Positions 1 through 64,000 are shown, counted from the first letter of the stretch. The stretch is 64,000 nucleotides of DNA from an uncultured Candidatus Saccharibacteria bacterium (GCA_964650255.1 CAZYQT010000001.1:39964-103963), one strand, 5' to 3'. The notes: generated by a model not told the origin, from the sequence alone. Numbers and translations: made by a program.

Positions 1-1567
1 TGTTTTCTTCATAACCTTTACCATCTTTGCGCGGCACCTGCGCGGTTCCGGTTTTACCAGCAACATAATAGCCTGGCACTTGAGCCCGCTTACCATGGCC
101 GAGCTCAACCACATTCACCATCATCGCAGCAACCGTACTAGCAGTTTTTACACTAATTGGATTACCGACTTCCTTGGGCTGTGTTTCTTCAACCTTTCCG
201 CCAGTGCTAATCCGTGATTGCACCACAAATGGCCGCATCATTTTTCCACCATTAGCCAAAGCACCGTAAGCTTGAATCATTTGTAATGGCGTCACACTGA
301 TCCCCTGCCCGAAGCTAGCAGTGGCGTAGTTAACATCAATGTTACCGTTCAAATTTTCTAAATCTCCCTTTGCTTCTGCAACTTCAATTTCAGTCTTCTT
401 ACCAAACCCGAACCGCTCAATATATTCCTTAAACGTTTTGTTGCCAATTTGGTTTTTGGCAAAAATCATTCCAGTATTAAGTGACTCTTGCAATGCCTGC
501 GACATGGTTTGCAGTCCATGAGCTTTATGGTCTGAATTTTCAATAGTGTATGTACCAAGCGTCACAGAACCGGTGTCTGTGTAAGTAGTGTCCGGAGAAA
601 TTTTACCCTGATCAATGGCTGCGGCGAGTGTAATAGGTTTAAAAATGGATCCTGGTTCGTACGCCCCCAAAGTTGCTTGGTTGTTATAAATTGATGGATC
701 GTCAACTTTAGCATATTCATTAGGATCAAAGGTTGGATAAGTGGCCATGGCCTGAATCGCACCAGTTTTTGGATCCATTATAATCACACTGCCACTGTCA
801 GCCTGATTGTGTTCAACTGCTTCTTTTAAAACCTTTTCGGCTTTGAACTGTATCGTCTTGTCGATGGTAAGCAAAATTGTATCGCCGTTTTTGGCCGCAA
901 CTTTGTCGCGCTTAGCTCCAAAAATCCAAGCTCCGCTTGCTGAGCCTTCTTGAGCCACACTACCCGCTGAGCCGGTTAAATAATTATTAAAGGCTTGTTC
1001 AATTCCATATAAACCAGTTTTGGTTGTACCACTGTCGCCCTTATAGCCCACAAAGCCTAACAACTGGCTTAGAAATGCACTTTCTGGATAGAACCGGATT
1101 GTTTCTGTGTCGAACGCAATCCCAGCCAAGTGAAGATCTTCGATTTTTTTCTTATCTTCATCGGTTAACTGACGCTTAAGTGGGACATACTTCTTGTTGT
1201 TGTCGGAAGTTTTATCTAAAATTTCTTGCTCCGTTAAACCCAAAATTGGTGCCAAAGCTTTTGCAGCACCTTCTCTGTCTGTCATGGAACCCGGGATTGC
1301 ATACACCAAAGGTTTTTCAATAGATGTTGCAACTGTATATGGCTGGCCACTAAATTTATCTGCGATTTGGATTTCACCTCGAGCTGGTTCGATTGTACGC
1401 ACACTCGTTCGCTGACTATCAGCTTGAACTTTGAATTCATTCCCCCGAGCCAATTGCAAATGAGCTAATCTTGCCACAATCGCTGCAAATGACAGAAATA
1501 AAAGAACAGTCATCAAGACCATTCGTTTACGAAACACTTTTTCTAATGAATATCCTCGAGGAGCCAT
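1..1567 (-). CDS. ftsI: Penicillin-binding protein / FtsI-type transpeptidase, 3' end truncated by window edge
   Basis: Minus-strand reading from ATG near 1567 gives MAPRGYSLEKVFRKRMVLMTVLLFLSFAAIVARL (single TM anchor). Further on it gives SIFKP (SxxK) and, near the window start, AGKTGTAQV (KTG) transpeptidase motifs. Position upstream of ftsL-rsmH-mraZ matches dcw order. Absent from the ORF track because it is open at the edge. Confidence 0.8.
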   Translation of the reverse strand, partial: MAPRGYSLEKVFRKRMVLMTVLLFLSFAAIVARLAHLQLARGNEFKVQADSQRTSVRTIEPARGEIQIADKFSGQPYTVATSIEKPLVYAIPGSMTDREGAAKALAPILGLTEQEILDKTSDNNKKYVPLKRQLTDEDKKKIEDLHLAGIAFDTETIRFYPESAFLSQLLGFVGYKGDSGTTKTGLYGIEQAFNNYLTGSAGSVAQEGSASGAWIFGAKRDKVAAKNGDTILLTIDKTIQFKAEKVLKEAVEHNQADSGSVIIMDPKTGAIQAMATYPTFDPNEYAKVDDPSIYNNQATLGAYEPGSIFKPITLAAAIDQGKISPDTTYTDTGSVTLGTYTIENSDHKAHGLQTMSQALQESLNTGMIFAKNQIGNKTFKEYIERFGFGKKTEIEVAEAKGDLENLNGNIDVNYATASFGQGISVTPLQMIQAYGALANGGKMMRPFVVQSRISTGGKVEETQPKEVGNPISVKTASTVAAMMVNVVELGHGKRAQVPGYYVAGKTGTAQVPRKDGKGYEEN

Positions 1568-1590
1568 GTGTTTTGATTCTTTGTGGTGAA

Positions 1591-2016
1591 TTACCGCGCG
1601 CTTAACTGATTAGCTGTTAAAAATTCTTCCCCAGACACTGGGACCATTCCAGAAGTAGCAGCAACATCATTCACTTTAACAATGGAACCAAGCGCTGCTT
1701 GCTGAACGACCAACCGTTTCTGTGTTTCCAGAAGTTCTTCGATTGCAGCCTGCTCCTTCTTTAACTCGTAACCTTTAGAGACGGAAGCATTGATAGTATA
1801 AATATAAAAGCCTAAACCAAGGACAATTAAGGCCAAACCCATTATACTGGTGCGGCTAACCCAAGTTTGAGGCTGAACTCTACTGCGACCTGTCGTAGCT
1901 GCCGCGCTGTAAGCACGACCATAAGCTGAAGTGGTTCGTGGCACAACTTTACTCGTCTTAGTTACAGAAGTAATGCTTGGAATAAAGGTTGATAATGTAA
2001 AGGCTTTGGAAGTCAT
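1591..2016 (-). CDS. ftsL: FtsL-like cell division protein (small bitopic protein with coiled coil)
   Basis: 141 aa with one TM helix (IMGLALIVLGLGFYIYTI) followed by a coiled-coil segment. It lies between rsmH and ftsI as in dcw clusters. Assignment is by synteny plus architecture, not sequence identity. Confidence 0.5.
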   Translation of the reverse strand: MTSKAFTLSTFIPSITSVTKTSKVVPRTTSAYGRAYSAAATTGRSRVQPQTWVSRTSIMGLALIVLGLGFYIYTINASVSKGYELKKEQAAIEELLETQKRLVVQQAALGSIVKVNDVAATSGMVPVSGEEFLTANQLSAR

Positions 2017-2062
2017 TTTTATTTTGATTTTAGATTTAATTTAGAAAATATTTATAAAAGTT

Positions 2063-3028
2063 TTAGAGTTTTCTGATGGCTCGGAGCTTGGCGGATTGAC
2101 TCCGGGAGTTTTTAGTTACCTCGGCTGCGTCCGCGGTTATGGCTTTTTTAGTAAGTAATTCAGCCTGCGGAGTTTGGCCACAAATACATATTGGAAATTC
2201 TTTTGGACAAATACAGCCAGTAGCGGCTTTGGCAAAGAATTCCTTTACCATTCTGTCCTCAAGGGAATGAAACGAAACGATAACCATACTGCCGCCGGGC
2301 TTAACTAGGTCGAGAGCTTTGGGCAAAAATGTTTCCAAATTCTCGAGCTCGTGGTTTACGGCTACCCGCAAAGCTTGGAAAATCCTGCGAGCGCTATCTT
2401 GCCACTTATGCTGCACTGGTTTTGGTAAAGCTTTCTGAATAATTTCTGCCAAATCTGTGGTGTAGTGAAGTGGTTTTTCTTCCCGCGCGCGTACTATGGC
2501 TTTAGCAATTCGGAAACTTTCTTTTTCTTCGCCATAGTCTGTAAATATGCGCGTGAGTTGCGCTTCTGAGTATTCATTGAGCATGAAGCGGGCGTCATCT
2601 TCTTGAGAAGAAAGGTCAAAACGCATATCTAGCGGTTCTTTCTTCTGAAAAGTAATTCCCCTTTCTGCCTGATCAAGCTGGAAACTGGAGAGACCGATAT
2701 CTGCCACAATTCCATCAATAGCATTTAAACCATAGAAGTCTTTGTGGTGCTCGAGCACTTTATCAATTTGAGCAAAGTTACTATGAGCTAATACCAATTG
2801 ATGAGCTTCAATCTCTTTCGCAAAGTTTTGTGAAGCGTTATCAATTGCGGCTTTGTCCATATCAATGGAAAGCACTTTTCCATCTTTACCAACAGCTTTA
2901 AGCAGTTCTGCAGTATATCCCCCACCACCTAAAGTAGCATCAACATAACGCTGCCCAGGCTGAGGATTTAAAAATGTTATCGCTTGTTGTAAAAGTACTG
3001 GGATGTGGGAGTAATCTGCTTGTGGCAT
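2063..3028 (-). CDS. rsmH: 16S rRNA (cytosine1402-N4)-methyltransferase RsmH (MraW)
   Basis: N-terminus HIPVLLQQAITFL...YVDATLGGGGYT is the classic RsmH SAM-binding start. It is 321 aa and lies immediately downstream of mraZ. Confidence 0.9.
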   Translation of the reverse strand: MPQADYSHIPVLLQQAITFLNPQPGQRYVDATLGGGGYTAELLKAVGKDGKVLSIDMDKAAIDNASQNFAKEIEAHQLVLAHSNFAQIDKVLEHHKDFYGLNAIDGIVADIGLSSFQLDQAERGITFQKKEPLDMRFDLSSQEDDARFMLNEYSEAQLTRIFTDYGEEKESFRIAKAIVRAREEKPLHYTTDLAEIIQKALPKPVQHKWQDSARRIFQALRVAVNHELENLETFLPKALDLVKPGGSMVIVSFHSLEDRMVKEFFAKAATGCICPKEFPICICGQTPQAELLTKKAITADAAEVTKNSRSQSAKLRAIRKL

Positions 3029-3029
3029 A

Positions 3030-3464
3030 TTAAACTCCTAAATCCCCGAGTTGCTCAGCAATCTGATTGCTGTTTTTTTCTGTTTGTGTCTTGTACTTAG
3101 CCCAGAGTTCATCACTCCAGATTTCAACGCGATTGTAGAGGCCGGCATAAACCAACTTCTTTTTGATTTTCGCGAATTCTTTCAAGTACCCTGGCAGGAC
3201 AATACGGCCTTGCTTATCGATGTCGCAATCCATTGCTCCTGCAAGCATCAGACGGGAAAAAGCTCTCGTGTTAGCTGTAGAAATCGGGAGACTAGCCAGT
3301 TTCTCAGCGAGCTTTTTCCATTCGTCTAATGTATACAGAACCAAGGAATTATCTAGGCCCCGTGTTACAACGACTTGGTTTTTTGAAATAGCCAAGCGGA
3401 ATTTCTTTGGGATGCTGATGCGCGCCTTGTCATCAATTGTTCCGTTGTATTCACCAATAAACAT
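3030..3464 (-). CDS. mraZ: Transcriptional regulator MraZ
   Basis: MFIGEYNGTIDDKARISIPKKFR matches the MraZ N-terminus. Tandem MraZ half-domains, 144 aa, first gene of the dcw cluster. Confidence 0.9.
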   Translation of the reverse strand: MFIGEYNGTIDDKARISIPKKFRLAISKNQVVVTRGLDNSLVLYTLDEWKKLAEKLASLPISTANTRAFSRLMLAGAMDCDIDKQGRIVLPGYLKEFAKIKKKLVYAGLYNRVEIWSDELWAKYKTQTEKNSNQIAEQLGDLGV

Positions 3465-3515
3465 TACTATTTCCTAGTATTTCTTAAAGATTAGAATCCT
3501 GCAGTAGTAGCTTAT

Positions 3516-3562
3516 CCACTTGTCCACCCACTTATCCCCACTTCATACCACTTCTTGCCACT
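3516..3562 (-). promoter_or_regulatory. Putative MraZ operator: five direct repeats of (A)AGTGG (plus strand CCACT) at 10-bp phasing between a TATAAT -10 element (~3571-3577, minus sense) and the mraZ start
   Basis: CCACT occurs at 3516, 3528, 3538, 3548 and 3558 (spacing 12, 10, 10, 10). Minus sense reads GTGG-type MraZ boxes as described for MraZ autoregulation in other bacteria. Lies in the 5' leader of mraZ. Confidence 0.5.
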
Positions 3563-3625
3563 ACTCAGTAATTATATCCCACTATACCCCATGAAGCAAT
3601 GCGAAGTGAAACACTGACAAACAAA

Positions 3626-3651
3626 AAAACCCTTTTGTTTGAAAGGGTTTT
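3626..3651 (-). terminator. Rho-independent terminator hairpin (AAAACCCTTTT / AAAGGGTTTT) with flanking A/T runs, downstream of the SpoU-family gene
   Basis: A 10-bp stem with a short loop, followed on the minus strand by a T-tract. It sits between the 3741..4217 gene stop and the mraZ promoter region. Confidence 0.5.
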
Positions 3652-3740
3652 CGCATGTGGAACAGAAGTGGGATGAGTTATCCCCGAATCACCTATTTTC
3701 TAGTTAAGTGTTGTTAAGTTAAGTGAATTAATCATCTATA

Positions 3741-4217
3741 TTAATTTCTAAGGCCATACAAAGCTATGCCACACGCCACGGAAACATTCAAGCTTTCCTT
3801 TTTGCCTTGCATGGGAATCTCAATGATATCATCAACTAATTCTAAAGTTTTCTTAGTGTGACCTTTGGTTTCTTCGCCTAAAATTAAAACCATGGGAAAT
3901 TTTGCTTTGTAGTTCCTAAGTGATGTGATTTTGTAATTCACATTATTTTCCAAAGCAACGATTCGCACTTTATCCTTGCGCAGCTTATTGATAAGCCTAG
4001 TTAACGACTTCGCCTGCTCCCAAGGCACAAACTCCTGGGCACCCAAAGCTACCTTGGCGATTTTATTAGCATTGTTCCCTATCGGTGCGCCAGTGTAGCC
4101 AGTTAAATATAATTTATCCACCCCAAAAGTGTCGCAAGCGCGAAAAATTGATCCAACATTGTAGAGCGACCGAATGTTGTGAGCAATAACGAAAAGATGT
4201 TTATTCTTGGTCGACAT
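3741..4217 (-). CDS. SpoU/TrmH-family RNA 2'-O-methyltransferase
   Basis: 158 aa. FVIAHNIRSLYNVGSIFRACDTFGV and LILGEETKGHTKKTLELVD...VSVACGIALY match the SPOUT-fold TrmH/SpoU motifs. Confidence 0.7.
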   Translation of the reverse strand: MSTKNKHLFVIAHNIRSLYNVGSIFRACDTFGVDKLYLTGYTGAPIGNNANKIAKVALGAQEFVPWEQAKSLTRLINKLRKDKVRIVALENNVNYKITSLRNYKAKFPMVLILGEETKGHTKKTLELVDDIIEIPMQGKKESLNVSVACGIALYGLRN

Positions 4218-5085
4218 CCATCATCTTTCTTAACGCTGGCTCAAGCATTACTAAATGACTGGCCCCAAAAACAATATAAATTTTATTATGAGTTTTCAAA
4301 GCCTCTTCAATTTCATGAATAATATGACGGTCTCTCGCCAAATTTCTAAGCTGCGCAGCTGCTCTTAACCCATTCCACTGCTGATCTGGCCATGGAATTG
4401 GGTCTGCACACTGTTTTATGGTTTCTTTATCTTCTAGATCAAACTCCTTGCCAGTGCTCTCCTTCAAAATCCGCTTAAAATTATCCATGGAAAAATCGAA
4501 ACCTTCCCACCCAAATTCAATTTTTACTCTTTCTAGCCACCCGCTAATATATTCATCAAAGGACGGTTTATCTGTCAGCCAATTATACTGATGAATAAGT
4601 GTTGCGATTTCCTCAGCAAAAATCTGTTCTTTGGTGGCACCGCGCTCCAAGGCATAGTTATTCAGATCCGCGCGACTAGGCTCGGGAGATTGTACCTCAA
4701 TACCACTTTCAATGGCTAAAGAAGCTAAATAAGCATTTTCACCATGCCTTTTTAAAATGTCTTCAGCAGATACAGTGGCATTTGTCCGGTGCGCTTCTTT
4801 TTCTTCATCAGATATAGTATTAATAGCTTCAAGGCCTTCAATCAAAATCAGATCAGGGTGTAAATTTTTAACATCCTCGGCAATGACTTTAAAAGCCGGG
4901 TTATCGGGGTTTGAAAAATGGCCTGACCCATACGCAATTAGTGCCTTACCATCTTTTGCTAACTCATACCGGTGAGGCAATTTACGGTTGGTTAAGTCAG
5001 CATATTCCTGAGCAGTCATGATGTCATCAGCAAAATCATGACTAACTCTAAAATCCGCCCCAGAAATTTCTCTATTTTTTTCCAT
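4201..5085 (-). CDS. Hypothetical protein, possibly TraB/GumN (TIKI-domain) family
   Basis: ALIAYGSGHFSNPDNPAFKVIAEDVKNLHPDLILIEG near the N-terminus and YIVFGASHLVMLEP near the C-terminus resemble the GxxH...GxxH signature of TraB/GumN proteins. Weak, from memory only. Confidence 0.35.
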   Translation of the reverse strand: MEKNREISGADFRVSHDFADDIMTAQEYADLTNRKLPHRYELAKDGKALIAYGSGHFSNPDNPAFKVIAEDVKNLHPDLILIEGLEAINTISDEEKEAHRTNATVSAEDILKRHGENAYLASLAIESGIEVQSPEPSRADLNNYALERGATKEQIFAEEIATLIHQYNWLTDKPSFDEYISGWLERVKIEFGWEGFDFSMDNFKRILKESTGKEFDLEDKETIKQCADPIPWPDQQWNGLRAAAQLRNLARDRHIIHEIEEALKTHNKIYIVFGASHLVMLEPALRKMMDVDQE

Positions 5086-5623
5086 ATTTGCTCCTTTGAT
5101 AAATCACTAATCCAATATACACCAAAACCAGCAAGCTGTAATTAATGGCCATGTATACCGGATGAGCCCAGGATACACCGTGCGTGAAGCGCGCATCTGA
5201 CAATGGGAACAAGAAAGGTGTGTCGTAAAATCCCTTGTGCGATGGGATATCGATAAAAATATGCAGTACCCAACCTAGTAACGGCCAAAACACCCACCAA
5301 TTAAATTGCTTGGTTTTGGAGTACCTATAAATCATTCCAATTACAGCAACGAGCAAAAATACTGCAGCAAAAATTACCAAGCTATGAGTGTAATTATAGG
5401 CGTGTTCTGCAAAGGCAACAGTCCAATTTTTAACTGGAATGTTTTTTGGAAACCTATCAGTAAAAATCTTCCCTGTAAAAATTAAATACACGAATAACGG
5501 TGTAAAGCCCACCAGATCTGGTGCTACGCCAAAAAATGCGGCTAAGTACCGCATTTTTCTTTTTGAATGATACTTAGCGTGAAAGACTGCGTTTGTCCAC
5601 AGTGTATGGGCCAGTACGTCCAT
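5072..5623 (-). CDS. Membrane-bound metal-dependent hydrolase-like protein (YdjM/DUF457-like)
   Basis: N-terminal MDVLAHTLW start typical of the YdjM family. Multiple TM helices, 183 aa. Confidence 0.45.
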   Translation of the reverse strand: MDVLAHTLWTNAVFHAKYHSKRKMRYLAAFFGVAPDLVGFTPLFVYLIFTGKIFTDRFPKNIPVKNWTVAFAEHAYNYTHSLVIFAAVFLLVAVIGMIYRYSKTKQFNWWVFWPLLGWVLHIFIDIPSHKGFYDTPFLFPLSDARFTHGVSWAHPVYMAINYSLLVLVYIGLVIYQRSKYGKK

Positions 5624-5628
5624 GCAGA

Positions 5629-6015
5629 TTAGTTACTTGGCTTTGGGTCACGAGCCAAGACTTCTTTTACTTTAGCAATTATCTGGTCGATGGTCTGCTC
5701 GCTCTTCAATAAATAATCCATAATTCCAGCTTCCATGATTTTGCTTACTGTATCTGGGTCGGAAAGATTAGTTAACATTACTACGGGAATTTTTGCGAGT
5801 TCTGGGTCAGCCTTCATTTCCCAAGCCACTCCAAAGCCATCTAGTTTTGGCATCATAATATCCAACAGAACCAAGTCTGGCTTTATCTCCCGCATCTTGG
5901 CCATGGCTTCTTCGCCATCGTAAGCTGGGGTTGCTTCGAATCCAGCCCCATTGAAACCTTCAATTAGAGCAGCGGAAATTAACTTGTCATCTTCAGCGCA
6001 AATGATTTTTGTCAT
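5629..6015 (-). CDS. Stand-alone response regulator receiver (CheY-like, no output domain)
   Basis: MTKIICAEDD...LVLLDIMMPKLDGF...VVMLTNLSD...DYLLK carries the REC domain Asp pocket and Lys. The ORF-track start at 6066 is probably an upstream alternative start. ATG at 6015 preferred. Confidence 0.8.
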   Translation of the reverse strand: MTKIICAEDDKLISAALIEGFNGAGFEATPAYDGEEAMAKMREIKPDLVLLDIMMPKLDGFGVAWEMKADPELAKIPVVMLTNLSDPDTVSKIMEAGIMDYLLKSEQTIDQIIAKVKEVLARDPKPSN

Positions 6016-6043
6016 ATTGATATTATAAGCTTTTTTGGAAAAG

Positions 6044-6541
6044 TTATCCACCCTTAGCGGAATCACTTTTAACCTTGTTCAAGACCAATTCAATAAGATC
6101 GGGGTGAAGAAATTCTAATTTCACCTTGCGGTCAGACATAAAATCTTTTAACCATTGGTGGCGAACGACTTCGTCAGCATAAAATTTTATCGCATTATCT
6201 ATCTGCTGTCTCTTTAAACCATATTTCTCCTGAATAGTACCTCTTGCCATCCACCCCTTGGGAGCTGGCTCTGCAGCAGTACTTTTCTTTTCTATTGCTT
6301 TCACTAAATCTGGGTGGAAATACTCCGCTTCATTACCTTTGGGTTTAAAGAATTTTTTAAACTTACCTGCATAGAATTTATTGTTCCTGTATTTTTTTAA
6401 CTCCGTCAGGATAAAACTCCTACCAACATCAAAATTTTTTTCCATTTCGGAAATAGATAACCACCCTTCAGGTATTGTACTCTTCGATTGAATGTCCGCA
6501 ATAATTTTTTCTACCAAAGCTGGGGCAAAAAACTCTGACAA
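6044..6541 (-). CDS. Repeat protein with ~60-aa P(E/K)GW...HTH-like...(Y/F)FHPDL(V/I) units (short paralog, TTG start in ORF track)
   Basis: Contains PEGWLSISEMEKNF...EYFHPDLVKAIEK and PKGWMARGTIQEKYGL...EFLHPDLIELV. It uses the same repeat unit as the upstream 508-aa ORF. The ORF overlaps 6511..8037 and begins at a TTG just after a T6 run. Confidence 0.5.
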   Translation of the reverse strand: MSEFFAPALVEKIIADIQSKSTIPEGWLSISEMEKNFDVGRSFILTELKKYRNNKFYAGKFKKFFKPKGNEAEYFHPDLVKAIEKKSTAAEPAPKGWMARGTIQEKYGLKRQQIDNAIKFYADEVVRHQWLKDFMSDRKVKLEFLHPDLIELVLNKVKSDSAKGG

Positions 6542-8037
6542 AAATTATTAGTGTTGGCGTAATTTTTAAAATACTCCGGATTTGTTGATCTATACTTATT
6601 AGCTATTGCTTGAAGGGCGCTTTCTCTACCTTTAAACTGCTTGGCCAAATCTGCTCGACTCTTCCACCCCTCTGGGGGCCTTTCATAAGAATTTACTTCT
6701 GCAATAATTTTCGCTACTAAATCAGGATGATAATAGTCATGGGTTTGATTGTTTTTCCCGTAATAATTTTGAATCCACTCTGGATTGTCTGAGGCCAATC
6801 TTTTGGCCATATTCCGGAACCTTTCATGATTCTGAATATCAAGCTGATCAGCTAATTGGGAAACAGTCCTCCACCCCTCCGGAGCATATTTACGGTTTTT
6901 GTGTTGATTAATTAATGTCTTAACTAAATCTGGATGCAAAAATTCTTCCACCCTTTTAATCTTTGGAATCAGATAATCATTAAACCACTCAGGATTATTT
7001 TCGCGATAAGGCTTAACAATTTTTTCTACAGTATGCAGTGCCATCCCTGTTTCTGACTGGATTCCTGTTTTAGTCACCCAACCTTTAGGCGCTTCTTCAA
7101 TTGGTAATAATCTCTCAACTAATTTAGCTACAAAATCAGGATGGAAATACTCAAATGCCCTACTATTGGTAGGATTTTTAAAAGTCTTTATCCAATCATC
7201 TGAAATACCTTCAGCCTTAAACTTCCCAATTAGTTTGCTAACCGTCCAAGAGGTCACTCCTGCCCTATCAGCAATACTAGCCGTAGTGAGCCAATCTGGG
7301 GGAGCAAACTCCAAATTTTGGTTCTCAATTGGTTTTTGCTCTACCGGTTTGACAATTGGTGATTTCAATTGCAGGGCATCCTTAACCATTTCTTTCCATT
7401 GAGGTATATCTCTAAATCTTATCTTCTTAACATTGTTTTCTGGAAAACTGCTTAATTCAGATTTTGTTAAATTGATAAACTCAGAGTATTCCTGACCATC
7501 CTTTAAATAAATAATATATGTAGCATTCTCTGCTTCGTCGTTAACAAATACCGCTTTTCTAATATCAGTTATGTTATAGATATTGTAACCATTCGCTCGA
7601 ACCATATTTGGACTTAACACACCTTCTATAAGCTCATAATCTAAATCTAACTCAGAAAGCAATTCAACCAAAGTGCCATTCCTTGGCCAAAGTGCTTTCT
7701 TTTCGAACCCTGCACCAGCACCAGTTTTAAGCTCGCCCTCTCCCGAAGGTAAAATTACCTTATCAAGCTTAATAACCTTAGATGGTAACTTTAAAAAATT
7801 ACCACTTTCAATTTGGTAATCCATAAAGGCCTTAACATCAAAATGTTTAATTGAATCTCTTTGCTTATTTCTAGAGCCACCAACGCCATAAAAAGCCTCA
7901 GCGCCTAAGGCTTCAACCACATCTTCTAGGGATGTACCATTATCTAACAGCTCTCTTATTTGGGAGCTGACACGTTCTTTGTAGCTAGCCTTACGAGATT
8001 CCTGTGCTAAAAATTCTGAACTCAGGTGTTCTGACAT
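6511..8037 (-). CDS. Repeat protein with four tandem ~60-aa units (xPxGW + helix-turn-helix-like segment + NPEW + (Y/F)(F/Y)HPDLV)
   Basis: Units start at APPDWLTTASIADRAGVTSWTVSKLI, APKGWVTKTGIQSETGMALHTVEKIV, APEGWRTVSQLADQLDIQNHERF and PPEGWKSRADLAKQFKGRESALQAI. Each is followed by NPEW/NPEY and FHPD(L/F)V. No known family recognised. Confidence 0.55.
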   Translation of the reverse strand: MSEHLSSEFLAQESRKASYKERVSSQIRELLDNGTSLEDVVEALGAEAFYGVGGSRNKQRDSIKHFDVKAFMDYQIESGNFLKLPSKVIKLDKVILPSGEGELKTGAGAGFEKKALWPRNGTLVELLSELDLDYELIEGVLSPNMVRANGYNIYNITDIRKAVFVNDEAENATYIIYLKDGQEYSEFINLTKSELSSFPENNVKKIRFRDIPQWKEMVKDALQLKSPIVKPVEQKPIENQNLEFAPPDWLTTASIADRAGVTSWTVSKLIGKFKAEGISDDWIKTFKNPTNSRAFEYFHPDFVAKLVERLLPIEEAPKGWVTKTGIQSETGMALHTVEKIVKPYRENNPEWFNDYLIPKIKRVEEFLHPDLVKTLINQHKNRKYAPEGWRTVSQLADQLDIQNHERFRNMAKRLASDNPEWIQNYYGKNNQTHDYYHPDLVAKIIAEVNSYERPPEGWKSRADLAKQFKGRESALQAIANKYRSTNPEYFKNYANTNNFCQSFLPQLW

Positions 8038-8048
8038 GGCATAGTATG

Positions 8049-9716
8049 TTAAACAAGCGGCAAACTAAAGCTGAAAGTTGAGCCCATATTTTCCCCAGCG
8101 CTTTCAGCCCAAATTTCGCCGCCGTGCGCTTCCACAATCCCCTTACTTACCACCAAACCCAGCCCTGTCCCCTTGCGAGTGGAGTCAAAACTCTTTAATT
8201 GTTTAAATTTAGAAAACAGCACACTCAAGTCTTCGCGACTCACGCCAATCCCAGAATCTTTAATTGTAATAACTGCCCGATTAGCTTTGGTTTCTACACT
8301 TAAATTAATTTCGACTTTGCCGCTATCCGTATATTTAATAGCATTGCTAAGCAAATTATTCATTACCTGCGAAATGCGAACTTTGTCGAAAGATAGCATT
8401 TGTTTTTCTGGACCAATATAGTTCAAAGCCAAGTGTTTGGCCTCTGCTTGCGGTTGATAGGTCTGCAGCTCATCTTTAATGCAGGCTACTATGTCGTTTT
8501 GCTGAGAGTTGATATCAAACTTGCCGGCTTCAATTTTGGCAACATCGAGTAAGTCATTCACCAGTTCCAGCATGTTTGTGGCAGCATCATCAATATGAGC
8601 AATACTCTCTTTTATTTTTGCTGGATCGGTCTGCGCTTTGGCATCGGCTAAACCTTTCATGAGTGACTCGCTAGACCAGCGCACGGCAGTAAGCGGCGCG
8701 CGCAGCTCATGCACCATCATTGCCGTGAATTCCTGGCGGAGCTTTTCCAAAGACTTTTCACTGGTGACATCGTGCAAAATTACCGCCACACCGCGGTGCA
8801 CACCGGTCTTGTCGCGCACTGGGGTTAAGGTAATATCCATCACCTTGTCGTGCAAATATACCTCAGCGATTGTTACGGGCATATTTTTTGCCAAGGCTTC
8901 ATCAATTTTAATGCGCAAATCCACCTTGCCAGCCAAAGCATCCATAATATCAAAGGTGGTCACATTTTTGTTCACTGGCAATTGCAACATGTCCACAACC
9001 GCCGGGTTGGAAATTACCAACTGATACTCCAAATCCACCATAAACACGCCGTCTGTCATTGCCGCAATAATGCCGGAAAGTTTGCCTTTTTCGTTCTCGA
9101 GCACGGCTTGCAGCTGAGATACTGCGAACGCCGCCTGATTAGTAATCGTATAAACTACACCAGCTTGATCTTTGCCAAACTGATTCGGGGTAGATGAGGA
9201 AATGTTAATCATTCCCAGCAGTTGTCCTTCGATAATGACAGGAATATTTAGAAAAGATTCCACGGATGTGCTAAGGCTGTCATCTAAAATTGCACCGCTC
9301 ATGCGTTCATCAATTTTTTCTAAAGACACCTCCTGATTACAAAGCGTGGCAGTAGCGGCTTGCATTTTTTCTTTGACCTGAGAGATGAACGCGTGATTTA
9401 CGCTGTGGTGGACGTGGCATTTAAAAACGATGTTTTTCGGATCAGCATAAAGCATGAACGACACGGTTTCATAATGCAACAAATAACCAATGCTGCCGGT
9501 AACAATTTCAATAATCTTACTAGTGTCGAGCGTGTAACCAAGGCGTTCGTTAATTTCTTGAAGCACCTGAATCTGGTACATGCGTTGCTGAAGCTCTCTG
9601 GACCTAGAACTAACCCCTTCGACTACGGCACGTTCTTGGCTACGTTTGCGAAAATAAAAACCCGCTACCACGCCAAGTAAAAGAAAATCTGCAATGAGTA
9701 AAATTACTATGGTCAT
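8049..9716 (-). CDS. Sensor histidine kinase (N-terminal TM, GAF/PAS-like sensory region, HisKA + HATPase_c)
   Basis: H-box MMVHELRAPLTAV. N-box NLLSNAIKYT. G-boxes DSGIGVS and GTGLGLVVSKGIVEAHGG. N-terminal TM helix. Confidence 0.85.
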   Translation of the reverse strand: MTIVILLIADFLLLGVVAGFYFRKRSQERAVVEGVSSRSRELQQRMYQIQVLQEINERLGYTLDTSKIIEIVTGSIGYLLHYETVSFMLYADPKNIVFKCHVHHSVNHAFISQVKEKMQAATATLCNQEVSLEKIDERMSGAILDDSLSTSVESFLNIPVIIEGQLLGMINISSSTPNQFGKDQAGVVYTITNQAAFAVSQLQAVLENEKGKLSGIIAAMTDGVFMVDLEYQLVISNPAVVDMLQLPVNKNVTTFDIMDALAGKVDLRIKIDEALAKNMPVTIAEVYLHDKVMDITLTPVRDKTGVHRGVAVILHDVTSEKSLEKLRQEFTAMMVHELRAPLTAVRWSSESLMKGLADAKAQTDPAKIKESIAHIDDAATNMLELVNDLLDVAKIEAGKFDINSQQNDIVACIKDELQTYQPQAEAKHLALNYIGPEKQMLSFDKVRISQVMNNLLSNAIKYTDSGKVEINLSVETKANRAVITIKDSGIGVSREDLSVLFSKFKQLKSFDSTRKGTGLGLVVSKGIVEAHGGEIWAESAGENMGSTFSFSLPLV

Positions 9717-10042
9717 TGACTGGTAGATTTATCAGTTAAGGTACAAACTAATTTGATGTTCGGAATTGGCTGATTGTATTCCAAAAAAATATCCGGATAA
9801 TTGTCCAGAAGTAAGCGGAATTGCAGAAGGGCCACTGGCTCAGACAGCTCTTGATACATGGCAATTAGCTTTTGTAAGACTGGCAGGGGTGCGGTGTTAA
9901 TGGCTGTGACTTCGCCGGTTTCTGAAACTTCCAAGCCTGGCACACTAGCAGCGATTTCTTTGGCAATGTTGGTACCAAAAATAACCATGTGCCGACGCAC
10001 TAGCTCGGTTAAAAACTTCTTATATGTTTGAATTGGAACCAT
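9713..10042 (-). CDS. Hypothetical protein (first gene of the kinase operon, ATGA overlap with the kinase)
   Basis: 109-aa ORF with a 4-nt overlap to the downstream kinase start. No recognisable motifs. Confidence 0.4.
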   Translation of the reverse strand: MVPIQTYKKFLTELVRRHMVIFGTNIAKEIAASVPGLEVSETGEVTAINTAPLPVLQKLIAMYQELSEPVALLQFRLLLDNYPDIFLEYNQPIPNIKLVCTLTDKSTSQ

Positions 10043-10210
10043 TTTGTTTTGGTGTCAATCTTGATGGGTGGTTGAAAATATATTACCACATGGGTAGCAC
10101 TCCTCACTCGCCTAGCGGCTCGTTCGTGCGTTTGCGGACTACCCACTTTGCCAATATATTTTCAACCAAATCTCAATTTATTATACCACAAATAGAAATA
10201 GTTAGCCAAA

Positions 10211-11560
10211 CTATTTAAACCCCGCCAACCCGCCGCGCATGAATGTGGTTTTGAATTCTTTCATACGGCCAAAGCCTACTGAGTCGCGAATAATGTCGCG
10301 CGCAAGGAATGCGGGCACGCGTGCCACTGTAAAATCATCATACTTTTGATTAATTTTATCCATAGCTTGCATTAGCTGGGAGCGAGTTTTGGCCCGATCT
10401 ACTGTTTCAAACAAATTCCCCTGCGTTACTTCTGGCACAAGGCCAAACACAGTCACGCCAATCAGGTAAGATTGTTTTTCAATTTCTTTAAGCTGTCCGC
10501 TTTGCTTCAGCAAACTCATGGCCTCCATATAAATTTCCCGGCCATCTTGCAGATAATGATCTAACTTTGCGCCTTTGCCCACATGCATGCGCTCAGGATC
10601 ATGCACATGCACGTGCACACCATTACCCATAACGCCATTTACGCGAAGACGAGCACCAACCATTTCCGACAACTTGTACAGCACAGAGCGCATTACATTT
10701 TGCTGGCGATACTCCTGCGGAATTGTATACATATGACCAATTGATTTCATAGTGCCGTCTGCGGCATCAGTTTGCTCAAACTCTTCTTTCCAGCTACCTT
10801 CGAGCTGGCCCATGCTGTGCAAATGATACCCTTGAATCCCGTAATGGGCTACAAGTTTACTCAAAGGATAATCACGCAAATCTTTAAGCGTACGAATGCC
10901 TAAGGTGCCAAGGTTGCGCTTCATACGGCGGCCAATACCAGGAATATCTTCTAGGTCGAGACGATAATACAACGCGTCCTTATCTTGCGGCCGCACCACA
11001 ACTAAGCCATCCGGTTTTTGTAGGTCTGATGCAATCTTCGCCACTAACTTGCTATAACTAACACCAGCACTACAGCGAATCCAGTCCCCGACTTCGGTCT
11101 TCATGCGGTACTTAATTTCCTGCACAATCTTCACTGCCTCAAACCACGGATCAGTTGGTACCCACTCACCAGCAGAATTCTTCTCACGGATGTTGCACGC
11201 TTTAGTTAAATCCAAAAAGGCTTCATCAATACTATACTTTTCCACCTTGTCTGTATAATCCTCAAACACTTTTAAAAACCGAGCCGTGTAATAACGATAG
11301 CGCTCCGGATGAGTTTTAGTAAGATGAATCTTCGGGTACAACTTGCGCGCCTCCCAAACTGGAGTACCAGTTTTAATGCCCCATCGTTTCGCCTCAACAC
11401 TAGCGGCAATAATGATGCCGCCCAAATGTTCGCACACCCCCACAGGCTCACCACGCCAAGCTGGGTTATCTTGCTGCTCAACCGTAGCAAAATAACTGTT
11501 CATATCGATGTGGGCTATAACAGGTGTTTGAGCTGATTCAATTGGATAATCTCTAGACAT
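10211..11560 (-). CDS. dinB: DNA polymerase IV (Y-family, DinB)
   Basis: IAHIDMNSYFATVEQQDNPAWRGEPVGV and SIDEAFLDLT are Y-family catalytic motifs. Start placed at the internal ATG (MSRDYP...) near 11560. The ORF-track start at 11611 is probably too long. Confidence 0.9.
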   Translation of the reverse strand: MSRDYPIESAQTPVIAHIDMNSYFATVEQQDNPAWRGEPVGVCEHLGGIIIAASVEAKRWGIKTGTPVWEARKLYPKIHLTKTHPERYRYYTARFLKVFEDYTDKVEKYSIDEAFLDLTKACNIREKNSAGEWVPTDPWFEAVKIVQEIKYRMKTEVGDWIRCSAGVSYSKLVAKIASDLQKPDGLVVVRPQDKDALYYRLDLEDIPGIGRRMKRNLGTLGIRTLKDLRDYPLSKLVAHYGIQGYHLHSMGQLEGSWKEEFEQTDAADGTMKSIGHMYTIPQEYRQQNVMRSVLYKLSEMVGARLRVNGVMGNGVHVHVHDPERMHVGKGAKLDHYLQDGREIYMEAMSLLKQSGQLKEIEKQSYLIGVTVFGLVPEVTQGNLFETVDRAKTRSQLMQAMDKINQKYDDFTVARVPAFLARDIIRDSVGFGRMKEFKTTFMRGGLAGFK

Positions 11561-11603
11561 TAAAGTGATAATTTGGCTTATTTTAATGATTATTTTACTA
11601 TAC

Positions 11604-11632
11604 TTGACCAATTTATAATATTATGATATAAT
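11604..11632 (+). promoter_or_regulatory. Sigma70-like promoter for avd: TTGACC (-35), 17-nt spacer, TATAAT (-10). GGAGGA RBS follows at ~11655
   Basis: ttgaccaatttataatattatgatataat lies upstream of the ATG at 11671 in the divergent dinB/avd intergenic region. Confidence 0.5.
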
Positions 11633-11670
11633 GTTAAAGTTCGAATAAAAAACTGGAGGAATTTTGTACA

Positions 11671-12159
11671 ATGTTTAGAACATGTTGCGCGCATCACGCC
11701 AATGTAGACGCTCAGGACGAGCAAATGCAGATGGACGAAATGCAAAGAGTTGATTGGCTGATTGAAAACGGCCACGTCAGCTATCACCCCCCCCCGACTC
11801 GGAATTTAACTCAACCTCCTTTATTTCACGCATTGTATCAATTGTATTGTTCATGGTATATTCGCTGTCAGACTCTGCCCAAAAAAGACCGCTTTGCTAT
11901 TGGACATAGAATTGAAAATTTATTACTAGATATGATCGTGAGTGTAACAGGTGCCTATCATACTAAAGATGTTTCTCGGAAAAAAGAACTTCTGTCCGAT
12001 GCTAACCTTACTTTGGAATCGCTTAAGGTAGTAATGAGACTGGCTAAGGATGTGCACGCTTTAGAAAAGCGCTGGTATATTAAATACGAAGCTCAGTTTC
12101 AAGAAATTGGTAAAATGCTAGGAGGCTGGATATCCAGCCTTACAAAAACAAACAGATAA
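11671..12159 (+). CDS. avd: DGR accessory variability determinant (Avd)-like four-helix-bundle protein (the family also annotated as 23S rRNA intervening-sequence protein)
   Basis: The C-terminal 110 aa align by eye with Bordetella phage BPP-1 Avd. LPKKDRFAIGHRIENLLLDMIVSVTGA corresponds to IPRKHGVAREMFLKCLLGQVELFIVAG. EIGKMLGGWISSL corresponds to EVGRILGSWIARV. The gene lies 35 nt upstream of a DGR template repeat. Confidence 0.75.
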   Translation: MFRTCCAHHANVDAQDEQMQMDEMQRVDWLIENGHVSYHPPPTRNLTQPPLFHALYQLYCSWYIRCQTLPKKDRFAIGHRIENLLLDMIVSVTGAYHTKDVSRKKELLSDANLTLESLKVVMRLAKDVHALEKRWYIKYEAQFQEIGKMLGGWISSLTKTNR

Positions 12160-12176
12160 AAACCTGTTTGTTTTTT
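12144..12176. terminator. Bidirectional rho-independent terminator (AAAAACAAACAG-loop-CTGTTTGTTTTT) overlapping the avd stop codon
   Basis: A 12-bp stem with an A-run on one side and a T-run on the other. It would end avd on the plus strand and the TR transcript on the minus strand. Confidence 0.5.
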
Positions 12177-12193
12177 AATATAAGAGTGACTTC

Positions 12194-12309
12194 GGACTGA
12201 CACCACGCCGATATCGTCGTTCGAATTCCTCGGATTCCACCTGTTGACATTGGCACCCTTGTCATCGGCCTTACCGAAATTCACAAGCTTGCCATCAGAA
12301 GTGCGAGAA
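12194..12309 (-). repeat. DGR template repeat (TR), 116 nt, intergenic, sense on the minus strand
   Basis: Direct repeat of 12607..12722 with 19 mismatches. 18 of these fall on positions that are A in this copy (coding/minus sense) and G, T or C in the other copy. Only 1 of the other 88 positions differs. This copy is rich in AAT/AAC/AAG codons in the target frame. Confidence 0.75.
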
Positions 12310-12501
12310 AGGGAACAAGTTTTTTACCCCATTCCATCTAATCAATACGGCTACATCTCACAAAAATGAGTAGTAGCCGCTGTGTAAATATGTGGCAACA
12401 TTCTTATTAAGAATTTGCACCAGAACAAGGCAAGCAGTTCTTCTCTTATATTATAACGGTGGCGAAGGTAATGCATGCACGACCTTTCATTAGCCACCCC
12501 A

Positions 12502-12510
12502 ATTATACCA
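12502..12510 (-). promoter_or_regulatory. Candidate extended -10 element (TGGTATAAT, minus sense) positioned to transcribe the TR in its sense orientation
   Basis: The same TGnTATAAT element recurs upstream of many minus-strand genes in this window. It lies about 190 nt upstream (minus sense) of the TR. Confidence 0.3.
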
Positions 12511-12525
12511 TAAATAAAACCGAAA

Positions 12526-12547
12526 CGAGCTCCCTGACGGGAGCTCG
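12526..12547 (-). other. GC-rich hairpin CGAGCTCCC-TGAC-GGGAGCTCG about 55 nt downstream of the VR/target stop. Candidate DGR cruciform or target-gene terminator
   Basis: A perfect 9-bp stem with a 4-nt loop, followed in minus sense by a T-rich tract (GTTTTATTTAT). Confidence 0.5.
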
Positions 12548-12601
12548 GCAAATGCATCAAAGGTTCAAAACCCAAAACTCAAAGAATCAAAAGAGAAGAA
12601 A

Positions 12602-14686
12602 CTAACGGACTGACACCACGCCGAGACCGTCGCTCGAAAGCCCCGGATCCCACCTGTCGACACTGGCACCCCTGTCACCGGCCCCACCGAAAAACACAAG
12701 CAAGCCAAAAGAAGTGCGAGAATTAGTCCAATCATACATAGTTTCCAGCATTCGTTCATCGCTATTTTTATATCTAATAGCAAAATCATACAAAGCTTCT
12801 GCTGCATTTCTACGGTGATTCTGGTTAATTTTTAATTCAGCTAAAGCTTTTGAAGCGGCTTGCCAGTCTTTATCCATAAGCTTTCTAATTTCCGTTAACT
12901 TCTCGTCAGTTACCTCTTTAGCTTCTGCTTCGCTTAAAGAATCTACTGTTTTTAAATAATCTCGTAGTACTGCTGTCTGTTGTATATAATCTTTTGAGGT
13001 TGAATTATCAATTACTTCCTGACTTACCAAAGCCCAACCTTCTCTAACAGGTTGCTTTTTAAAGAAATCTTCACCCTCATACCAATCTGTATCATATAGT
13101 GGCTTACCGTCTTTGTCTTTAAAAACTTCCTCTAATCTTTTATTTATATTTTCCATACTTGAGCTTCCTGATATTGCATATCTGAGAACCAGCATTTCGC
13201 CTTTTGCTTTTGCTCGCTCAAGCTCCGCATTACTATAAGGGACGGTACTAAATTCTGCACTCAAACTACGTTTAGTTAAGAAGGCCTCATTAAAGGCCTC
13301 AACACCGTAAAAATTCTCAGCCATAATTTCTTGAGCTTTTTCATAAGTAGTCGCACCTTTTTCGATCCTCTCAATCCTTTCGGAAGAAGATTCCTTTTCG
13401 AAAGTATCTATTACATCCGAAAAGTCGGTGTTCTCAGCCTCATTAATTTCTTCAGCAAGGCTCTTTCTTTTTGATTCTTCTGTTCGAGGTCTATACTCAA
13501 CTGTTCTGATGATTTCTGAAAGTTTATCTTTGTCTACTTTGCTTTCTAACTTATTTGCATAATAGTATTGCAACGCTTGCTGAAAGGTTTCGTTTATATC
13601 ACCGTTATAGAATTTCAAAATGAAATCCCGAACACGGCGAGGTTCCATACGATCATCATAAGTAAACGGCTGGGGCTGATCTTCAGCGATTTGTCGATTC
13701 TTAAGAAGCTCTTTAGCTGTTTTATGGAACTCTTCATACTTAGCCAAAATTTCTGGCAAACCCGGAATATCCTCAAGCTGTTCTGGAGTAAGAGCAGTAT
13801 CTCGAGAGTTTAAGTAATCTTTTTGTGGTACTTCTTGAGATTCCTTATCAATACCAAATAATGACTTAGTTGAATGTGAAAAAGTACTACTTGGAAGCTC
13901 TGAAGCCGCTTTTTTATAGACCCAACGACGTAACTGAGCAGGATCCATTGGCTCACGACCAATATATCCTTTCCCGGGTGGGTTCATTAAAGCGACAATT
14001 TTAGTACGCTCTTTATTTACTGACACTTCCTCGGAAGCATCTTCGGAAAGAACAACCTCCCCACCACGTTCAAGGGCATCTAATACTTCGTGCAAACGAA
14101 TAGCAATATTAGGCGCAGCAGCATTGTACTCATCTAAAATAATAACCTTAACTTTCCCCTTTTCCTGTCTTAGGCCAGATGTAACTTTACCGTCTGCAAA
14201 AATATATTCCGGGTCTTCTTCGCCTCGTTTATGAGGATTAGGAATATACCGCCCCATTAAATCTTCTACGTCCGTAGCACCATTTAAGTTTATGTAATGA
14301 ACTTCATAGCCAAGCTCACTTGCCATTTTTCTAACAGTAGTTGTTTTACCGATTGAAGTACCACCCTCAATAAGAATAGGTTCACCGTTTAAAAATGCTA
14401 CTGCTAAATCTCTTTGCATAGGCAAAGATAGTTCAGTGTCATTTATAAAGTCTTCATATTGTTCTCTCTTAGGAACATAGGCGCTTCCTTTAACTGTAGC
14501 TTTTTCTAAATTTACACCTAAATACGAAACCGAGGTTTCGGTTTCCTTAACTGGCTTTTGGTCTTCTAAGACCTCAGAGGTTTCAACCTTAGTCTCTGGC
14601 TCTAGCCCCTCTCCCATTTCTTCAGGAGTCAAAGCATTAAATTTTGTTTCAGATGATCCTGGCATAGATTTACACTTGGTATGCAA
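12602..14686 (-). CDS. DGR target protein: MoxR-like AAA+ ATPase (AAA_5-type) with a long C-terminal extension ending in the variable CLec-like region
   Basis: Walker A GGTSIGKTT and Walker B VIILDEYNAA lie in the N-terminal third. The C-terminus carries the VR, with a YDWTNS...VVSVR pattern reminiscent of DUF1566/FGE-type DGR variable regions. No signal peptide. An internal ATG (MPGSS, ~14665) may be the true start. Confidence 0.75.
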   Translation of the reverse strand: MHTKCKSMPGSSETKFNALTPEEMGEGLEPETKVETSEVLEDQKPVKETETSVSYLGVNLEKATVKGSAYVPKREQYEDFINDTELSLPMQRDLAVAFLNGEPILIEGGTSIGKTTTVRKMASELGYEVHYINLNGATDVEDLMGRYIPNPHKRGEEDPEYIFADGKVTSGLRQEKGKVKVIILDEYNAAAPNIAIRLHEVLDALERGGEVVLSEDASEEVSVNKERTKIVALMNPPGKGYIGREPMDPAQLRRWVYKKAASELPSSTFSHSTKSLFGIDKESQEVPQKDYLNSRDTALTPEQLEDIPGLPEILAKYEEFHKTAKELLKNRQIAEDQPQPFTYDDRMEPRRVRDFILKFYNGDINETFQQALQYYYANKLESKVDKDKLSEIIRTVEYRPRTEESKRKSLAEEINEAENTDFSDVIDTFEKESSSERIERIEKGATTYEKAQEIMAENFYGVEAFNEAFLTKRSLSAEFSTVPYSNAELERAKAKGEMLVLRYAISGSSSMENINKRLEEVFKDKDGKPLYDTDWYEGEDFFKKQPVREGWALVSQEVIDNSTSKDYIQQTAVLRDYLKTVDSLSEAEAKEVTDEKLTEIRKLMDKDWQAASKALAELKINQNHRRNAAEALYDFAIRYKNSDERMLETMYDWTNSRTSFGLLVFFGGAGDRGASVDRWDPGLSSDGLGVVSVR
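12607..12722 (-). repeat. DGR variable repeat (VR) forming the last ~39 codons of the target gene
   Basis: Counterpart of the TR, with substitutions only at TR-adenine sites (10 A>G, 6 A>T, 2 A>C) plus 1 G>T. The two copies end together in a GC-rich stretch GGCGTGGTGTCAGTCC (IMH-like) right at the stop codon. It encodes ...YDWTNSRTSFGLLVFFGGAGDRGASVDRWDPGLSSDGLGVVSVR*. Confidence 0.75.
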
Positions 14687-15086
14687 CTCCCGTATTCATA
14701 CGGATACTGTATCCTTGATTTTCCAATACTAAAAGATTTCGTTTTGTTATTAAAGCTATGACTGATAAATTCCTGTAGTCTGGAATAGCGATTTGGGATT
14801 GCATTTGAGTATGATCAAAAATTTCCACTTGCCCTGTGGGATATTGCATTAGAAAATCATACACATTTTTATTGATTGTACCGCTGAAAGTAAATAACAA
14901 TTTACCTGGCTTATCCATTCTATTTAACAACTCTGAAGTTCTATCTACTTTAATGAAGCCGACTTTCTTTAAAGATTGTTGTAGCTCTTGCACCTGGGTT
15001 TCATCTTCAGCGATGATTAAACCCACTTCCTTTTGACCAGAAGCTATACTCAAAAATTTCTTTAATTCGTCTCTTGTTTGTTCCAT
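14670..15086 (-). CDS. Hypothetical protein (138 aa) between the VWA and AAA+ genes
   Basis: ORF overlapping the upstream and downstream genes by a few nt (operon-like). No confident motif. Confidence 0.4.
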   Translation of the reverse strand: MEQTRDELKKFLSIASGQKEVGLIIAEDETQVQELQQSLKKVGFIKVDRTSELLNRMDKPGKLLFTFSGTINKNVYDFLMQYPTGQVEIFDHTQMQSQIAIPDYRNLSVIALITKRNLLVLENQGYSIRMNTGVAYQV

Positions 15087-15103
15087 AATATGCTTTAAAT
15101 ATA

Positions 15104-17296
15104 CTAAAATTTGTTGTAATTAGCAATTACCTCTTCAATTAAACCAGCCAATTTCCCAGCCATTTCCTCAATATTTACATTGGCCAGACTGTTTGGGTAA
15201 TACTTAGAAACATGTCCAGTACCAGAACCAATCCCCAAGCCAATTAACTTTTGATCGGTTTCCTCTATTACCTTTTTTATCATTCCTTTTAAGGGATACT
15301 GAGAACTTGGATGCTTAGACGATTCAACCGGCTCACCGTCAGACAAAACAATTAGAAACTTTTGATCCACTTTTTGTTTAGCCAAACGCTCTGAAGTTTG
15401 TTCTATAGCCCAACCATCGTCATTGTATGCAGCACCTCGACCCCGTACCTCGCTTAATATTTGTCCCATATTCTCTCGAATTTCTTTCGAGATAGGTTGT
15501 CCAAAATTCTGGTATTCATATATCTTGTCGTTGAATCCTAAAACTTCCAAATTTATTGATAAGCGATTCAAAACTTCAGTTAGTACAATCACTGCTTTGA
15601 AAGTTTCTTCTATTTTTTCACCTGCCATAGAACCTGAAAGATCAACTAATAAAGAAATAGCATAATCTTTTTCTTGAGGGAGTTCCCGTTTTTGCCAAGC
15701 CCGACTTTCCATGGCCGGTACGTCTTTGGCTTTTTCCTGAATACGGCGTTTAATGTCTATACGTTTGCCAGATTTGTGTCCGCCTTCCCAACCGCGCGCA
15801 CGACGCGCCACAAAGATGTCGCGCAAATCTTGCTCGAGTTTGTCTATAATAGGTAAAACTTCCCGTCTATACTGTTCATATATATTGGCATCTTTTTCCA
15901 TTTCCTTTGCCAACATGTCGCGATATTTTTGAATTTCAGATTCATCTATTTCATGACTTTTCCTTTTCTCTGACTTTGGAACGGTTTCTAATTCATTTAC
16001 AGGTTCAAATTCACTAGATTCTTTTTTGCCGCTTTTCCGTTCCTCAGCTTTTTTAGGATTATCCGATAGCTTCCCTTGAAGCTCTTCATTTAGCTCTTTT
16101 TCAAACTGATCCAAGGCAGCCTGAGCTCGCTCCGCAAGTTCCTGCTTTTGAGCTTCCGGCATTGATTCAATATACTCCTTAATTTTCTGCTTTAATTCTT
16201 CTGACAATGAATCGAGGTTAATTGGAGCGCCCTTTGATTTCTCGGATTCACTTGAGGATTCGCCATGCTCTTTCTGTTCTCCTTCAGTGCTTTCTTGGCC
16301 TTGTTGTTCTTGATTCTTTTGCTGCTGCTTTTTAATAGCTTCCTCAATAGCCTCTTCTAATTGTTGTTGTTGTTCAGGAGTCAATTTATCTTTCAACTCT
16401 TGAGGCAAACCCTGGCCAGAGCCACCCTCTCCTTTGCCCTGAGCATCTTTCATCATTTCCTGCATTTGCTGATCCTTCATATCCTCTTCGATCAACTTTT
16501 TGAAATCAGGCCAAACTCTATCACGGTTAATTTCGTAACTCTTTTTAGCGTATTGAGTGATTAATTCTTCACTGCTGTCGGCTTCCTGGCGAGACGGATA
16601 TCGCCACCAAGAATCTTGAGCCGCAGTCAAAGTTTTATTGACCACTTCTTTAACATCGTCTGGTAAATCTTCGCTTAATTCAAATTCTTCGCCCTTAGTT
16701 TCCTTAAACCACTGCTTGATATATTCAAAACCGGCCTGCATAAAACGAGGCTTATAACCCAGCTCATCGGTAGCAGTATTTTTTGCTTTTGCCTCAAAAT
16801 CTAAATCTTGCTCATAGGCGATCCCCATTTGCTCCTTAAACTTTGGATAGCTTTCAGCCACAAAATTATTATCCCGTGGGTCTTCAATGGCATTCATCAT
16901 AAAAGCAAACCCGGGTTCTTGCCATTGCTCGAGAGGAATAAAATCTGCTCTTGAAATTCTTCTATGACCCCCTTCATGTGAAATAACAAACCGCAAATAA
17001 TCCATAGGTTTGTCCAGCAAGTCCTGTGGGTCTATCTTAATAATATTTTTCTCAAAATCCCAATGCCAACCTTCACCTGGCTCATTGAGTTTTACCGGAA
17101 TCCGAAAATCCTTGCCAATAAAATAAGCAAGGGAAGATAGGATTTGCTGTTTGTATTTTATTTCAGACTGTTGTTCTGGAGTAAAGCTAGATAAAATCTT
17201 TTGCTCTTTATTCTCTCTTATAGCTTTATAATTAGGTCTAGCTTCTACCACCATACTAGCCCGGCCTATATCTGAAGTGCTTTCAAAATTCTTCAT
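15104..17296 (-). CDS. VWA-domain protein with an N-terminal HExxH metallopeptidase-like domain (DUF2201-type MoxR partner)
   Basis: SHEGGH (HExxH) near the N-terminus. Long K/E-rich low-complexity coiled region. C-terminal VWA with MIDAS DLSGSM. Genomic pairing with a MoxR-like AAA+ ATPase. Confidence 0.7.
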   Translation of the reverse strand: MKNFESTSDIGRASMVVEARPNYKAIRENKEQKILSSFTPEQQSEIKYKQQILSSLAYFIGKDFRIPVKLNEPGEGWHWDFEKNIIKIDPQDLLDKPMDYLRFVISHEGGHRRISRADFIPLEQWQEPGFAFMMNAIEDPRDNNFVAESYPKFKEQMGIAYEQDLDFEAKAKNTATDELGYKPRFMQAGFEYIKQWFKETKGEEFELSEDLPDDVKEVVNKTLTAAQDSWWRYPSRQEADSSEELITQYAKKSYEINRDRVWPDFKKLIEEDMKDQQMQEMMKDAQGKGEGGSGQGLPQELKDKLTPEQQQQLEEAIEEAIKKQQQKNQEQQGQESTEGEQKEHGESSSESEKSKGAPINLDSLSEELKQKIKEYIESMPEAQKQELAERAQAALDQFEKELNEELQGKLSDNPKKAEERKSGKKESSEFEPVNELETVPKSEKRKSHEIDESEIQKYRDMLAKEMEKDANIYEQYRREVLPIIDKLEQDLRDIFVARRARGWEGGHKSGKRIDIKRRIQEKAKDVPAMESRAWQKRELPQEKDYAISLLVDLSGSMAGEKIEETFKAVIVLTEVLNRLSINLEVLGFNDKIYEYQNFGQPISKEIRENMGQILSEVRGRGAAYNDDGWAIEQTSERLAKQKVDQKFLIVLSDGEPVESSKHPSSQYPLKGMIKKVIEETDQKLIGLGIGSGTGHVSKYYPNSLANVNIEEMAGKLAGLIEEVIANYNKF

Positions 17297-17386
17297 AGAA
17301 ATACTAAAATATTCTATAACTTAACTAAATTATGCCACAAATTGCTATGTTTTTCAAACAAAACACAAACTTGATATACTGACTAT

Positions 17387-17596
17387 ATGGGAATATTTGT
17401 GATTATTATGCTTGTTTACTTCCTAGCTGGAATTTTAATGGCATTATGGGACTTTAGAAAGATTCTATTTAAAAACCCGGGCAATCAAACTGCCAGCAGT
17501 CTTTTCATTGAACCACCAAAATTTTTAGATAACCTCTCTATCAGTACAGCGTTAACATTCATCCTAATTTGGCCAGTTAAATTATTGCTCAAATAG
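17387..17596 (+). CDS. Small membrane protein (hypothetical)
   Basis: 69 aa, two hydrophobic helices. First ORF of the AT-rich plus-strand block. Confidence 0.3.
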   Translation: MGIFVIIMLVYFLAGILMALWDFRKILFKNPGNQTASSLFIEPPKFLDNLSISTALTFILIWPVKLLLK

Positions 17597-17647
17597 CCAG
17601 AAAGAATTTCTCTTTTAAATAAAAGGTAAAGTAAGTATAATTGTTAT

Positions 17648-18076
17648 ATGAAATATATTTTCCTCGCTATTGCCACAATAGCCTTACTGGGAGCTAGTTG
17701 TAATTCTAGCACCAAACAAACTAGTGATTCCTTTGAGCGCAATTTAAAGTGCAAAGAAATTGCCACCCAGTTAGATCAGCAAAAAAGAGAAGATGAACAA
17801 AAATCAAAAGATGCAAAGCTTCTCGTTTTCACCTCTTTTGATAGCAGCGAAACTAAATATAGTGAGAAGTTGAATACATGTCTATATTCCTACACTCTAA
17901 ATATGTACGGAACAGGTGGGGTGCCAAATTCTCAAAGCAGATATCTGATTGATAGCTTAACCAACGAGGTATTGGCTCAATATACTACATCTGACGCGCA
18001 ATCTACCCAAGAAAGAACTGACGCACAAAAAGCATTCTATGATAAATACAGCGAACTATATTTAGGAACTAAATAA
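17648..18076 (+). CDS. Putative lipoprotein
   Basis: Signal peptide plus lipobox LLGASC. 142 aa, AT-rich codon usage. Confidence 0.5.
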   Translation: MKYIFLAIATIALLGASCNSSTKQTSDSFERNLKCKEIATQLDQQKREDEQKSKDAKLLVFTSFDSSETKYSEKLNTCLYSYTLNMYGTGGVPNSQSRYLIDSLTNEVLAQYTTSDAQSTQERTDAQKAFYDKYSELYLGTK

Positions 18077-18083
18077 AATCAAA

Positions 18084-18785
18084 ATGCTATTTAAAAACTT
18101 CTTTCGTAAAGATTTAAACTTAAAGAATCGGTGGTGGCATCGGTTACTACTCGTACTTTTCTTCGTTTCATTCGCTGTCAGCTTATTGTATGCAACATTT
18201 CACACTGGACAACCAGACAGATATCGCCAGGTTAGTAGTCTGAAAGATAGGATGACTAATAATTTAACAAAAATTGGAGATTTAGTTAAACCAGGAGAAA
18301 GAATCGGTGAAAACGAGAATAGAATCAATGATGATCTCTACTATAAAAACGGAGGCTTTTTACTAAGTCAAAATATTTATTGTGCAAAGAATGTTACAAA
18401 CCATGTTGATGACTTTGCCAAGTCTAATGGAGCATCACATTTTAAAGGCAATGATGCTATTATTATGGCTAGTTCACAAGTATCATCCGATGAGTTCAAA
18501 CACTACCTTACTTCAGAATCAGGTAACTGTATAGAAATTGCCAATCTGAGTGATTACGAAAATAAGAACATAATATGGTCTGGAATAGACAAGGTTGTGG
18601 AAAGGTCTGTATTCACAAACTCTATGGATGTATGGACACTAGACCATACGAAAACAAACCTTAATAGGATATTTAATCCCGCCTATCTTGGGATATTAAT
18701 ATTATTTGGAATTATTATGATTCTATACTACAAAGTATTGCTATATATAATTTTCGGTAATAATAAACAATATGAAAATAAATAA
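18084..18785 (+). CDS. Membrane protein with N- and C-terminal TM helices (hypothetical)
   Basis: 233 aa. 8-nt gap to the upstream gene. Confidence 0.45.
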   Translation: MLFKNFFRKDLNLKNRWWHRLLLVLFFVSFAVSLLYATFHTGQPDRYRQVSSLKDRMTNNLTKIGDLVKPGERIGENENRINDDLYYKNGGFLLSQNIYCAKNVTNHVDDFAKSNGASHFKGNDAIIMASSQVSSDEFKHYLTSESGNCIEIANLSDYENKNIIWSGIDKVVERSVFTNSMDVWTLDHTKTNLNRIFNPAYLGILILFGIIMILYYKVLLYIIFGNNKQYENK

Positions 18786-19008
18786 AGATAGAATAATTAT
18801 TATAGTTTTAATACTCTTACTAATTTGGTTCGCCACTGCCATTATTAGATTAGAAAATTATCATTATGCCGTTCAGGTAGGAATGTGTGAAAATACTACT
18901 GAAATTGAACCATTTAAACAGCGTATGGAATTAGAGGATTGCTTAAATCATACCCAAACTAGAACGAGTCCCATCTGGCACTTATTCTATGGGTTGAGAA
19001 TATTTTAA
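18772..19008 (+). CDS. Small membrane protein (hypothetical)
   Basis: 78 aa with an N-terminal TM. Overlaps the upstream gene by 14 nt. Confidence 0.35.
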   Translation: MKINKDRIIIIVLILLLIWFATAIIRLENYHYAVQVGMCENTTEIEPFKQRMELEDCLNHTQTRTSPIWHLFYGLRIF

Positions 19009-19012
19009 ATTT

Positions 19013-19459
19013 ATGTGGTTTTTGTATGTAGTTGGTGTTGTTATAATCATCAGTATCATTCAATGGTTAATTAACAAACGCCGAGAAAAGATTAGAGAAC
19101 AAGTTGCTCACGATCTATTCGATAAATCAGACACAGAAACAATACTAGAAAATTACAAAAATAAACTTTCTGCAATCCTAATTACAACACCAAGAGAAAT
19201 TCCTAAGAGGATATCTTCTTGGGAACTAGCTCGCCTACCTAAATATGCTGCTAAAATAGCTGGGTCTGATTGTCCAAAATGTGAAAGCGGTTATTTAAAA
19301 GTAATATATACATACAACGGTTATGGTAGATTGCCATCCGTGTTTAGTTGCAGTAGTAAAGAATGTAATTATATTATTGGTTTAAAACAAGCCAAAGTGG
19401 AATATGAAAAAAATAACATCAATTCTTTTGCAAAAGATTTCAACCAAGTTTATCCATAA
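19013..19459 (+). CDS. TM-anchored protein with a C4 zinc-ribbon-like motif (CPKC...CSSKEC)
   Basis: 148 aa, N-terminal TM. Cys pairs are spaced as in zinc ribbons. Confidence 0.4.
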   Translation: MWFLYVVGVVIIISIIQWLINKRREKIREQVAHDLFDKSDTETILENYKNKLSAILITTPREIPKRISSWELARLPKYAAKIAGSDCPKCESGYLKVIYTYNGYGRLPSVFSCSSKECNYIIGLKQAKVEYEKNNINSFAKDFNQVYP

Positions 19460-20584
19460 ATGAGCTACTATAATAAAATTAAACTGGAGCTAACAAATCT
19501 GATAGGCTCTTTTAATTCGGCTAATAAACAGCTAGACGACAAATTGGTACTTCTCAAGCAAGAAGAAGACTCACTACAGAGAGAGAAAGATAAATATAAC
19601 CAGATAAAAAAGGAGGTGTTGCAGTTAGCTTTAGAAAGACAGAGGGGCTTTCCTACCTTAGCTAAAGCCTATGATGAATATTTTGCCTTACAAGATAAAT
19701 CTCTCATAGATTTTCTTAGATACAAGGATAGGCCAGCTCCAAGCGCTAGTGACATTGTAAAGGAGTATTCTAGAATAAAGAGAGAAGCTTTGAAAGACAA
19801 GAAAATCTTTCAATATTTGATTGAATACTACGAATCAATTTGCCCATTTCTTATTGAGTTAAAAGAAGAGGAATTATCTGATATAACTGAAGAAGATAAA
19901 CAATATCTGGTTGAGTATTCTGAAGAGGAGCTGGAAGATGAGGTTACAAAATACCTAACCAAAGAAGAATATAGGAAATTACCTACTGCCCAGAGAAACC
20001 AGCAAGCATTGGATAGATATTGGAAAAGGCCCAAATCTAAATGGCATATAGGGAAAATATACGAACGTTATGTAGGGTACTTATTTGAACAGCAAGGATA
20101 TCAAGTAGATTATTTTGGAATATTTAAAGGCTTGGAAGATTTAGGTAGAGATATCATAGCAACTAACAAGAATGAGATTGTCATTATTCAATGTAAAAAT
20201 TGGTCACAATTTAGGACAATATACGAAAAACATATTTTCCAATTTTTTGGCACTGTGTTCCAATATCGTGACGAGAATCCAAATAAAAAAGTTAGGGCTA
20301 TTTTTTATACCACTACCCAACTTTCTGATTTAGCGAGAAGATTTAGCAAAGAGCTAGGCATAGAATTACAAGAACAATTCAAATTCGATAAAAACTACCC
20401 TAGCATTAAATGTAATATCAACAAGCTAACTAAAGAAAAAATATACCACTTGCCTTTCGACCAAAAATACGACCACACTAAAATAACTCCAAAAACAGGA
20501 GAGCTATATGTTGCAACTGTAAAAGAAGCAGAGGATGCAGGTTTCAGAAGAGCTTTCCGTTGGAAAGGAGAATCGAATAAATAA
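19460..20584 (+). CDS. Mrr-like restriction endonuclease (PD-(D/E)xK, Mrr_cat) domain protein with an N-terminal coiled coil
   Basis: IGKIYERYVGYLFEQQGYQVDY...GRDIIATNKNEIVIIQCKNW matches the Mrr catalytic-domain pattern (G..E...LF...G+.V....G.D+.....+...IQCK.W). Confidence 0.6.
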   Translation: MSYYNKIKLELTNLIGSFNSANKQLDDKLVLLKQEEDSLQREKDKYNQIKKEVLQLALERQRGFPTLAKAYDEYFALQDKSLIDFLRYKDRPAPSASDIVKEYSRIKREALKDKKIFQYLIEYYESICPFLIELKEEELSDITEEDKQYLVEYSEEELEDEVTKYLTKEEYRKLPTAQRNQQALDRYWKRPKSKWHIGKIYERYVGYLFEQQGYQVDYFGIFKGLEDLGRDIIATNKNEIVIIQCKNWSQFRTIYEKHIFQFFGTVFQYRDENPNKKVRAIFYTTTQLSDLARRFSKELGIELQEQFKFDKNYPSIKCNINKLTKEKIYHLPFDQKYDHTKITPKTGELYVATVKEAEDAGFRRAFRWKGESNK

Positions 20585-20592
20585 TAATCTAT

Positions 20593-21246
20593 ATGACAAA
20601 CTTAGACGAATCCAATATTGATACTGACTACCCTGAGTCAGTTAAAAAAATAATTGAGGAAATAAACAAGCATAGGATAAAAGCTTTTGAAAAAACTCTT
20701 CCTGAAGGACTAACCTATGAAGATGTTAAGAGTGAGCTCGTAGAAACGTTGAAAGTGTATCATACCTGGCTAGACCATTGCTTCAAATACATTTTTGATA
20801 GTGAGAAGGTAATCGGACAACAGGTCAAAGAGATTAAATCAAAATTTGAGCAAAATGTACTTGAAGAGTTATTTAATAAGGAGCTTACAATTATACGGTG
20901 TGCTTTTGTCTATGCCTGGCTACAAAACTTTGAATTGACAGATTACGGAAAGAAAAATAATCAAGATACTTTTAAGTCACTATATAATCATTATAATCAT
21001 TCGTTAGAAAATATACTTAAATTAAATGGTAGACTAGAGGATAAAAATTGGATATTAGAAGGGCTTAATAAGTACACTTCCCCTACTAAATTTAGTCATG
21101 ACGATTTTATTGAAAAGGCTGCGGAAGGAGTAGCTAGAATCCCTTTTGAAAGCACAGAAGGCCGGCTCGGAGGTGGGCTTTATGATGGACTAACGCTCCT
21201 GATACAAAATACAATACAAAATGATAAGACCACCTTACTTGAATAA
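20593..21246 (+). CDS. Hypothetical protein (217 aa), last gene of the AT-rich plus-strand block
   Basis: ORF contiguous with the Mrr-like gene (9-nt gap). No recognisable motif. Confidence 0.4.
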   Translation: MTNLDESNIDTDYPESVKKIIEEINKHRIKAFEKTLPEGLTYEDVKSELVETLKVYHTWLDHCFKYIFDSEKVIGQQVKEIKSKFEQNVLEELFNKELTIIRCAFVYAWLQNFELTDYGKKNNQDTFKSLYNHYNHSLENILKLNGRLEDKNWILEGLNKYTSPTKFSHDDFIEKAAEGVARIPFESTEGRLGGGLYDGLTLLIQNTIQNDKTTLLE

Positions 21247-21279
21247 AAAAAGAGCTAAGCTGCCCTATTTGCATTGTAT

Positions 21280-21440
21280 TTAAGTTGATTTCTCCCACTT
21301 TCTTTGGACTTTTGGTCTTGGTTTTGGTATTTAGTTTTGGGGTATTTAAGTCAGTAGTTTAGTCTTGGTTTTAGGGTTTAGTTGGTTTTAAAGATATTTT
21401 TGGTTTTTAGTTAGATATTGTGTACCTTGTAGTACGGTGT
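21280..21440. repeat. GT-rich low-complexity tract (degenerate TTTTGG / TTTAGTTTTGG-like units)
   Basis: tttggacttttggtcttggttttggtatttagttttggggtatttaagtcagtagtttagtcttggttttagggtttagttggtttt... no ORF, strong strand asymmetry (G+T on the plus strand). Confidence 0.45.
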
Positions 21441-21759
21441 CGTTCAGTGGATTCTCTGGTGAGAGTAATAGTCAACGGTTTGGCTATTAACATTGAGTAG
21501 TAAAAACAGTAGTTTTAGCTTCTCAACTGGTTGAACCCTAGTTCAACTAGTTCTTCCACCAGTTCCTCATACACTGAACACCTCCATCATATCTGAAAAA
21601 TATCCTTTGTCAAGCGGAATTTTTGCACTAGCTAAAACTAAGAGCTTTTGTTAAAATAGGTTTTAGCTGCGTCGTAGAGATGCACCACCTTGAAAAAGGA
21701 TCATGTGCATGGTATGATGTGCGTGACAACCGAGCTCAAAAGCCACATTGGCTCGAAAT

Positions 21760-21790
21760 AAAGCCGCCCGAATGGGCGGCTTTATCATTT
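21760..21790. terminator. Bidirectional rho-independent terminator AAAGCCGCCC-GAAT-GGGCGGCTTT with a flanking T-tract
   Basis: A perfect 10-bp GC-rich stem, A-run upstream and T-run downstream. Lies just past the stop of the minus-strand gene 21821..22195. Confidence 0.55.
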
Positions 21791-21820
21791 AAAAATTTCC
21801 ATGCTAAAGAAGGTGCGCAC

Positions 21821-22195
21821 TTACATCTTCGCATTTCCCCTGCGCACTTCAACGTGCAAGGCTTTGTGGAAAAGGATTACTGACAAAACAACAGCCAAAT
21901 AACTTAACCAAAAATAAACATGATGGTACATTTCGCGGCCGATCAACACTGAAGTAACGGCCATGTCAACCAAAATCATGATGATCAGCCATACTATGGC
22001 CGTGAAAAAGCATTCCAAATAATTGATTACCCCCATGCGACGAATCACTGCTGTGGTAATCATTATCAATACAACAAAAAATAAAATCTTGACTACCAAG
22101 TTATCGATATCAAGATAATTTATAAAAATGACTTTGGTTAAAACAAAAAGCACCTCGCTAACAATTGTTCCAATGACTAGCGAAGCGATATTCAT
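21821..22195 (-). CDS. Polytopic small membrane protein (hypothetical)
   Basis: 124 aa, 3-4 TM helices. Confidence 0.4.
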   Translation of the reverse strand: MNIASLVIGTIVSEVLFVLTKVIFINYLDIDNLVVKILFFVVLIMITTAVIRRMGVINYLECFFTAIVWLIIMILVDMAVTSVLIGREMYHHVYFWLSYLAVVLSVILFHKALHVEVRRGNAKM

Positions 22196-22737
22196 TAGAC
22201 TGAAGTTGCTTTAGCGCGCTTAGTAGTTTTACGAGCAGTTGTTTTTCTAGCAGTATTCTTGCGCGTGGTTTTTTTCTTGGCTGCTGGAGTAATAAAATCA
22301 TCAAAACTCCAAGCTTGGCTTTCGGCTACCGGGACTTTTACTGTTGATACAGAAGCTGCTGGCGCTGGAGCCATAAAAGAATTCAAACTTTCCATGCGAG
22401 AGCTGGCTTTAGCCTTTTTGCGACCACGCCAATTATGTGGCACAAAGCCATGGAACAATCCAGCTGGAGCTTGGGCATTCGGGCCATAAACCAAAGCGTA
22501 CCATTCAAGACCCAACACAACTCCATACCAACCGCCCAAGAAAAGCATCAACAACATTGTCGTAAAGTCTAAAGCTGGGATTGCGCCTTGCGGCATGCCA
22601 AAAGAGTAAGTATCGTAGTCAACAGTTAAAAGTAGGTCATACAAAACAAATACAGAGCGGTGCAACATACCAAAAAGGACCATGCCGAGAATTGAACAAA
22701 GGAATAAATAAAGCGCTTTAATTGTGGTTTTTTTCAT
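22195..22737 (-). CDS. Membrane protein with a basic C-terminal tail (TTRKNTARKTTARKTTKR)
   Basis: 180 aa, N-terminal TM helices, Lys/Arg/Thr-rich repeats at the C-terminus. Confidence 0.45.
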   Translation of the reverse strand: MKKTTIKALYLFLCSILGMVLFGMLHRSVFVLYDLLLTVDYDTYSFGMPQGAIPALDFTTMLLMLFLGGWYGVVLGLEWYALVYGPNAQAPAGLFHGFVPHNWRGRKKAKASSRMESLNSFMAPAPAASVSTVKVPVAESQAWSFDDFITPAAKKKTTRKNTARKTTARKTTKRAKATSV

Positions 22738-23049
22738 TTTTTGTTTCTAATTTGCTGGGAAGTGAGCTTTTATTTATTATAGCACAATTTAGACAAAACC
22801 TCAACTTGAACAGTGGATAAATAATTAAGAAGTGCGCTAACAGCGCGGTAACACATGATTGGCGGGGTTTAGAGCTGACATCAAAAGCAACTTGAGTAGT
22901 TTGAAGTAAAGGAGTATAATAGGATAAACGCATATCTAAGGAGGATTTTACCATCGCAAACCGAGTACTCTTGTTAATGAAGTAGCTTGAGAAGATTAAA
23001 ATGACAAAAAATCCAGATAGCTCCGAGGCGACTTCTGGTAAGGAGAACG

Positions 23050-23526
23050 ATGTCAGTAGCAACAATAATGTACACCAGCCCAGCATACTGGTATGATTTC
23101 AAGTATTTGGCTGAAAGGATGAAAGCGAAAATTTGGGAAACTCCTGAAGCCAAATCCAGACTAACTATGAGGACTATTAAGATAGCTCTTCGATTTCTAA
23201 GAGAAGTTCAAAAGGATGAATATCAACGTTATTTTCCAATCGTGGAGAGGCCTCAACCCTATGAACTTGCCTTGAAAGCCTTTAAATGTCTGGGGAAACC
23301 GCCATTTCAGGAATTTTCAGATATAGCTGTTCACAAAGAAACATTAGACAAATATCTTAAGGACATTCAAAGCATTGAAAAACATATTACCGAAGGAATT
23401 GAACACAACGTACCTGACGAAGCTTTGATGGAAATGGCAAAGTTTTTTGAAACAGTTAGCCAGCTCGATAGAGAAATCGCTAATAGTAATCGAAGCCGCC
23501 AACGACATCAACACGGCTGTTTCTAA
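23050..23526 (+). CDS. Hypothetical protein (158 aa)
   Basis: AAGGAG RBS upstream. No recognisable motifs. Confidence 0.4.
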   Translation: MSVATIMYTSPAYWYDFKYLAERMKAKIWETPEAKSRLTMRTIKIALRFLREVQKDEYQRYFPIVERPQPYELALKAFKCLGKPPFQEFSDIAVHKETLDKYLKDIQSIEKHITEGIEHNVPDEALMEMAKFFETVSQLDREIANSNRSRQRHQHGCF

Positions 23527-23570
23527 AAGCAGCACGGAATCCAAAGACGATCCCCTACAGATCGTCTCTT

Positions 23571-24578
23571 TTATTTTATCGACAAAATACTCTTTTTGTA
23601 TGAATCCAGGTGATCCAAAGCCACCCCAGTCCCCTTGGCCACACAAAGCAATGGTTCTTCAGCCACATAACACGGCACACCAACTGCCTGCGAAATGTAA
23701 TGGTCTAAGTTACGAAGCTGCGCTGTTCCACCAGTCATAATCATCCCCTTGTCAATAATATCACTCGCAAGTTCCGGCGGGGTATCTTGCAAAACTGTTT
23801 TAATGGCACGTACCATTTCTTTTAACTCTTCTTGGATTGCTTCCACCACTTCGTTAGTGGACATGGTTACAGTTTTTGGAAGTCCTGAAATATTATCACG
23901 ACCCTTAATTTCCATAACTTCTTCTTCGGGAAGAGCCATAGCAGAACCAATGGTAATTTTAATTTCTTCGGCAGTGCGATCACCAATGGCCAGACCGTGT
24001 TTCTTGCGCACGTATTCAATAATGGCAGCATCAAGTTTGTTGCCCGCAGTGCGCACTGAAGTTGAATTCACAATTCCGCCCAAGCTTAATACTGCGACAT
24101 CTGTTGTGCCGCCGCCCATATCAATAATTAAATTTCCTGATGCAGATGAAATTGGAATTCCCGCCCCAATCGCAGCCGCCACAGTTTCTTTAATTACAAA
24201 AGCTGATTTTGCGCCAGCTGCAACTGCGGCATCAATTACTGCCCGGCGCTCAGTAGAAGTAATACCACCTGGAACAGAAATCATTACTTCGGGACGGAAG
24301 AAACGCACCTTACCCAGAGATTTATTAATAAAATATCGCAACATAGCTTCGGTCACACGGTAATCAGCGATCACACCATCTTTCATCGGTCGGCTAGCAA
24401 CAATAGTTTCCGGTGTACGGCCAAGCATTTCTTTGGCTTCCTGGCCAACAGCTAAAACGCGGTTATCCTCAATGGAAATCGCTACTACTGTTGGCTCATT
24501 TATAACAATGCCTTTTTTGGGAAAAAACACCAAGGTGTTGGCAGTTCCCAAATCTATTCCGATCTTACTTTGAAACAT
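23571..24578 (-). CDS. mreB: Rod shape-determining protein MreB (actin homolog)
   Basis: IGIDLGTANTLV, the phosphate-2 IIDMGGGTTDVAVLSLGG and the adenosine motif MTGGTAQLRNLD. 335 aa. Confidence 0.9.
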   Translation of the reverse strand: MFQSKIGIDLGTANTLVFFPKKGIVINEPTVVAISIEDNRVLAVGQEAKEMLGRTPETIVASRPMKDGVIADYRVTEAMLRYFINKSLGKVRFFRPEVMISVPGGITSTERRAVIDAAVAAGAKSAFVIKETVAAAIGAGIPISSASGNLIIDMGGGTTDVAVLSLGGIVNSTSVRTAGNKLDAAIIEYVRKKHGLAIGDRTAEEIKITIGSAMALPEEEVMEIKGRDNISGLPKTVTMSTNEVVEAIQEELKEMVRAIKTVLQDTPPELASDIIDKGMIMTGGTAQLRNLDHYISQAVGVPCYVAEEPLLCVAKGTGVALDHLDSYKKSILSIK

Positions 24579-24668
24579 ATACCATTCATTATACAGGGCC
24601 GGACCAGCTTGGGCAATGCTGCTAAAACTCCCACAAACGCCATAAAACTGCTATAATTAGAGCACTTT

Positions 24669-25991
24669 ATGAAACCATCTACTCGCTACACTCTTATTGC
24701 TGTTGGCTTTGTTGTATTTTTGATTTTGGCCCCTCTTTTAGTCTTGTACGTTAGTGGCCGAACTATTAACCTTGATGGTAAAGAAAGCAGTGCTACAGGA
24801 ATTTTAGACGCCAAAAGCAATCCGACAGGAGCAAAACTTTTTATCGATGGCAAAGAGCACAGTTCCACCCCTGCGATCGCGCGATTTTTGAAACAAGGAG
24901 AATATCAATTTACCTTAAGCAAAGAGGGTTATTTTGATTGGACCAAGCGGTTACCGATTGAGGCGGGTAAAGTTACTTATGCGCAAGAAGGTGTAACTGA
25001 AGTACAACTTTTGAAGAAGAGCGAACCAAAAGTATTGGTGCCACAAGGAGTATCAAGTTTTGTCATAATGAACGATGTCTTGTGGTTTGTTAATGGCAAC
25101 AGAGTTGTAAGAGCGCCGTTTAATAATCCTGCTGATCAAACAGTTATTCAACTTAATTTTCATCCTACTATCCTTACAGAGCTGCGAAACAGGCGACATA
25201 TTTACTTAGGCAACAACTCCATACTAGATACTCAAACTCAAGCTTTAGTTAAGCTGACCTTACCTAACACGGAATACATTGCTCACCCATGGGACATTGC
25301 TGTCTCCCCTAACAATGTAATTTTGTTTTTGGGCGGCGATGGCAATCTATACGCCCACGACCCAGGTGCTCAAAAAAATCGGCTGATCAAAGAAAAGGTA
25401 TTCGCATTCACTATGGAAGATAATACGGGCTACATTATAGATGACCAAGCTCGTAACCATTACGAAGATAGCAAATCAAATATCTCTAGCGCGTTCTGGG
25501 ATGGTAGTAATTTTCAAGACTATCAGATTATTTTAAGCGGGGCCTATGGCACACAACTGTATATTACTGACAACAAAGAGTTGTTCTGCAATTGCGCTGG
25601 CAAGTTAAGTCGAGTAGGCCAAAGTTTAGAACCGCTGGCGCAAAACGCTGATGCCTTAAACGTATTATTGGATTTAAAAACTAATGAGCTATCATTCATA
25701 ACCTCTGGCAACGAACTGATGTTTTACAACTTCCTCAGAGCCAAACCACAATTGCTCACTCGCGGCGGCTTAACCCCGCAAACAGCTTTCTTAGTTCGGT
25801 CCAGCATTGGTTACGGATTCATAGGAACTCAATCCGGCCTTGAGGCAATTGAAATTGATGCACGCGATAAACCAAATCGGTATCAACTATTAAACGGCAA
25901 ACAGGTGTGGCAGATCGCTATTACAGATAATCAAAAAACCATCATTGCTCTGCAAGATGGCGCTTTGGTCAGCGTTGATATTAGGAACTAG
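24669..25991 (+). CDS. PEGA-domain membrane-anchored protein
   Basis: N-terminal TM, then GAKLFIDGKEHSSTPAIARFLKQGEYQFTLSKEGY, which is a typical PEGA-domain pattern. An extended -10 TGCTATAAT lies at ~24649-24657. Confidence 0.55.
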   Translation: MKPSTRYTLIAVGFVVFLILAPLLVLYVSGRTINLDGKESSATGILDAKSNPTGAKLFIDGKEHSSTPAIARFLKQGEYQFTLSKEGYFDWTKRLPIEAGKVTYAQEGVTEVQLLKKSEPKVLVPQGVSSFVIMNDVLWFVNGNRVVRAPFNNPADQTVIQLNFHPTILTELRNRRHIYLGNNSILDTQTQALVKLTLPNTEYIAHPWDIAVSPNNVILFLGGDGNLYAHDPGAQKNRLIKEKVFAFTMEDNTGYIIDDQARNHYEDSKSNISSAFWDGSNFQDYQIILSGAYGTQLYITDNKELFCNCAGKLSRVGQSLEPLAQNADALNVLLDLKTNELSFITSGNELMFYNFLRAKPQLLTRGGLTPQTAFLVRSSIGYGFIGTQSGLEAIEIDARDKPNRYQLLNGKQVWQIAITDNQKTIIALQDGALVSVDIRN

Positions 25992-25994
25992 GCC

Positions 25995-26402
25995 CTAGAG
26001 AGCGTCTAAGGCTTGATTAACCAGCGCATCAGCTTCTTTGTTGTACTCACGACGCACGTGCACAAATGAATAGGAATTAAACTTTTTTAACAAAGCTAAA
26101 ACCTTCGCAGCCAACTCTTGCAGAGCTGGTTGTTTTATTTTGTACACACCTTGCATTTGTTTCACTATCAATTCCGAATCCATTTGGATTTTTAAATCTG
26201 TAGCGCCAAGGTTAACTGATTCTTCCAGTGCCTTAATAAGCGCACTGTATTCAGCCACATTGTTGGTAGTGTCGCCAATGTATCCGCCGTAAGAATACAA
26301 CAACTCCCCTGCCTCACTTTTAATTACTAATCCAATCCCTGCTGGCCCAGGATTACCGCGCGCACCGCCATCAGTATTAATAACAACTAATTTTTTATTC
26401 AT
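25995..26402 (-). CDS. rnhA: Ribonuclease HI
   Basis: INTDGGARGNPGPAGIG...AEYSALIKALE...REYNKEADALVNQAL matches the RNase H catalytic D, E, D, D context. Confidence 0.85.
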   Translation of the reverse strand: MNKKLVVINTDGGARGNPGPAGIGLVIKSEAGELLYSYGGYIGDTTNNVAEYSALIKALEESVNLGATDLKIQMDSELIVKQMQGVYKIKQPALQELAAKVLALLKKFNSYSFVHVRREYNKEADALVNQALDAL

Positions 26403-28203
26403 TTATGATTTTTTGTTCTACTGTGATTGTTTCTATTACTTCGACTGTTTGAATTATAGCAGGGCTTGGCTCAATTTCCGAAAAATGAATATCAAGCAAA
26501 CGCATCTTTAACTTCTTTAAGCCTTGCCAGGTATCAGCCATAAGTTCGCCGGCAATGGACAGCTTGTTGCCAACATCGAGGCGCGGTGCCAAATACCCCA
26601 TGCTAAAACCAATGCAATCAAGCATAGCTTCACCCAACATTACCTTCATTTGCAAATGTTGCTGCTCAGATCCCACTGTCTTGTAACTGATGATGCGGCA
26701 ATCTTCCAACGAAAAAATTGGTCTCGTATTCCCTGCCCCATATGGTTCGAGCTGGCAGATATCATCAAACACAGTTAAGGTTAAATCTTCTTCGGCCAAT
26801 GAAGCGTCGATCTCTAATGTCGGCGGTCCATCTGGAGTTGGATGTTCATCCGCATATTTAAGAATTTCTGTATAAAGTTCGCTTAACTCAGCGGTTTTTG
26901 CGGTCAGACCAGCGGCCTGTTTATGACCACCAAATTTTACCAATCGGTGCTGGACAGCTTTTAAACATTCGACAATATTAAAACTACTATTCCCTACACG
27001 GGCTGAACCTGTGGACTCTAACTCTCCGCGCTCCAAAATAATTGCTGGTCGATGATACAAATCAGCAATTCGGCCAGCTACGATCCCTACCAAACCTTTT
27101 GGCCAACCATCGCTATGGAGCAACAAAACTTTTTTGTCACTTAACAGTTCGGCTTGTTCTTTGGCCTCGGAAACCAGACGGTTCGTTAAGTCTCGACGAC
27201 GACGATTAATATCTTCCAATCGATTCGCCAAAGTAATCGCTTCAGCGAAATCTGTGGCAGTCAAAAGAGCCAAGGCAACATCGGCGTGCTCCAAGCGACC
27301 AGCTGCATTAATGCGCGGAGCAATTGTGAACCCAATAGTCTGGCTATCGATTGCATCTTTTAAAATATCAATCCCAGCGTTCTCAATTAATTGCCGCAAA
27401 CCCAACCACTTGGTTTTTGGTAAAACTTTTAACCCAAATTTTACTAAGATCCGATTCTCTCCCATCAATGAATGGCAATCCGCAACTGTACCAATCGCCA
27501 CTAAATCCAGTAGCCATTTATCCCACTCTGGCTGATAATCTTCAGCTGATATTTGTTTTTGCTCAATTACATTTTCTGCTTGCATCAACAAAGCCTTAGC
27601 TAACTTGTATGCTACCCCTACTCCAGTAATTTGATCATCAGGATACTGCTCGTCAGGGTTTTTTGGATTGATAAGAGCCAGTGGCTTAGGTTTTTCGCCA
27701 GTAATCTCGTGGTGATCAGTAATAATTAAATCAATGCCATTGTCACGACAAAAATCCGCAACATCAGCAGAGTTGGTTCCGCAGTCCACAGTAATAACCA
27801 GCTGCACACCTTGATCTTTAATTTTCTGAAAAGCTTCAAGGTTTAAACCATACCCTTCTGTAAAACGATCCGGAATGTAACTGGCTACCTCAACATCTAG
27901 ATAACGAAAGGTTTGCTGTAAAACTGCATTGGCTGTTACCGCATCGGCGTCGTAGTCTGCATATACCAGAATTTTTTCCTTGTTTTTTATAGCTTCCCAC
28001 ACCCGGTCAACAGCAACCTGCATTTCAGAGAATAAAAACGGGTTATAAAGATTGTGGTAATCTGGGTTTAAAAAAGTTTCCGCTCGACTAGCATTGTCCA
28101 CCCCCCGATTATGCAGCAATTGCACCACCAAAGAGCGCAATTCTGGAAATTGCTCTAAAACTTCCTTTGAAACAGCGGGTTTATGTCGCCACTCTTTAGC
28201 CAT
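26395..28203 (-). CDS. recJ: Single-stranded-DNA-specific exonuclease RecJ
   Basis: DHH family motifs ILVYADYDADAVT, VITVDCGT and LIITDHHE. 602 aa with a C-terminal OB-like region. Confidence 0.9.
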   Translation of the reverse strand: MAKEWRHKPAVSKEVLEQFPELRSLVVQLLHNRGVDNASRAETFLNPDYHNLYNPFLFSEMQVAVDRVWEAIKNKEKILVYADYDADAVTANAVLQQTFRYLDVEVASYIPDRFTEGYGLNLEAFQKIKDQGVQLVITVDCGTNSADVADFCRDNGIDLIITDHHEITGEKPKPLALINPKNPDEQYPDDQITGVGVAYKLAKALLMQAENVIEQKQISAEDYQPEWDKWLLDLVAIGTVADCHSLMGENRILVKFGLKVLPKTKWLGLRQLIENAGIDILKDAIDSQTIGFTIAPRINAAGRLEHADVALALLTATDFAEAITLANRLEDINRRRRDLTNRLVSEAKEQAELLSDKKVLLLHSDGWPKGLVGIVAGRIADLYHRPAIILERGELESTGSARVGNSSFNIVECLKAVQHRLVKFGGHKQAAGLTAKTAELSELYTEILKYADEHPTPDGPPTLEIDASLAEEDLTLTVFDDICQLEPYGAGNTRPIFSLEDCRIISYKTVGSEQQHLQMKVMLGEAMLDCIGFSMGYLAPRLDVGNKLSIAGELMADTWQGLKKLKMRLLDIHFSEIEPSPAIIQTVEVIETITVEQKIINE

Positions 28204-28224
28204 GTGGTCATAATACCACAGACC

Positions 28225-29835
28225 TTAAATCACTGACAGCAAGCTCCGACCGTTCATCTCTTTAGGTTGCTGAATGTTCAAAAGTTCTAAAATGGTTGGG
28301 GCAATATCTGACACAATCCCCGCCGGAATATTGGCTGAAAGTGATAGATAGTCGCGATTTTTTGGCTCAGCGAAGGCAAATTCCTTAGCTATCAAAATAA
28401 ATGGCACCGGACTTGTGGAGTGTTCTTTATCGATTTCAGCAGTCTTTTTATCGATCATAACTTCAATATTTCCATGGTCTGCCGTAATAATTAGTGCCCC
28501 ACCGACTTCTAGCGTAGCGTCGGATAATTCCTGCAAAAACCGATCCAAGTAATGAACCGCTTTAATTCCTGCTTCTAAATTGCCAGTGTGACCCACCATA
28601 TCGCCATTGGCATAATTAGCCACGTATAAAGAAAAGTCACCAGTCTTGATTTTATCAACCAAGGTTTCCGTTAACTCTTGTCCGGACATTTCTGGATTTG
28701 CGGCGTAGTTGCGATTATTTTGTGGGCTAGAAATAATTTTTCGCTCTTCACCTGGGAACGGTTCGCTTCGACCGCCATTAAAAAATGAGGTAACGTGAGC
28801 ATATTTTTCACTCTCCGCAATATGGAACTGCTTCAATCCTTTTTCAGAAATCACTTCGGCTAAATTGTTCCCTAAGTTAATTGACGGGAAGGCTACGTGC
28901 ACCGGCATGCCAAAAAAATATTCTGTCATGGTTACAAAAAATAAATTTTGTAGCGGCGCGTGCTTTTTTTCAATCCCCATCTTTTCTGGTTGAACAAATG
29001 CCTGCGTTAATTGCAAAGCACGATCGGAACGGTAATTAAAAAATATCACTGCGTCATTATCGGTTATCGTAGCCACTGGATGCATACCACCTTCACCTGG
29101 CTCCCGTTCAATGATAGCAGTCGGCACAATCATTTCGTCGTACACACTCTGGTTGTATGAATTCAAAATTGCATCTTCAGCCGTATCAGCCGCATTACCA
29201 GCACCTGTTGTCATTAGCTGATAAGTCATCTCAGTTTGATCCCAATGCTTTCCCCGATCCATTGCATAAAATCTACCGGTGATTGTGGCAATTTTGCCAA
29301 CTCCAATGTCACGAATTTTTTCTTCTGTTTTTTTGAGAATATCAAAGCCATCCTTTTCACCAGTATCGCGGCCATCAGTAAACATATGAATGAAAACATT
29401 TTGCAGACCTTGTTCAGCAGCCAGACCTAAAAGTGCGTGCAAATGCTCTTCGCTGCTATGCACCCCGCCGCCGCTAACCATACCCATTAAATGAAGCTTG
29501 GAATTATTTTTTTTCACATGCTCACATGCTTGCAAAAAAGCCTCATTACGAAAAAAACTTCGATCTTGAATGGCTCTGTTGATGCGCGGTAAATCCTGAC
29601 CGACAATTCGACCGGCCCCAATATTTAAGTGACCAACTTCAGAATTACCAACTTCGCCCCATGGCAGTCCCACCACTGGACCAGATGCCAACAAAGACAA
29701 TGAAGGATAACGAGCGATTAAGCGGTCCAAGGACTCTGGCCTAGCCAAAGCAATAGCATTCCCATGGCTATATGAAGCCACGCCAAAACCGTCCAAAATT
29801 ACTAAAACTACTTTTTTAAACGGTTGGGTCGGCAT
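28225..29835 (-). CDS. gpmI: 2,3-bisphosphoglycerate-independent phosphoglycerate mutase
   Basis: VVLVILDGFG...NSEVGHLNIGAGR iPGM signature. 536 aa. Confidence 0.9.
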   Translation of the reverse strand: MPTQPFKKVVLVILDGFGVASYSHGNAIALARPESLDRLIARYPSLSLLASGPVVGLPWGEVGNSEVGHLNIGAGRIVGQDLPRINRAIQDRSFFRNEAFLQACEHVKKNNSKLHLMGMVSGGGVHSSEEHLHALLGLAAEQGLQNVFIHMFTDGRDTGEKDGFDILKKTEEKIRDIGVGKIATITGRFYAMDRGKHWDQTEMTYQLMTTGAGNAADTAEDAILNSYNQSVYDEMIVPTAIIEREPGEGGMHPVATITDNDAVIFFNYRSDRALQLTQAFVQPEKMGIEKKHAPLQNLFFVTMTEYFFGMPVHVAFPSINLGNNLAEVISEKGLKQFHIAESEKYAHVTSFFNGGRSEPFPGEERKIISSPQNNRNYAANPEMSGQELTETLVDKIKTGDFSLYVANYANGDMVGHTGNLEAGIKAVHYLDRFLQELSDATLEVGGALIITADHGNIEVMIDKKTAEIDKEHSTSPVPFILIAKEFAFAEPKNRDYLSLSANIPAGIVSDIAPTILELLNIQQPKEMNGRSLLSVI

Positions 29836-29837
29836 CT

Positions 29838-31094
29838 TTATTTAGTTTTTAATTCTTCCTCAATACTTAGCAGGCGGTTATATTTGGCCAAACGCTCCCC
29901 CCGCGCCAAACTCCCAGCCTTAATAAATTCGGCTCCAACCGCCACCGCTAAATCTGCAATAAAGTCATCGCTAGTTTCGCCGCTACGGTGAGATATCACT
30001 ACGCTGTAGTGATACTTTTGCGCCAACTTTACTGCGGCCATGGTTTCGGTCAAAGTCCCAATTTGGTTCAACTTAATTAATACTGCGTTAGCAATCCCGG
30101 AAATAATACCCGCTTCGATACGCTGTGTGTTCGTAACAAATAAGTCATCGCCAACTAGAGTTACAGAGTGACCAAGTATGGTGGTAAGTTTTTGCCATCC
30201 TTGAAAATCATCTTCAGCACAACCATCTTCAATCATTTCCAGACCAAAAGTGTTATGCCAACTTTGATACAATTTATACATACTCGCTGGCTTGTAATGC
30301 TTTCGGTCTGCTCTTAAACTATAAATTTCTTTATCTGCATCAAAAAATTCGCTAGCAGCGGCATCAATACCCAAAGCAAAATCCTTGCCCAATTTAAAGT
30401 TCGCCTGTTTAACAGAATCGGCTAGCAAGCGCAGTGCCTTTTTGTTAGATCCCAAGTGAGGAGCGAAACCGCCTTCATCACCCAAACCCACACTTAATCC
30501 CTTCTTTACCAAAGTGGCTTTAATTTGTTTAATTACCGCGTGTGACCGACTTAACTTATCTGCGAACGATCCTTTCAAAGGAATAAGAAAAAATTCTTGG
30601 ATATCTAATCCTGAGTCGGCATGCACTCCTCCATTGATCACATTAAGTAACGGCGTAGGTAAACTCAAATTTTTAAAACGGTAGTGCTCAGCGAGAAATT
30701 TATACAAAGGCTTTCTAGAAAGCACTGCGGCCAACCGTGCAGAAGCTAGAGAGACTGACAAAATTGCATTCGCTCCAAGCTTGGATTTATTGGCTGTACC
30801 ATCAGCTGCAATCATTAAACGGTCAATCTCAGAGAGATTAGCCAGAGATTTTCCTTTCAATAGTTTAAAAATTTTGGTGTTAACATTTGCGCAAGCTTTT
30901 TTAACACCCAACCCACTAAACCTTTTTTTATCTCCATCGCGCAATTCCAAAGCCTCATGACTGCCCGTTGATGCCCCACTCGGCACACTGGCAATTGCAA
31001 AAGCATCCCCTGACCAAACCGTAGTTTCGATCGTGGGATTGCCTCGACTGTCTAATATTTCGCGTGCGCGAATTTTTGTAATAGTTGGTTTCAT
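29838..31094 (-). CDS. eno: Enolase
   Basis: ITKIRAREILDSRGNPTIETTV N-terminus. 418 aa. Confidence 0.95.
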   Translation of the reverse strand: MKPTITKIRAREILDSRGNPTIETTVWSGDAFAIASVPSGASTGSHEALELRDGDKKRFSGLGVKKACANVNTKIFKLLKGKSLANLSEIDRLMIAADGTANKSKLGANAILSVSLASARLAAVLSRKPLYKFLAEHYRFKNLSLPTPLLNVINGGVHADSGLDIQEFFLIPLKGSFADKLSRSHAVIKQIKATLVKKGLSVGLGDEGGFAPHLGSNKKALRLLADSVKQANFKLGKDFALGIDAAASEFFDADKEIYSLRADRKHYKPASMYKLYQSWHNTFGLEMIEDGCAEDDFQGWQKLTTILGHSVTLVGDDLFVTNTQRIEAGIISGIANAVLIKLNQIGTLTETMAAVKLAQKYHYSVVISHRSGETSDDFIADLAVAVGAEFIKAGSLARGERLAKYNRLLSIEEELKTK

Positions 31095-31261
31095 TTTTAT
31101 TTCAGGTCAGTCAGTTACTATAAAGGTACAAAAGATAATGTTCGCTGGCGTCTGGCGATTGCAAGAAATCTGCATTCTGGTTCGGGGATTTTTTGCGAAA
31201 GCCAGCCCGCGCATTATCTTTTTTATTTGTTGAATTTTATTTCAGTTAGTTTCTGTCGAAG

Positions 31262-31307
31262 TCAATTTATTATACCACAAAATAAGGTCGTGACCCAAGT
31301 CACGACC
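31262..31307 (-). promoter_or_regulatory. pgk terminator hairpin (GGTCGTGAC-CCAA-GTCACGACC, 31286-31307) immediately followed by the eno extended -10 promoter TGTGGTATAAT (31269-31279)
   Basis: A perfect 9-bp palindrome plus a T-tract in minus sense, then TGnTATAAT. The 20-nt string tcaatttattataccacaaa is identical to 10173-10192. Confidence 0.5.
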
Positions 31308-31318
31308 CTAAATCAATA

Positions 31319-32548
31319 TCATTTTAATAAGGCTTTCAACCCTGGCAGCTCATTACCAGCTAAATATTCCAGCATTGCCCCGCCACCAGTGGAAACATGG
31401 TCAATATTTTCTAACTGATGGGCTTGCCGAATCGCGGCCACGGTTTCCCCACCACCAGCTGCACCGAACGCAGTTCTTGTACTCACACTCCCAACCACGC
31501 GTGCTAAAGCCATGGTCCCTGCCCGGAAAGGTTTCTTTTCAAAATACCCCAATGGCCCATTCCAACAAATTGTTTTCGCTGATTTTAAAATTTTTGAGTA
31601 CTCTAGAATAGCCTTTGGTCCAATATCATAAATCTTTTCTGAATTCTTAATTTCATAGGCGTTTTTTACAATCGCGGTCTCTTTAGGATTTTTGGTATCA
31701 AACACAGCTACATCACGCGGAAGCACTATCTTGTCTTTGAAGTTTTTTAATAACGTCCATGCAAGCTGAATACTTTCCTTCTCAATAACCGATTCGCCAA
31801 TGTTATAACCTTGAGCTGATAAAAAAATGTTTGCCAACCCACCACCAAGCAAAATTTTATCAGCTTGCTTGCCAAGCCTTTCCAATGTTTTCGCTTTATC
31901 AGAGATTTTAATCCCGCCCATCATTAAAACAAACGGTGCTTTAGATTTAGTCGTAATATAATCCAAATTTTTGATTTCTTTTTCCAACTGTGGCCCGACA
32001 AATGATGGCAACAACTTTGTGATCGCAACAACCGATGCCGCTTGGCGATGCGTGACTGCGAAAGCATCATCAACATAAACTTCACCAAGCGAAGCTAGAA
32101 GCTTTGCAAACTCCGGATTATTTTCTTCTTCACCAGGATAAAATCGTAAATTTTCAAGCAATACGATATCTTTGGCTTGCATTGCTTTAACTGCATTTTT
32201 AACTCCTGCTTTTTTAATATCCCCTCTCACAAAAACTAAATGCTCTACTGGGTAATCAACTACCTTGTCTTCGGTCTCTACGAACTTTACATCGAGTAGC
32301 TCAGACAAGCGTCGCGCCATAGGTAGCAGCGACATAGCATCATTCCATTTCCCTTCTGGTCGTCCTGCATGGGATAAAATAATCACCTTGGCATTGTGCT
32401 GTCTTAAAAATTTAATAGTTGGTACAGCACAAACTAACCGAAAATCATCAATAATTTTGCCGGTCTCATCGACTTCCTCGTTTAGATCAACTCTCAATAA
32501 AACAGTCTTGTCTTGTATATCTGCTGATTTTAGGTAATTATATGGCAT
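31319..32548 (-). CDS. pgk: Phosphoglycerate kinase
   Basis: VLLRVDLN N-terminal motif and GGGA...STGGGA C-terminal motifs. 409 aa. Confidence 0.95.
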   Translation of the reverse strand: MPYNYLKSADIQDKTVLLRVDLNEEVDETGKIIDDFRLVCAVPTIKFLRQHNAKVIILSHAGRPEGKWNDAMSLLPMARRLSELLDVKFVETEDKVVDYPVEHLVFVRGDIKKAGVKNAVKAMQAKDIVLLENLRFYPGEEENNPEFAKLLASLGEVYVDDAFAVTHRQAASVVAITKLLPSFVGPQLEKEIKNLDYITTKSKAPFVLMMGGIKISDKAKTLERLGKQADKILLGGGLANIFLSAQGYNIGESVIEKESIQLAWTLLKNFKDKIVLPRDVAVFDTKNPKETAIVKNAYEIKNSEKIYDIGPKAILEYSKILKSAKTICWNGPLGYFEKKPFRAGTMALARVVGSVSTRTAFGAAGGGETVAAIRQAHQLENIDHVSTGGGAMLEYLAGNELPGLKALLK

Positions 32549-32622
32549 TTTTTAATGTTTTCACTTGACTTTATTTTTATTTTATGGTTAAATATAATTA
32601 AATCTACGGAGGTCAGCTAACT

Positions 32623-32856
32623 ATGATTTTAGAAAGCGCGCAAAACGCGCATAAAGTTTTGAAACCGCAAGTAAAACGAGCAAAATCCACTTGGGTTTTT
32701 AGCACCCTACTGATCTTGGCATTGGTTTGTACTCTTGCAACAGCATGCTTGAGTTTCACAGAGCACGGAGATCTGTGTACTTTGAGTCTAATGTTTACAG
32801 GCCTTAGCTGGGCTACTGTTCTAGCATACGTTTTTCCAAACTCCAAAGCAGATTAA
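32623..32856 (+). CDS. Small hydrophobic protein (hypothetical, possibly spurious)
   Basis: 77 aa with a GGAGG RBS 11 nt upstream and a TATAAT upstream. Low complexity. Confidence 0.25.
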   Translation: MILESAQNAHKVLKPQVKRAKSTWVFSTLLILALVCTLATACLSFTEHGDLCTLSLMFTGLSWATVLAYVFPNSKAD

Positions 32857-33071
32857 TTATGGACAGTCACTTACTGCACGGCCATGACGATGAGGGTGGT
32901 TATGGCCATGAAGGCTCTAAAAACGTTTCAAACCCGAATGCGATACGCAATCTCGTAATCGGTCTCATCCTCGCAACGATCATTGTTGTAATTATTGCAA
33001 CAGTGTTCATTTACTGGCAGTTGACGCCGGCTTCACCACCCCCTAGTCAATTGCCTTTTTATTTTGCTTTT

Positions 33072-34109
33072 TTACATAATACTCCGACCGACTAATACTG
33101 CTTGCTCAATTAGCCGATTCGAGTAACCAAACTCGTTATCATACCAAGCCACCACTTTAATAAAGTCGCCGTCAATGACTTGAGTAAGAGAAAGGTCAAC
33201 TATACACGAAGCAGGATTACCAACTATATCGGAGGATACTAACGGCTCATTACTAACCACCAATTTACCTTTGTATAAAGGATTATTGCTGGCTTCAATA
33301 AATGCCTGGTTAACTTCTTCAATTGTGGTTTTATTTTTCAGCAACACTGCGAAGTCACACAAACTACCAACTGGTGTTGGCACACGAAACGCAATCCCAT
33401 TAAACAAACCTTTTAATTCTGGCAAAACTTGAGTAGCTGAAATTGCGGCCCCTGTTGATGTAGGGATAATGTTCACAGCCGCAGCGCGGGCGCGGCGCAT
33501 GTCATTACTTTTCCCACCAGGCGGCGGGCCATCAACTAAATTTTGCTCTGCGGTATAACTGTGAATTGTTGACATCATTATTTTCTGAATGCCAAACTTG
33601 GCCAAGAGTACAGCTGTCACTGGAGTAATACAATTCGTAGTACAAGATGCGTTACTAATAATTGCCTGGTCTGTATACTGGTCTTCATTTGCTCCAAGCA
33701 CAATTGTTGGGGTAATCCCCTCATCTTTAGCAGGGGCAGAAATAATTACACGTTTTGCACCAGCTTGTAAATGCGCTCCGGCTTTTTCGCTGTCAGTAAA
33801 ACGACCAGTGCTTTCAATTACGACCTCTGCGCCAAGCTTGCCCCATGGTAAAGCAGAAGGTTCCTTTTCCGCAGACACCGGATACTTTTTGCCGTCAACA
33901 ATAATGTTGGTTTCATCAAAAGAAATATCGTGGCCAAACTGGCCATAATTACTGTCGTACTTTAATAGATGAGCCAGCACCTCTGGACTGGTTAAATCAT
34001 TAATCCCAACAACGTCAACTTCAGGCATACCCAAAGCTAACTTAAAAGCCTGGCGGCCAATGCGACCAAACCCATTAATCCCAACCTTCACAATTTTATT
34101 TGAAGTCAT
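33072..34109 (-). CDS. gap: Glyceraldehyde-3-phosphate dehydrogenase
   Basis: VGINGFGRIGR NAD-binding N-terminus and the ASCTTNC active site. 345 aa. Confidence 0.95.
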   Translation of the reverse strand: MTSNKIVKVGINGFGRIGRQAFKLALGMPEVDVVGINDLTSPEVLAHLLKYDSNYGQFGHDISFDETNIIVDGKKYPVSAEKEPSALPWGKLGAEVVIESTGRFTDSEKAGAHLQAGAKRVIISAPAKDEGITPTIVLGANEDQYTDQAIISNASCTTNCITPVTAVLLAKFGIQKIMMSTIHSYTAEQNLVDGPPPGGKSNDMRRARAAAVNIIPTSTGAAISATQVLPELKGLFNGIAFRVPTPVGSLCDFAVLLKNKTTIEEVNQAFIEASNNPLYKGKLVVSNEPLVSSDIVGNPASCIVDLSLTQVIDGDFIKVVAWYDNEFGYSNRLIEQAVLVGRSIM

Positions 34110-34153
34110 ACTATTTTGTTTTAGTTTCTATTTAGAAAAATTTTATTACAACT

Positions 34154-34390
34154 TTACCTTACGCTAGGCGAAGATTCCTGCACCTCAAGTTGAAAATTAC
34201 TCGAGCGCATATCATGATTTTTACCTGCAGAAGCTTGTTTTTTTGGCGAATAATCAATGTACTCAGCAGTTTGCAATGCTGTTGCGCGCCAATAAAGCAC
34301 AGAGCCCATAGCAATAATTCCCCCAAAAATCAGGAGAAGTACGCGTAGTTGTGGATTTTTAGCCTTAAGGCCAGTTCCTTCTATTCCCAT
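34154..34390 (-). CDS. Small membrane protein (hypothetical)
   Basis: 78 aa, one TM helix. Confidence 0.3.
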   Translation of the reverse strand: MGIEGTGLKAKNPQLRVLLLIFGGIIAMGSVLYWRATALQTAEYIDYSPKKQASAGKNHDMRSSNFQLEVQESSPSVR

Positions 34391-34408
34391 ACTATTATTA
34401 TACTATAC

Positions 34409-35287
34409 TTATAGAATATTTTGCGTTTTAAATGCCTTTAATTTTTTAATTGCTGCGTTTTTAACGCCCTCTATGGCAGGATGCAGATATTTGCGTGGGT
34501 CAACCTCATCTGGATGCGAAGCCAGGAAAACCCGCAACTCTTTAGTGAAACTTACCCGCAACTCTGTGTCGATGTTGATAATGGCAATACCAGCAGCAAT
34601 GGCTTCGGCAATGGTATTGTCTGGCACCCCACTGGCGCCATGTAGCACCATAGGGATATTAACCAAGTCGTGAATCTTTTTGATGCGTGGAACATCGACA
34701 TGGGCAGTAACCTTACCGCTCATTTTAATGATGCCATGAATCGTGCCAACAGATGCTGCTAAAACATTGATACCAGTGGCATCAAAAAAGTTTTTCGCTT
34801 CTTCCGGGTCTGTGAGCAAAGTTTCCGCTTCACTTACCGAAACCCAATCTTCGCTACCGCGCATTCGGCCAATCTCCCCTTGAACCCAAGCGCCGTGCTC
34901 CTTTGCAAATTCAACCATCGCTTTGGTGTCACGAATGTTTTCATCAACAGAAAGACCAGAGTGGTCTATCATTACAGATGAATAACCCAACTCTATCCCG
35001 CGTTTCAGCTGATCCATATCTTTACCATGATCCATGTGCAGAGCAATGGGTACTGTTGCTTTTTTAGCCATAGTAGCCATGATCTCGAAGAGAGTTTCTA
35101 GCCCTGCGTACTTAATGGCGCCTTCGCTGGTCTCTAAAATGACTGGCACCTGTAACTCTTCTGCAGCCGCAATAATTCCTAAAGTGGTCTCTAGGTTCAT
35201 TGTATTAAAAGCCGGGTAAGCAAACTTGCCAACTACTGCGCTACCTGTAGGATCGTTTTTGAAAAGTTCTTTAATGTGTACTAACAT
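34409..35287 (-). CDS. fba: Fructose-bisphosphate aldolase, class II
   Basis: ALHMDHGKD and VLHGASGVPD zinc-aldolase motifs. 292 aa. Confidence 0.9.
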   Translation of the reverse strand: MLVHIKELFKNDPTGSAVVGKFAYPAFNTMNLETTLGIIAAAEELQVPVILETSEGAIKYAGLETLFEIMATMAKKATVPIALHMDHGKDMDQLKRGIELGYSSVMIDHSGLSVDENIRDTKAMVEFAKEHGAWVQGEIGRMRGSEDWVSVSEAETLLTDPEEAKNFFDATGINVLAASVGTIHGIIKMSGKVTAHVDVPRIKKIHDLVNIPMVLHGASGVPDNTIAEAIAAGIAIINIDTELRVSFTKELRVFLASHPDEVDPRKYLHPAIEGVKNAAIKKLKAFKTQNIL

Positions 35288-36354
35288 TAGTCTTTCTTCT
35301 TGCCAACCAATGCGGCGACTTTGGATTTAGTCCGTTCATCCACCATTGCAATCGGCTTAAATGATTTCATTTTTTTCAATCGAGCCTCCACCTCTTTCCG
35401 AGTTAACAGCCCTTCAATTGGACCAATATGCATAACCACACTTCCGGCGTTCACAGGACCCCATCGCAACGCTTCGCTATGCGGCATGCCGCAAGCCAAA
35501 GCTGCTATGTAAGCCGTGGTAAAACTGTCCCCTGCTCCAGTTGCTTCAATACGAGGCCCAGGAAATTCTGGAATGTAGAAATAACCTTCATCGCTGTAGC
35601 TGTAAGCTCCTTTGCGACCATCGGTGAGCGCAACTGCTTTGGGGCCGAGCTTTCGTAAGCGCTTGCAGAGCTCTTCCGGATCCTCAACATTACCAACCCA
35701 GCTTTGAGCTTCTTCTTTATTTAAAGACAACAGTGAGGTCCGCTCCAGCATCAGTTTGTTAAACTTTGGGCCCTTGCGAAGCTGAAAAGTGCCTGGATTG
35801 AAGCCTAAATTCGCTTTCGTTGCATCTAAATATTTTGCCAAGTCTTTATAAATCGCTTCGAAGCCGGCGCCCATACTGGTCAAGTACACCCACTTACTTG
35901 GTGCCAATTTCGGCAATTTGTATTTGCGATGCTCGTGATATACGAAAATAGTCCTCTCGCCTTTATAATTTAAAACTGTTGATGCATTAGTAGAATGTTT
36001 GTCATCAATTACAATATAATCTTGATGGACTTTTTCCTTTTGCATGCGATGCACGATTTCCCGACCACCAGCATCATGAGCAACTACAATATACAACGCA
36101 GTATCTAAGCCTAACCGACTGGAACCAATGGCGTTGTTAGCAGCATTACCAGCCACGCTGCGATTAAATTTATCAACAGGAAGTTTATCACCCCAATTAA
36201 TTATCGCCTTCTTCTGACCCTTAATTTTTTTAATCTCAATGTCGTGAATTTCCAAAAAAGTATCAATGGTGGGGTCACCAATTGAGATCATGTCGAACTT
36301 ATACTTTATTTTGCCAGATGCCTTCTTGGCTGTTTTTTTTGCTGCTTTCTTCAT
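35287..36354 (-). CDS. PfkB-family carbohydrate kinase (candidate phosphofructokinase/ribokinase-type)
   Basis: TGAGDSFTTAYIAALA PfkB signature 2. Sits between fba and transketolase. Confidence 0.7.
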   Translation of the reverse strand: MKKAAKKTAKKASGKIKYKFDMISIGDPTIDTFLEIHDIEIKKIKGQKKAIINWGDKLPVDKFNRSVAGNAANNAIGSSRLGLDTALYIVVAHDAGGREIVHRMQKEKVHQDYIVIDDKHSTNASTVLNYKGERTIFVYHEHRKYKLPKLAPSKWVYLTSMGAGFEAIYKDLAKYLDATKANLGFNPGTFQLRKGPKFNKLMLERTSLLSLNKEEAQSWVGNVEDPEELCKRLRKLGPKAVALTDGRKGAYSYSDEGYFYIPEFPGPRIEATGAGDSFTTAYIAALACGMPHSEALRWGPVNAGSVVMHIGPIEGLLTRKEVEARLKKMKSFKPIAMVDERTKSKVAALVGKKKD

Positions 36355-37343
36355 TGAGCTTGTTTCCTTGTTAATACTTTTTTAATTGCTTGCTTAATTG
36401 ATTCTTTATCCATGCCAAATTTTCTAATCAGTTCTTCTGGCTGGCCACTTTCTCCAAATGTATCTGGCATACCGACCATTTCAATCGGGACGGGATATCT
36501 TTGCGCGAGCACTTCGGCCACTGCACTACCAGCGCCGCCCATAATTTGATGCTCCTCAATCGTAACCACAGCCTTAGTTAACTTTGCGGCCCAGACGATT
36601 GTTTCTGCATCAATCGGCTTTATGGTGTGATTATTTATCACTAAAACATTAATGCCTTCTTTCTCGAGCTCTAAGGCAGCCATAAGTCCATTATACAAAA
36701 TTGGACCACTGCCAATAACCGCGACATCCGAACCCTCCTTCATGACAATGGCTTTACCAATTGTAAATGGAGTTTCTTCTGTGGTCATAACCGGAGTTTT
36801 CTCTCTGCCCAGACGGAAATAAGCAGGCCCAGCAGTTGTGCCTAAAGCAACGGTAGTTCGACGCGCTTCAATTGCATCGCACGGAACAACCACAGTCATG
36901 TTTGGCACAGTTCTTACAATAGCGATATCCTCTAAGGCCTGATGAGTCGCTCCATCTGGCCCAACAGACAATCCAGTATGCGAACCCGCAATCTTTACGT
37001 TGGTTTTGGAATAAGCGACAGACACGCGCATTTGGTCCCAGCTTCGTCCAGGACTAAAGGTCGCGTAACTAGCCACAAAAGCGGTTTTGCCGGCCAAGGC
37101 TAGACCTGCGGCAACGCCCATCATGTTTTGTTCGGCCACACCGCATTCAATAAATCGCTCTGGATATTTTTTAGCAAATTCTAACACCCGAGTGCTTTCA
37201 GCTAAATCGCCAGTTAGGGCAACTACATCTTTATGATGCCCGCCCAACTCTAACAAACCTTCACCAAAACCATTGCGGCTCGGTACTTGCTCAATATCTG
37301 GCAGCCCTATTTTGGGATTAAGTTTTGCTTGTTGGTTTAGCAT
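36351..37343 (-). CDS. Transketolase, C-terminal (pyrimidine-binding) subunit
   Basis: FIECGVAEQNMMGVAAGLALAGK...ATFSP matches the Pyr and C-terminal domains of split transketolases. 330 aa. Confidence 0.9.
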   Translation of the reverse strand: MLNQQAKLNPKIGLPDIEQVPSRNGFGEGLLELGGHHKDVVALTGDLAESTRVLEFAKKYPERFIECGVAEQNMMGVAAGLALAGKTAFVASYATFSPGRSWDQMRVSVAYSKTNVKIAGSHTGLSVGPDGATHQALEDIAIVRTVPNMTVVVPCDAIEARRTTVALGTTAGPAYFRLGREKTPVMTTEETPFTIGKAIVMKEGSDVAVIGSGPILYNGLMAALELEKEGINVLVINNHTIKPIDAETIVWAAKLTKAVVTIEEHQIMGGAGSAVAEVLAQRYPVPIEMVGMPDTFGESGQPEELIRKFGMDKESIKQAIKKVLTRKQAQ

Positions 37344-37638
37344 TAGTTGTTACATTTTTATTTCGGATAAAATTGATGATAGTTAAAGCTACAAAAATAA
37401 CGAACCAGATCCCTGAAATCACCAAAGAGAAAGAATAAATTGCCATATACACAACTGTGGCTTTATCTGGTGCTGGCGAGAATTGAACTCTATCTGAAAA
37501 TAATCCGCCGCCGCCTAAATACTGGCGCTGGGGCGAAATACCTTGGTTATGGAGTCTCAACAATAAATAGAATACCACTGCTATCGCAAAAAACCCTAGT
37601 GCTAAGTAAAGATATTTTTTTGTTTTAATTGGATTCAT
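37318..37638 (-). CDS. Small membrane protein (hypothetical)
   Basis: 106 aa, two TM helices. Confidence 0.35.
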   Translation of the reverse strand: MNPIKTKKYLYLALGFFAIAVVFYLLLRLHNQGISPQRQYLGGGGLFSDRVQFSPAPDKATVVYMAIYSFSLVISGIWFVIFVALTIINFIRNKNVTTNAKPTSKT

Positions 37639-39417
37639 TTAAGCGTCTAAATATTGTTTTATTTTATCTTTATTGTGCTGATAGAAGAATGAAATTATTA
37701 ACAAAATTGCACCAAGGCTAATAAACGAAATAATTCTATACACCATGTCCAAACTTTGAACATCATACAAGAACACTTTCAAAATCACCAAAGCTAGTAG
37801 ACCTAAAGCCACTTTACGCACAGCTTTGAATTCATGCACAAAACTAACTAACATCAACACTACACCGTATGCTAGCCACCACAAACTAATGGACAAGTTG
37901 CGCTGGTTAGAATTAATATTGGCAGCAAAATACTGAATGATATCCCAGGTTACAAAAATACCAAGTAAGATAGAAATAATGTACTGCAAACCACTTAACA
38001 CATCATTTTCAAATTCAGAGTGCTCCATGCTTGAGTAAATTCCGTAAATAATCCCAAGCGCAAGTAATCCGAGAATTTCCAAACCGAATTTATAGTTGAA
38101 TAATAGAATGTGTTCGTTATATGGATACTGATACAAGAATGCCGTGACAATACCAATAATTACTACGCCGAGAGACAGGACTCGCAGTTCCAAACGTTTC
38201 TGCACCCGCCCAATTCCCATGCCAAGCAGGCCCACTAGATACAACACAACAATTTCAGCGCGCTGTCCAAATTGCCAGACTATGGCCAATGTAACCAAAA
38301 TACTTCCAACGGTTGAGTTTACATAATTAACCCATTCGTATTCTAGCCTATCCACAATTGCGTACATTCCGAATACCCATGCACTCAAAGCAACTAAAAT
38401 TAACGGTGCCAGGTCGCGGTAGTTGTTAAACACAATTACGCACAGAGGTGCTAAAAATACTACTGACATTGCACCTAGTACTGCAGCGTACTCTTGCAAA
38501 GCTTGATTATTACCACCCTCTGGTTTGAACTTATGAATCAAGGCTGTAACCACTGCGGAAAACAGAGCAAAGTTGGCTGCCAAGAAAATCGCGGTCTGAC
38601 TGGCAACGCCGCTATCATAACTCACCACTCTGAAGGTTAATAAATTAATTAAAGTTCCAAACAACGAAATTGCAAACAAATACATTTTATTGCTACGCCA
38701 GACAGTCATCATTACACCAATATTGAGCAAAGTTAAGTACACAAGATTGATCATATAATTGTCCGTGTATGACCCAAGCAGAATTGGCACTACGTAACCG
38801 CCACACCAAGCCAATGCTCCTAAAATAAACGATTCGGTCCAGTATGCAGTGGCCAGGCCAACAATTGTAACCATTATCATTAGCACCAAGGCGGTGTTAA
38901 CATCAATTAGATTGTACAAACTGTAGCTGGCCAAAATTGTTAAATGCCAAATCGCTAGCGCGCCGCCCCCGAGTACCAAAGCATAATTTTTGTATTTTTG
39001 GTTCCAAAGACAGTACAAAATGAGCAACAATAATCCAATGCCCGCTCCAATTAGCAAGCGTAGTTTAACACTAATCCAGCCTTGGTCTATTGCATACTTC
39101 AAGAAAAAACCAATACCCAACACCAATGCCACGATACCAATTTTTGGCAATGCGTTAATGAATGTTTTGCTATCCATTGGTTGAGACATCTGACTGGCTG
39201 GTGCGCCAGGCTTAGTTTTTACCTGCGCCAAAGTTGCCTTGGCAGCAGACATCGAAACTGGAGCCGCACTCGAAGACGATGGCGCAGCAGTCGTAGCCCC
39301 ACTGGGAGCTTTCTTAGAATTGGCTCTTGCCCAATTTTCTAAATGTGATACTCGGCCTGATAGCCTGGCTAAGTATATGGCCACACCTATCAAGAGTAAA
39401 AGAATTATTAATTCCAT
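37639..39417 (-). CDS. Large polytopic membrane protein (hypothetical, ~14 TM)
   Basis: 592 aa, very hydrophobic, N-terminal Ala/Ser-rich segment. Confidence 0.5.
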   Translation of the reverse strand: MELIILLLLIGVAIYLARLSGRVSHLENWARANSKKAPSGATTAAPSSSSAAPVSMSAAKATLAQVKTKPGAPASQMSQPMDSKTFINALPKIGIVALVLGIGFFLKYAIDQGWISVKLRLLIGAGIGLLLLILYCLWNQKYKNYALVLGGGALAIWHLTILASYSLYNLIDVNTALVLMIMVTIVGLATAYWTESFILGALAWCGGYVVPILLGSYTDNYMINLVYLTLLNIGVMMTVWRSNKMYLFAISLFGTLINLLTFRVVSYDSGVASQTAIFLAANFALFSAVVTALIHKFKPEGGNNQALQEYAAVLGAMSVVFLAPLCVIVFNNYRDLAPLILVALSAWVFGMYAIVDRLEYEWVNYVNSTVGSILVTLAIVWQFGQRAEIVVLYLVGLLGMGIGRVQKRLELRVLSLGVVIIGIVTAFLYQYPYNEHILLFNYKFGLEILGLLALGIIYGIYSSMEHSEFENDVLSGLQYIISILLGIFVTWDIIQYFAANINSNQRNLSISLWWLAYGVVLMLVSFVHEFKAVRKVALGLLALVILKVFLYDVQSLDMVYRIISFISLGAILLIISFFYQHNKDKIKQYLDA

Positions 39418-39446
39418 TTTTGTTTAATTAATTGTTTATTTTAAAA

Positions 39447-40355
39447 TTATTCATGTTCACTTGTTATTTGCCCGCGCAAGGTGCGCAGTTCCTTTAAGGC
39501 TTCTTCAGCTTGATGCCCTTTCGGCGGTGCACCTGCAATGTCTGCACTATCTGGTGGTGCCCCGTGCCACTCGTAACGACCTTCCATAAAATCTACACCT
39601 TTGCCTGGAATAGTATGTGCAATTATTACTGTAGGCTTTTCAAAAACAGCAGCTGCTTCTGCATAAGCGTTAATTATCGCATCCATATTGTGGCCATCAA
39701 TTTCTAAAACATGCCAATTAAAAGCTTCGTATTTAGCTCGCAAACCTTCCAGTGGCATAACATTTTCTGTGAAGCCATCAATTTGAATATTGTTGCGATC
39801 AATAATTGCAGTAAGGTTATGAAGTTTTTCTTTACCCGCAAGCATGGCTGCTTCCCAAATTTGACCTTCTTGCTGTTCACCATCGGACATAACTAAGTAC
39901 ACACGGTTTTTTAAGTTGTCCATGCGGAAGGCCAAAGCTATTCCCACGGCCTGGGAAGCCCCCTGCGCCAACGGGCCAGAAGAGGTTTCCAAACCTGGCA
40001 AAGCCAAATTGTGTGGGTGGCCATGAAGGCGCGTACCGAATTTGCGCAAAGTCTTTAATTCATCCTTTGGAAAATACCCAGATTCAGCCAAAGCTGCATA
40101 CAACACAGGACACGTGTGGCCACATGACAGTACCAATCGATCTCGACCTGCCCAATCCGGATGCGCAGGATCGTGCTTCATCACTTTAAAATACAATGCT
40201 GTAAAAATATCTGCTAATCCTAAAGGACCGGCACTATGTCCAGAGCCGGCCGCAACTAGCATGGCAATAATATCCTGCCGAATATCGTTCGCTTTATATT
40301 GAAGTTCCTGCGAGTTCAATGTTGTGAAAATTTTGTTTGATGTTTTCTGTTTCAA
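39447..40355 (-). CDS. Transketolase, N-terminal (TPP-binding) subunit
   Basis: GSGHSAGPLGLADIFTALYF...GHPH...GHTCPVLYAALAESGYF matches the thiamine-diphosphate-binding half. 302 aa. Confidence 0.9.
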   Translation of the reverse strand: MKQKTSNKIFTTLNSQELQYKANDIRQDIIAMLVAAGSGHSAGPLGLADIFTALYFKVMKHDPAHPDWAGRDRLVLSCGHTCPVLYAALAESGYFPKDELKTLRKFGTRLHGHPHNLALPGLETSSGPLAQGASQAVGIALAFRMDNLKNRVYLVMSDGEQQEGQIWEAAMLAGKEKLHNLTAIIDRNNIQIDGFTENVMPLEGLRAKYEAFNWHVLEIDGHNMDAIINAYAEAAAVFEKPTVIIAHTIPGKGVDFMEGRYEWHGAPPDSADIAGAPPKGHQAEEALKELRTLRGQITSEHE

Positions 40356-40953
40356 ATAACGCTGAACCTACCACGAGATAGTCCGCGCCAGCTTCCAGGA
40401 GGGCTGCGGCATTACTTGCCTTAACCCCACCATCTACTTCAATTATAGCATTTGGAGCCATGTTTCTCAATGTTTTTACCCGCTCAATGCTCTCGGGAAT
40501 AAAAGGACTTCCCTGCCTGCCCGGCTCAACAGAAAGAATTGTAAATTGCTTAATGTTGTCTGTGTGATACCTCAAAACAGACACTGGCGTTTCTGGATTG
40601 ATGGCAATTGCTGGCAGCATGCCAAGCTTTGTTATTGCCTCCACCGCATTTTCCAGTTGAACTTCATTATCAAAAGCTTCGTAGTGCACGATTATTGTAG
40701 AAAACCCAGCGGTTTTGTAGTGGTCGAAGTTTTGTGGCTTGATAACCATTAGGTGCGCTTCCCATGTGTATTTTTTTGATAGTTCGCCTATTTCAGCAAA
40801 ATCATGAATCGCTAAGGTTTCGTTAGGCACAAATAAGCCATCGCAAAAATCCACTTGAATTGATTTAACCTTGCCCTTGGGCAAGGTTTGTATTTTAACT
40901 AGTTTTTCCGCAAATCCTTGCGGGGTTTTCTCTAAAAGCGCTGGAATTATCAT
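40294..40953 (-). CDS. rpe: Ribulose-phosphate 3-epimerase
   Basis: SIQVDFCDGLFVPN...HLMVIKP...VEPGRQGSPF...VDGGV Rpe motifs. 219 aa. Confidence 0.85.
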   Translation of the reverse strand: MIIPALLEKTPQGFAEKLVKIQTLPKGKVKSIQVDFCDGLFVPNETLAIHDFAEIGELSKKYTWEAHLMVIKPQNFDHYKTAGFSTIIVHYEAFDNEVQLENAVEAITKLGMLPAIAINPETPVSVLRYHTDNIKQFTILSVEPGRQGSPFIPESIERVKTLRNMAPNAIIEVDGGVKASNAAALLEAGADYLVVGSALFETENIKQNFHNIELAGTSI

Positions 40954-41062
40954 GTTTTTGTAGGTTTTCTGGACTCTATTGACAAATAGAGAATATTATG
41001 ATATAATGAATCAAACAAACTTTGGATTAGAATTTCAAACACTTAATTTAGGGGGACTATAA

Positions 41063-41524
41063 ATGAACTTTAGAGAAGAAAGAACTTTTCCTATCACAGT
41101 AGACTACAACAGAAGTCTTGAGGAAATGATCGCGGCTGGTAATTACCATGGTCATATATCGGATATGATCAAAGGATGCCCCATCTCCGGAGAAGGCGTC
41201 CATCATCTAGATCTCGTTCTCGTCGCAATTGAGGGCGAAATGTACATCGATAGCGTACGAATCGCACTTTCACAGCGCGGACTGCGCGCTGCAACGATCG
41301 AAGAATTGTTAGCTCTCGGCGAGCAGCATCCCGAACTCCAACGAAACTTTCCCATCATGGCCCTAGGATCAGTTTGGGATTGTCCGCACACAGGTGCTTC
41401 TACGGTCCCAAGCCTTTACCAACACGGCCGGGAAGGTGCTAAGGAACGTACATTGTATGACGTATCTGATACCGGTGGTTTTTGGGGAATGGGACGTTAC
41501 GCGGCTATCCGAGAGACTATCTAG
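41063..41524 (+). CDS. Hypothetical protein (153 aa), GC-richer than its neighbours
   Basis: GGGGG RBS, then an ORF with Arg/Ala/Gly-rich composition unlike the surrounding AT-rich genes. Confidence 0.4.
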   Translation: MNFREERTFPITVDYNRSLEEMIAAGNYHGHISDMIKGCPISGEGVHHLDLVLVAIEGEMYIDSVRIALSQRGLRAATIEELLALGEQHPELQRNFPIMALGSVWDCPHTGASTVPSLYQHGREGAKERTLYDVSDTGGFWGMGRYAAIRETI

Positions 41525-41589
41525 CTAGCCTTCTCACAACTTGAACAATGGCTCATGCATTCGTGTATGAGCCATTTAATTATATCAAT

Positions 41590-42033
41590 TTATTTTTCTA
41601 AAGAACTAATCTTCTTCACTCTTCTTACATGCCTTGCCTCGCTAGAATACGGGGTCTTCAACCACACACCCACAATTGCCTGTGCTTCCTTTTCAGAAAT
41701 ATAATCACTTGGGAGGCAGAGCACGTTAGACATATCATCCTTGCGGGACATCTCGGCCTCTTTGGTATTCCAAACTAAAGCAGCGCGAACATGATTAAAC
41801 TTGTTCGCGACAATACAGACGCCCTGACCACTGCGGCAAATCAAGAGCCCTAAATTTTGCATAGGGTTTTGTGATACCTTCTTACCTACGATTTTTGCGT
41901 AATCAGGATAATCATCCCCTGCCTTCAATTTCTTTGCTCCTACATCTACAAATTCCTGTTTCTGCTTTGTCAGAAATTTTTTCAGCTGTTCTTTTAATTT
42001 GTAACCGCCGTGGTCAGCGCCTATGTATATCAT
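41590..42033 (-). CDS. rpiB: Ribose-5-phosphate isomerase B
   Basis: MIYIGADHGGYKLK...LLICRSGQGVCIVANK RpiB/LacAB family motifs. Confidence 0.85.
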   Translation of the reverse strand: MIYIGADHGGYKLKEQLKKFLTKQKQEFVDVGAKKLKAGDDYPDYAKIVGKKVSQNPMQNLGLLICRSGQGVCIVANKFNHVRAALVWNTKEAEMSRKDDMSNVLCLPSDYISEKEAQAIVGVWLKTPYSSEARHVRRVKKISSLEK

Positions 42034-42045
42034 AAAATTTGAAAA

Positions 42046-42729
42046 TTAAAGTGAGATGATTTTATTAAAGTCATCTGGCAAAAGTGATGCGCCGCCAATC
42101 AATAAGCCAGATACATGTGGCTGTTCAAGAAAACTTTGTGCATTAGTACCGTTCACACTACCACCATACAAAACTTTTGGCACCGCATGTTTTGTATTAA
42201 TGTACAACGCAATTTGCTCTGCATGATCAGGGGTAGCAGCGTTCTTAGTACCAATGGCCCACACAGGCTCGTATGCCACCACGACTTTGCGCGGGTCAAC
42301 ATCTTCTAAACTAGCAGCAACCTGATGCCCAACCACGTCTGCTACTTCCAAAGTATCTTCTTTCACAGTGGTGCCATAACCAACACAAATAATCGGTGTA
42401 ACTTTGTAATCGAGCAAAGCCTGCACCTTAGCGTTTACCAACTCATCGGTTTCGCCCATAGCCCGCCGTTCGCTGTGGCCAACAATACAATATTTCACAC
42501 CCATACTAGCCAATTGCGCCGGCGAAACCTCCCCAGTGTATGCACCTTTTATGTAATGCGAACAGTTTTGCGCGCCAACGTGTGGATATTCAATTGATTC
42601 CAAAAACAAAATCGGTGGACATATTACCACATCATTTGTAGTCGATACATCAATTTTCGATGCCAAAGCCACTGCCTCGTGCACAGTCATTGGATTCAAT
42701 TTCCAGTTACCCACTATTAGTTTACGCAT
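42046..42729 (-). CDS. tpiA: Triosephosphate isomerase
   Basis: LIVGNWKLN...YCIVGHSERR...VAYEPVWAIGTK...LYGGSV. 227 aa. Confidence 0.9.
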   Translation of the reverse strand: MRKLIVGNWKLNPMTVHEAVALASKIDVSTTNDVVICPPILFLESIEYPHVGAQNCSHYIKGAYTGEVSPAQLASMGVKYCIVGHSERRAMGETDELVNAKVQALLDYKVTPIICVGYGTTVKEDTLEVADVVGHQVAASLEDVDPRKVVVAYEPVWAIGTKNAATPDHAEQIALYINTKHAVPKVLYGGSVNGTNAQSFLEQPHVSGLLIGGASLLPDDFNKIISL

Positions 42730-42741
42730 ATATTTTTTAAA

Positions 42742-43743
42742 TTAACCCTCTCTTAAAAACTTCGCGGTTTCTTCTGGGGGCATTGGATTTACAGGAATAC
42801 CAGTACCGAATTCAAACCCAGCCCACATTGTTAATCGCGGGAAAATTGTTAAGTGCCAATGATAACTCCCCTCTTCATGCATAGTAACACGATCACGTTT
42901 GACCGGCATGGTGTGAATGTAAAAATTAAGTGATGGATCGGAGAGTTTTGTGTAAAGTGCGCCAACTGCTCGCTTGAGAGCATGGGCTAAGTGAGTAATT
43001 TCCTTGGCCGAAATATCTTCGTAGCGCGCTGAATGGCGCTTTGGTAAAATCCAAGTTTCGAATGGACTGCGTGATGCGTATGCAGAAATAACCATAAAGT
43101 GATCGTCTTCATACACCATCCGGTCTTTAAGACGCGATTCAAACTTCATAATGTCGCAGTACACACAAATCTTGTTGTTCTGATAGTAATGATACGCCCC
43201 GGTCATTTCCGCATGAATATGCGGTGGCACCATAGGCGTAGACATTAATTGATAGTGCGGATGCACTAAAGAAGCACCGGAGTCACGGCCATGGTTATGG
43301 AAAATCTGCACGTATGCGGTCTTTTCATTTTTCGAAAGCTCTATAATTCGATCTTTGAAATTATTGAGCGTCAAAGCAATAAGCTGGGCGGACTGCAAAG
43401 CCACGGGCTCGTTATGCTTGCGAGTAATAATAACTTCGTGATCACCATAACCAGCGCGCGAATTATAAAACTCATGATGATTGTAATCCTGGCCGAACTC
43501 GAGCGCTCGATACTTATTTGGGATCACCCGCAGTTGCCAATCTTTAGTGTTGGGAATGCGGCAAACATCATCACACAAATCAGGATTTTTATTTTCATTA
43601 CCAGGGCAAAATACACAATCAGGATCGAATTCTGGTACCCCAGCCATCACACTATAAGTTTTAAAATCTTGCGGTCTTTTACCGCGACCAGGCGCTATTA
43701 GTACCCACTGCTTGGTGATCGGGTTTTGTCTAAATTGGGACAT
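42742..43743 (-). CDS. galT: Galactose-1-phosphate uridylyltransferase-family protein (HIT-like)
   Basis: CVFCPGNE zinc knuckle and LVHPHYQL (HxHxQ) active site. 333 aa. Confidence 0.75.
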   Translation of the reverse strand: MSQFRQNPITKQWVLIAPGRGKRPQDFKTYSVMAGVPEFDPDCVFCPGNENKNPDLCDDVCRIPNTKDWQLRVIPNKYRALEFGQDYNHHEFYNSRAGYGDHEVIITRKHNEPVALQSAQLIALTLNNFKDRIIELSKNEKTAYVQIFHNHGRDSGASLVHPHYQLMSTPMVPPHIHAEMTGAYHYYQNNKICVYCDIMKFESRLKDRMVYEDDHFMVISAYASRSPFETWILPKRHSARYEDISAKEITHLAHALKRAVGALYTKLSDPSLNFYIHTMPVKRDRVTMHEEGSYHWHLTIFPRLTMWAGFEFGTGIPVNPMPPEETAKFLREG

Positions 43744-43747
43744 TCAT

Positions 43748-44128
43748 TTAAGCTTTCTGTTTATCTAAATAATTTTGAAGAATGATTTGTGCTGCCAAAC
43801 TATCAACATTTTTCTTGCCCCCTGGGAGCTTGCCAGCCATCACACTGGACAATCGTTCGTCCATGTACTCAATTGGGATAGAAAGTTTTGCCTCCAACTG
43901 ATCGCAAAATTCCTGCACGCGGCGGGTTGAATCCGTTAGTTCACCAGACATATTTAATGGCAACCCAATAATTATCCGCCCTATTTCTTCTTCAGCAACA
44001 AGGACATCAATTTTTTTCCAAAAATCTTGAGGTGACCATATATCAAGCTCGCGTGCCAGGGTGTGTGTTTCGTCAGAAATAGCTAACCCGACACGCTTGC
44101 TACCATAATCAATTCCTAATATTTTCAT
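43748..44128 (-). CDS. ruvX: Putative pre-16S rRNA nuclease / Holliday-junction resolvase YqgF (RuvX)
   Basis: MKILGIDYGSKRVGLAISD start. 126 aa. Confidence 0.85.
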   Translation of the reverse strand: MKILGIDYGSKRVGLAISDETHTLARELDIWSPQDFWKKIDVLVAEEEIGRIIIGLPLNMSGELTDSTRRVQEFCDQLEAKLSIPIEYMDERLSSVMAGKLPGGKKNVDSLAAQIILQNYLDKQKA

Positions 44129-45735
44129 TCAGCGGTGTAATTTGAGCTGCCAACAGGAGCAATTGGATTCATTTGTGGTGTGCGCAAACAAACATTTTGC
44201 TCTTTAATGATAGAAATTCCATTGCCGCCGGAAGACCCAGCTCCAATTGGAGTAAACACAAACTTATTAACCATATTTTCAACAATTCCAGCAACAATTT
44301 GACTAGCTACATTCTCTGCGTTATTAGTCCCAAGCTGAATGGTTCCAGAGATCGCAGCTTGTTGTGTATTAAATATCGCGGACATAGTTTTGTTAATCTG
44401 CCCAGTAACTAAGTCGCGGCCACTCTTCAAACCAGGGCTAAGAACTTCTTTGGTAGCTGCGCTTTCTGCGGCAGAACGAGTCTGGTTAGCCAAGGTAGTG
44501 TAATAATCTTCCCACCATTCTGGATAATTCTTTTCATCACCGCCAAGTCTGGCCAGTTTGGTCAGGAACTGAGGATCATTCGGGTCCAAAACTATATCCG
44601 TCCCTTGATTAGCCCGCGCTTTAGCCGTAAAAATTTGTTTCAGCTCTTCCGGATTTGTATTCACACAAAAATATTGTGGTAAAAATTTCTGGATGATATC
44701 TTGTTCAGTTGGATCAGCTACAAACTTCTTCATGTACTCAACTGAATAGTATCGGCCCAAGTCCTGTGAGTAGTAAAGTTGGCTGGCAATGGCAAAACTT
44801 TTTTCAATATGAGCCACTAACTTGTCTAACATTGTGGTGGCAAACTTAGCAAATGATCTTGCTAAACCAGTGCGAATACCAACTTCTGCCGCAGCCTTAA
44901 TATCGATTACTAATTGGGTCCCAAGTGGTCCGAATTGAGCGTTGGCGGTTTTGATGAAAGCAAGACCTCCATTGCTTGTATTTTCTGAGCCACTGCTGGC
45001 TACTTCAAAATCCTTCGGGGTTAAAGCAAACTTGCTAGACAGTTGATTAAATTCAGTCTGAGCCGCGCCTAACTTGTTATCAATAATTGAGTACTGGCCA
45101 TATACCTGCGGCCAAGGCTCAGTAGCTGTTCCTTGCGAATAATTTGCAGCAGTGCTTAAGAATGAACCAAAAGTATCGAAGGCGGCAATATAAGCCTTGT
45201 GCATTCCAATGGCATCTTTAGGTACAGCAACTCCTCTAATGTTATTTGCCAGTGCTTTAGTCTTTTGTTGGGCTGTCAAAATTTGAACCGCATCAGCATT
45301 GTCCCCAAAAGTCTGATTAACCGCCACCTGAGTTTCATCGTTATAATTTGTAATCATAGAACCAAGTCGATTCAGATAATCAACCACAGCGGCTTTATCA
45401 GAGCGAGACTGAATTGCGATTTCCGAATCTGAGACCGTCGGCAAACTAACTTTCTGGTCAACATTTAAAGCTGTCTCCACTTCTTTTCGGACAATATCTT
45501 CAGTGGCGATCTTTTCGAGTAGCTGCTGGCTGGCTACATAGTCTGGCTGAATTGCATCGAGCAAAGCCTGATACTGTCTGGCTTCCTCTTCGGCAATTTT
45601 CCTCTGAGCATCGTAATCTGTGTTATCACGAAACACAAAGCTCCCTGGGTTAACATAAACCAAGGTGACTAAGATTACTAGCATTACTCCGATCAAGCCA
45701 AGTAAGTATTTACGAGGTATATTTGTCATGTCCAT
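44125..45735 (-). CDS. Hypothetical membrane-anchored extracytoplasmic protein
   Basis: 536 aa, N-terminal TM (LLGLIGVMLVILVTLVYV), remainder Ala/Gln/Thr-rich. Confidence 0.45.
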   Translation of the reverse strand: MDMTNIPRKYLLGLIGVMLVILVTLVYVNPGSFVFRDNTDYDAQRKIAEEEARQYQALLDAIQPDYVASQQLLEKIATEDIVRKEVETALNVDQKVSLPTVSDSEIAIQSRSDKAAVVDYLNRLGSMITNYNDETQVAVNQTFGDNADAVQILTAQQKTKALANNIRGVAVPKDAIGMHKAYIAAFDTFGSFLSTAANYSQGTATEPWPQVYGQYSIIDNKLGAAQTEFNQLSSKFALTPKDFEVASSGSENTSNGGLAFIKTANAQFGPLGTQLVIDIKAAAEVGIRTGLARSFAKFATTMLDKLVAHIEKSFAIASQLYYSQDLGRYYSVEYMKKFVADPTEQDIIQKFLPQYFCVNTNPEELKQIFTAKARANQGTDIVLDPNDPQFLTKLARLGGDEKNYPEWWEDYYTTLANQTRSAAESAATKEVLSPGLKSGRDLVTGQINKTMSAIFNTQQAAISGTIQLGTNNAENVASQIVAGIVENMVNKFVFTPIGAGSSGGNGISIIKEQNVCLRTPQMNPIAPVGSSNYTAE

Positions 45736-45788
45736 TTATTTTTTGTTTAATTTGTTTTTATTTATTATTTATTTCAGTAATGTTTGGC

Positions 45789-47375
45789 TCACTCAACCAG
45801 TTCCCCGCCAAACACTTTCAGAGCATCACTTAAGGCGTCAACGGTTTGAGCAAAAGCAGGTTCTGACTTACTAGTATTAATAACTGCTTTAAATATGAGG
45901 TTTTTACCACTAACAGCAATAATCGCATCGGAAATTAACGAGGCGTGCTTCTTATTATCTAAATGCTCCTTATGAAATAAATATTTCACTCCAACAGTCA
46001 CTCGCCCATTTCCCACTTCGAGGACAGGAGAATTTCTAAGCAATGTTGCCACAGGGCTATTTTCAATTTTGACCTTATTAATTACTTCTGGCCACCACTG
46101 GCTCAATTCTTCCAAGCTAAGATCAGTGTCTAACTCCGTTTCTAATTTCGCTTCTTCTATTGACTCGATTGGTGCTGAGACTGACTCTGATACTTTTGAC
46201 TTTGGCGCTTCTTGAGCAGTTGTAACCACTGGTGATTCTACCGAAGGTTTATTAGGCGCAACTGCAGTGGCTGCAGAATTAGCTGGGGTTGCAGCACCAC
46301 TCTGGCCGTGCATGCTTGCTTCAATTGAAGCAAGCAGTAAAGGCAGCTCGGGTGATGGCGCAAAGGCCAACTCTTTATATGACCGCAAAAATAACCTAAT
46401 GATAAACATTAAATGCGGCAAGCTTAAGTTTTCTACCTGCTGAGCAAAAACTTCATTACTAGCCATGTCGCTGCCACCGGTCAATTTGGCGTTCAAAATC
46501 TTTCGCAAATACACTAAAATACTGCGATTCAGTACTGCTGGATCTACTCCGCCACTCAAAATGGTGTCATAAAAATCTGGCAAAGATGCAGCATCACGAT
46601 TAATAACTAACCCGAGCAGTGTTTGAATTGTAGCCAGAGAAGTTACACCTAAAAGATTTTCTATGTCATCCAAAGAAGTCTTCTCGCCTTTTGATGATAC
46701 CATCGATGCAACCATATTCAAACGAGTAAGAGCGTCGCGCATACTACCTTCGGCTTGCTGGACAATTGCGTCTACAGTGCCATCTGGCAACTTTAACTTT
46801 TGATCCTTAATAATTGCTTCGAGCGCCATGGACATTTGTGCAGGATTAATACGCTTAAAATCAAAACGCTGAGTGCGTGAGGCAATTGTCGCTGGAACTT
46901 TTTCAATATCAGTGGTAGCCAAAATAAATATGGCGTGCTCAGGTGGTTCTTCCAAAGTTTTCAGCAGTGCATTGAAAGCTGCCTTGGATAGCATGTGGAC
47001 CTCGTCAATAATGAACACTTTTTTAGACATCTGTGCTGGGCGGAACTGCGCGTGCTCAATAAACTCGCGCACATTGTCTACGCCAGTATGGGAGGCAGCA
47101 TCAATTTCAATAATATCCAAAGAATGACCACCGGCAATGCTGGTGCAAATATCGCACTTGCCGCAAGGTGCGCCAGCTTTCAAATTCGGGCAGTTTGCTG
47201 CCTTTGCTAAAAGCCTGGCCAAAGTGGTTTTTCCCACTCCCCGGCTGCCTGTGAACAAATAAGCATGGGCCAATTCCCCAGCTTCTGCTGCGTTTTTCAG
47301 GGTTTGCACAATTGGCTCTTGCCCAACCACGTCCGCAAAGGTTTGCGGCCTATATTTTTGATAAAACACAGCCAT
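45789..47375 (-). CDS. dnaX: DNA polymerase III subunits gamma/tau
   Basis: YRPQTFADVVGQE...AYLFTGSRGVGKTTLARLLAKAANC...CGKCDIC. Walker A and zinc module. 528 aa. Confidence 0.9.
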   Translation of the reverse strand: MAVFYQKYRPQTFADVVGQEPIVQTLKNAAEAGELAHAYLFTGSRGVGKTTLARLLAKAANCPNLKAGAPCGKCDICTSIAGGHSLDIIEIDAASHTGVDNVREFIEHAQFRPAQMSKKVFIIDEVHMLSKAAFNALLKTLEEPPEHAIFILATTDIEKVPATIASRTQRFDFKRINPAQMSMALEAIIKDQKLKLPDGTVDAIVQQAEGSMRDALTRLNMVASMVSSKGEKTSLDDIENLLGVTSLATIQTLLGLVINRDAASLPDFYDTILSGGVDPAVLNRSILVYLRKILNAKLTGGSDMASNEVFAQQVENLSLPHLMFIIRLFLRSYKELAFAPSPELPLLLASIEASMHGQSGAATPANSAATAVAPNKPSVESPVVTTAQEAPKSKVSESVSAPIESIEEAKLETELDTDLSLEELSQWWPEVINKVKIENSPVATLLRNSPVLEVGNGRVTVGVKYLFHKEHLDNKKHASLISDAIIAVSGKNLIFKAVINTSKSEPAFAQTVDALSDALKVFGGELVE

Positions 47376-47503
47376 AATACATTAATTATACCACACCTAC
47401 AGCTCGTTTCGAAGCGAACATTTTCATCTTACTTTTGAGAAAAACTTTATATGGAATTGAGGATATAATCGGTATCATATACATAGTTAAGACTAAGCTA
47501 AAA

Positions 47504-47890
47504 ATGAAAGATTTCCTAAAATGGCATAATCTGAAAAAAAGGATCGACGATCGCCCAAGAAGGCCATATTTTCATGAAAGAGAAATCTGGTGGTGTTCAA
47601 TGGGTTTGAATGTGGGCTTTGAACAGGACGGGAAAGGGCAAAGTTACTCTCGGCCAATTTTAGTTATTAAAAAATATAATAAGGAGGTATTTCTGGGTTT
47701 ACCGCTTACAACTCAAGAAAAAGTTGGAAAGTACTACATAAATGTCCGTATAGGAGATTTGATACAGAGAAAGATTATAATATCCCAAATAAGGCTATTC
47801 GACTCCAAAAGATTGAGAAAAAAAATCGCGACAATTGATGAAGCGCAATTTTTTAGTATAAAAAAAGCGGTCATCCGCTTATTGGGATAA
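47504..47890 (+). CDS. MazF/PemK-family endoribonuclease toxin-like protein
   Basis: REIWWCSMGLNVGFEQDGKGQSYSRPILVI...LGLPLTTQ resembles the MazF/PemK core (GEIWxVDL...G.EQ.G.RP.LVIS...PLTS). Start placed at the internal ATG (MKDFLKW). The ORF-track start at 47435 is probably too long. Confidence 0.5.
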   Translation: MKDFLKWHNLKKRIDDRPRRPYFHEREIWWCSMGLNVGFEQDGKGQSYSRPILVIKKYNKEVFLGLPLTTQEKVGKYYINVRIGDLIQRKIIISQIRLFDSKRLRKKIATIDEAQFFSIKKAVIRLLG

Positions 47891-47983
47891 CCAACTTATT
47901 TTCTGCCCACCTTTTTCAAAGTGGGTCGAGGCCGAAGCCGTTTGTAACCAAATCTTATAGCTCCCACACTACTTTGTCAAGTG

Positions 47984-48649
47984 CTATTTCTTAAACACTA
48001 TCAATTTGTAACCAATGAAGTTCCAAATTAGCGACACTGCAGTCGCCATAATTTTGGCCACGTTCTTAATCGTATCAGCATTTACAGATGTTTCTAAGTA
48101 AGGGGTAATATAATTTGATGCCACTACAATTATTACGCTGTTAATTAACAGGCCAATTAGACTGACAATAATAAATGTAGTGAACTGGCTACCAACCCCC
48201 TGCTTTTGTCCAAAGCGCAGGGCAAACGCCATCCAAAGTATAAATTCAATAACTACGAATCCAACTAAAACCAATAGGAAAAAAGAACTATGAGCATAGT
48301 TTGCTGCCCCTAAGAAAACTGCCAAAAATGTGGCGAATCCTAAGCCGCCAACTAAAACCAAACGAACAAAGTTTTGGAAAATTGTGGTTCCGCTATTTTG
48401 CGCAAAAGACCAAGCTCGGTTCCACAAATAACTCTGGATAATTGCGATCGCAAAGCTAATTGCGTTCAGGGCACCTAAACTGAAATCAGAAGTAACATTA
48501 AAAGATTTGGTGATGTAATTCAAAATTACAATATCCAAAGCTGTATTTAGACTGCCAATCGCCGCGAAGCGCAGCAATTGCATTATTACTGGCCTGCGCT
48601 GCAAAATTCCTGTAACCCGGACACTCAGCGGACTAGATAGTGCTGTCAT
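47984..48649 (-). CDS. GtrA-family membrane protein
   Basis: MQLLRFAAIGSLNTALDIVILNYITK GtrA-like start, 4 TM helices. ATG MQLLRF is the likely start. Confidence 0.6.
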   Translation of the reverse strand: MTALSSPLSVRVTGILQRRPVIMQLLRFAAIGSLNTALDIVILNYITKSFNVTSDFSLGALNAISFAIAIIQSYLWNRAWSFAQNSGTTIFQNFVRLVLVGGLGFATFLAVFLGAANYAHSSFFLLVLVGFVVIEFILWMAFALRFGQKQGVGSQFTTFIIVSLIGLLINSVIIVVASNYITPYLETSVNADTIKNVAKIMATAVSLIWNFIGYKLIVFKK

Positions 48650-48683
48650 GATAAAAATGTTTTAAAGATTTACTAAAGATTAT

Positions 48684-49307
48684 TTAAAGTTCGTCTTCAT
48701 CATCGTTTACAGGTGCTTCTATATCCTGATCTGCCATACCAACACTAGCTTCTGTATCTGCGTGCCCAGCACCATGCTTTATTACATGCTCAACTGCAGC
48801 CCATTCGGAATCAGTATCTTGCGGCACCACGATTGTTACTTCATCCCCTGCATCAGCTTTAAAATAAGTTAAAGAGGCAAGTAAAACCTTGTAGGATTTA
48901 CCTTCCGCAATAACTTTATAATCGCCTTTTTCATCTTGCATAAGCACACCCATAACTTTGCGACGTTCAACTGGTGCAATTTGCTTGTATATAAACGAGC
49001 CATCTTCCGCAATGGTTAGCTTAAGCATGTCGCCTTCAATGAGTTTGCTCTTAGATGCATAGTTAGCTGGTACTGGATATTGCTTGCCCTCAGGTCCAAC
49101 CATATTCTGACCATCAAACACACCCTCAATAACTTTGTCGCCATCGGAAGAAGCCATGCTGTGGGCCTTTTCAAAAATAGCAGCACTAGTGGAGCGAGCC
49201 GGAGATACCCCAGAACTTTCCCGCAGTAATTGCTTTGCGGATTGAATGTTCTTTTCGGCAGCATCGATCATTTGCATGACCAAAGCTAAATTGGCAGTTT
49301 TGTCCAT
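48684..49307 (-). CDS. Hypothetical protein with an acidic C-terminal tail
   Basis: 207 aa. TGTGGTATAAT promoter at 49367-49377 upstream. Confidence 0.4.
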   Translation of the reverse strand: MDKTANLALVMQMIDAAEKNIQSAKQLLRESSGVSPARSTSAAIFEKAHSMASSDGDKVIEGVFDGQNMVGPEGKQYPVPANYASKSKLIEGDMLKLTIAEDGSFIYKQIAPVERRKVMGVLMQDEKGDYKVIAEGKSYKVLLASLTYFKADAGDEVTIVVPQDTDSEWAAVEHVIKHGAGHADTEASVGMADQDIEAPVNDDEDEL

Positions 49308-49532
49308 AATTTAGAAATATTTCTTTATTTTTGTTTGTATTTCGATAGGTTTATATCGTTGGCTGAATTATACCACATCTGTGTGATTTGGCAAATAAAA
49401 ATAATGGCGATAACTAAGGCGTTGACAAAAAGTAGTAAATAAGGTATATTGAAATATTGTCAGATCCAAATCTGGTAATAAACAAAGACCGAATTTTCAA
49501 TTTTTTTGTTACAAACAGGAGGAAATTAAAAA

Positions 49533-50183
49533 ATGCATAATCCAAAAGAAGACTTAGAAAAGGCTGAAAAGCTATTGGCAGAAGGTGAGCGCAAAGCTCT
49601 ACAGGATAAAGCACAAGAGCAGCTGTTTTCCATCCGATCATCAGGTATCGGATTCAAAACGATCGACGCTGGCTGGGCCGAAAAAACGGTTAAGGACTTA
49701 GCCGAACTTGTCGGCTATGCCTACAGCGCCCAGCTCGGAGACACACTCAACAAATCGATGAAGGGAGTGAACATCCCGGTGGAAAAAGAGGCGTTCGATC
49801 TCAACGAATTCCTCTTCGGCGGAAAAACCATCGATCTTATAAGATCGATGGCGTTCAAAGACGCCGAGCTGATCAAGAGCGTAATGCTCGGCAACGAAAA
49901 CCCTGATCTTGTGAGTTGGCTGTGGCAGCACCGGGTGAGCATTGTCACCAAAATACACCAAAAGTTTCTAAAACAGAAAGCTGCTGAGGTGTTTCCCAAC
50001 ATCAGCCATTCAGTCCCGCTTAGCACTCAATCGAGCGAAAATCCCGAAAGTGCAAAAGCGGCTACGGCTACAGCGAGCTCTACGCCAATACAGCAACCCA
50101 CAGCGCCGATCAACTCCGCAGTGAAACCTGCAGAAAATCCTGGCAACAGGAGATTCGCTACGGTACCACCCGCGGCCTCGTAA
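49533..50183 (+). CDS. Hypothetical protein (216 aa)
   Basis: AGGAGG RBS 7 nt upstream. The C-terminal third is Ala/Thr/Pro-rich low complexity. Confidence 0.45.
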   Translation: MHNPKEDLEKAEKLLAEGERKALQDKAQEQLFSIRSSGIGFKTIDAGWAEKTVKDLAELVGYAYSAQLGDTLNKSMKGVNIPVEKEAFDLNEFLFGGKTIDLIRSMAFKDAELIKSVMLGNENPDLVSWLWQHRVSIVTKIHQKFLKQKAAEVFPNISHSVPLSTQSSENPESAKAATATASSTPIQQPTAPINSAVKPAENPGNRRFATVPPAAS

Positions 50184-50242
50184 AATCGAAGTTCTAGTTA
50201 TTAGGATTAAATCCGGTAAACACAAGTTGTTTGCCGGTTTTT

Positions 50243-51781
50243 TTATCTCACTTTATAAACAATAATGTTGTTTTTGCTATAGATCTTTTCAAAATTTTCA
50301 TGACTGGGATCTTGCCTATCAATATAATCACTCAAGTTCCCATTACGTTTGGCATCAATAAACACAAACTCGGCATTTAAATCTTTAGCAACTTCGTCAT
50401 GAAGTGTTGTAACAGATCCCCAATCTTGCTTTTCATCGTCAGCCACATCGCGCCATTTCCAATACAAATCTGGGTCGTAAATAAACATGAAAGTCGGGTC
50501 CATACCAACCGGATAATAATTCTGACTGTCCCAGTAAAATAACTGCGGAAATTGATCCCACTGCGTGTTAATAACAATATCCCCTGGTTGGCTTTGCTCA
50601 GCCATTTTCTTAGCAACAATTTCAAACCGATGAGCTGACTCACCATCAGCTAAATAGGAATTTACGTTGTGGAAGTTGTACCAACAGGTCAAAACAATAG
50701 CACAAGCAACCACTACCAATGCCAGCCCAGCCTGCCAATGCTCCTGGCAGGTTTTTTTTATTTCTTGCCACTTCAGTTGAGCTAAATATGGAGACAAAGT
50801 TATGGCCGCAGAGAGCACTGCAAATGGCACAAAATATTCAATGAACCTGCGGTGGCGCATGCACAGAACAAATAAAATTATAGTTGCAGCATTAATCCAC
50901 AAACTTTCCCATTTAATTTTTTTGTGATAAAACTCATGCCCAGCAACAATTAAACTCAAAATCCAGGCTAACAAAATTGGAACATCAGACTTTAAAAACC
51001 AACTCAAGCTATATGGCAACCACTCATTTCCAGCTGGCACCTGGCTCCCTGCTCCAAGGCCAGTAAGAAAAATTTGATTATACAAAGACAACAACAAATT
51101 GGCGTGATGCGGGTGGAGCACTAACCCAAGAACTATTCCTGCCGCGCTGGCAATTAATGGAATGAAAGCAAACTTGCGCTCTAAAATAAATATGGCGGCA
51201 AAGTAGGCGCCTAGAATTAGCGGAACAAACACGAACCCGCCATAAGTCCACACAAATAAAAAACTTGCTGCGACAATCCCTACGGCAGCCCAATTATTTT
51301 TGGTCCGCTGCCAGACAACGACCAAGGCCATAATTACGCTGAGCAAAGCCAAGGACAAAGTATTGGCTTTAACAAGATTAATTCGAAACAGAAAATCTGT
51401 TGAGCCCAACAATAGCAATGCAATCCACCATGGCTTTCCAGGAACTTTAAGCTGGCTAAGTAGCAAATAAAACGCTGCTATAAATATCATTGCAAATAAA
51501 ACTACTGACAAATACAACGAATCAGTATTGTTAAATGGGATTAGCAAAACATGATACAGAAAGTGTTGATCAGCAAACCCATCTTTCCAGGTAGTGTAAG
51601 TTAAATACGGAAACGAGCTGGTCAGTTGACCATGCTCAATTAACTGAGAAACTTTAGCATGATAAAAACCATCCGGATCTGCTAGCAATCCCCTGTTTGA
51701 GATTTGGAGGAAACCCATGACAGCAAGGCCCAAAACCAGACTAATGAAAGAATTGTTATTGAACTTGATAAATTTCCACAT
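50243..51781 (-). CDS. Polytopic membrane protein, possibly a GT-C-fold glycosyltransferase (ArnT/PMT-like)
   Basis: 512 aa, more than 10 TM helices with a C-terminal soluble domain. Adjacent to a paralog-like membrane protein and a GtrA gene. Confidence 0.4.
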   Translation of the reverse strand: MWKFIKFNNNSFISLVLGLAVMGFLQISNRGLLADPDGFYHAKVSQLIEHGQLTSSFPYLTYTTWKDGFADQHFLYHVLLIPFNNTDSLYLSVVLFAMIFIAAFYLLLSQLKVPGKPWWIALLLLGSTDFLFRINLVKANTLSLALLSVIMALVVVWQRTKNNWAAVGIVAASFLFVWTYGGFVFVPLILGAYFAAIFILERKFAFIPLIASAAGIVLGLVLHPHHANLLLSLYNQIFLTGLGAGSQVPAGNEWLPYSLSWFLKSDVPILLAWILSLIVAGHEFYHKKIKWESLWINAATIILFVLCMRHRRFIEYFVPFAVLSAAITLSPYLAQLKWQEIKKTCQEHWQAGLALVVVACAIVLTCWYNFHNVNSYLADGESAHRFEIVAKKMAEQSQPGDIVINTQWDQFPQLFYWDSQNYYPVGMDPTFMFIYDPDLYWKWRDVADDEKQDWGSVTTLHDEVAKDLNAEFVFIDAKRNGNLSDYIDRQDPSHENFEKIYSKNNIIVYKVR

Positions 51782-53342
51782 CTGGATTTTGATAAACTAA
51801 TTTTAAATAAGGCCTGCCTGTTGTGTCCAAACCGCCGTGGGAGCGAATTTCTTCATCCACTAAAATGTAATTGATATTTTCACGCTCAACAAAAAACTTT
51901 AATGGATCAATTCCATTAGGATGACTTGCTAATAACAACGGCACCGCTCCATACTTCAATTGAAAATTAACAGTCTGATCATAATGCCCCAAATAAACCG
52001 AGCATCCAGTTAGGCCTGGTATTCTATTACCAGTTTTATACGACGCCAAAATTATAGAGTTGCAACTGCTGGACCCAAATTTTAATTGATTAATGCCATC
52101 CAGCTCGGTTTTTTTAAGAAACCATAAATCTTTGTTAAACGAAATCTGGCGATATGTATTAATTACTAAAGAAATGTTTGTGGCTAAGAAAATGGCCATC
52201 AATAAAACCCCCGCGAGCCTGGCTAATTTGCCGCTATTTTCGCTAATATTAGTAAGCCAATTTTTTATACCGAAGAACGCCAACAAACCCATTGGCACGA
52301 ACATTCCCAAGCTTAGCTTCTGCTGGAATCTCGAAGTTATAGGATTAAACATCAATAATGAACTACCAACCAACCAAATTACTAAAAAGATTTTCTCATT
52401 AGTATTTTTTTTGTCCGACGTAAGTAGCCAAAATAATATAAATATAAAAAAGAATGCATATACCAACACCCAATTCATTACATTGGGCGACTCGACATTG
52501 GTTTGAAAAAAAGCCCAAATACTTAATGGGGCGCTATGCATGAATAATATCGCTTGGTAAAGTATGACAGGAGTTACACAAATAATCACCTTTAACCAAT
52601 CATAAAATACATATAGATTGCGATCTAGCCAATAAACATAAGCGGCGTACATTCCGGTGATGAGCAAAACTGAAACTAAATCGTAAGGGTGGATCAAGCC
52701 GAGAAGAACTATTAAACTTGATAGATATAACCACGAATACCTTTTTCGAGGCCTCAAGTATAAACTGAATATCAACAAAATAAAGGCTAGGCTAATTGGA
52801 TTCAGCACAGAAGCAAAAATAGAAAAGAAAATCGAACTTTCACTCTGAGTTAAATCCAGGGAATAAATTCCAAAAAACCAACCTAACCCAGATCCTAAAA
52901 ATAAAAACCATAAACTCCAAAGTTTGTCTTTATGATGAAGCCCGAGTGTTTTCAAAAAATGAGACAGACCATACAATAACAGAAACAAACCAAGTGTTCT
53001 CAGTAGCAAGATCGCAACATAGCTATTAACTGATATAGCCCTAGCTATTAAACCAAAAATGAAAAATAAAGGATGAAAAAACAAATTTGGATTTGGTAAT
53101 TCAGTCGAATTGAGCTGGGAAAACAAAAGGTGCCCTACCCTAGCCTGCTCAATCCAAGCCGCATAGGAACCATAATCCGCCCAGTTATGTAAGGTTAAAT
53201 TCATCAAAACATATCCATGAGGCTCATAGACCACCTTAGATAAGACAAAAGGAGCCCAAATGGCCGCCAAGCCAATAGCAACTAATCCAATAATAGAATA
53301 ACGGTACATGGCATAATTGTAATACAGCGTAGACAAAAACAA
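51756..53342 (-). CDS. Polytopic membrane protein, possibly a GT-C-fold glycosyltransferase-like (hypothetical)
   Basis: 528 aa, more than 10 TM helices, C-terminal soluble domain. Confidence 0.4.
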   Translation of the reverse strand: MFLSTLYYNYAMYRYSIIGLVAIGLAAIWAPFVLSKVVYEPHGYVLMNLTLHNWADYGSYAAWIEQARVGHLLFSQLNSTELPNPNLFFHPLFFIFGLIARAISVNSYVAILLLRTLGLFLLLYGLSHFLKTLGLHHKDKLWSLWFLFLGSGLGWFFGIYSLDLTQSESSIFFSIFASVLNPISLAFILLIFSLYLRPRKRYSWLYLSSLIVLLGLIHPYDLVSVLLITGMYAAYVYWLDRNLYVFYDWLKVIICVTPVILYQAILFMHSAPLSIWAFFQTNVESPNVMNWVLVYAFFFIFILFWLLTSDKKNTNEKIFLVIWLVGSSLLMFNPITSRFQQKLSLGMFVPMGLLAFFGIKNWLTNISENSGKLARLAGVLLMAIFLATNISLVINTYRQISFNKDLWFLKKTELDGINQLKFGSSSCNSIILASYKTGNRIPGLTGCSVYLGHYDQTVNFQLKYGAVPLLLASHPNGIDPLKFFVERENINYILVDEEIRSHGGLDTTGRPYLKLVYQNPDVEIYQVQ

Positions 53343-53392
53343 AAAGGGTAAGTGTGATGTTAATCACTCTTACCCTTTTGAAATACGACACC

Positions 53393-54775
53393 TCAGCTTT
53401 CGACCTCGACTACAACGGCTTGCGAGCCTTTGTTATCAGAGAAGCTGTCTGTATCATTTATTGATAATTCCAATCCTCCGTTTATTGTGCCTGTCCAATC
53501 ATTGCCTACGTGGAAGCCTGGTTGTTCAGACGTTTTTGCAACCAAGGCCCTAAAAGGGGCTGATGGTACAAGCAGTCCCGACCATGATCCGCTGCCAGCG
53601 CAACCCGCATAGATCGGGTTTTTGCCGCCATTGGTCCACTGATCCGATCCGCAATGAATACGAACCCGCTTACCCGGAAAAGATAAGCCGGTGTTAAACC
53701 ATTTAACATTTGCTGGGACTGTGACCGTGTAGGTCTGCCCAACAGTGAATGGCGCTTCGGTTGTGTTGTTATCACCACCGCCACGCCTATCGTTTGATTG
53801 AGCACTACCCGATGCCAAATCGGTATCAGATATTGCTACGTACATATTACCGAAACCGTAAGGCTGAACCCAGCTTTTACCGTCCGGCAAGTAAATACGG
53901 ATAAGTGGCTCCCCGCAATTGATAGTCGACGCTTCGATATCAGCAATGCGGAAGACAGTGTCCTTGGGAAGAGAGGTGATAACCTCTGCTCCGTCTTTGT
54001 TGCCCGTTGTCTTGGCGACAGCTTTAATGCCACCTTTATCAATCCCCGGGCACCCACTGACAGTTCCGATCTCATCTGCGGCCGCTTCTTCATTTGTAAC
54101 TCTCCAAACGATCGCGTTTTCAGTTTTGATATGCTGATCACGCTGCGTCTTGAGAGCATTAATAATGTTCTCGCGCCCCTTGGCGTTCTGTTCATTATTG
54201 CGGGCGATCACACTAGCTCGAATATGAGCAGGAAATAACCCACAAAGAATCCAGACCGCAAAAGTGGCAGTAGTTAAACCAGCCAGCACCTTAGTGCTTT
54301 TAACGTTATCCGATGGCCAGGCAATCACAATTGTGACACCAGTCATCAGTAACCCCAAAAAGAATGGTGCATAAACTGAGTATAAGAACATTGGGAAAGC
54401 CAGCGCCGTGACTCCGACATACATCGGAATAATAACCAGTACGCTACTCAGGCTCGGCTGCTTAGCACGCCAGTCTGATCCTAACAGACCAGACACAGCT
54501 CCAGCTGCCCTCAGTGCGCCCTGCAAGCATGACTGGAGAATCCAAAGAGATATCCCAGCCAAAAAGCAGATGACAGCCAAAGCCCTCGTTTGATGAGAAC
54601 CAATGACGACAAAGGCCGACACTGAAAGCACAACCATAGAACCTAAATACACAGCGAGTACGCGTGCGCCATAATGAGTGCCGAGAGCCCAGCCGATCGA
54701 TCCATAAACTCGGACAAATCGGGCGATGCTCCCAGCATGCAACAGAACAAACAATAATATTACTAAACTTTCCAT
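53393..54775 (-). CDS. Membrane protein with an N-terminal 6-TM region and a C-terminal Gly/Ser/Thr-rich extracytoplasmic domain
   Basis: 460 aa. GC-richer than its neighbours. Confidence 0.45.
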   Translation of the reverse strand: MESLVILLFVLLHAGSIARFVRVYGSIGWALGTHYGARVLAVYLGSMVVLSVSAFVVIGSHQTRALAVICFLAGISLWILQSCLQGALRAAGAVSGLLGSDWRAKQPSLSSVLVIIPMYVGVTALAFPMFLYSVYAPFFLGLLMTGVTIVIAWPSDNVKSTKVLAGLTTATFAVWILCGLFPAHIRASVIARNNEQNAKGRENIINALKTQRDQHIKTENAIVWRVTNEEAAADEIGTVSGCPGIDKGGIKAVAKTTGNKDGAEVITSLPKDTVFRIADIEASTINCGEPLIRIYLPDGKSWVQPYGFGNMYVAISDTDLASGSAQSNDRRGGGDNNTTEAPFTVGQTYTVTVPANVKWFNTGLSFPGKRVRIHCGSDQWTNGGKNPIYAGCAGSGSWSGLLVPSAPFRALVAKTSEQPGFHVGNDWTGTINGGLELSINDTDSFSDNKGSQAVVVEVES

Positions 54776-54785
54776 TCTTTTTCTC

Positions 54786-55346
54786 CTACGATTTTCCGTG
54801 TTTCTTTTTCCAAACCTTTAACCATGACTCACCAGCATAAGAAGCATTGTCGATAATACTACCAATCTCAGCGTTCTTTGCTTTTAGCGAACCCACAACC
54901 GTACCGGCACCAGACTGCAAATGGTCAAGAAGACTCTTCGCAACCATGTAATCTTCGATAACGGTTTTTTGGTATGCTTTCCATGGGCCAGGTGTCATAC
55001 CGGCATCGTGCTCGATTGCTTTCAATGTAGCTTCGGGGGTTTCCCGACATTTTAGCCTTCGATACAGCTCACGCTGGTCAGCATTGGTGAACGTTGCAAG
55101 CTTTTTTTCCCACGCTATTACTACCGCGGGTTTGGCCATTTCCAACGCCTTGTCAATGATCGTTTCATCGTATTCCGATTCCTTGACCATGTGGTCGATA
55201 ATGCGGTCCATCGTTTTCTCAACGACTGTAATGCCTGTGGACTGAGTTAGATGCTCAAACACAGGCCTTAGGATACCTTTCACAGCTCCGACCCCGCCCA
55301 TAATTGCGATGTCGAGCCCAATTAGTTGTGCAATTTTTTTCAACAT
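54786..55346 (-). CDS. Hypothetical protein (186 aa)
   Basis: ORF with tight spacing in a minus-strand operon. No motif recognised. Confidence 0.35.
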   Translation of the reverse strand: MLKKIAQLIGLDIAIMGGVGAVKGILRPVFEHLTQSTGITVVEKTMDRIIDHMVKESEYDETIIDKALEMAKPAVVIAWEKKLATFTNADQRELYRRLKCRETPEATLKAIEHDAGMTPGPWKAYQKTVIEDYMVAKSLLDHLQSGAGTVVGSLKAKNAEIGSIIDNASYAGESWLKVWKKKHGKS

Positions 55347-55361
55347 ATAATTCTCCCGATT

Positions 55362-56060
55362 CTATCCTTTGAGCAAGATCTCCTCAACGGTCTGCTTAGA
55401 CCGCTGATCTTTAAACGAAAAAGCTTCATCGTAAGACTTAACTTTAATTCGCACTGTGATTCCGTTCTTGTCTGTAACAGCGACTTGCTTGGTTCCGTTG
55501 CTATCGCAGTCTTTGCCATCAATCTTGAACATCTGAGTTGCGGAAATCAACACATTCCCCTGAGCTGGATGACCATCTTGGTCAAACAGCTTGATAGAAA
55601 CTTTGTGATAACCGTCTGGACCCGGCAGCCCTGGATCAACTACAATTCGGGTTGCCGGCTTCGGCAGATCCTTATTGCAGTCGATACTAACTGTCATTGC
55701 ATTGTCCGGATGCGGATCGTTCACAGGAGCGATGCCAGCCACAATTTTTTTGTACGCGTCTGGTTTTATTCCTGGAAACTCCACCTGTGTAGTGTTCTTA
55801 TCGATTCTAATGGTTCCGTCCAAGACTTTGCCATTCACAACCCCAACCACAATGTAAGTAGATTTATCATACGGATTTACCGTACCTGCTTTAAGCGTTA
55901 CGTCAACCAAACCATTGGGCTTGGTTGTCGCCAAAGTCAACCCATCACCAGCACCCGGCCTTACTATGTAGTAAGGGGCGCGGCGGTCGGTTCCTTCTTT
56001 TTTCTTTTCATCACCTTTTTTATCAGTCATGTTATTCTCCTTGCCTATCTTAGAGACCAA
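55362..56060 (-). CDS. Hypothetical protein, beta-rich (Ig-like?)
   Basis: 232 aa. Lys/Asp/Gly-rich with a V/T/K alternation suggestive of beta strands. Likely start at the internal MTDKKG. Confidence 0.35.
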   Translation of the reverse strand: MVSKIGKENNMTDKKGDEKKKEGTDRRAPYYIVRPGAGDGLTLATTKPNGLVDVTLKAGTVNPYDKSTYIVVGVVNGKVLDGTIRIDKNTTQVEFPGIKPDAYKKIVAGIAPVNDPHPDNAMTVSIDCNKDLPKPATRIVVDPGLPGPDGYHKVSIKLFDQDGHPAQGNVLISATQMFKIDGKDCDSNGTKQVAVTDKNGITVRIKVKSYDEAFSFKDQRSKQTVEEILLKG

Positions 56061-57348
56061 TGGTTAAGCCAAGGGCCACGAAGATGACGGTTATACCAAA
56101 CTGGAGACCTAACACGAGGTTGAATCTCCAATTAAAACAAATTGGGATTAACCCGATGAATAGTAGCGCTTGACCGTATTCGCGGTTGGAAAGATTGATC
56201 TCCCCAACAACGAGCAGTAGCAGTGCGAGCGTAAACCCGACTGCGGCTTTAGCGAATCTTGCCTTGCTTGGAATAGTGCTCCACCAAGAAGAGATCTTAG
56301 TCTTGGCTTTAGCCGTAAGAGCAGAAGCTGCGGACTTGATTTTCTTCCAGAAATAATAACCAAGGTTTGAGATTTTTTCCCTCAAATAGGAGAACGCTTT
56401 TTTGAGCTTTCTCCCAACACCACGGAACTTATTTTTGACCGCATCTTTCTTAGCAGGGTCCATCTTCTTCCAATGCTGGCGCAACTTCCACAGCCCAAAG
56501 GCCATGACTGCCGCTGCGAGGATTAAAAGAATAACCGTTCGGTTGGCCAAGAAAAATTGGTAGAGAAATTCAAAAGCAGAAACGATCCAGCCCCATGCGA
56601 TTCCCAAAGCTTGCGACGCCTCGGCACCGATTTCTTGCCACGGTGCCACATAAAATGCAGAACCAATAGCTACTATCGACACGAGCCAGCCTAATTCTTT
56701 GCGATGAGCCTGGAAGTAATCATTCGTCGCTACACTTACGCGCGCCCACAAAGATTTGTAGGTGCCCGCGAGTTTTGCCTTACGAATTTTTTCACTTCGG
56801 CGTTGATATTTACCATACACCCATTGAAACGGTTTTTTAATTCCCTTTCCAACGGAACGAAATTGACGACCAAAGAATCCTGCAATATCAGAACGCAGGA
56901 CTATAAACGCCTTGTAACGAGCAATTCGAGCCTTGCGGCGGCGACTTGCTCTAGCGGCTTTATTCAACAGCTTTAGTTTTGCAGCTGCTGCCTTATCTCG
57001 CCGAGCTTCCTCTCTTTCAATCGGAATCAGCATCGCTTTTGCATGAATTAGGGCGCGTTGGGCATCAGCATACTCCCGCTCAGATTGAGCATTCGTAAGT
57101 CTTATCTCAGCCTTTCCCTTTTCGCGAAAAATGTCCTTAAGGACTTCAATAATTTCAGCGATACCTTTGCCGCGCTTCAATTCTTCTTGAAGTTCATCTA
57201 ACTGTTCCGGATCAGGCTCAACCACCTCGCTAGAGGAATAGCTGACCGATCCGGATGGTGGTTTCGAAGTCCTTTTCGGGAAGATTCTCGAAAAAGATGT
57301 GCTTATCCGTTTACGCAAATCACGTAATTTCAACCATTCCTTTGACAT
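56050..57348 (-). CDS. Coiled-coil / basic protein with C-terminal TM helices
   Basis: 432 aa. Arg/Lys/Ala-rich helical N-terminal half, hydrophobic C-terminal half. Confidence 0.4.
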   Translation of the reverse strand: MSKEWLKLRDLRKRISTSFSRIFPKRTSKPPSGSVSYSSSEVVEPDPEQLDELQEELKRGKGIAEIIEVLKDIFREKGKAEIRLTNAQSEREYADAQRALIHAKAMLIPIEREEARRDKAAAAKLKLLNKAARASRRRKARIARYKAFIVLRSDIAGFFGRQFRSVGKGIKKPFQWVYGKYQRRSEKIRKAKLAGTYKSLWARVSVATNDYFQAHRKELGWLVSIVAIGSAFYVAPWQEIGAEASQALGIAWGWIVSAFEFLYQFFLANRTVILLILAAAVMAFGLWKLRQHWKKMDPAKKDAVKNKFRGVGRKLKKAFSYLREKISNLGYYFWKKIKSAASALTAKAKTKISSWWSTIPSKARFAKAAVGFTLALLLLVVGEINLSNREYGQALLFIGLIPICFNWRFNLVLGLQFGITVIFVALGLTIGL

Positions 57349-57584
57349 ATATGTTACTCCTTATCCGTATTCAGTTTTTAATGTGCTTCAAAGCCATTTA
57401 GACTTTGGGGAAGTTACCTTCCCAGAGCAGAATTATATTGATAAAACCCTGTTCCAGAAAGATAATTGCTTTTATTTAATTAAACCATATTATAGCACTT
57501 TTTAACAAATATGTCAATATTTAAATACTATTGCTGTCTCTAATACAAAAAGTGGCTTATTTATGAGGATTTAAAAATTGCCCA

Positions 57585-57625
57585 CCAAAAAAAAGACCGG
57601 TATTTTTCAAATACCGATCTTTTGT
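57585..57625. terminator. Bidirectional rho-independent terminator (AAAAGACCGGTATTT-TTC-AAATACCGATCTTTT)
   Basis: A near-perfect 12-bp stem with one mismatch, A-run upstream and T-run downstream. Located after the stop of 57639..57920. Confidence 0.5.
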
Positions 57626-57638
57626 TAGATTCCCGGCT

Positions 57639-57920
57639 TTACTTCAAAGCCGATCTCGTCTTTGCTAGCTCGCCAGCATCATCAATCGAACCCTTTTTCT
57701 TATCTAAATCCTCAAGCATGGCAGCCATTTCTTGAAGGGCAGCTGCATGTTGATTATTCAACGCTGTGGTTGATTTCACGTAAGCAGAACCAAGAGCCAA
57801 ATATATCGCACCTTTAGTCTCCTCATCTAGATCTTGGGATATAACATCCTGAAGCAATGACTTTGCTCTCTCCCAATCACCTTGAGCAATCAAGCTTTCA
57901 AAATTATCTTTAGTGTCCAT
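57639..57920 (-). CDS. Small hypothetical protein (93 aa, helical)
   Basis: ORF immediately downstream of 57929..59158. Confidence 0.35.
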   Translation of the reverse strand: MDTKDNFESLIAQGDWERAKSLLQDVISQDLDEETKGAIYLALGSAYVKSTTALNNQHAAALQEMAAMLEDLDKKKGSIDDAGELAKTRSALK

Positions 57921-57928
57921 GATTGTTT

Positions 57929-59158
57929 TTATTCTTTATATTGCTCTAACAAAATTCGAAGCATAAAACTCTTCATTGGGTCACCTTTTAATTTTTCCAA
58001 TGAGTCACTAACCATCTCACGAATCCTTTCCTTGGCTTCTGCCCCAGTCTTACTTCCAAGTTTTGTGCGCTCGAACAATGGCTTCAGTTTTTCAGAAACT
58101 TTTGCAAAGTCAGTTTTCTTGATGATTTCTTTTATATCTGCTGCCATACGCTTATCGATTGCGTTATCCAAACTTTCCATTTTATCTATAAACATATCGG
58201 CTCCATCAGGATGACTAACCGCCACTCTCTCGATACCATGCTCGCCATCGCCTTCACCTCTTTCAAAGTGCTCATACAAAGATTCTAAATCCTTCAAAGT
58301 TTTCGGTCCTGGCTTTTTCAAAATAGCACGAGCATTGCCAATCAACTTTTTTTGAGCCTGTTTTGTTAAGTCCTCAGCTAAATTCATTTCTCGAAACAAT
58401 TTTACACGCACATCCTCATATTTATCCACCACATTCTTATACTCTTGCTCCTGAAAACCAACTTTTGACATAAGCTCCATAGTCTTTGCGCACTCTTCAT
58501 CAAATTTTGCTAAATCCACTTTATATTTATCCTGCAAGTCTTTTTTGATCTGCTGCGTTTCTTTAGACCACCACTTCCAAGGCTTGGCCCAAGAAGTATT
58601 AGACTCATACTTGTCCATTGCAGCAGCTTTTTCTTTCAAATCGCTACCACCGCGTTTAAGAAGCTTGGAAACATTGTCAGAGTGCAATTTAAGTTTTCTT
58701 TCAGACTCACGGATATCTTTCAAATCCTTTACATATTCAGCCATTGCCTCAGGGTCATCTTTAATCTCTTTATCAATATGTTTCTGAACGGCTGCTGCTA
58801 CTTCCTTAGGATCCAAAATTCCTTTTAACTGTTCTGAGTACAAAGTCTGCATTTCTTTCACAACAGTGTTGCGATTTTCAAATGCTTCGTATCTGGATTC
58901 CAAACCCTCTAAATCATCACTAGGATTAAACTCCTGAGCATCACCGTAGACCTCATGCACAAATTTAACGAAATCTTTATTATTTGCTTTTTTAATATCA
59001 AAAGGCGGCTTCTCCGGCTCAATCTGATCAATGTCCGGATCCTCAACCACATCTTGCTTAGTCTCAGCCTTAGCTGAGTCTTTGGCATATTGTCTATACC
59101 CTTTTTTCCTATCAGATTTAGCTTTATATGCTCGCCATTTTTCACCTACATAACCCAT
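57929..59158 (-). CDS. Hypothetical coiled-coil protein (K/E/D-rich)
   Basis: 409 aa. TGTGATATAAT promoter at 59187-59197 upstream. Confidence 0.4.
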   Translation of the reverse strand: MGYVGEKWRAYKAKSDRKKGYRQYAKDSAKAETKQDVVEDPDIDQIEPEKPPFDIKKANNKDFVKFVHEVYGDAQEFNPSDDLEGLESRYEAFENRNTVVKEMQTLYSEQLKGILDPKEVAAAVQKHIDKEIKDDPEAMAEYVKDLKDIRESERKLKLHSDNVSKLLKRGGSDLKEKAAAMDKYESNTSWAKPWKWWSKETQQIKKDLQDKYKVDLAKFDEECAKTMELMSKVGFQEQEYKNVVDKYEDVRVKLFREMNLAEDLTKQAQKKLIGNARAILKKPGPKTLKDLESLYEHFERGEGDGEHGIERVAVSHPDGADMFIDKMESLDNAIDKRMAADIKEIIKKTDFAKVSEKLKPLFERTKLGSKTGAEAKERIREMVSDSLEKLKGDPMKSFMLRILLEQYKE

Positions 59159-59221
59159 ATACTTAGATATTTACTTAATTAAGCCCATTATATCACAAAA
59201 ACCAGGCGCTGCTAACGCTCC

Positions 59222-61765
59222 CTAAATAGTCTTCTCTATAGCCGCTGGTCCTGCGGCCATCATGTCGGCCACCTGACTAGCCTCCAAAATTTCTTCTTCT
59301 ACCTCAGCCCGCGGACGCCCAAACTTTAAGCGCGACAACTGACGGATTGCTTGTGCAGTAGCCAATTGTTCAGCTGTTGGCTTATCAAGCGGATAAGTAG
59401 CCATATTGAAAGGCTTACTCGCTGTTCCGTTAATCATTAACTTCACAAACGCGTTGAAGCGGTCAACATTCAGTAAATCAAATGAGTTAAACACGGGCGC
59501 AAATTCCTTAGCCATAACTTCGGCATCTTCCACACCAATACGGAACGTCACCATACTACCAGCATTACCAAACACAGCATCTCGTAAATCACTGCTACCT
59601 GCTCCATGAGCGCCCGCACCTTGCTCAAGCTGCGCTAAAAACTGATGCCCAATAATTAAATTTAATTTGTACTTTCTAGCTTCAGACAAAATTGATGAAA
59701 ACGCGTCTGTAATAAAGTTTTGGAATTCATCAACATACAAATAGAAGTCTTTACGCTGGTCTTCTGGAGTATCTGCGCGCGACATTGCGGCCATTTGAAT
59801 CTTTGACACCAAAATTAAACCAAGCAATTTTGCATTCATTTCACCAGTTTTACCTTTCGCTAAATTCACAAGCAAGATTTTGCCGTTATCCATAACGTCT
59901 CGGAAATTAAAGGCGCTCTTTGGCTGGCCAACAATATTGCGCATCATGCTATTCTCAACGAACCGGCCAACTTTAGACACCAAGTAACCAAGCATTTCCG
60001 ACTTGTGAAAGTCACTGGTCTTAGCCATTTCTTTTTCCCAAAAGGCGCGCACTACTGGATCGCTCAACTTGCCAACTTTATACTTCTGGAATTCAGTATC
60101 AGTAAAAATACGAGGAATTTCTACTAGCGTACCAGGGTGCTCGGAGTCGGCCATTAAAGTTAACATGGCATTACGCATGTTGTGCTCAAACATTGGCCCA
60201 AGCATAGCTGGGTCGGTAACGAGTTTGTAGAAAATTGAAATCATTTCCTGTACCGCAAAATCCTTCTCCCCTTCTTTCAAACTCTCGAGCATGTTCAAGC
60301 CCATTGGGCGTTCAACATCGAACGGTTCAAAAAGAATTACATCTTCTGCGCGCTCTTTTGGAATGTGGGGCAAAATGTCCTCAATAAAGTCGCCGTGCGG
60401 ATCGATCACGCACAAACCTTCACCATTTTTAATGTCCTGCACAGACATGTACTTCATGAGCTCGGTTTTACCTACACCAGTTCGCCCAAGAATGTACATG
60501 TGACGACGACGGTCATCGCGCGCCGCCCGAATAGGAGTCTCAATCCCCCGGTAAATATTGCGCCCGAGCAGGACGCCATCATCAGACAAATTAATTGGCG
60601 GCGGCGCTTTCTTGGACTGTAGCCACTTAATATTCGGCGTTTCCAAAAATGGCGTTGGCAAATGCCACAAACTAGCCAACTCTTCAGTATTCAATATGGC
60701 TTTGCCGCCATAATGCCTGTATATACGAAAGATAAAATCTTTCACAATCGCCGCTTGCTTGCGACCTTTTATTTTAAAGCCATTAAACGGCGGCATATTG
60801 TACTGCAAAAAGGACGAAACAATGTTATTTAAATTCACTGCGGCAGCACCTGGATTCATCGATGAGCAAACAACCCGAATATTAGTTTTAAACCCTGGGC
60901 GACTAGCCTTTTCCTCAAAACGCTTCACCATTTCCTGCTGCATTGGTGTTAGATTAATCGGGCTAGACAAACCGCTCAAATCTTCATGATGTCCTGCAGT
61001 AGGGTCCTTTTTCCCAAATGTACTGTCTTTAATTAAACCAAAAATTTCACCGGCAACTTTCGAACCAGATCCTTTTACAACCGTATTCGGATTTTTACCT
61101 TGCTGAATTTCTAACGCCATATGGCGCGGCTTATGCTGCCAGTGGTGGCCTGCTGGAGATAGAATAAATTGGATTGCAGCGCCATCACCTTCCCCTAACT
61201 TTGACATAGCATTAGTCAAAGAGTTTAATGGATCAGTTTCCATCAATTTATATGTGCGGATCGGGAAAACATATGACCGATTCAATTGCAATTCCGCAGC
61301 AGCAATTTGGCCACCTTTCTGAAACGGATTATATCCACGAATAACTTCTATAAATGCATCTGGATATTGAGCTTGTAGTTGTTTTTCAATTAGTTCTTGT
61401 AGGTACTGCGGGCAGTTAATATAAAAAGATATTTTTTTGTCTGTACAAGCAATTTCGAAACTAATGTAATCTTTTGGTTGGAAAAACCAATTGCTATGAC
61501 TGATCTCTGAAAGCGATGTAAACAACTGCTCAACAACGGAAATTAAATTCTTCTTGCCTTCTTCGTTGTTGGTTAACTGCTGATTGCTTTCATCAGCATT
61601 ATCTTTTGGCATTTGAATTTCCAAGAACACCCAATTTTTGGTGCGCGGCATTATCACTTTGGCGTAATACCAGTGACGATGAATATAGTACGCGGCAACT
61701 GCCAAAAAGACCGTTACCAGAACGGCTAGAAGAGCAATAACTATAACTACAGTATTAAGTTCCAA
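59222..61765 (-). CDS. VirD4/TraG/TraD-like type IV coupling-protein-family ATPase (FtsK/HerA superfamily)
   Basis: N-terminal TM. Walker A ILGRTGVGKTE. Walker B LYVDEFQNF. C-terminal IIGHQFLAQLEQ...AVFGNAGSMVTFRIGVEDAEVMAKEF matches the TraG-D_C / TrwB C-terminal motif. 847 aa. Confidence 0.6.
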   Translation of the reverse strand: MELNTVVIVIALLAVLVTVFLAVAAYYIHRHWYYAKVIMPRTKNWVFLEIQMPKDNADESNQQLTNNEEGKKNLISVVEQLFTSLSEISHSNWFFQPKDYISFEIACTDKKISFYINCPQYLQELIEKQLQAQYPDAFIEVIRGYNPFQKGGQIAAAELQLNRSYVFPIRTYKLMETDPLNSLTNAMSKLGEGDGAAIQFILSPAGHHWQHKPRHMALEIQQGKNPNTVVKGSGSKVAGEIFGLIKDSTFGKKDPTAGHHEDLSGLSSPINLTPMQQEMVKRFEEKASRPGFKTNIRVVCSSMNPGAAAVNLNNIVSSFLQYNMPPFNGFKIKGRKQAAIVKDFIFRIYRHYGGKAILNTEELASLWHLPTPFLETPNIKWLQSKKAPPPINLSDDGVLLGRNIYRGIETPIRAARDDRRRHMYILGRTGVGKTELMKYMSVQDIKNGEGLCVIDPHGDFIEDILPHIPKERAEDVILFEPFDVERPMGLNMLESLKEGEKDFAVQEMISIFYKLVTDPAMLGPMFEHNMRNAMLTLMADSEHPGTLVEIPRIFTDTEFQKYKVGKLSDPVVRAFWEKEMAKTSDFHKSEMLGYLVSKVGRFVENSMMRNIVGQPKSAFNFRDVMDNGKILLVNLAKGKTGEMNAKLLGLILVSKIQMAAMSRADTPEDQRKDFYLYVDEFQNFITDAFSSILSEARKYKLNLIIGHQFLAQLEQGAGAHGAGSSDLRDAVFGNAGSMVTFRIGVEDAEVMAKEFAPVFNSFDLLNVDRFNAFVKLMINGTASKPFNMATYPLDKPTAEQLATAQAIRQLSRLKFGRPRAEVEEEILEASQVADMMAAGPAAIEKTI

Positions 61766-61777
61766 AACAATTTTGTT

Positions 61778-62137
61778 TTAATGTGTGCTTGCTAAATCCA
61801 AAGCAGCATCTTGGTCGGTAGCTGCTTCCGTAGGGCCATTAACTAAGGTCAGAAAGTTTTTTTCATACAACGCGTTTTTTGTTGCCAATGTCTCATCTGG
61901 CGATGGCACAGTTTCTTGCGGTGAATTCTGAACAGCTTCTGGCACAACAGGCTCACTCGCAGGACTACCCAAGTCTTCGACTGCATCACCTTGCGGCTCT
62001 TCTGCATTTTGATTAGGGATAGCTTGATGATCCGGTGTTCTGCTCAACTCAGCTGCATGCTCAGCAGTCTGATGCAAAACTTCTTCCGATTCTAGAGAAG
62101 GAAAATTGCCCTTTTTTGGGTCTGAATCTAATGCCAT
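61778..62137 (-). CDS. Acidic Pro/Glu-rich hypothetical protein
   Basis: 119 aa, low complexity. Extended -10 TGGTATAAT at 62180-62188. Confidence 0.35.
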   Translation of the reverse strand: MALDSDPKKGNFPSLESEEVLHQTAEHAAELSRTPDHQAIPNQNAEEPQGDAVEDLGSPASEPVVPEAVQNSPQETVPSPDETLATKNALYEKNFLTLVNGPTEAATDQDAALDLASTH

Positions 62138-62236
62138 TTGTGTTGTTTTTGTTTCAATTAATCTCTAAATTACCCAATTATTATACCATATTATTGGGCA
62201 AAATAAAAAACCGCCGAAGCGGTTTATATTTTTTAT

Positions 62237-63517
62237 CTAGTAACCCCGATAGTCATGCATGGTCAGCTGGGCTTCGACTTGTTTAATAGTCTCAATAACC
62301 ACGGACACCACAATCAGCAAACCAGTACCACCCAAAGTTAGGGACTGCGTGCCAGTCCAGTGTTGAACCAAGAATGGCAACACAGCAATCGCACCCAAGA
62401 ACAAAGATCCTGGTAAAGTAATTCGATTTAAAACTTTATACAAATAGCCTGCAGTTTGTTGTCCTGGCCGAAGTCCTGGAATAAACCCACCGCTACGTTG
62501 CATATTCTCGGCAATATCATCGGGATTAGTAACAACATTAGTATAGAAGTATGTGAATGCCACAACAAGCAAGAAGTAAATTACTCCATACCAGAGCCCC
62601 TGAGTGTTTGTAAAGCTAATTGCTTTGGTTGCGAAATCAGCAATGGCTTCGGTTTTAGCATTCACAAAGAACTGAGCAATAATCGCTGGGAATAACATTA
62701 AAGACAAGGCGAAAATAATTGGAATAACCCCAGCTTGGTTTAGACGCATTGGTAAGTGTGATTCCACTCCCCCAACCTGTCTTTCCCCGCGCATGCGTTT
62801 AGCATAGGACACTGGAATATTGCGCTGCGCCTCCGTAACCAGAATTACACCGGCAATTACTAGGATAATAGCAGCTATAAAAGCAATAATCATTGGTAGC
62901 ATGCTTGGTTGATACAACTGGATTAAAGAACTCAAGCTGGCTGGCAAACGCGCCACAATACCTGCAAAAATAATCAATGATAAACCATTCCCAATTCCAT
63001 ATTCAGAGATAATTTCTCCAATCCACATAACTAACATCGTTCCAGCTGTAACAGCCAGTAAAGTCAAAAACCACTGAAACCCACTAAAGTCGCTCAATAC
63101 ACCGACACTACTTTGACTCTGAATTAATCGAATTGTCCCAAACCCGGATAGCACTGCTAGTGGAATGGTCATGAACCGAGTGTATTGGTTAATCTTAGTC
63201 CGACCAGCTTCACCGCTTTCTTTCTGCAGTTCCTTCAAAGATGGCACAATCATGGTCAAAAGCTGCATAATAATTGAAGCAGTAATGTATGGTCCAACCC
63301 CGAGCATAGCAATCGAGAAGTTAGTTAAACCACCACCCGAGAAAATATCCAACAAATTCAAAAATTGATTGCCTTGGAAGTAATCTCTTAATCCACCGAC
63401 ATTAATACCAGGGATTGGGATGTGTACCAAAACCCGAGTTGCTAACAATAGCAAAATCACTGCGATAATTTTCCAGCGCAGATCTTTTGTTTTCCAAATA
63501 AGAGAAAGAGTATTCAT
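62237..63517 (-). CDS. secY: Preprotein translocase subunit SecY
   Basis: MLGVGPYITASIIMQLL and the 10-TM architecture. 426 aa. Confidence 0.95.
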   Translation of the reverse strand: MNTLSLIWKTKDLRWKIIAVILLLLATRVLVHIPIPGINVGGLRDYFQGNQFLNLLDIFSGGGLTNFSIAMLGVGPYITASIIMQLLTMIVPSLKELQKESGEAGRTKINQYTRFMTIPLAVLSGFGTIRLIQSQSSVGVLSDFSGFQWFLTLLAVTAGTMLVMWIGEIISEYGIGNGLSLIIFAGIVARLPASLSSLIQLYQPSMLPMIIAFIAAIILVIAGVILVTEAQRNIPVSYAKRMRGERQVGGVESHLPMRLNQAGVIPIIFALSLMLFPAIIAQFFVNAKTEAIADFATKAISFTNTQGLWYGVIYFLLVVAFTYFYTNVVTNPDDIAENMQRSGGFIPGLRPGQQTAGYLYKVLNRITLPGSLFLGAIAVLPFLVQHWTGTQSLTLGGTGLLIVVSVVIETIKQVEAQLTMHDYRGY

Positions 63518-63550
63518 AATGTTTATTTTACACTAACGGCTTAATTAACA

Positions 63551-63985
63551 CTACTGGATGCTGCCGCCAGCTTTTTCTATAGTAGCTTTCGCAGTTTCCG
63601 ATACCGGAACCTTGAAAGTCAGTTTTCGAGCTAATTTTCCTTGTAAGATTTTAACGCGGCTAGAACCAGTTGGCACCAAACCTTGACCACGCAAAGAAGC
63701 AATTGTTACTTCGTCGCCATCTTTAAATACGGAAAGCGCATCTAATTTAATTACAGTGGCTTTGTCTTGCAAACTGTTAAAACCACGGCGCTTTGGCAAT
63801 TGACGAATCAACGGCTGGCGACCACCTTCAAAACGAGCTGGCATTTTGCTGTGACCAGTACGCTTGGTCTGACCCTTGTTACCACGAGTAGCATATGTTC
63901 CGTGCCCACTACCAAGTCCGCGACCAACTACTTTGCGGCGTTTTGTGGATTTCGGATGTTTCTTTAATTGATGAAGCTTTATCAT
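63551..63985 (-). CDS. rplO: 50S ribosomal protein L15
   Basis: KRRKVVGRGLGSGHGTYATRGNKGQ L15 signature. Directly upstream of secY, as in the spc operon. Confidence 0.9.
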   Translation of the reverse strand: MIKLHQLKKHPKSTKRRKVVGRGLGSGHGTYATRGNKGQTKRTGHSKMPARFEGGRQPLIRQLPKRRGFNSLQDKATVIKLDALSVFKDGDEVTIASLRGQGLVPTGSSRVKILQGKLARKLTFKVPVSETAKATIEKAGGSIQ

Positions 63986-64000
63986 AAATTTATAAAAGTT

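Follow-up and report, generated by a model that had tools for sequence, protein, structure and literature searches.

A candidate membrane-associated Mrr-type nuclease cassette within the AT-rich cargo of a Patescibacteria genome

Introduction

Nuclease proteins of the NERD and DUF2726 type combine topoisomerase-I zinc ribbons with transmembrane segments, and we know of no functional characterization of these families themselves. ShdA, the effector of the Shield system, is a membrane-anchored PD-(D/E)xK nuclease of the RmuC type that alone suffices for phage defence; it also makes transformation less frequent, and the anchor seems to keep its toxicity in check (PMC10270631).

Here we describe a 4-kb AT-rich cargo in a Patescibacteria (CPR) genome, which lies within a 64,000-nucleotide stretch of DNA (the window) and is not one system. 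Two of its genes, g5 and g6, form a so far uncharacterized pair that encodes a small zinc-ribbon membrane protein and an Mrr_cat nuclease. The pair is comparable to ShdA in its predicted membrane anchor and cytoplasmic PD-(D/E)xK nuclease, in its putative single effector and in its association with defence islands. It differs from ShdA in that the nuclease is of the Mrr_cat rather than the RmuC type and the anchor is mostly a separate zinc-ribbon protein, in that ShdB-E-like accessory genes are absent beside g5-g6, and in its range, which covers CPR, Bacteroidota and archaeal MAGs where Shield is a system of Pseudomonas. With proteins of the NERD and DUF2726 type it has in common a restriction-endonuclease fold, a topoisomerase-I-type C4 ribbon and an anchor, but here the ribbon and the anchor sit on a separate polypeptide and the nuclease is Mrr_cat.

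An AT-rich block of ORFs at a variable site

Seven plus-strand ORFs, g1 to g7, were found between positions 17387 and 21246 (Table 1), with minus-strand genes as direct neighbours on both sides. An earlier note on this DNA had described such an AT-rich block of seven genes, flanked by minus-strand genes only and packed with gaps or overlaps of less than 15 nt. The ORF list, GC and GC3 confirm the block itself. The strand switch holds for the immediate flanks, but genes at 11671-12159 and 24669-25991 are also on the plus strand; the spacing holds for the junctions from g2 to g7, where neighbours overlap by up to 14 nt or lie up to 8 nt apart, but g1 and g2 are 51 nt apart. Likewise, the count of seven stands for ORFs rather than genes, g1 being a doubtful gene that a public gene caller leaves out of the identical contig and that has no tblastn relatives in any fetched locus.

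Table 1. Positions of the block, its flanking genes and the stretch that follows it
Feature	Position	Strand	Description	Basis
Left boundary	15104..17296	-	VWA (CobT_C) gene	Pfam
g1	17387..17596	+	69 aa, two hydrophobic segments	ORF list, hydropathy
g2	17648..18076	+	142 aa, putative lipoprotein; signal peptide ends at LLGAS, before C	
g3	18084..18785	+	233 aa, two hydrophobic segments, a transmembrane helix at either end	hydropathy
g4	18772..19008	+	78 aa, one N-terminal transmembrane helix	hydropathy
g5	19013..19459	+	148 aa, N-terminal transmembrane helix and C4 zinc ribbon	
g6	19460..20584	+	374 aa, Mrr_cat nuclease	
g7	20593..21246	+	217 aa, soluble ORFan	
Downstream stretch	21290..21760	.	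gene-free, GT-rich degenerate repeats and several hairpins	repeats, folding
Hairpin	21761..21784	.	perfect 10-bp, GC-rich, AAAGCCGCCC-GAAT-GGGCGGCTTT	
Right boundary	21821..22737	-	124-aa and 180-aa membrane-protein genes	MreB-side backbone

When only ORFs with 120 aa or more were compared, both in the island and in the rest of the window, the island (mean of g2, g3, g5, g6 and g7) showed a GC of 0.337 and a GC3 of 0.29, against 0.423 +/- 0.033 and 0.398 +/- 0.050 elsewhere, which places it about 2.6 SD and 2.1 SD below the window mean, respectively. The composition of the block deviates from that of its host and, by the deviant-composition test for genomic islands, is foreign.

The VWA gene at the left boundary closes a conserved VWA / MoxR-like block (bAvd / AAA_5 / 138-aa / VWA), and synteny with relatives stops at the VWA start codon. 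Four relatives carry a VWA protein of 79-83% identity (L044, L045, L046 and L132), and what lies beyond this start codon varies. For example, L132 carries an HTH gene, a DUF4357 gene, two D12 methyltransferase genes and RE_AlwI, which make up a complete, HTH-led restriction-modification system of the AlwI type. L045 carries a serine recombinase plus cargo at this junction, and L044 carries unrelated genes. The VWA side is therefore a variable cargo hotspot, with different content in three relatives. On the other side, the minus-strand 124-aa ORF (21821-22195) and the 180-aa gene both adjoin MreB in L047, whose MreB is 86% identical. An empty site, with VWA directly next to the 124-aa gene, was not seen in any relative, and only short repeats at chance level flank the block. 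The earlier note had seen no tRNA or integrase, and indeed searches of the window returned no tRNA gene, no Rfam family and no serine recombinase. Its proposal of horizontal acquisition is supported by the foreign composition and the differing cargo, although insertion itself is not proven; in the synteny comparison relatives share the VWA side and then diverge, and the same block in the same place was not found.

Could the block instead be native, its low GC reflecting membrane and Lys/Glu-rich proteins and g6 being a housekeeping repair or recombination nuclease? Low GC3 is likewise seen in the neighbouring AAA_5, 138-aa and VWA genes (0.30-0.34), and g6 diverges (88%, 80% and so on to ~65%) in much the same way as VWA and MreB do. 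However, GC3 is lowered too (0.29 vs 0.40), other genes occupy the junction in three relatives, and the most similar g6 sits at another locus in its genome and belongs to a rare family. We therefore regard a native origin as highly improbable.

g5 and g6 recur apart from the rest of the block

The earlier note had further suggested that the seven genes form a membrane-associated defence or toxin module. A single system of this kind, with sensing or translocation as the task of the lipoprotein and the small membrane proteins and with the nuclease as effector, would be in keeping with the co-directional genes, the close packing of g2 to g7 and their common low GC. Moreover, the predicted lipoprotein and membrane proteins are indeed there (the g2 signal peptide, paired hydrophobic segments in g1 and g3 and a single N-terminal one in g4 and g5), so that five of the seven proteins are predicted to be of the membrane or envelope. 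Nevertheless, when all seven proteins were searched by tblastn, only g5 and g6 recurred in the other 42 loci with g6 homologues. The closest relative, with a g6 88% identical, has g5-g6 alone between thioredoxin and hrcA genes, the gene 3′ of its cassette being unrelated to g7, and close packing is general throughout the window rather than special to the block. This lack of co-occurrence largely refutes a seven-gene system, which we consider very unlikely. What survives of the suggestion is the predicted membrane association of the nuclease family and a defence role as the best-supported function. On sequence comparison, g5-g6 is the sole conserved functional unit in the block.

The other five ORFs, small membrane or orphan genes that evolve fast and are unrelated, have the site and probably a transcript in common with g5-g6. 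Both g2 and g4 are island-specific: neither has relatives in any fetched locus, and g2 has no match in Pfam, NCBIfam or PADLOC. The g3 protein groups with other membrane proteins of ~225 aa in a small family, and 108 representative clusters match it over its full length (E<=1e-3). Its homologues are solitary and stand in housekeeping contexts (for example between recO and ileS in L130, and also in L131), and the family has no link to the nuclease. As for g7, only the protein itself was found among 5.8 billion proteins searched, and profile searches gave no family match.

A predicted Mrr_cat nuclease with intact catalytic residues

The match of g6 to Mrr_cat (PF04471) spans residues 201-303 with an E value of 2.4e-11 and 44.2 bits, well above the Pfam cut-off of 21. 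The protein consists of long N-terminal helices (3-138), a PD-(D/E)xK Mrr_cat core (194-304) and a C-terminal 'sunset' domain (316-365; NCBIfam, 1.1e-6). Its homologues are 61-88% identical, and an alignment of 46 sequences has 98 invariant columns, which include the catalytic E202, D227, D231 and Q244-C-K246 and hence the D...QxK motif. The AlphaFold2 model (pLDDT 73.8) returned MspJI, XisH, EndoMS, Card1 and Can2 as top Foldseek matches, with its core resembling the nucleases MspJI, EndoMS, Card1 and Can2. As far as sequence can tell, g6 is a genuine Mrr_cat PD-(D/E)xK nuclease, a pattern that the earlier note had recognized; its catalytic residues are intact, and DNA is its likely substrate. 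NCBI labels its homologues 'restriction endonuclease'. A NERD match was below threshold (Pfam, E 0.013), and RmuC was found neither in Pfam at E<=0.1 nor in PADLOC.

Like Mrr enzymes of Type IV, g6 has this catalytic domain with an intact D...QxK, is solitary and lacks a cognate methyltransferase. It differs from them in having no Mrr_N: the winged helix of this type, which serves DNA or modification sensing, is absent by Pfam, NCBIfam and the model, and in its place g6 has a conserved helical N-terminus of ~190 residues, together with the sunset domain. Residues 1-200 match nothing in Pfam or NCBIfam and are modelled as long helices only. Further differences are the predicted tethering, through a partner or fused helices, and the failure of PADLOC restriction models to detect g6.

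A predicted membrane partner for g6

No transmembrane helix is predicted in g6 itself. The zinc ribbon attributed to the adjacent membrane protein in the earlier note is present in g5 as C87, C90, C113 and C118, and the family alignment shows a conserved EKIRxQVA helix between the transmembrane helix and this C4 ribbon of the topoisomerase-I type. Homologues of g5 carry Zn_ribbon_Top1 (PF01396), although the window copy falls below the Pfam threshold. Among the 31 other informative, non-redundant loci, that is, those in which the N-terminal context of the nuclease can be read, 24 have a g5 homologue immediately 5′ of the nuclease gene and ending within a few bases of its start; the C4 ribbon is present in 21 of these 24. 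Clustering gave a similar picture, with an upstream g5 in 28 of 39 loci. Five further loci have no g5 and instead carry transmembrane helices fused to the N-terminus of the nuclease, one to three of them here and in the Hymenobacter plasmid copies. In addition, long and short g5 subtypes pair with different lengths of the g6 N-terminus. Membrane association of the nuclease is thus a predicted conserved feature of the family, although three loci (L027, L028 and L032) have neither partner nor fused helix, which counts against tethering as a general rule. The adjacent transmembrane partner and the fused homologues suggest that g6 is anchored, and the adjacency and complementary architectures of the two proteins point to a physical g5-g6 interaction.

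A small upstream gene that abuts or overlaps a nuclease gene is also the arrangement of type II toxin-antitoxin pairs. We rejected this assignment: at least five loci and the Hymenobacter plasmids lack g5, and three more have no partner or anchor.

Distribution and genomic neighbourhoods

Matches to g6 were found in 35 of 185,579 species-representative genomes, mostly Patescibacteria, and elsewhere in Bacteroidota isolates and plasmids (a Flagellimonas isolate, Hymenobacter plasmids), an archaeal MAG of the Methanomassiliicoccales and other phyla. The nuclease gene is AT-richer than its own flanks at 34 of 36 loci, and a large serine recombinase lies no more than 6 kb away in 10. Judged from these patterns, the cassette is accessory, spreads horizontally and is patchy across phyla and varied in context. 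At 7 loci a 67-aa Xre HTH gene stands immediately upstream of it, and such neighbours match PADLOC 'Control_protein' models (up to 4.5e-18). In all, 150 cassette neighbours matched 191 PADLOC families, as against 34 for 149 MreB neighbours, a housekeeping rather than a random control; the matches include control proteins, mad3, mad8, AriA-like, nSTAND3, Fic and REase_II.

The upstream HTH at 7 loci, and the restriction-modification system that occupies the same site in L132, recall C-protein-regulated restriction-modification. The window copy differs in having no HTH gene or methyltransferase, and the neighbourhoods of the family likewise lack the latter: no methyltransferase occurs in the island or in the 25 commonest Pfam families among the 150 neighbours at 35 loci. 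A Type II restriction-modification system was rejected on this count. A defence-system finder, as the earlier note had proposed, recognized nothing in the block: PADLOC-DB v2.0.0 matched no system, g1-g5 and g7 had no matches, and the best match of g6 (PDC-M10B, E 0.0048) covered only 37 residues and was not significant.

The frequent linkage to serine recombinases and plasmids, the close gene pair, the unrelated insertion contexts, sometimes without a recombinase, and a distribution that is very conserved yet patchy would also suit a selfish module that maintains integrative elements or plasmids, acting by post-segregational killing in toxin-antitoxin style, by entry exclusion or as a homing-type nuclease. 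We hold this to be unlikely, given that the fused variants entirely lack the putative antitoxin and that a membrane anchor with a zinc ribbon is unlike known antitoxins. In addition, neither target-site duplications nor conserved sites of insertion turned up, and the g6 family was not found on the viral contigs or phage genomes searched, where free-standing homing nucleases abound.

A proposed role in restriction of foreign DNA

With modest confidence, we favour the explanation that g5-g6 is a mobile, membrane-tethered, solitary restriction-type nuclease cassette directed against incoming DNA, similar to ShdA, at a variable cargo site; a defence-type role is the function best supported by the data, and restriction of foreign DNA its most likely form. 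In this model g6 would be a cytoplasmic PD-(D/E)xK endonuclease with a long N-terminal coiled coil, and g5 a small inner-membrane protein with its zinc ribbon in the cytoplasmic part. By binding the variable N-terminal helix of g6, g5 would keep the nuclease at the inner membrane face, a task that fused transmembrane helices would perform in other lineages. The membrane-held nuclease would then cut phage, plasmid or transforming DNA as it enters, and the host chromosome would be spared through the tethering and, at some loci, through the upstream controller-type HTH. Such a cassette would have no methylase, would work much as the Shield effector does, and would travel between genomes aboard serine-recombinase elements, plasmids and defence islands. 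Against this reading, neither g5 nor g6 matches a PADLOC model, no methyltransferase or other device for telling self from non-self is linked to the cassette, and for a defence gene g6 is unusually well conserved between CPR classes (61-67% identity).

Conservation this strong is met more often in metabolic genes than in defence genes and might instead point to DNA salvage, in which CPR bacteria, unable to make nucleotides, would degrade imported DNA with a membrane-proximal nuclease aided by DNA binding of the zinc ribbon and sunset domain. The predominance of Patescibacteria among the carriers and the predicted membrane-proximal position fit this idea, as does a published suggestion that restriction enzymes may help CPR bacteria to obtain nucleotides (PMC12455944). 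We nonetheless think it improbable, since the family is rare even among CPR (~35 of 185,579 species representatives) and also occurs in free-living Bacteroidota and other phyla, and since its surroundings hold recombinases, HTH genes of the controller type and defence-like genes rather than genes of competence or nucleotide metabolism.

The stretch downstream of the block

The GT-rich, low-complexity tract reported in the earlier note lies in the stretch that follows g7 and consists of three degenerate 26-nt units, at 21311, 21358 and 21387, with TTTTGG periodicity. Rfam gave nothing in this stretch beyond terminator-like noise, and no similar DNA was present among the fetched loci; its folding z-scores are -5.05 on the plus and -4.27 on the minus strand. 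The hairpin beyond it is bordered by A- and T-runs and, by sequence and fold, has the shape of the strong bidirectional terminator that had been assigned to the end of the block. It lies ~515 nt past g7, but in the reading direction of the minus-strand 124-aa gene it follows the stop by only 30 nt and, given this position, may belong to the flank rather than the island.

Gene content and composition of the island

The seven plus-strand open reading frames of the island, g1 to g7, lie between minus-strand neighbours and depart from their surroundings in composition. Windowed GC falls to 0.32-0.35, as compared to ~0.42 in the rest of the window, and the five island ORFs that reach 120 aa have a mean GC of 0.337 and a GC3 of 0.29, against 0.423 +/- 0.033 and 0.398 +/- 0.050 for the remaining window ORFs of at least 120 aa. 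The AT-richness of the block pointed out in an earlier note on this DNA is therefore borne out. Hydropathy and motif analyses agreed with its description of the proteins as well: g2 carries a lipoprotein-type signal peptide, g1 and g3 have two hydrophobic helices each, g4 and g5 each have a single N-terminal helix, the four cysteines of g5 fall in a ribbon arrangement, and g6 and g7 are predicted to be soluble. The genes are in general tightly packed, as claimed, but the gap between g1 and g2 is 51 nt, more than the limit of 15 nt that had been given for all of them; g1 is absent from the gene calls of the identical public contig. When all seven proteins were compared with Pfam, NCBIfam, PADLOC and PHROGs, real matches were obtained for g6 alone. 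Searches of the window for tRNA genes, Rfam families and serine recombinases were negative, in keeping with the first impression that no tRNA is visible.

Features of the island and its flanks (window positions)
Feature	Position	Strand	Description
Y-family DNA polymerase (IMS) gene	10211-11611	minus	adjoins the bAvd-like gene on the side away from the AAA_5 / VWA block
bAvd-like gene	11671-12159	plus	accessory protein of diversity-generating retroelements (Pfam, 6.9e-16)
VWA triad	12602-17296	minus	VWA (CobT_C) protein with HExxH-like 'SHEGGH', 138-aa protein, 694-aa AAA_5 (MoxR-like) ATPase
VWA gene (left neighbour)	15104-17296	minus	
Island, g1-g7	17387-21246	plus	ORFs of 69, 142, 233, 78, 148, 374 and 217 aa
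g5	19013-19459	plus	TM helix and C4 zinc ribbon
g6	19460-20584	plus	Mrr_cat nuclease with 'sunset' domain
Gene-free stretch with GT-rich tract	21250-21800		~570 nt without genes; three degenerate 26-nt GT-rich direct repeats and several hairpins
Perfect GC-rich hairpin	21761-21784		just beyond the stop of the minus-strand flank gene
124-aa gene (right neighbour)	21821-22195	minus	

Only g5 and g6 recur together

The earlier note read all seven genes as a single module. Across 42 fetched loci with g6 homologues, searches with each of the seven island proteins showed recurrence of g5 and g6 only, which contradicts a seven-gene system. In 28 of 39 loci, clustering of neighbouring ORFs put a g5-type gene directly upstream of the nuclease gene. 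By a stricter count of non-redundant informative loci, a separate TM partner is present in 24 of 31, and 21 of these partners have a C4 ribbon; in one locus, L036, the partner has the ribbon and its hydropathy is just under threshold. Five loci (L030, L031, L034, L035 and L037) lack g5, and their nucleases, 401-417 aa in length, have the first ~55 residues replaced by one to three N-terminal hydrophobic helices, a class that was scored by script in three of the five and read by eye in two. Homologues on Hymenobacter plasmids (42% identity) also begin with a TM helix, and in 3 of the 31 loci neither a partner nor a fused helix on the nuclease was found. Therefore, judging from the partner loci together with the fused-helix loci, the conserved unit is a membrane anchor plus an Mrr-type nuclease, encoded as two genes or as one fused gene. 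In the family alignment g5 comprises a TM helix, then a helix with the conserved EKIRDQVA, and a CPxC...GCxxYPxC ribbon, which is annotated publicly in g5 homologues as Zn_ribbon_Top1, and the length of the g6 N-terminus co-varies with the long or short subtype of g5. A toxin-antitoxin or element-maintenance module would agree with this gene arrangement and with the linkage to mobile elements, but is weakened by the existence of the nuclease-only, TM-fused variants.

The remaining genes behave differently. No homologue of g7 was found among 5.8 billion proteins, and it bears no relation to the gene 3′ of the cassette in L002, the closest relative, whose g6 is 88% identical. Downstream genes vary in nearly every locus, and a conserved third gene 3′ of g6 was accordingly rejected. 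The g3 protein is one of a small group of related membrane proteins of ~225 aa (108 representative clusters), whose genes stand alone, for example between recO and ileS. For g1, g2 and g4 there was no match in any of ~130 fetched loci. The seven-gene 'system' is thus an artefact of tight gene packing in CPR genomes, and a caution for annotation follows: a tightly packed, co-directional row of CPR genes is not to be equated with one system.

g6 is an intact Mrr-type nuclease

Residues 201-303 of g6 match Pfam Mrr_cat above threshold (2.4e-11), and an NCBIfam 'sunset' domain follows at residues 316-365. The protein belongs to a large and sharply bounded family: the best 120 database matches are all full-length at 61-88% identity, and the named entries among them are Patescibacteria 'restriction endonucleases'. 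An alignment of 46 homologues has 98 invariant columns, including E202, D227, D231 and Q244-C245-K246. These residues make up the D...(Q/E)xK variant of the PD-(D/E)xK site, a variant typical of Mrr enzymes. The Mrr-like assignment made from the sequence alone therefore holds, and the catalytic residues are retained throughout the alignment. In an AlphaFold2 model (mean pLDDT 73.8), the N-terminal part forms two very long helices (3-87 and 94-138), residues 194-304 form an alpha/beta core, and a small beta-rich domain makes up the C-terminus. Foldseek comparison with the PDB matched the core region only, to MspJI, XisH, EndoMS/NucS, Card1/Can2 and McrC, and comparison with viral models returned phage 'restriction endonucleases'; the N-terminal helices gave no informative Foldseek match. 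Similarly, sequence and profile searches of the PDB with g6, the homologue alignment and the sunset domain alone found no meaningful relative for the N-terminal region or the sunset domain, and matches to designed trefoil-knot proteins and LpxK were rejected as noise.

The sunset domain also occurs elsewhere. A stand-alone 107-aa sunset ORF (38% identity over 69 residues) is present at 2887-3210 of L133, from the Rhizobium beringeri conjugative plasmid pRlX2, and the domain matches phrog_21287, a 'membrane associated protein' (1.3e-6).

The cassette is rare, patchy and found across phyla

We scanned a single genome per species, for 185,579 species, with search motifs that included YEKHIFQF, which is nearly invariant in the g6 family. 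This revealed 35 loci, mostly in Patescibacteria of several classes. Other carriers, at 54-64% identity, are the cultivated Flagellimonas lutimaris and MAGs assigned to Methanomassiliicoccales, Nitrospinaceae, Syntrophaceae, Sedimentisphaerales and Acidobacteriota, of which some contigs could be mis-binned. The family was found neither in 50,697 phage genomes (INPHARED, tblastn) nor in IMG/VR (query-specific and family-invariant motifs), and a phage origin was rejected on these two results. A family that is rare, patchy, highly conserved and present across phyla bears the signature of horizontal spread. In 34 of 36 loci the g6 gene has a higher AT content than the DNA around it (mean difference 5.3 points), and its flanking genes vary between loci. 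Ten loci have a large serine recombinase within 6 kb, and in 7 an Xre-type HTH protein of ~67 aa is encoded directly upstream. The 150 neighbours from 35 loci matched 191 PADLOC families, as compared to 34 for 149 neighbours of MreB under the same procedure, a crude control with a clear difference; the matches include control proteins, mad3/mad8, AriA-like ATPases, nSTAND3, Fic/SoFic, REase_II and T5orf172.

Four Hymenobacter plasmids have a copy among copper and arsenic resistance genes. For example, in two of these (L127 and L128) the nuclease, at 7785-8981, is positioned between copper genes (P-type ATPase, cupredoxin, DUF305) and ars genes. In two CPR loci, L003 and L004, genes for two P-type ATPases and for a CsoR-type repressor come directly after the cassette. 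The cassette thus recurs with metal-resistance cargo on mobile elements.

The island occupies a hotspot

To the left of the island, the bAvd / AAA_5 / 138-aa / VWA block is shared with four related contigs, at 74-88% identity. Synteny with these relatives ends exactly at the VWA start codon, and each has different content beyond it. In L132 (VWA 83%), positions 514-5121 encode a controller-type HTH, DUF4357, two D12-class methyltransferases and an AlwI-family endonuclease (RE_AlwI), which is a complete Type II restriction-modification system. In L045 (VWA 82%), the cargo at 623-9855 is a serine-recombinase element, in which a large serine recombinase is followed by a methyltransferase and large hypothetical proteins of 943, 678 and 382 aa; the first two gave no Pfam domain when scanned, and the third has none on record. 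L044 (VWA 79%) has unrelated genes at the same site. Because content differs in each relative at the same junction, the VWA-proximal site, which the island fills here, is a hotspot for defence and mobile cargo. The right-hand neighbours, the 124-aa gene and a 180-aa gene, are part of the backbone on the MreB side, as judged by L047, the sole syntenic contig from an MreB-anchored metagenome scan, which ends 194 bp beyond the 124-aa gene and short of the junction. VWA-anchored look-ups gave three differing junctions, none adjoining the MreB side. The view of the block as acquired is therefore supported by variable cargo at the same site in three relatives. Searches found no clean empty site, no att repeats and no recombinase, so that the support for insertion comes from hotspot variability. 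A candidate att pair, ATAACTTAAC(T/C)AAA at 17316 and 21899, was discounted because a 14-mer match of this kind is at chance level in AT-rich DNA. A native housekeeping role for g6 is contradicted both by the hotspot evidence and by the position of the cassette at another locus in its closest relative.

The VWA triad itself is 74-86% identical in four relatives and always adjoins the variable site. It has a weak PADLOC mad8 match (4.7e-5), and its gene order is unlike that of published vWA-MoxR ternary conflict systems (PMC7159879). L044 and L046 retain bAvd and an RVT_1 gene next to the same AAA_5 / VWA block, and the bAvd region here looks like a decayed or rearranged diversity-generating retroelement. 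Involvement of such an element in the island was rejected because bAvd is present but no reverse transcriptase was found anywhere in the window.

A putative tethered nuclease acting on entering DNA

We propose that g5 and g6 would act as a solitary, membrane-tethered restriction-type nuclease whose target would be DNA at or near the membrane, that is, entering DNA, and that self-damage may be kept low by expression or placement of the nuclease. Several facts jointly point in this direction: the catalytically intact Mrr-fold nuclease, its anchoring by one of two genetic solutions (partner or fused helix), the ribbon of the anchor, of a type that binds single-strand or duplex DNA, the occasional controller-type HTH, and the location in defence islands, recombinase elements and plasmids. 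Binding between g5 and g6, DNA as the in vivo substrate and a defence phenotype are each inferred. The nearest experimentally studied analogue is Shield, by likeness in design rather than membership: ShdA alone confers phage protection and lowers transformation efficiency, and it was not clonable without its anchor (PMC10270631). Unlike ShdA, g6 has neither an RmuC nor a PADLOC match. It has also been proposed that CPR restriction enzymes serve in nucleotide sourcing (PMC12455944), and salvage from imported DNA by way of the cassette would agree with the CPR bias and strong conservation of the family, but is at odds with its rarity among CPR, its free-living carriers and its mobile contexts.

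The catalytic family, Mrr, is already known, and homologues are labelled 'restriction endonuclease'. Neither PADLOC nor the searchable literature describes the membrane-anchored layout, the zinc-ribbon partner of Topo type, the conserved region at the N-terminus or the sunset tail, and literature on the 'sunset domain' and on Mrr, zinc-ribbon and TM defence yielded no description of the cassette. Although of an ordinary kind, an accessory nuclease in a variable region, g5-g6 is a candidate defence cassette that is well defined, has been widely transferred and is accessible to experiment. Returning to the tethered nuclease, we tentatively suggest, with confidence somewhat short of even, that g5-g6 is an undescribed, widely transferred system against mobile genetic elements, shared by CPR, Bacteroidota and archaea, in which a tethered Mrr-fold nuclease with a Topo-type ribbon anchor and a sunset DNA-binding tail destroys entering DNA.

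If the cassette is a defence nuclease, it would be a second, evolutionarily independent case of the Shield principle, whereby a promiscuous PD-(D/E)xK nuclease is rendered safe and useful by a membrane tether, and would offer a first functional handle on the widespread, unstudied sunset domain and a handle on small membrane proteins with a Topo-type zinc ribbon. The cassette shows Patescibacteria to have accessory nuclease cassettes in common with genomes assigned to distant phyla, at 54-64% identity, which bears on phage resistance and DNA exchange in these reduced epibionts. Cultivable Bacteroidota carriers (Flagellimonas lutimaris A26-3 and the hosts of the Hymenobacter plasmids) make the hypothesis directly testable.

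The downstream GT-rich tract

Both the GT-rich tract and the hairpin, which the earlier note read as a strong bidirectional terminator, were found 3′ of the island. For a CPR genome, which is compact, a gene-free stretch of this length is unusual. Its predicted folding is much more stable than that of shuffled sequence (z -5.05, plus strand; z -4.27, minus strand), and it matched no Rfam family and no similar DNA among the fetched loci. It could be an unknown RNA, a set of iteron-like sites or an element remnant. In an independent Logan assembly of the same sequence, the break falls within the GT tract.
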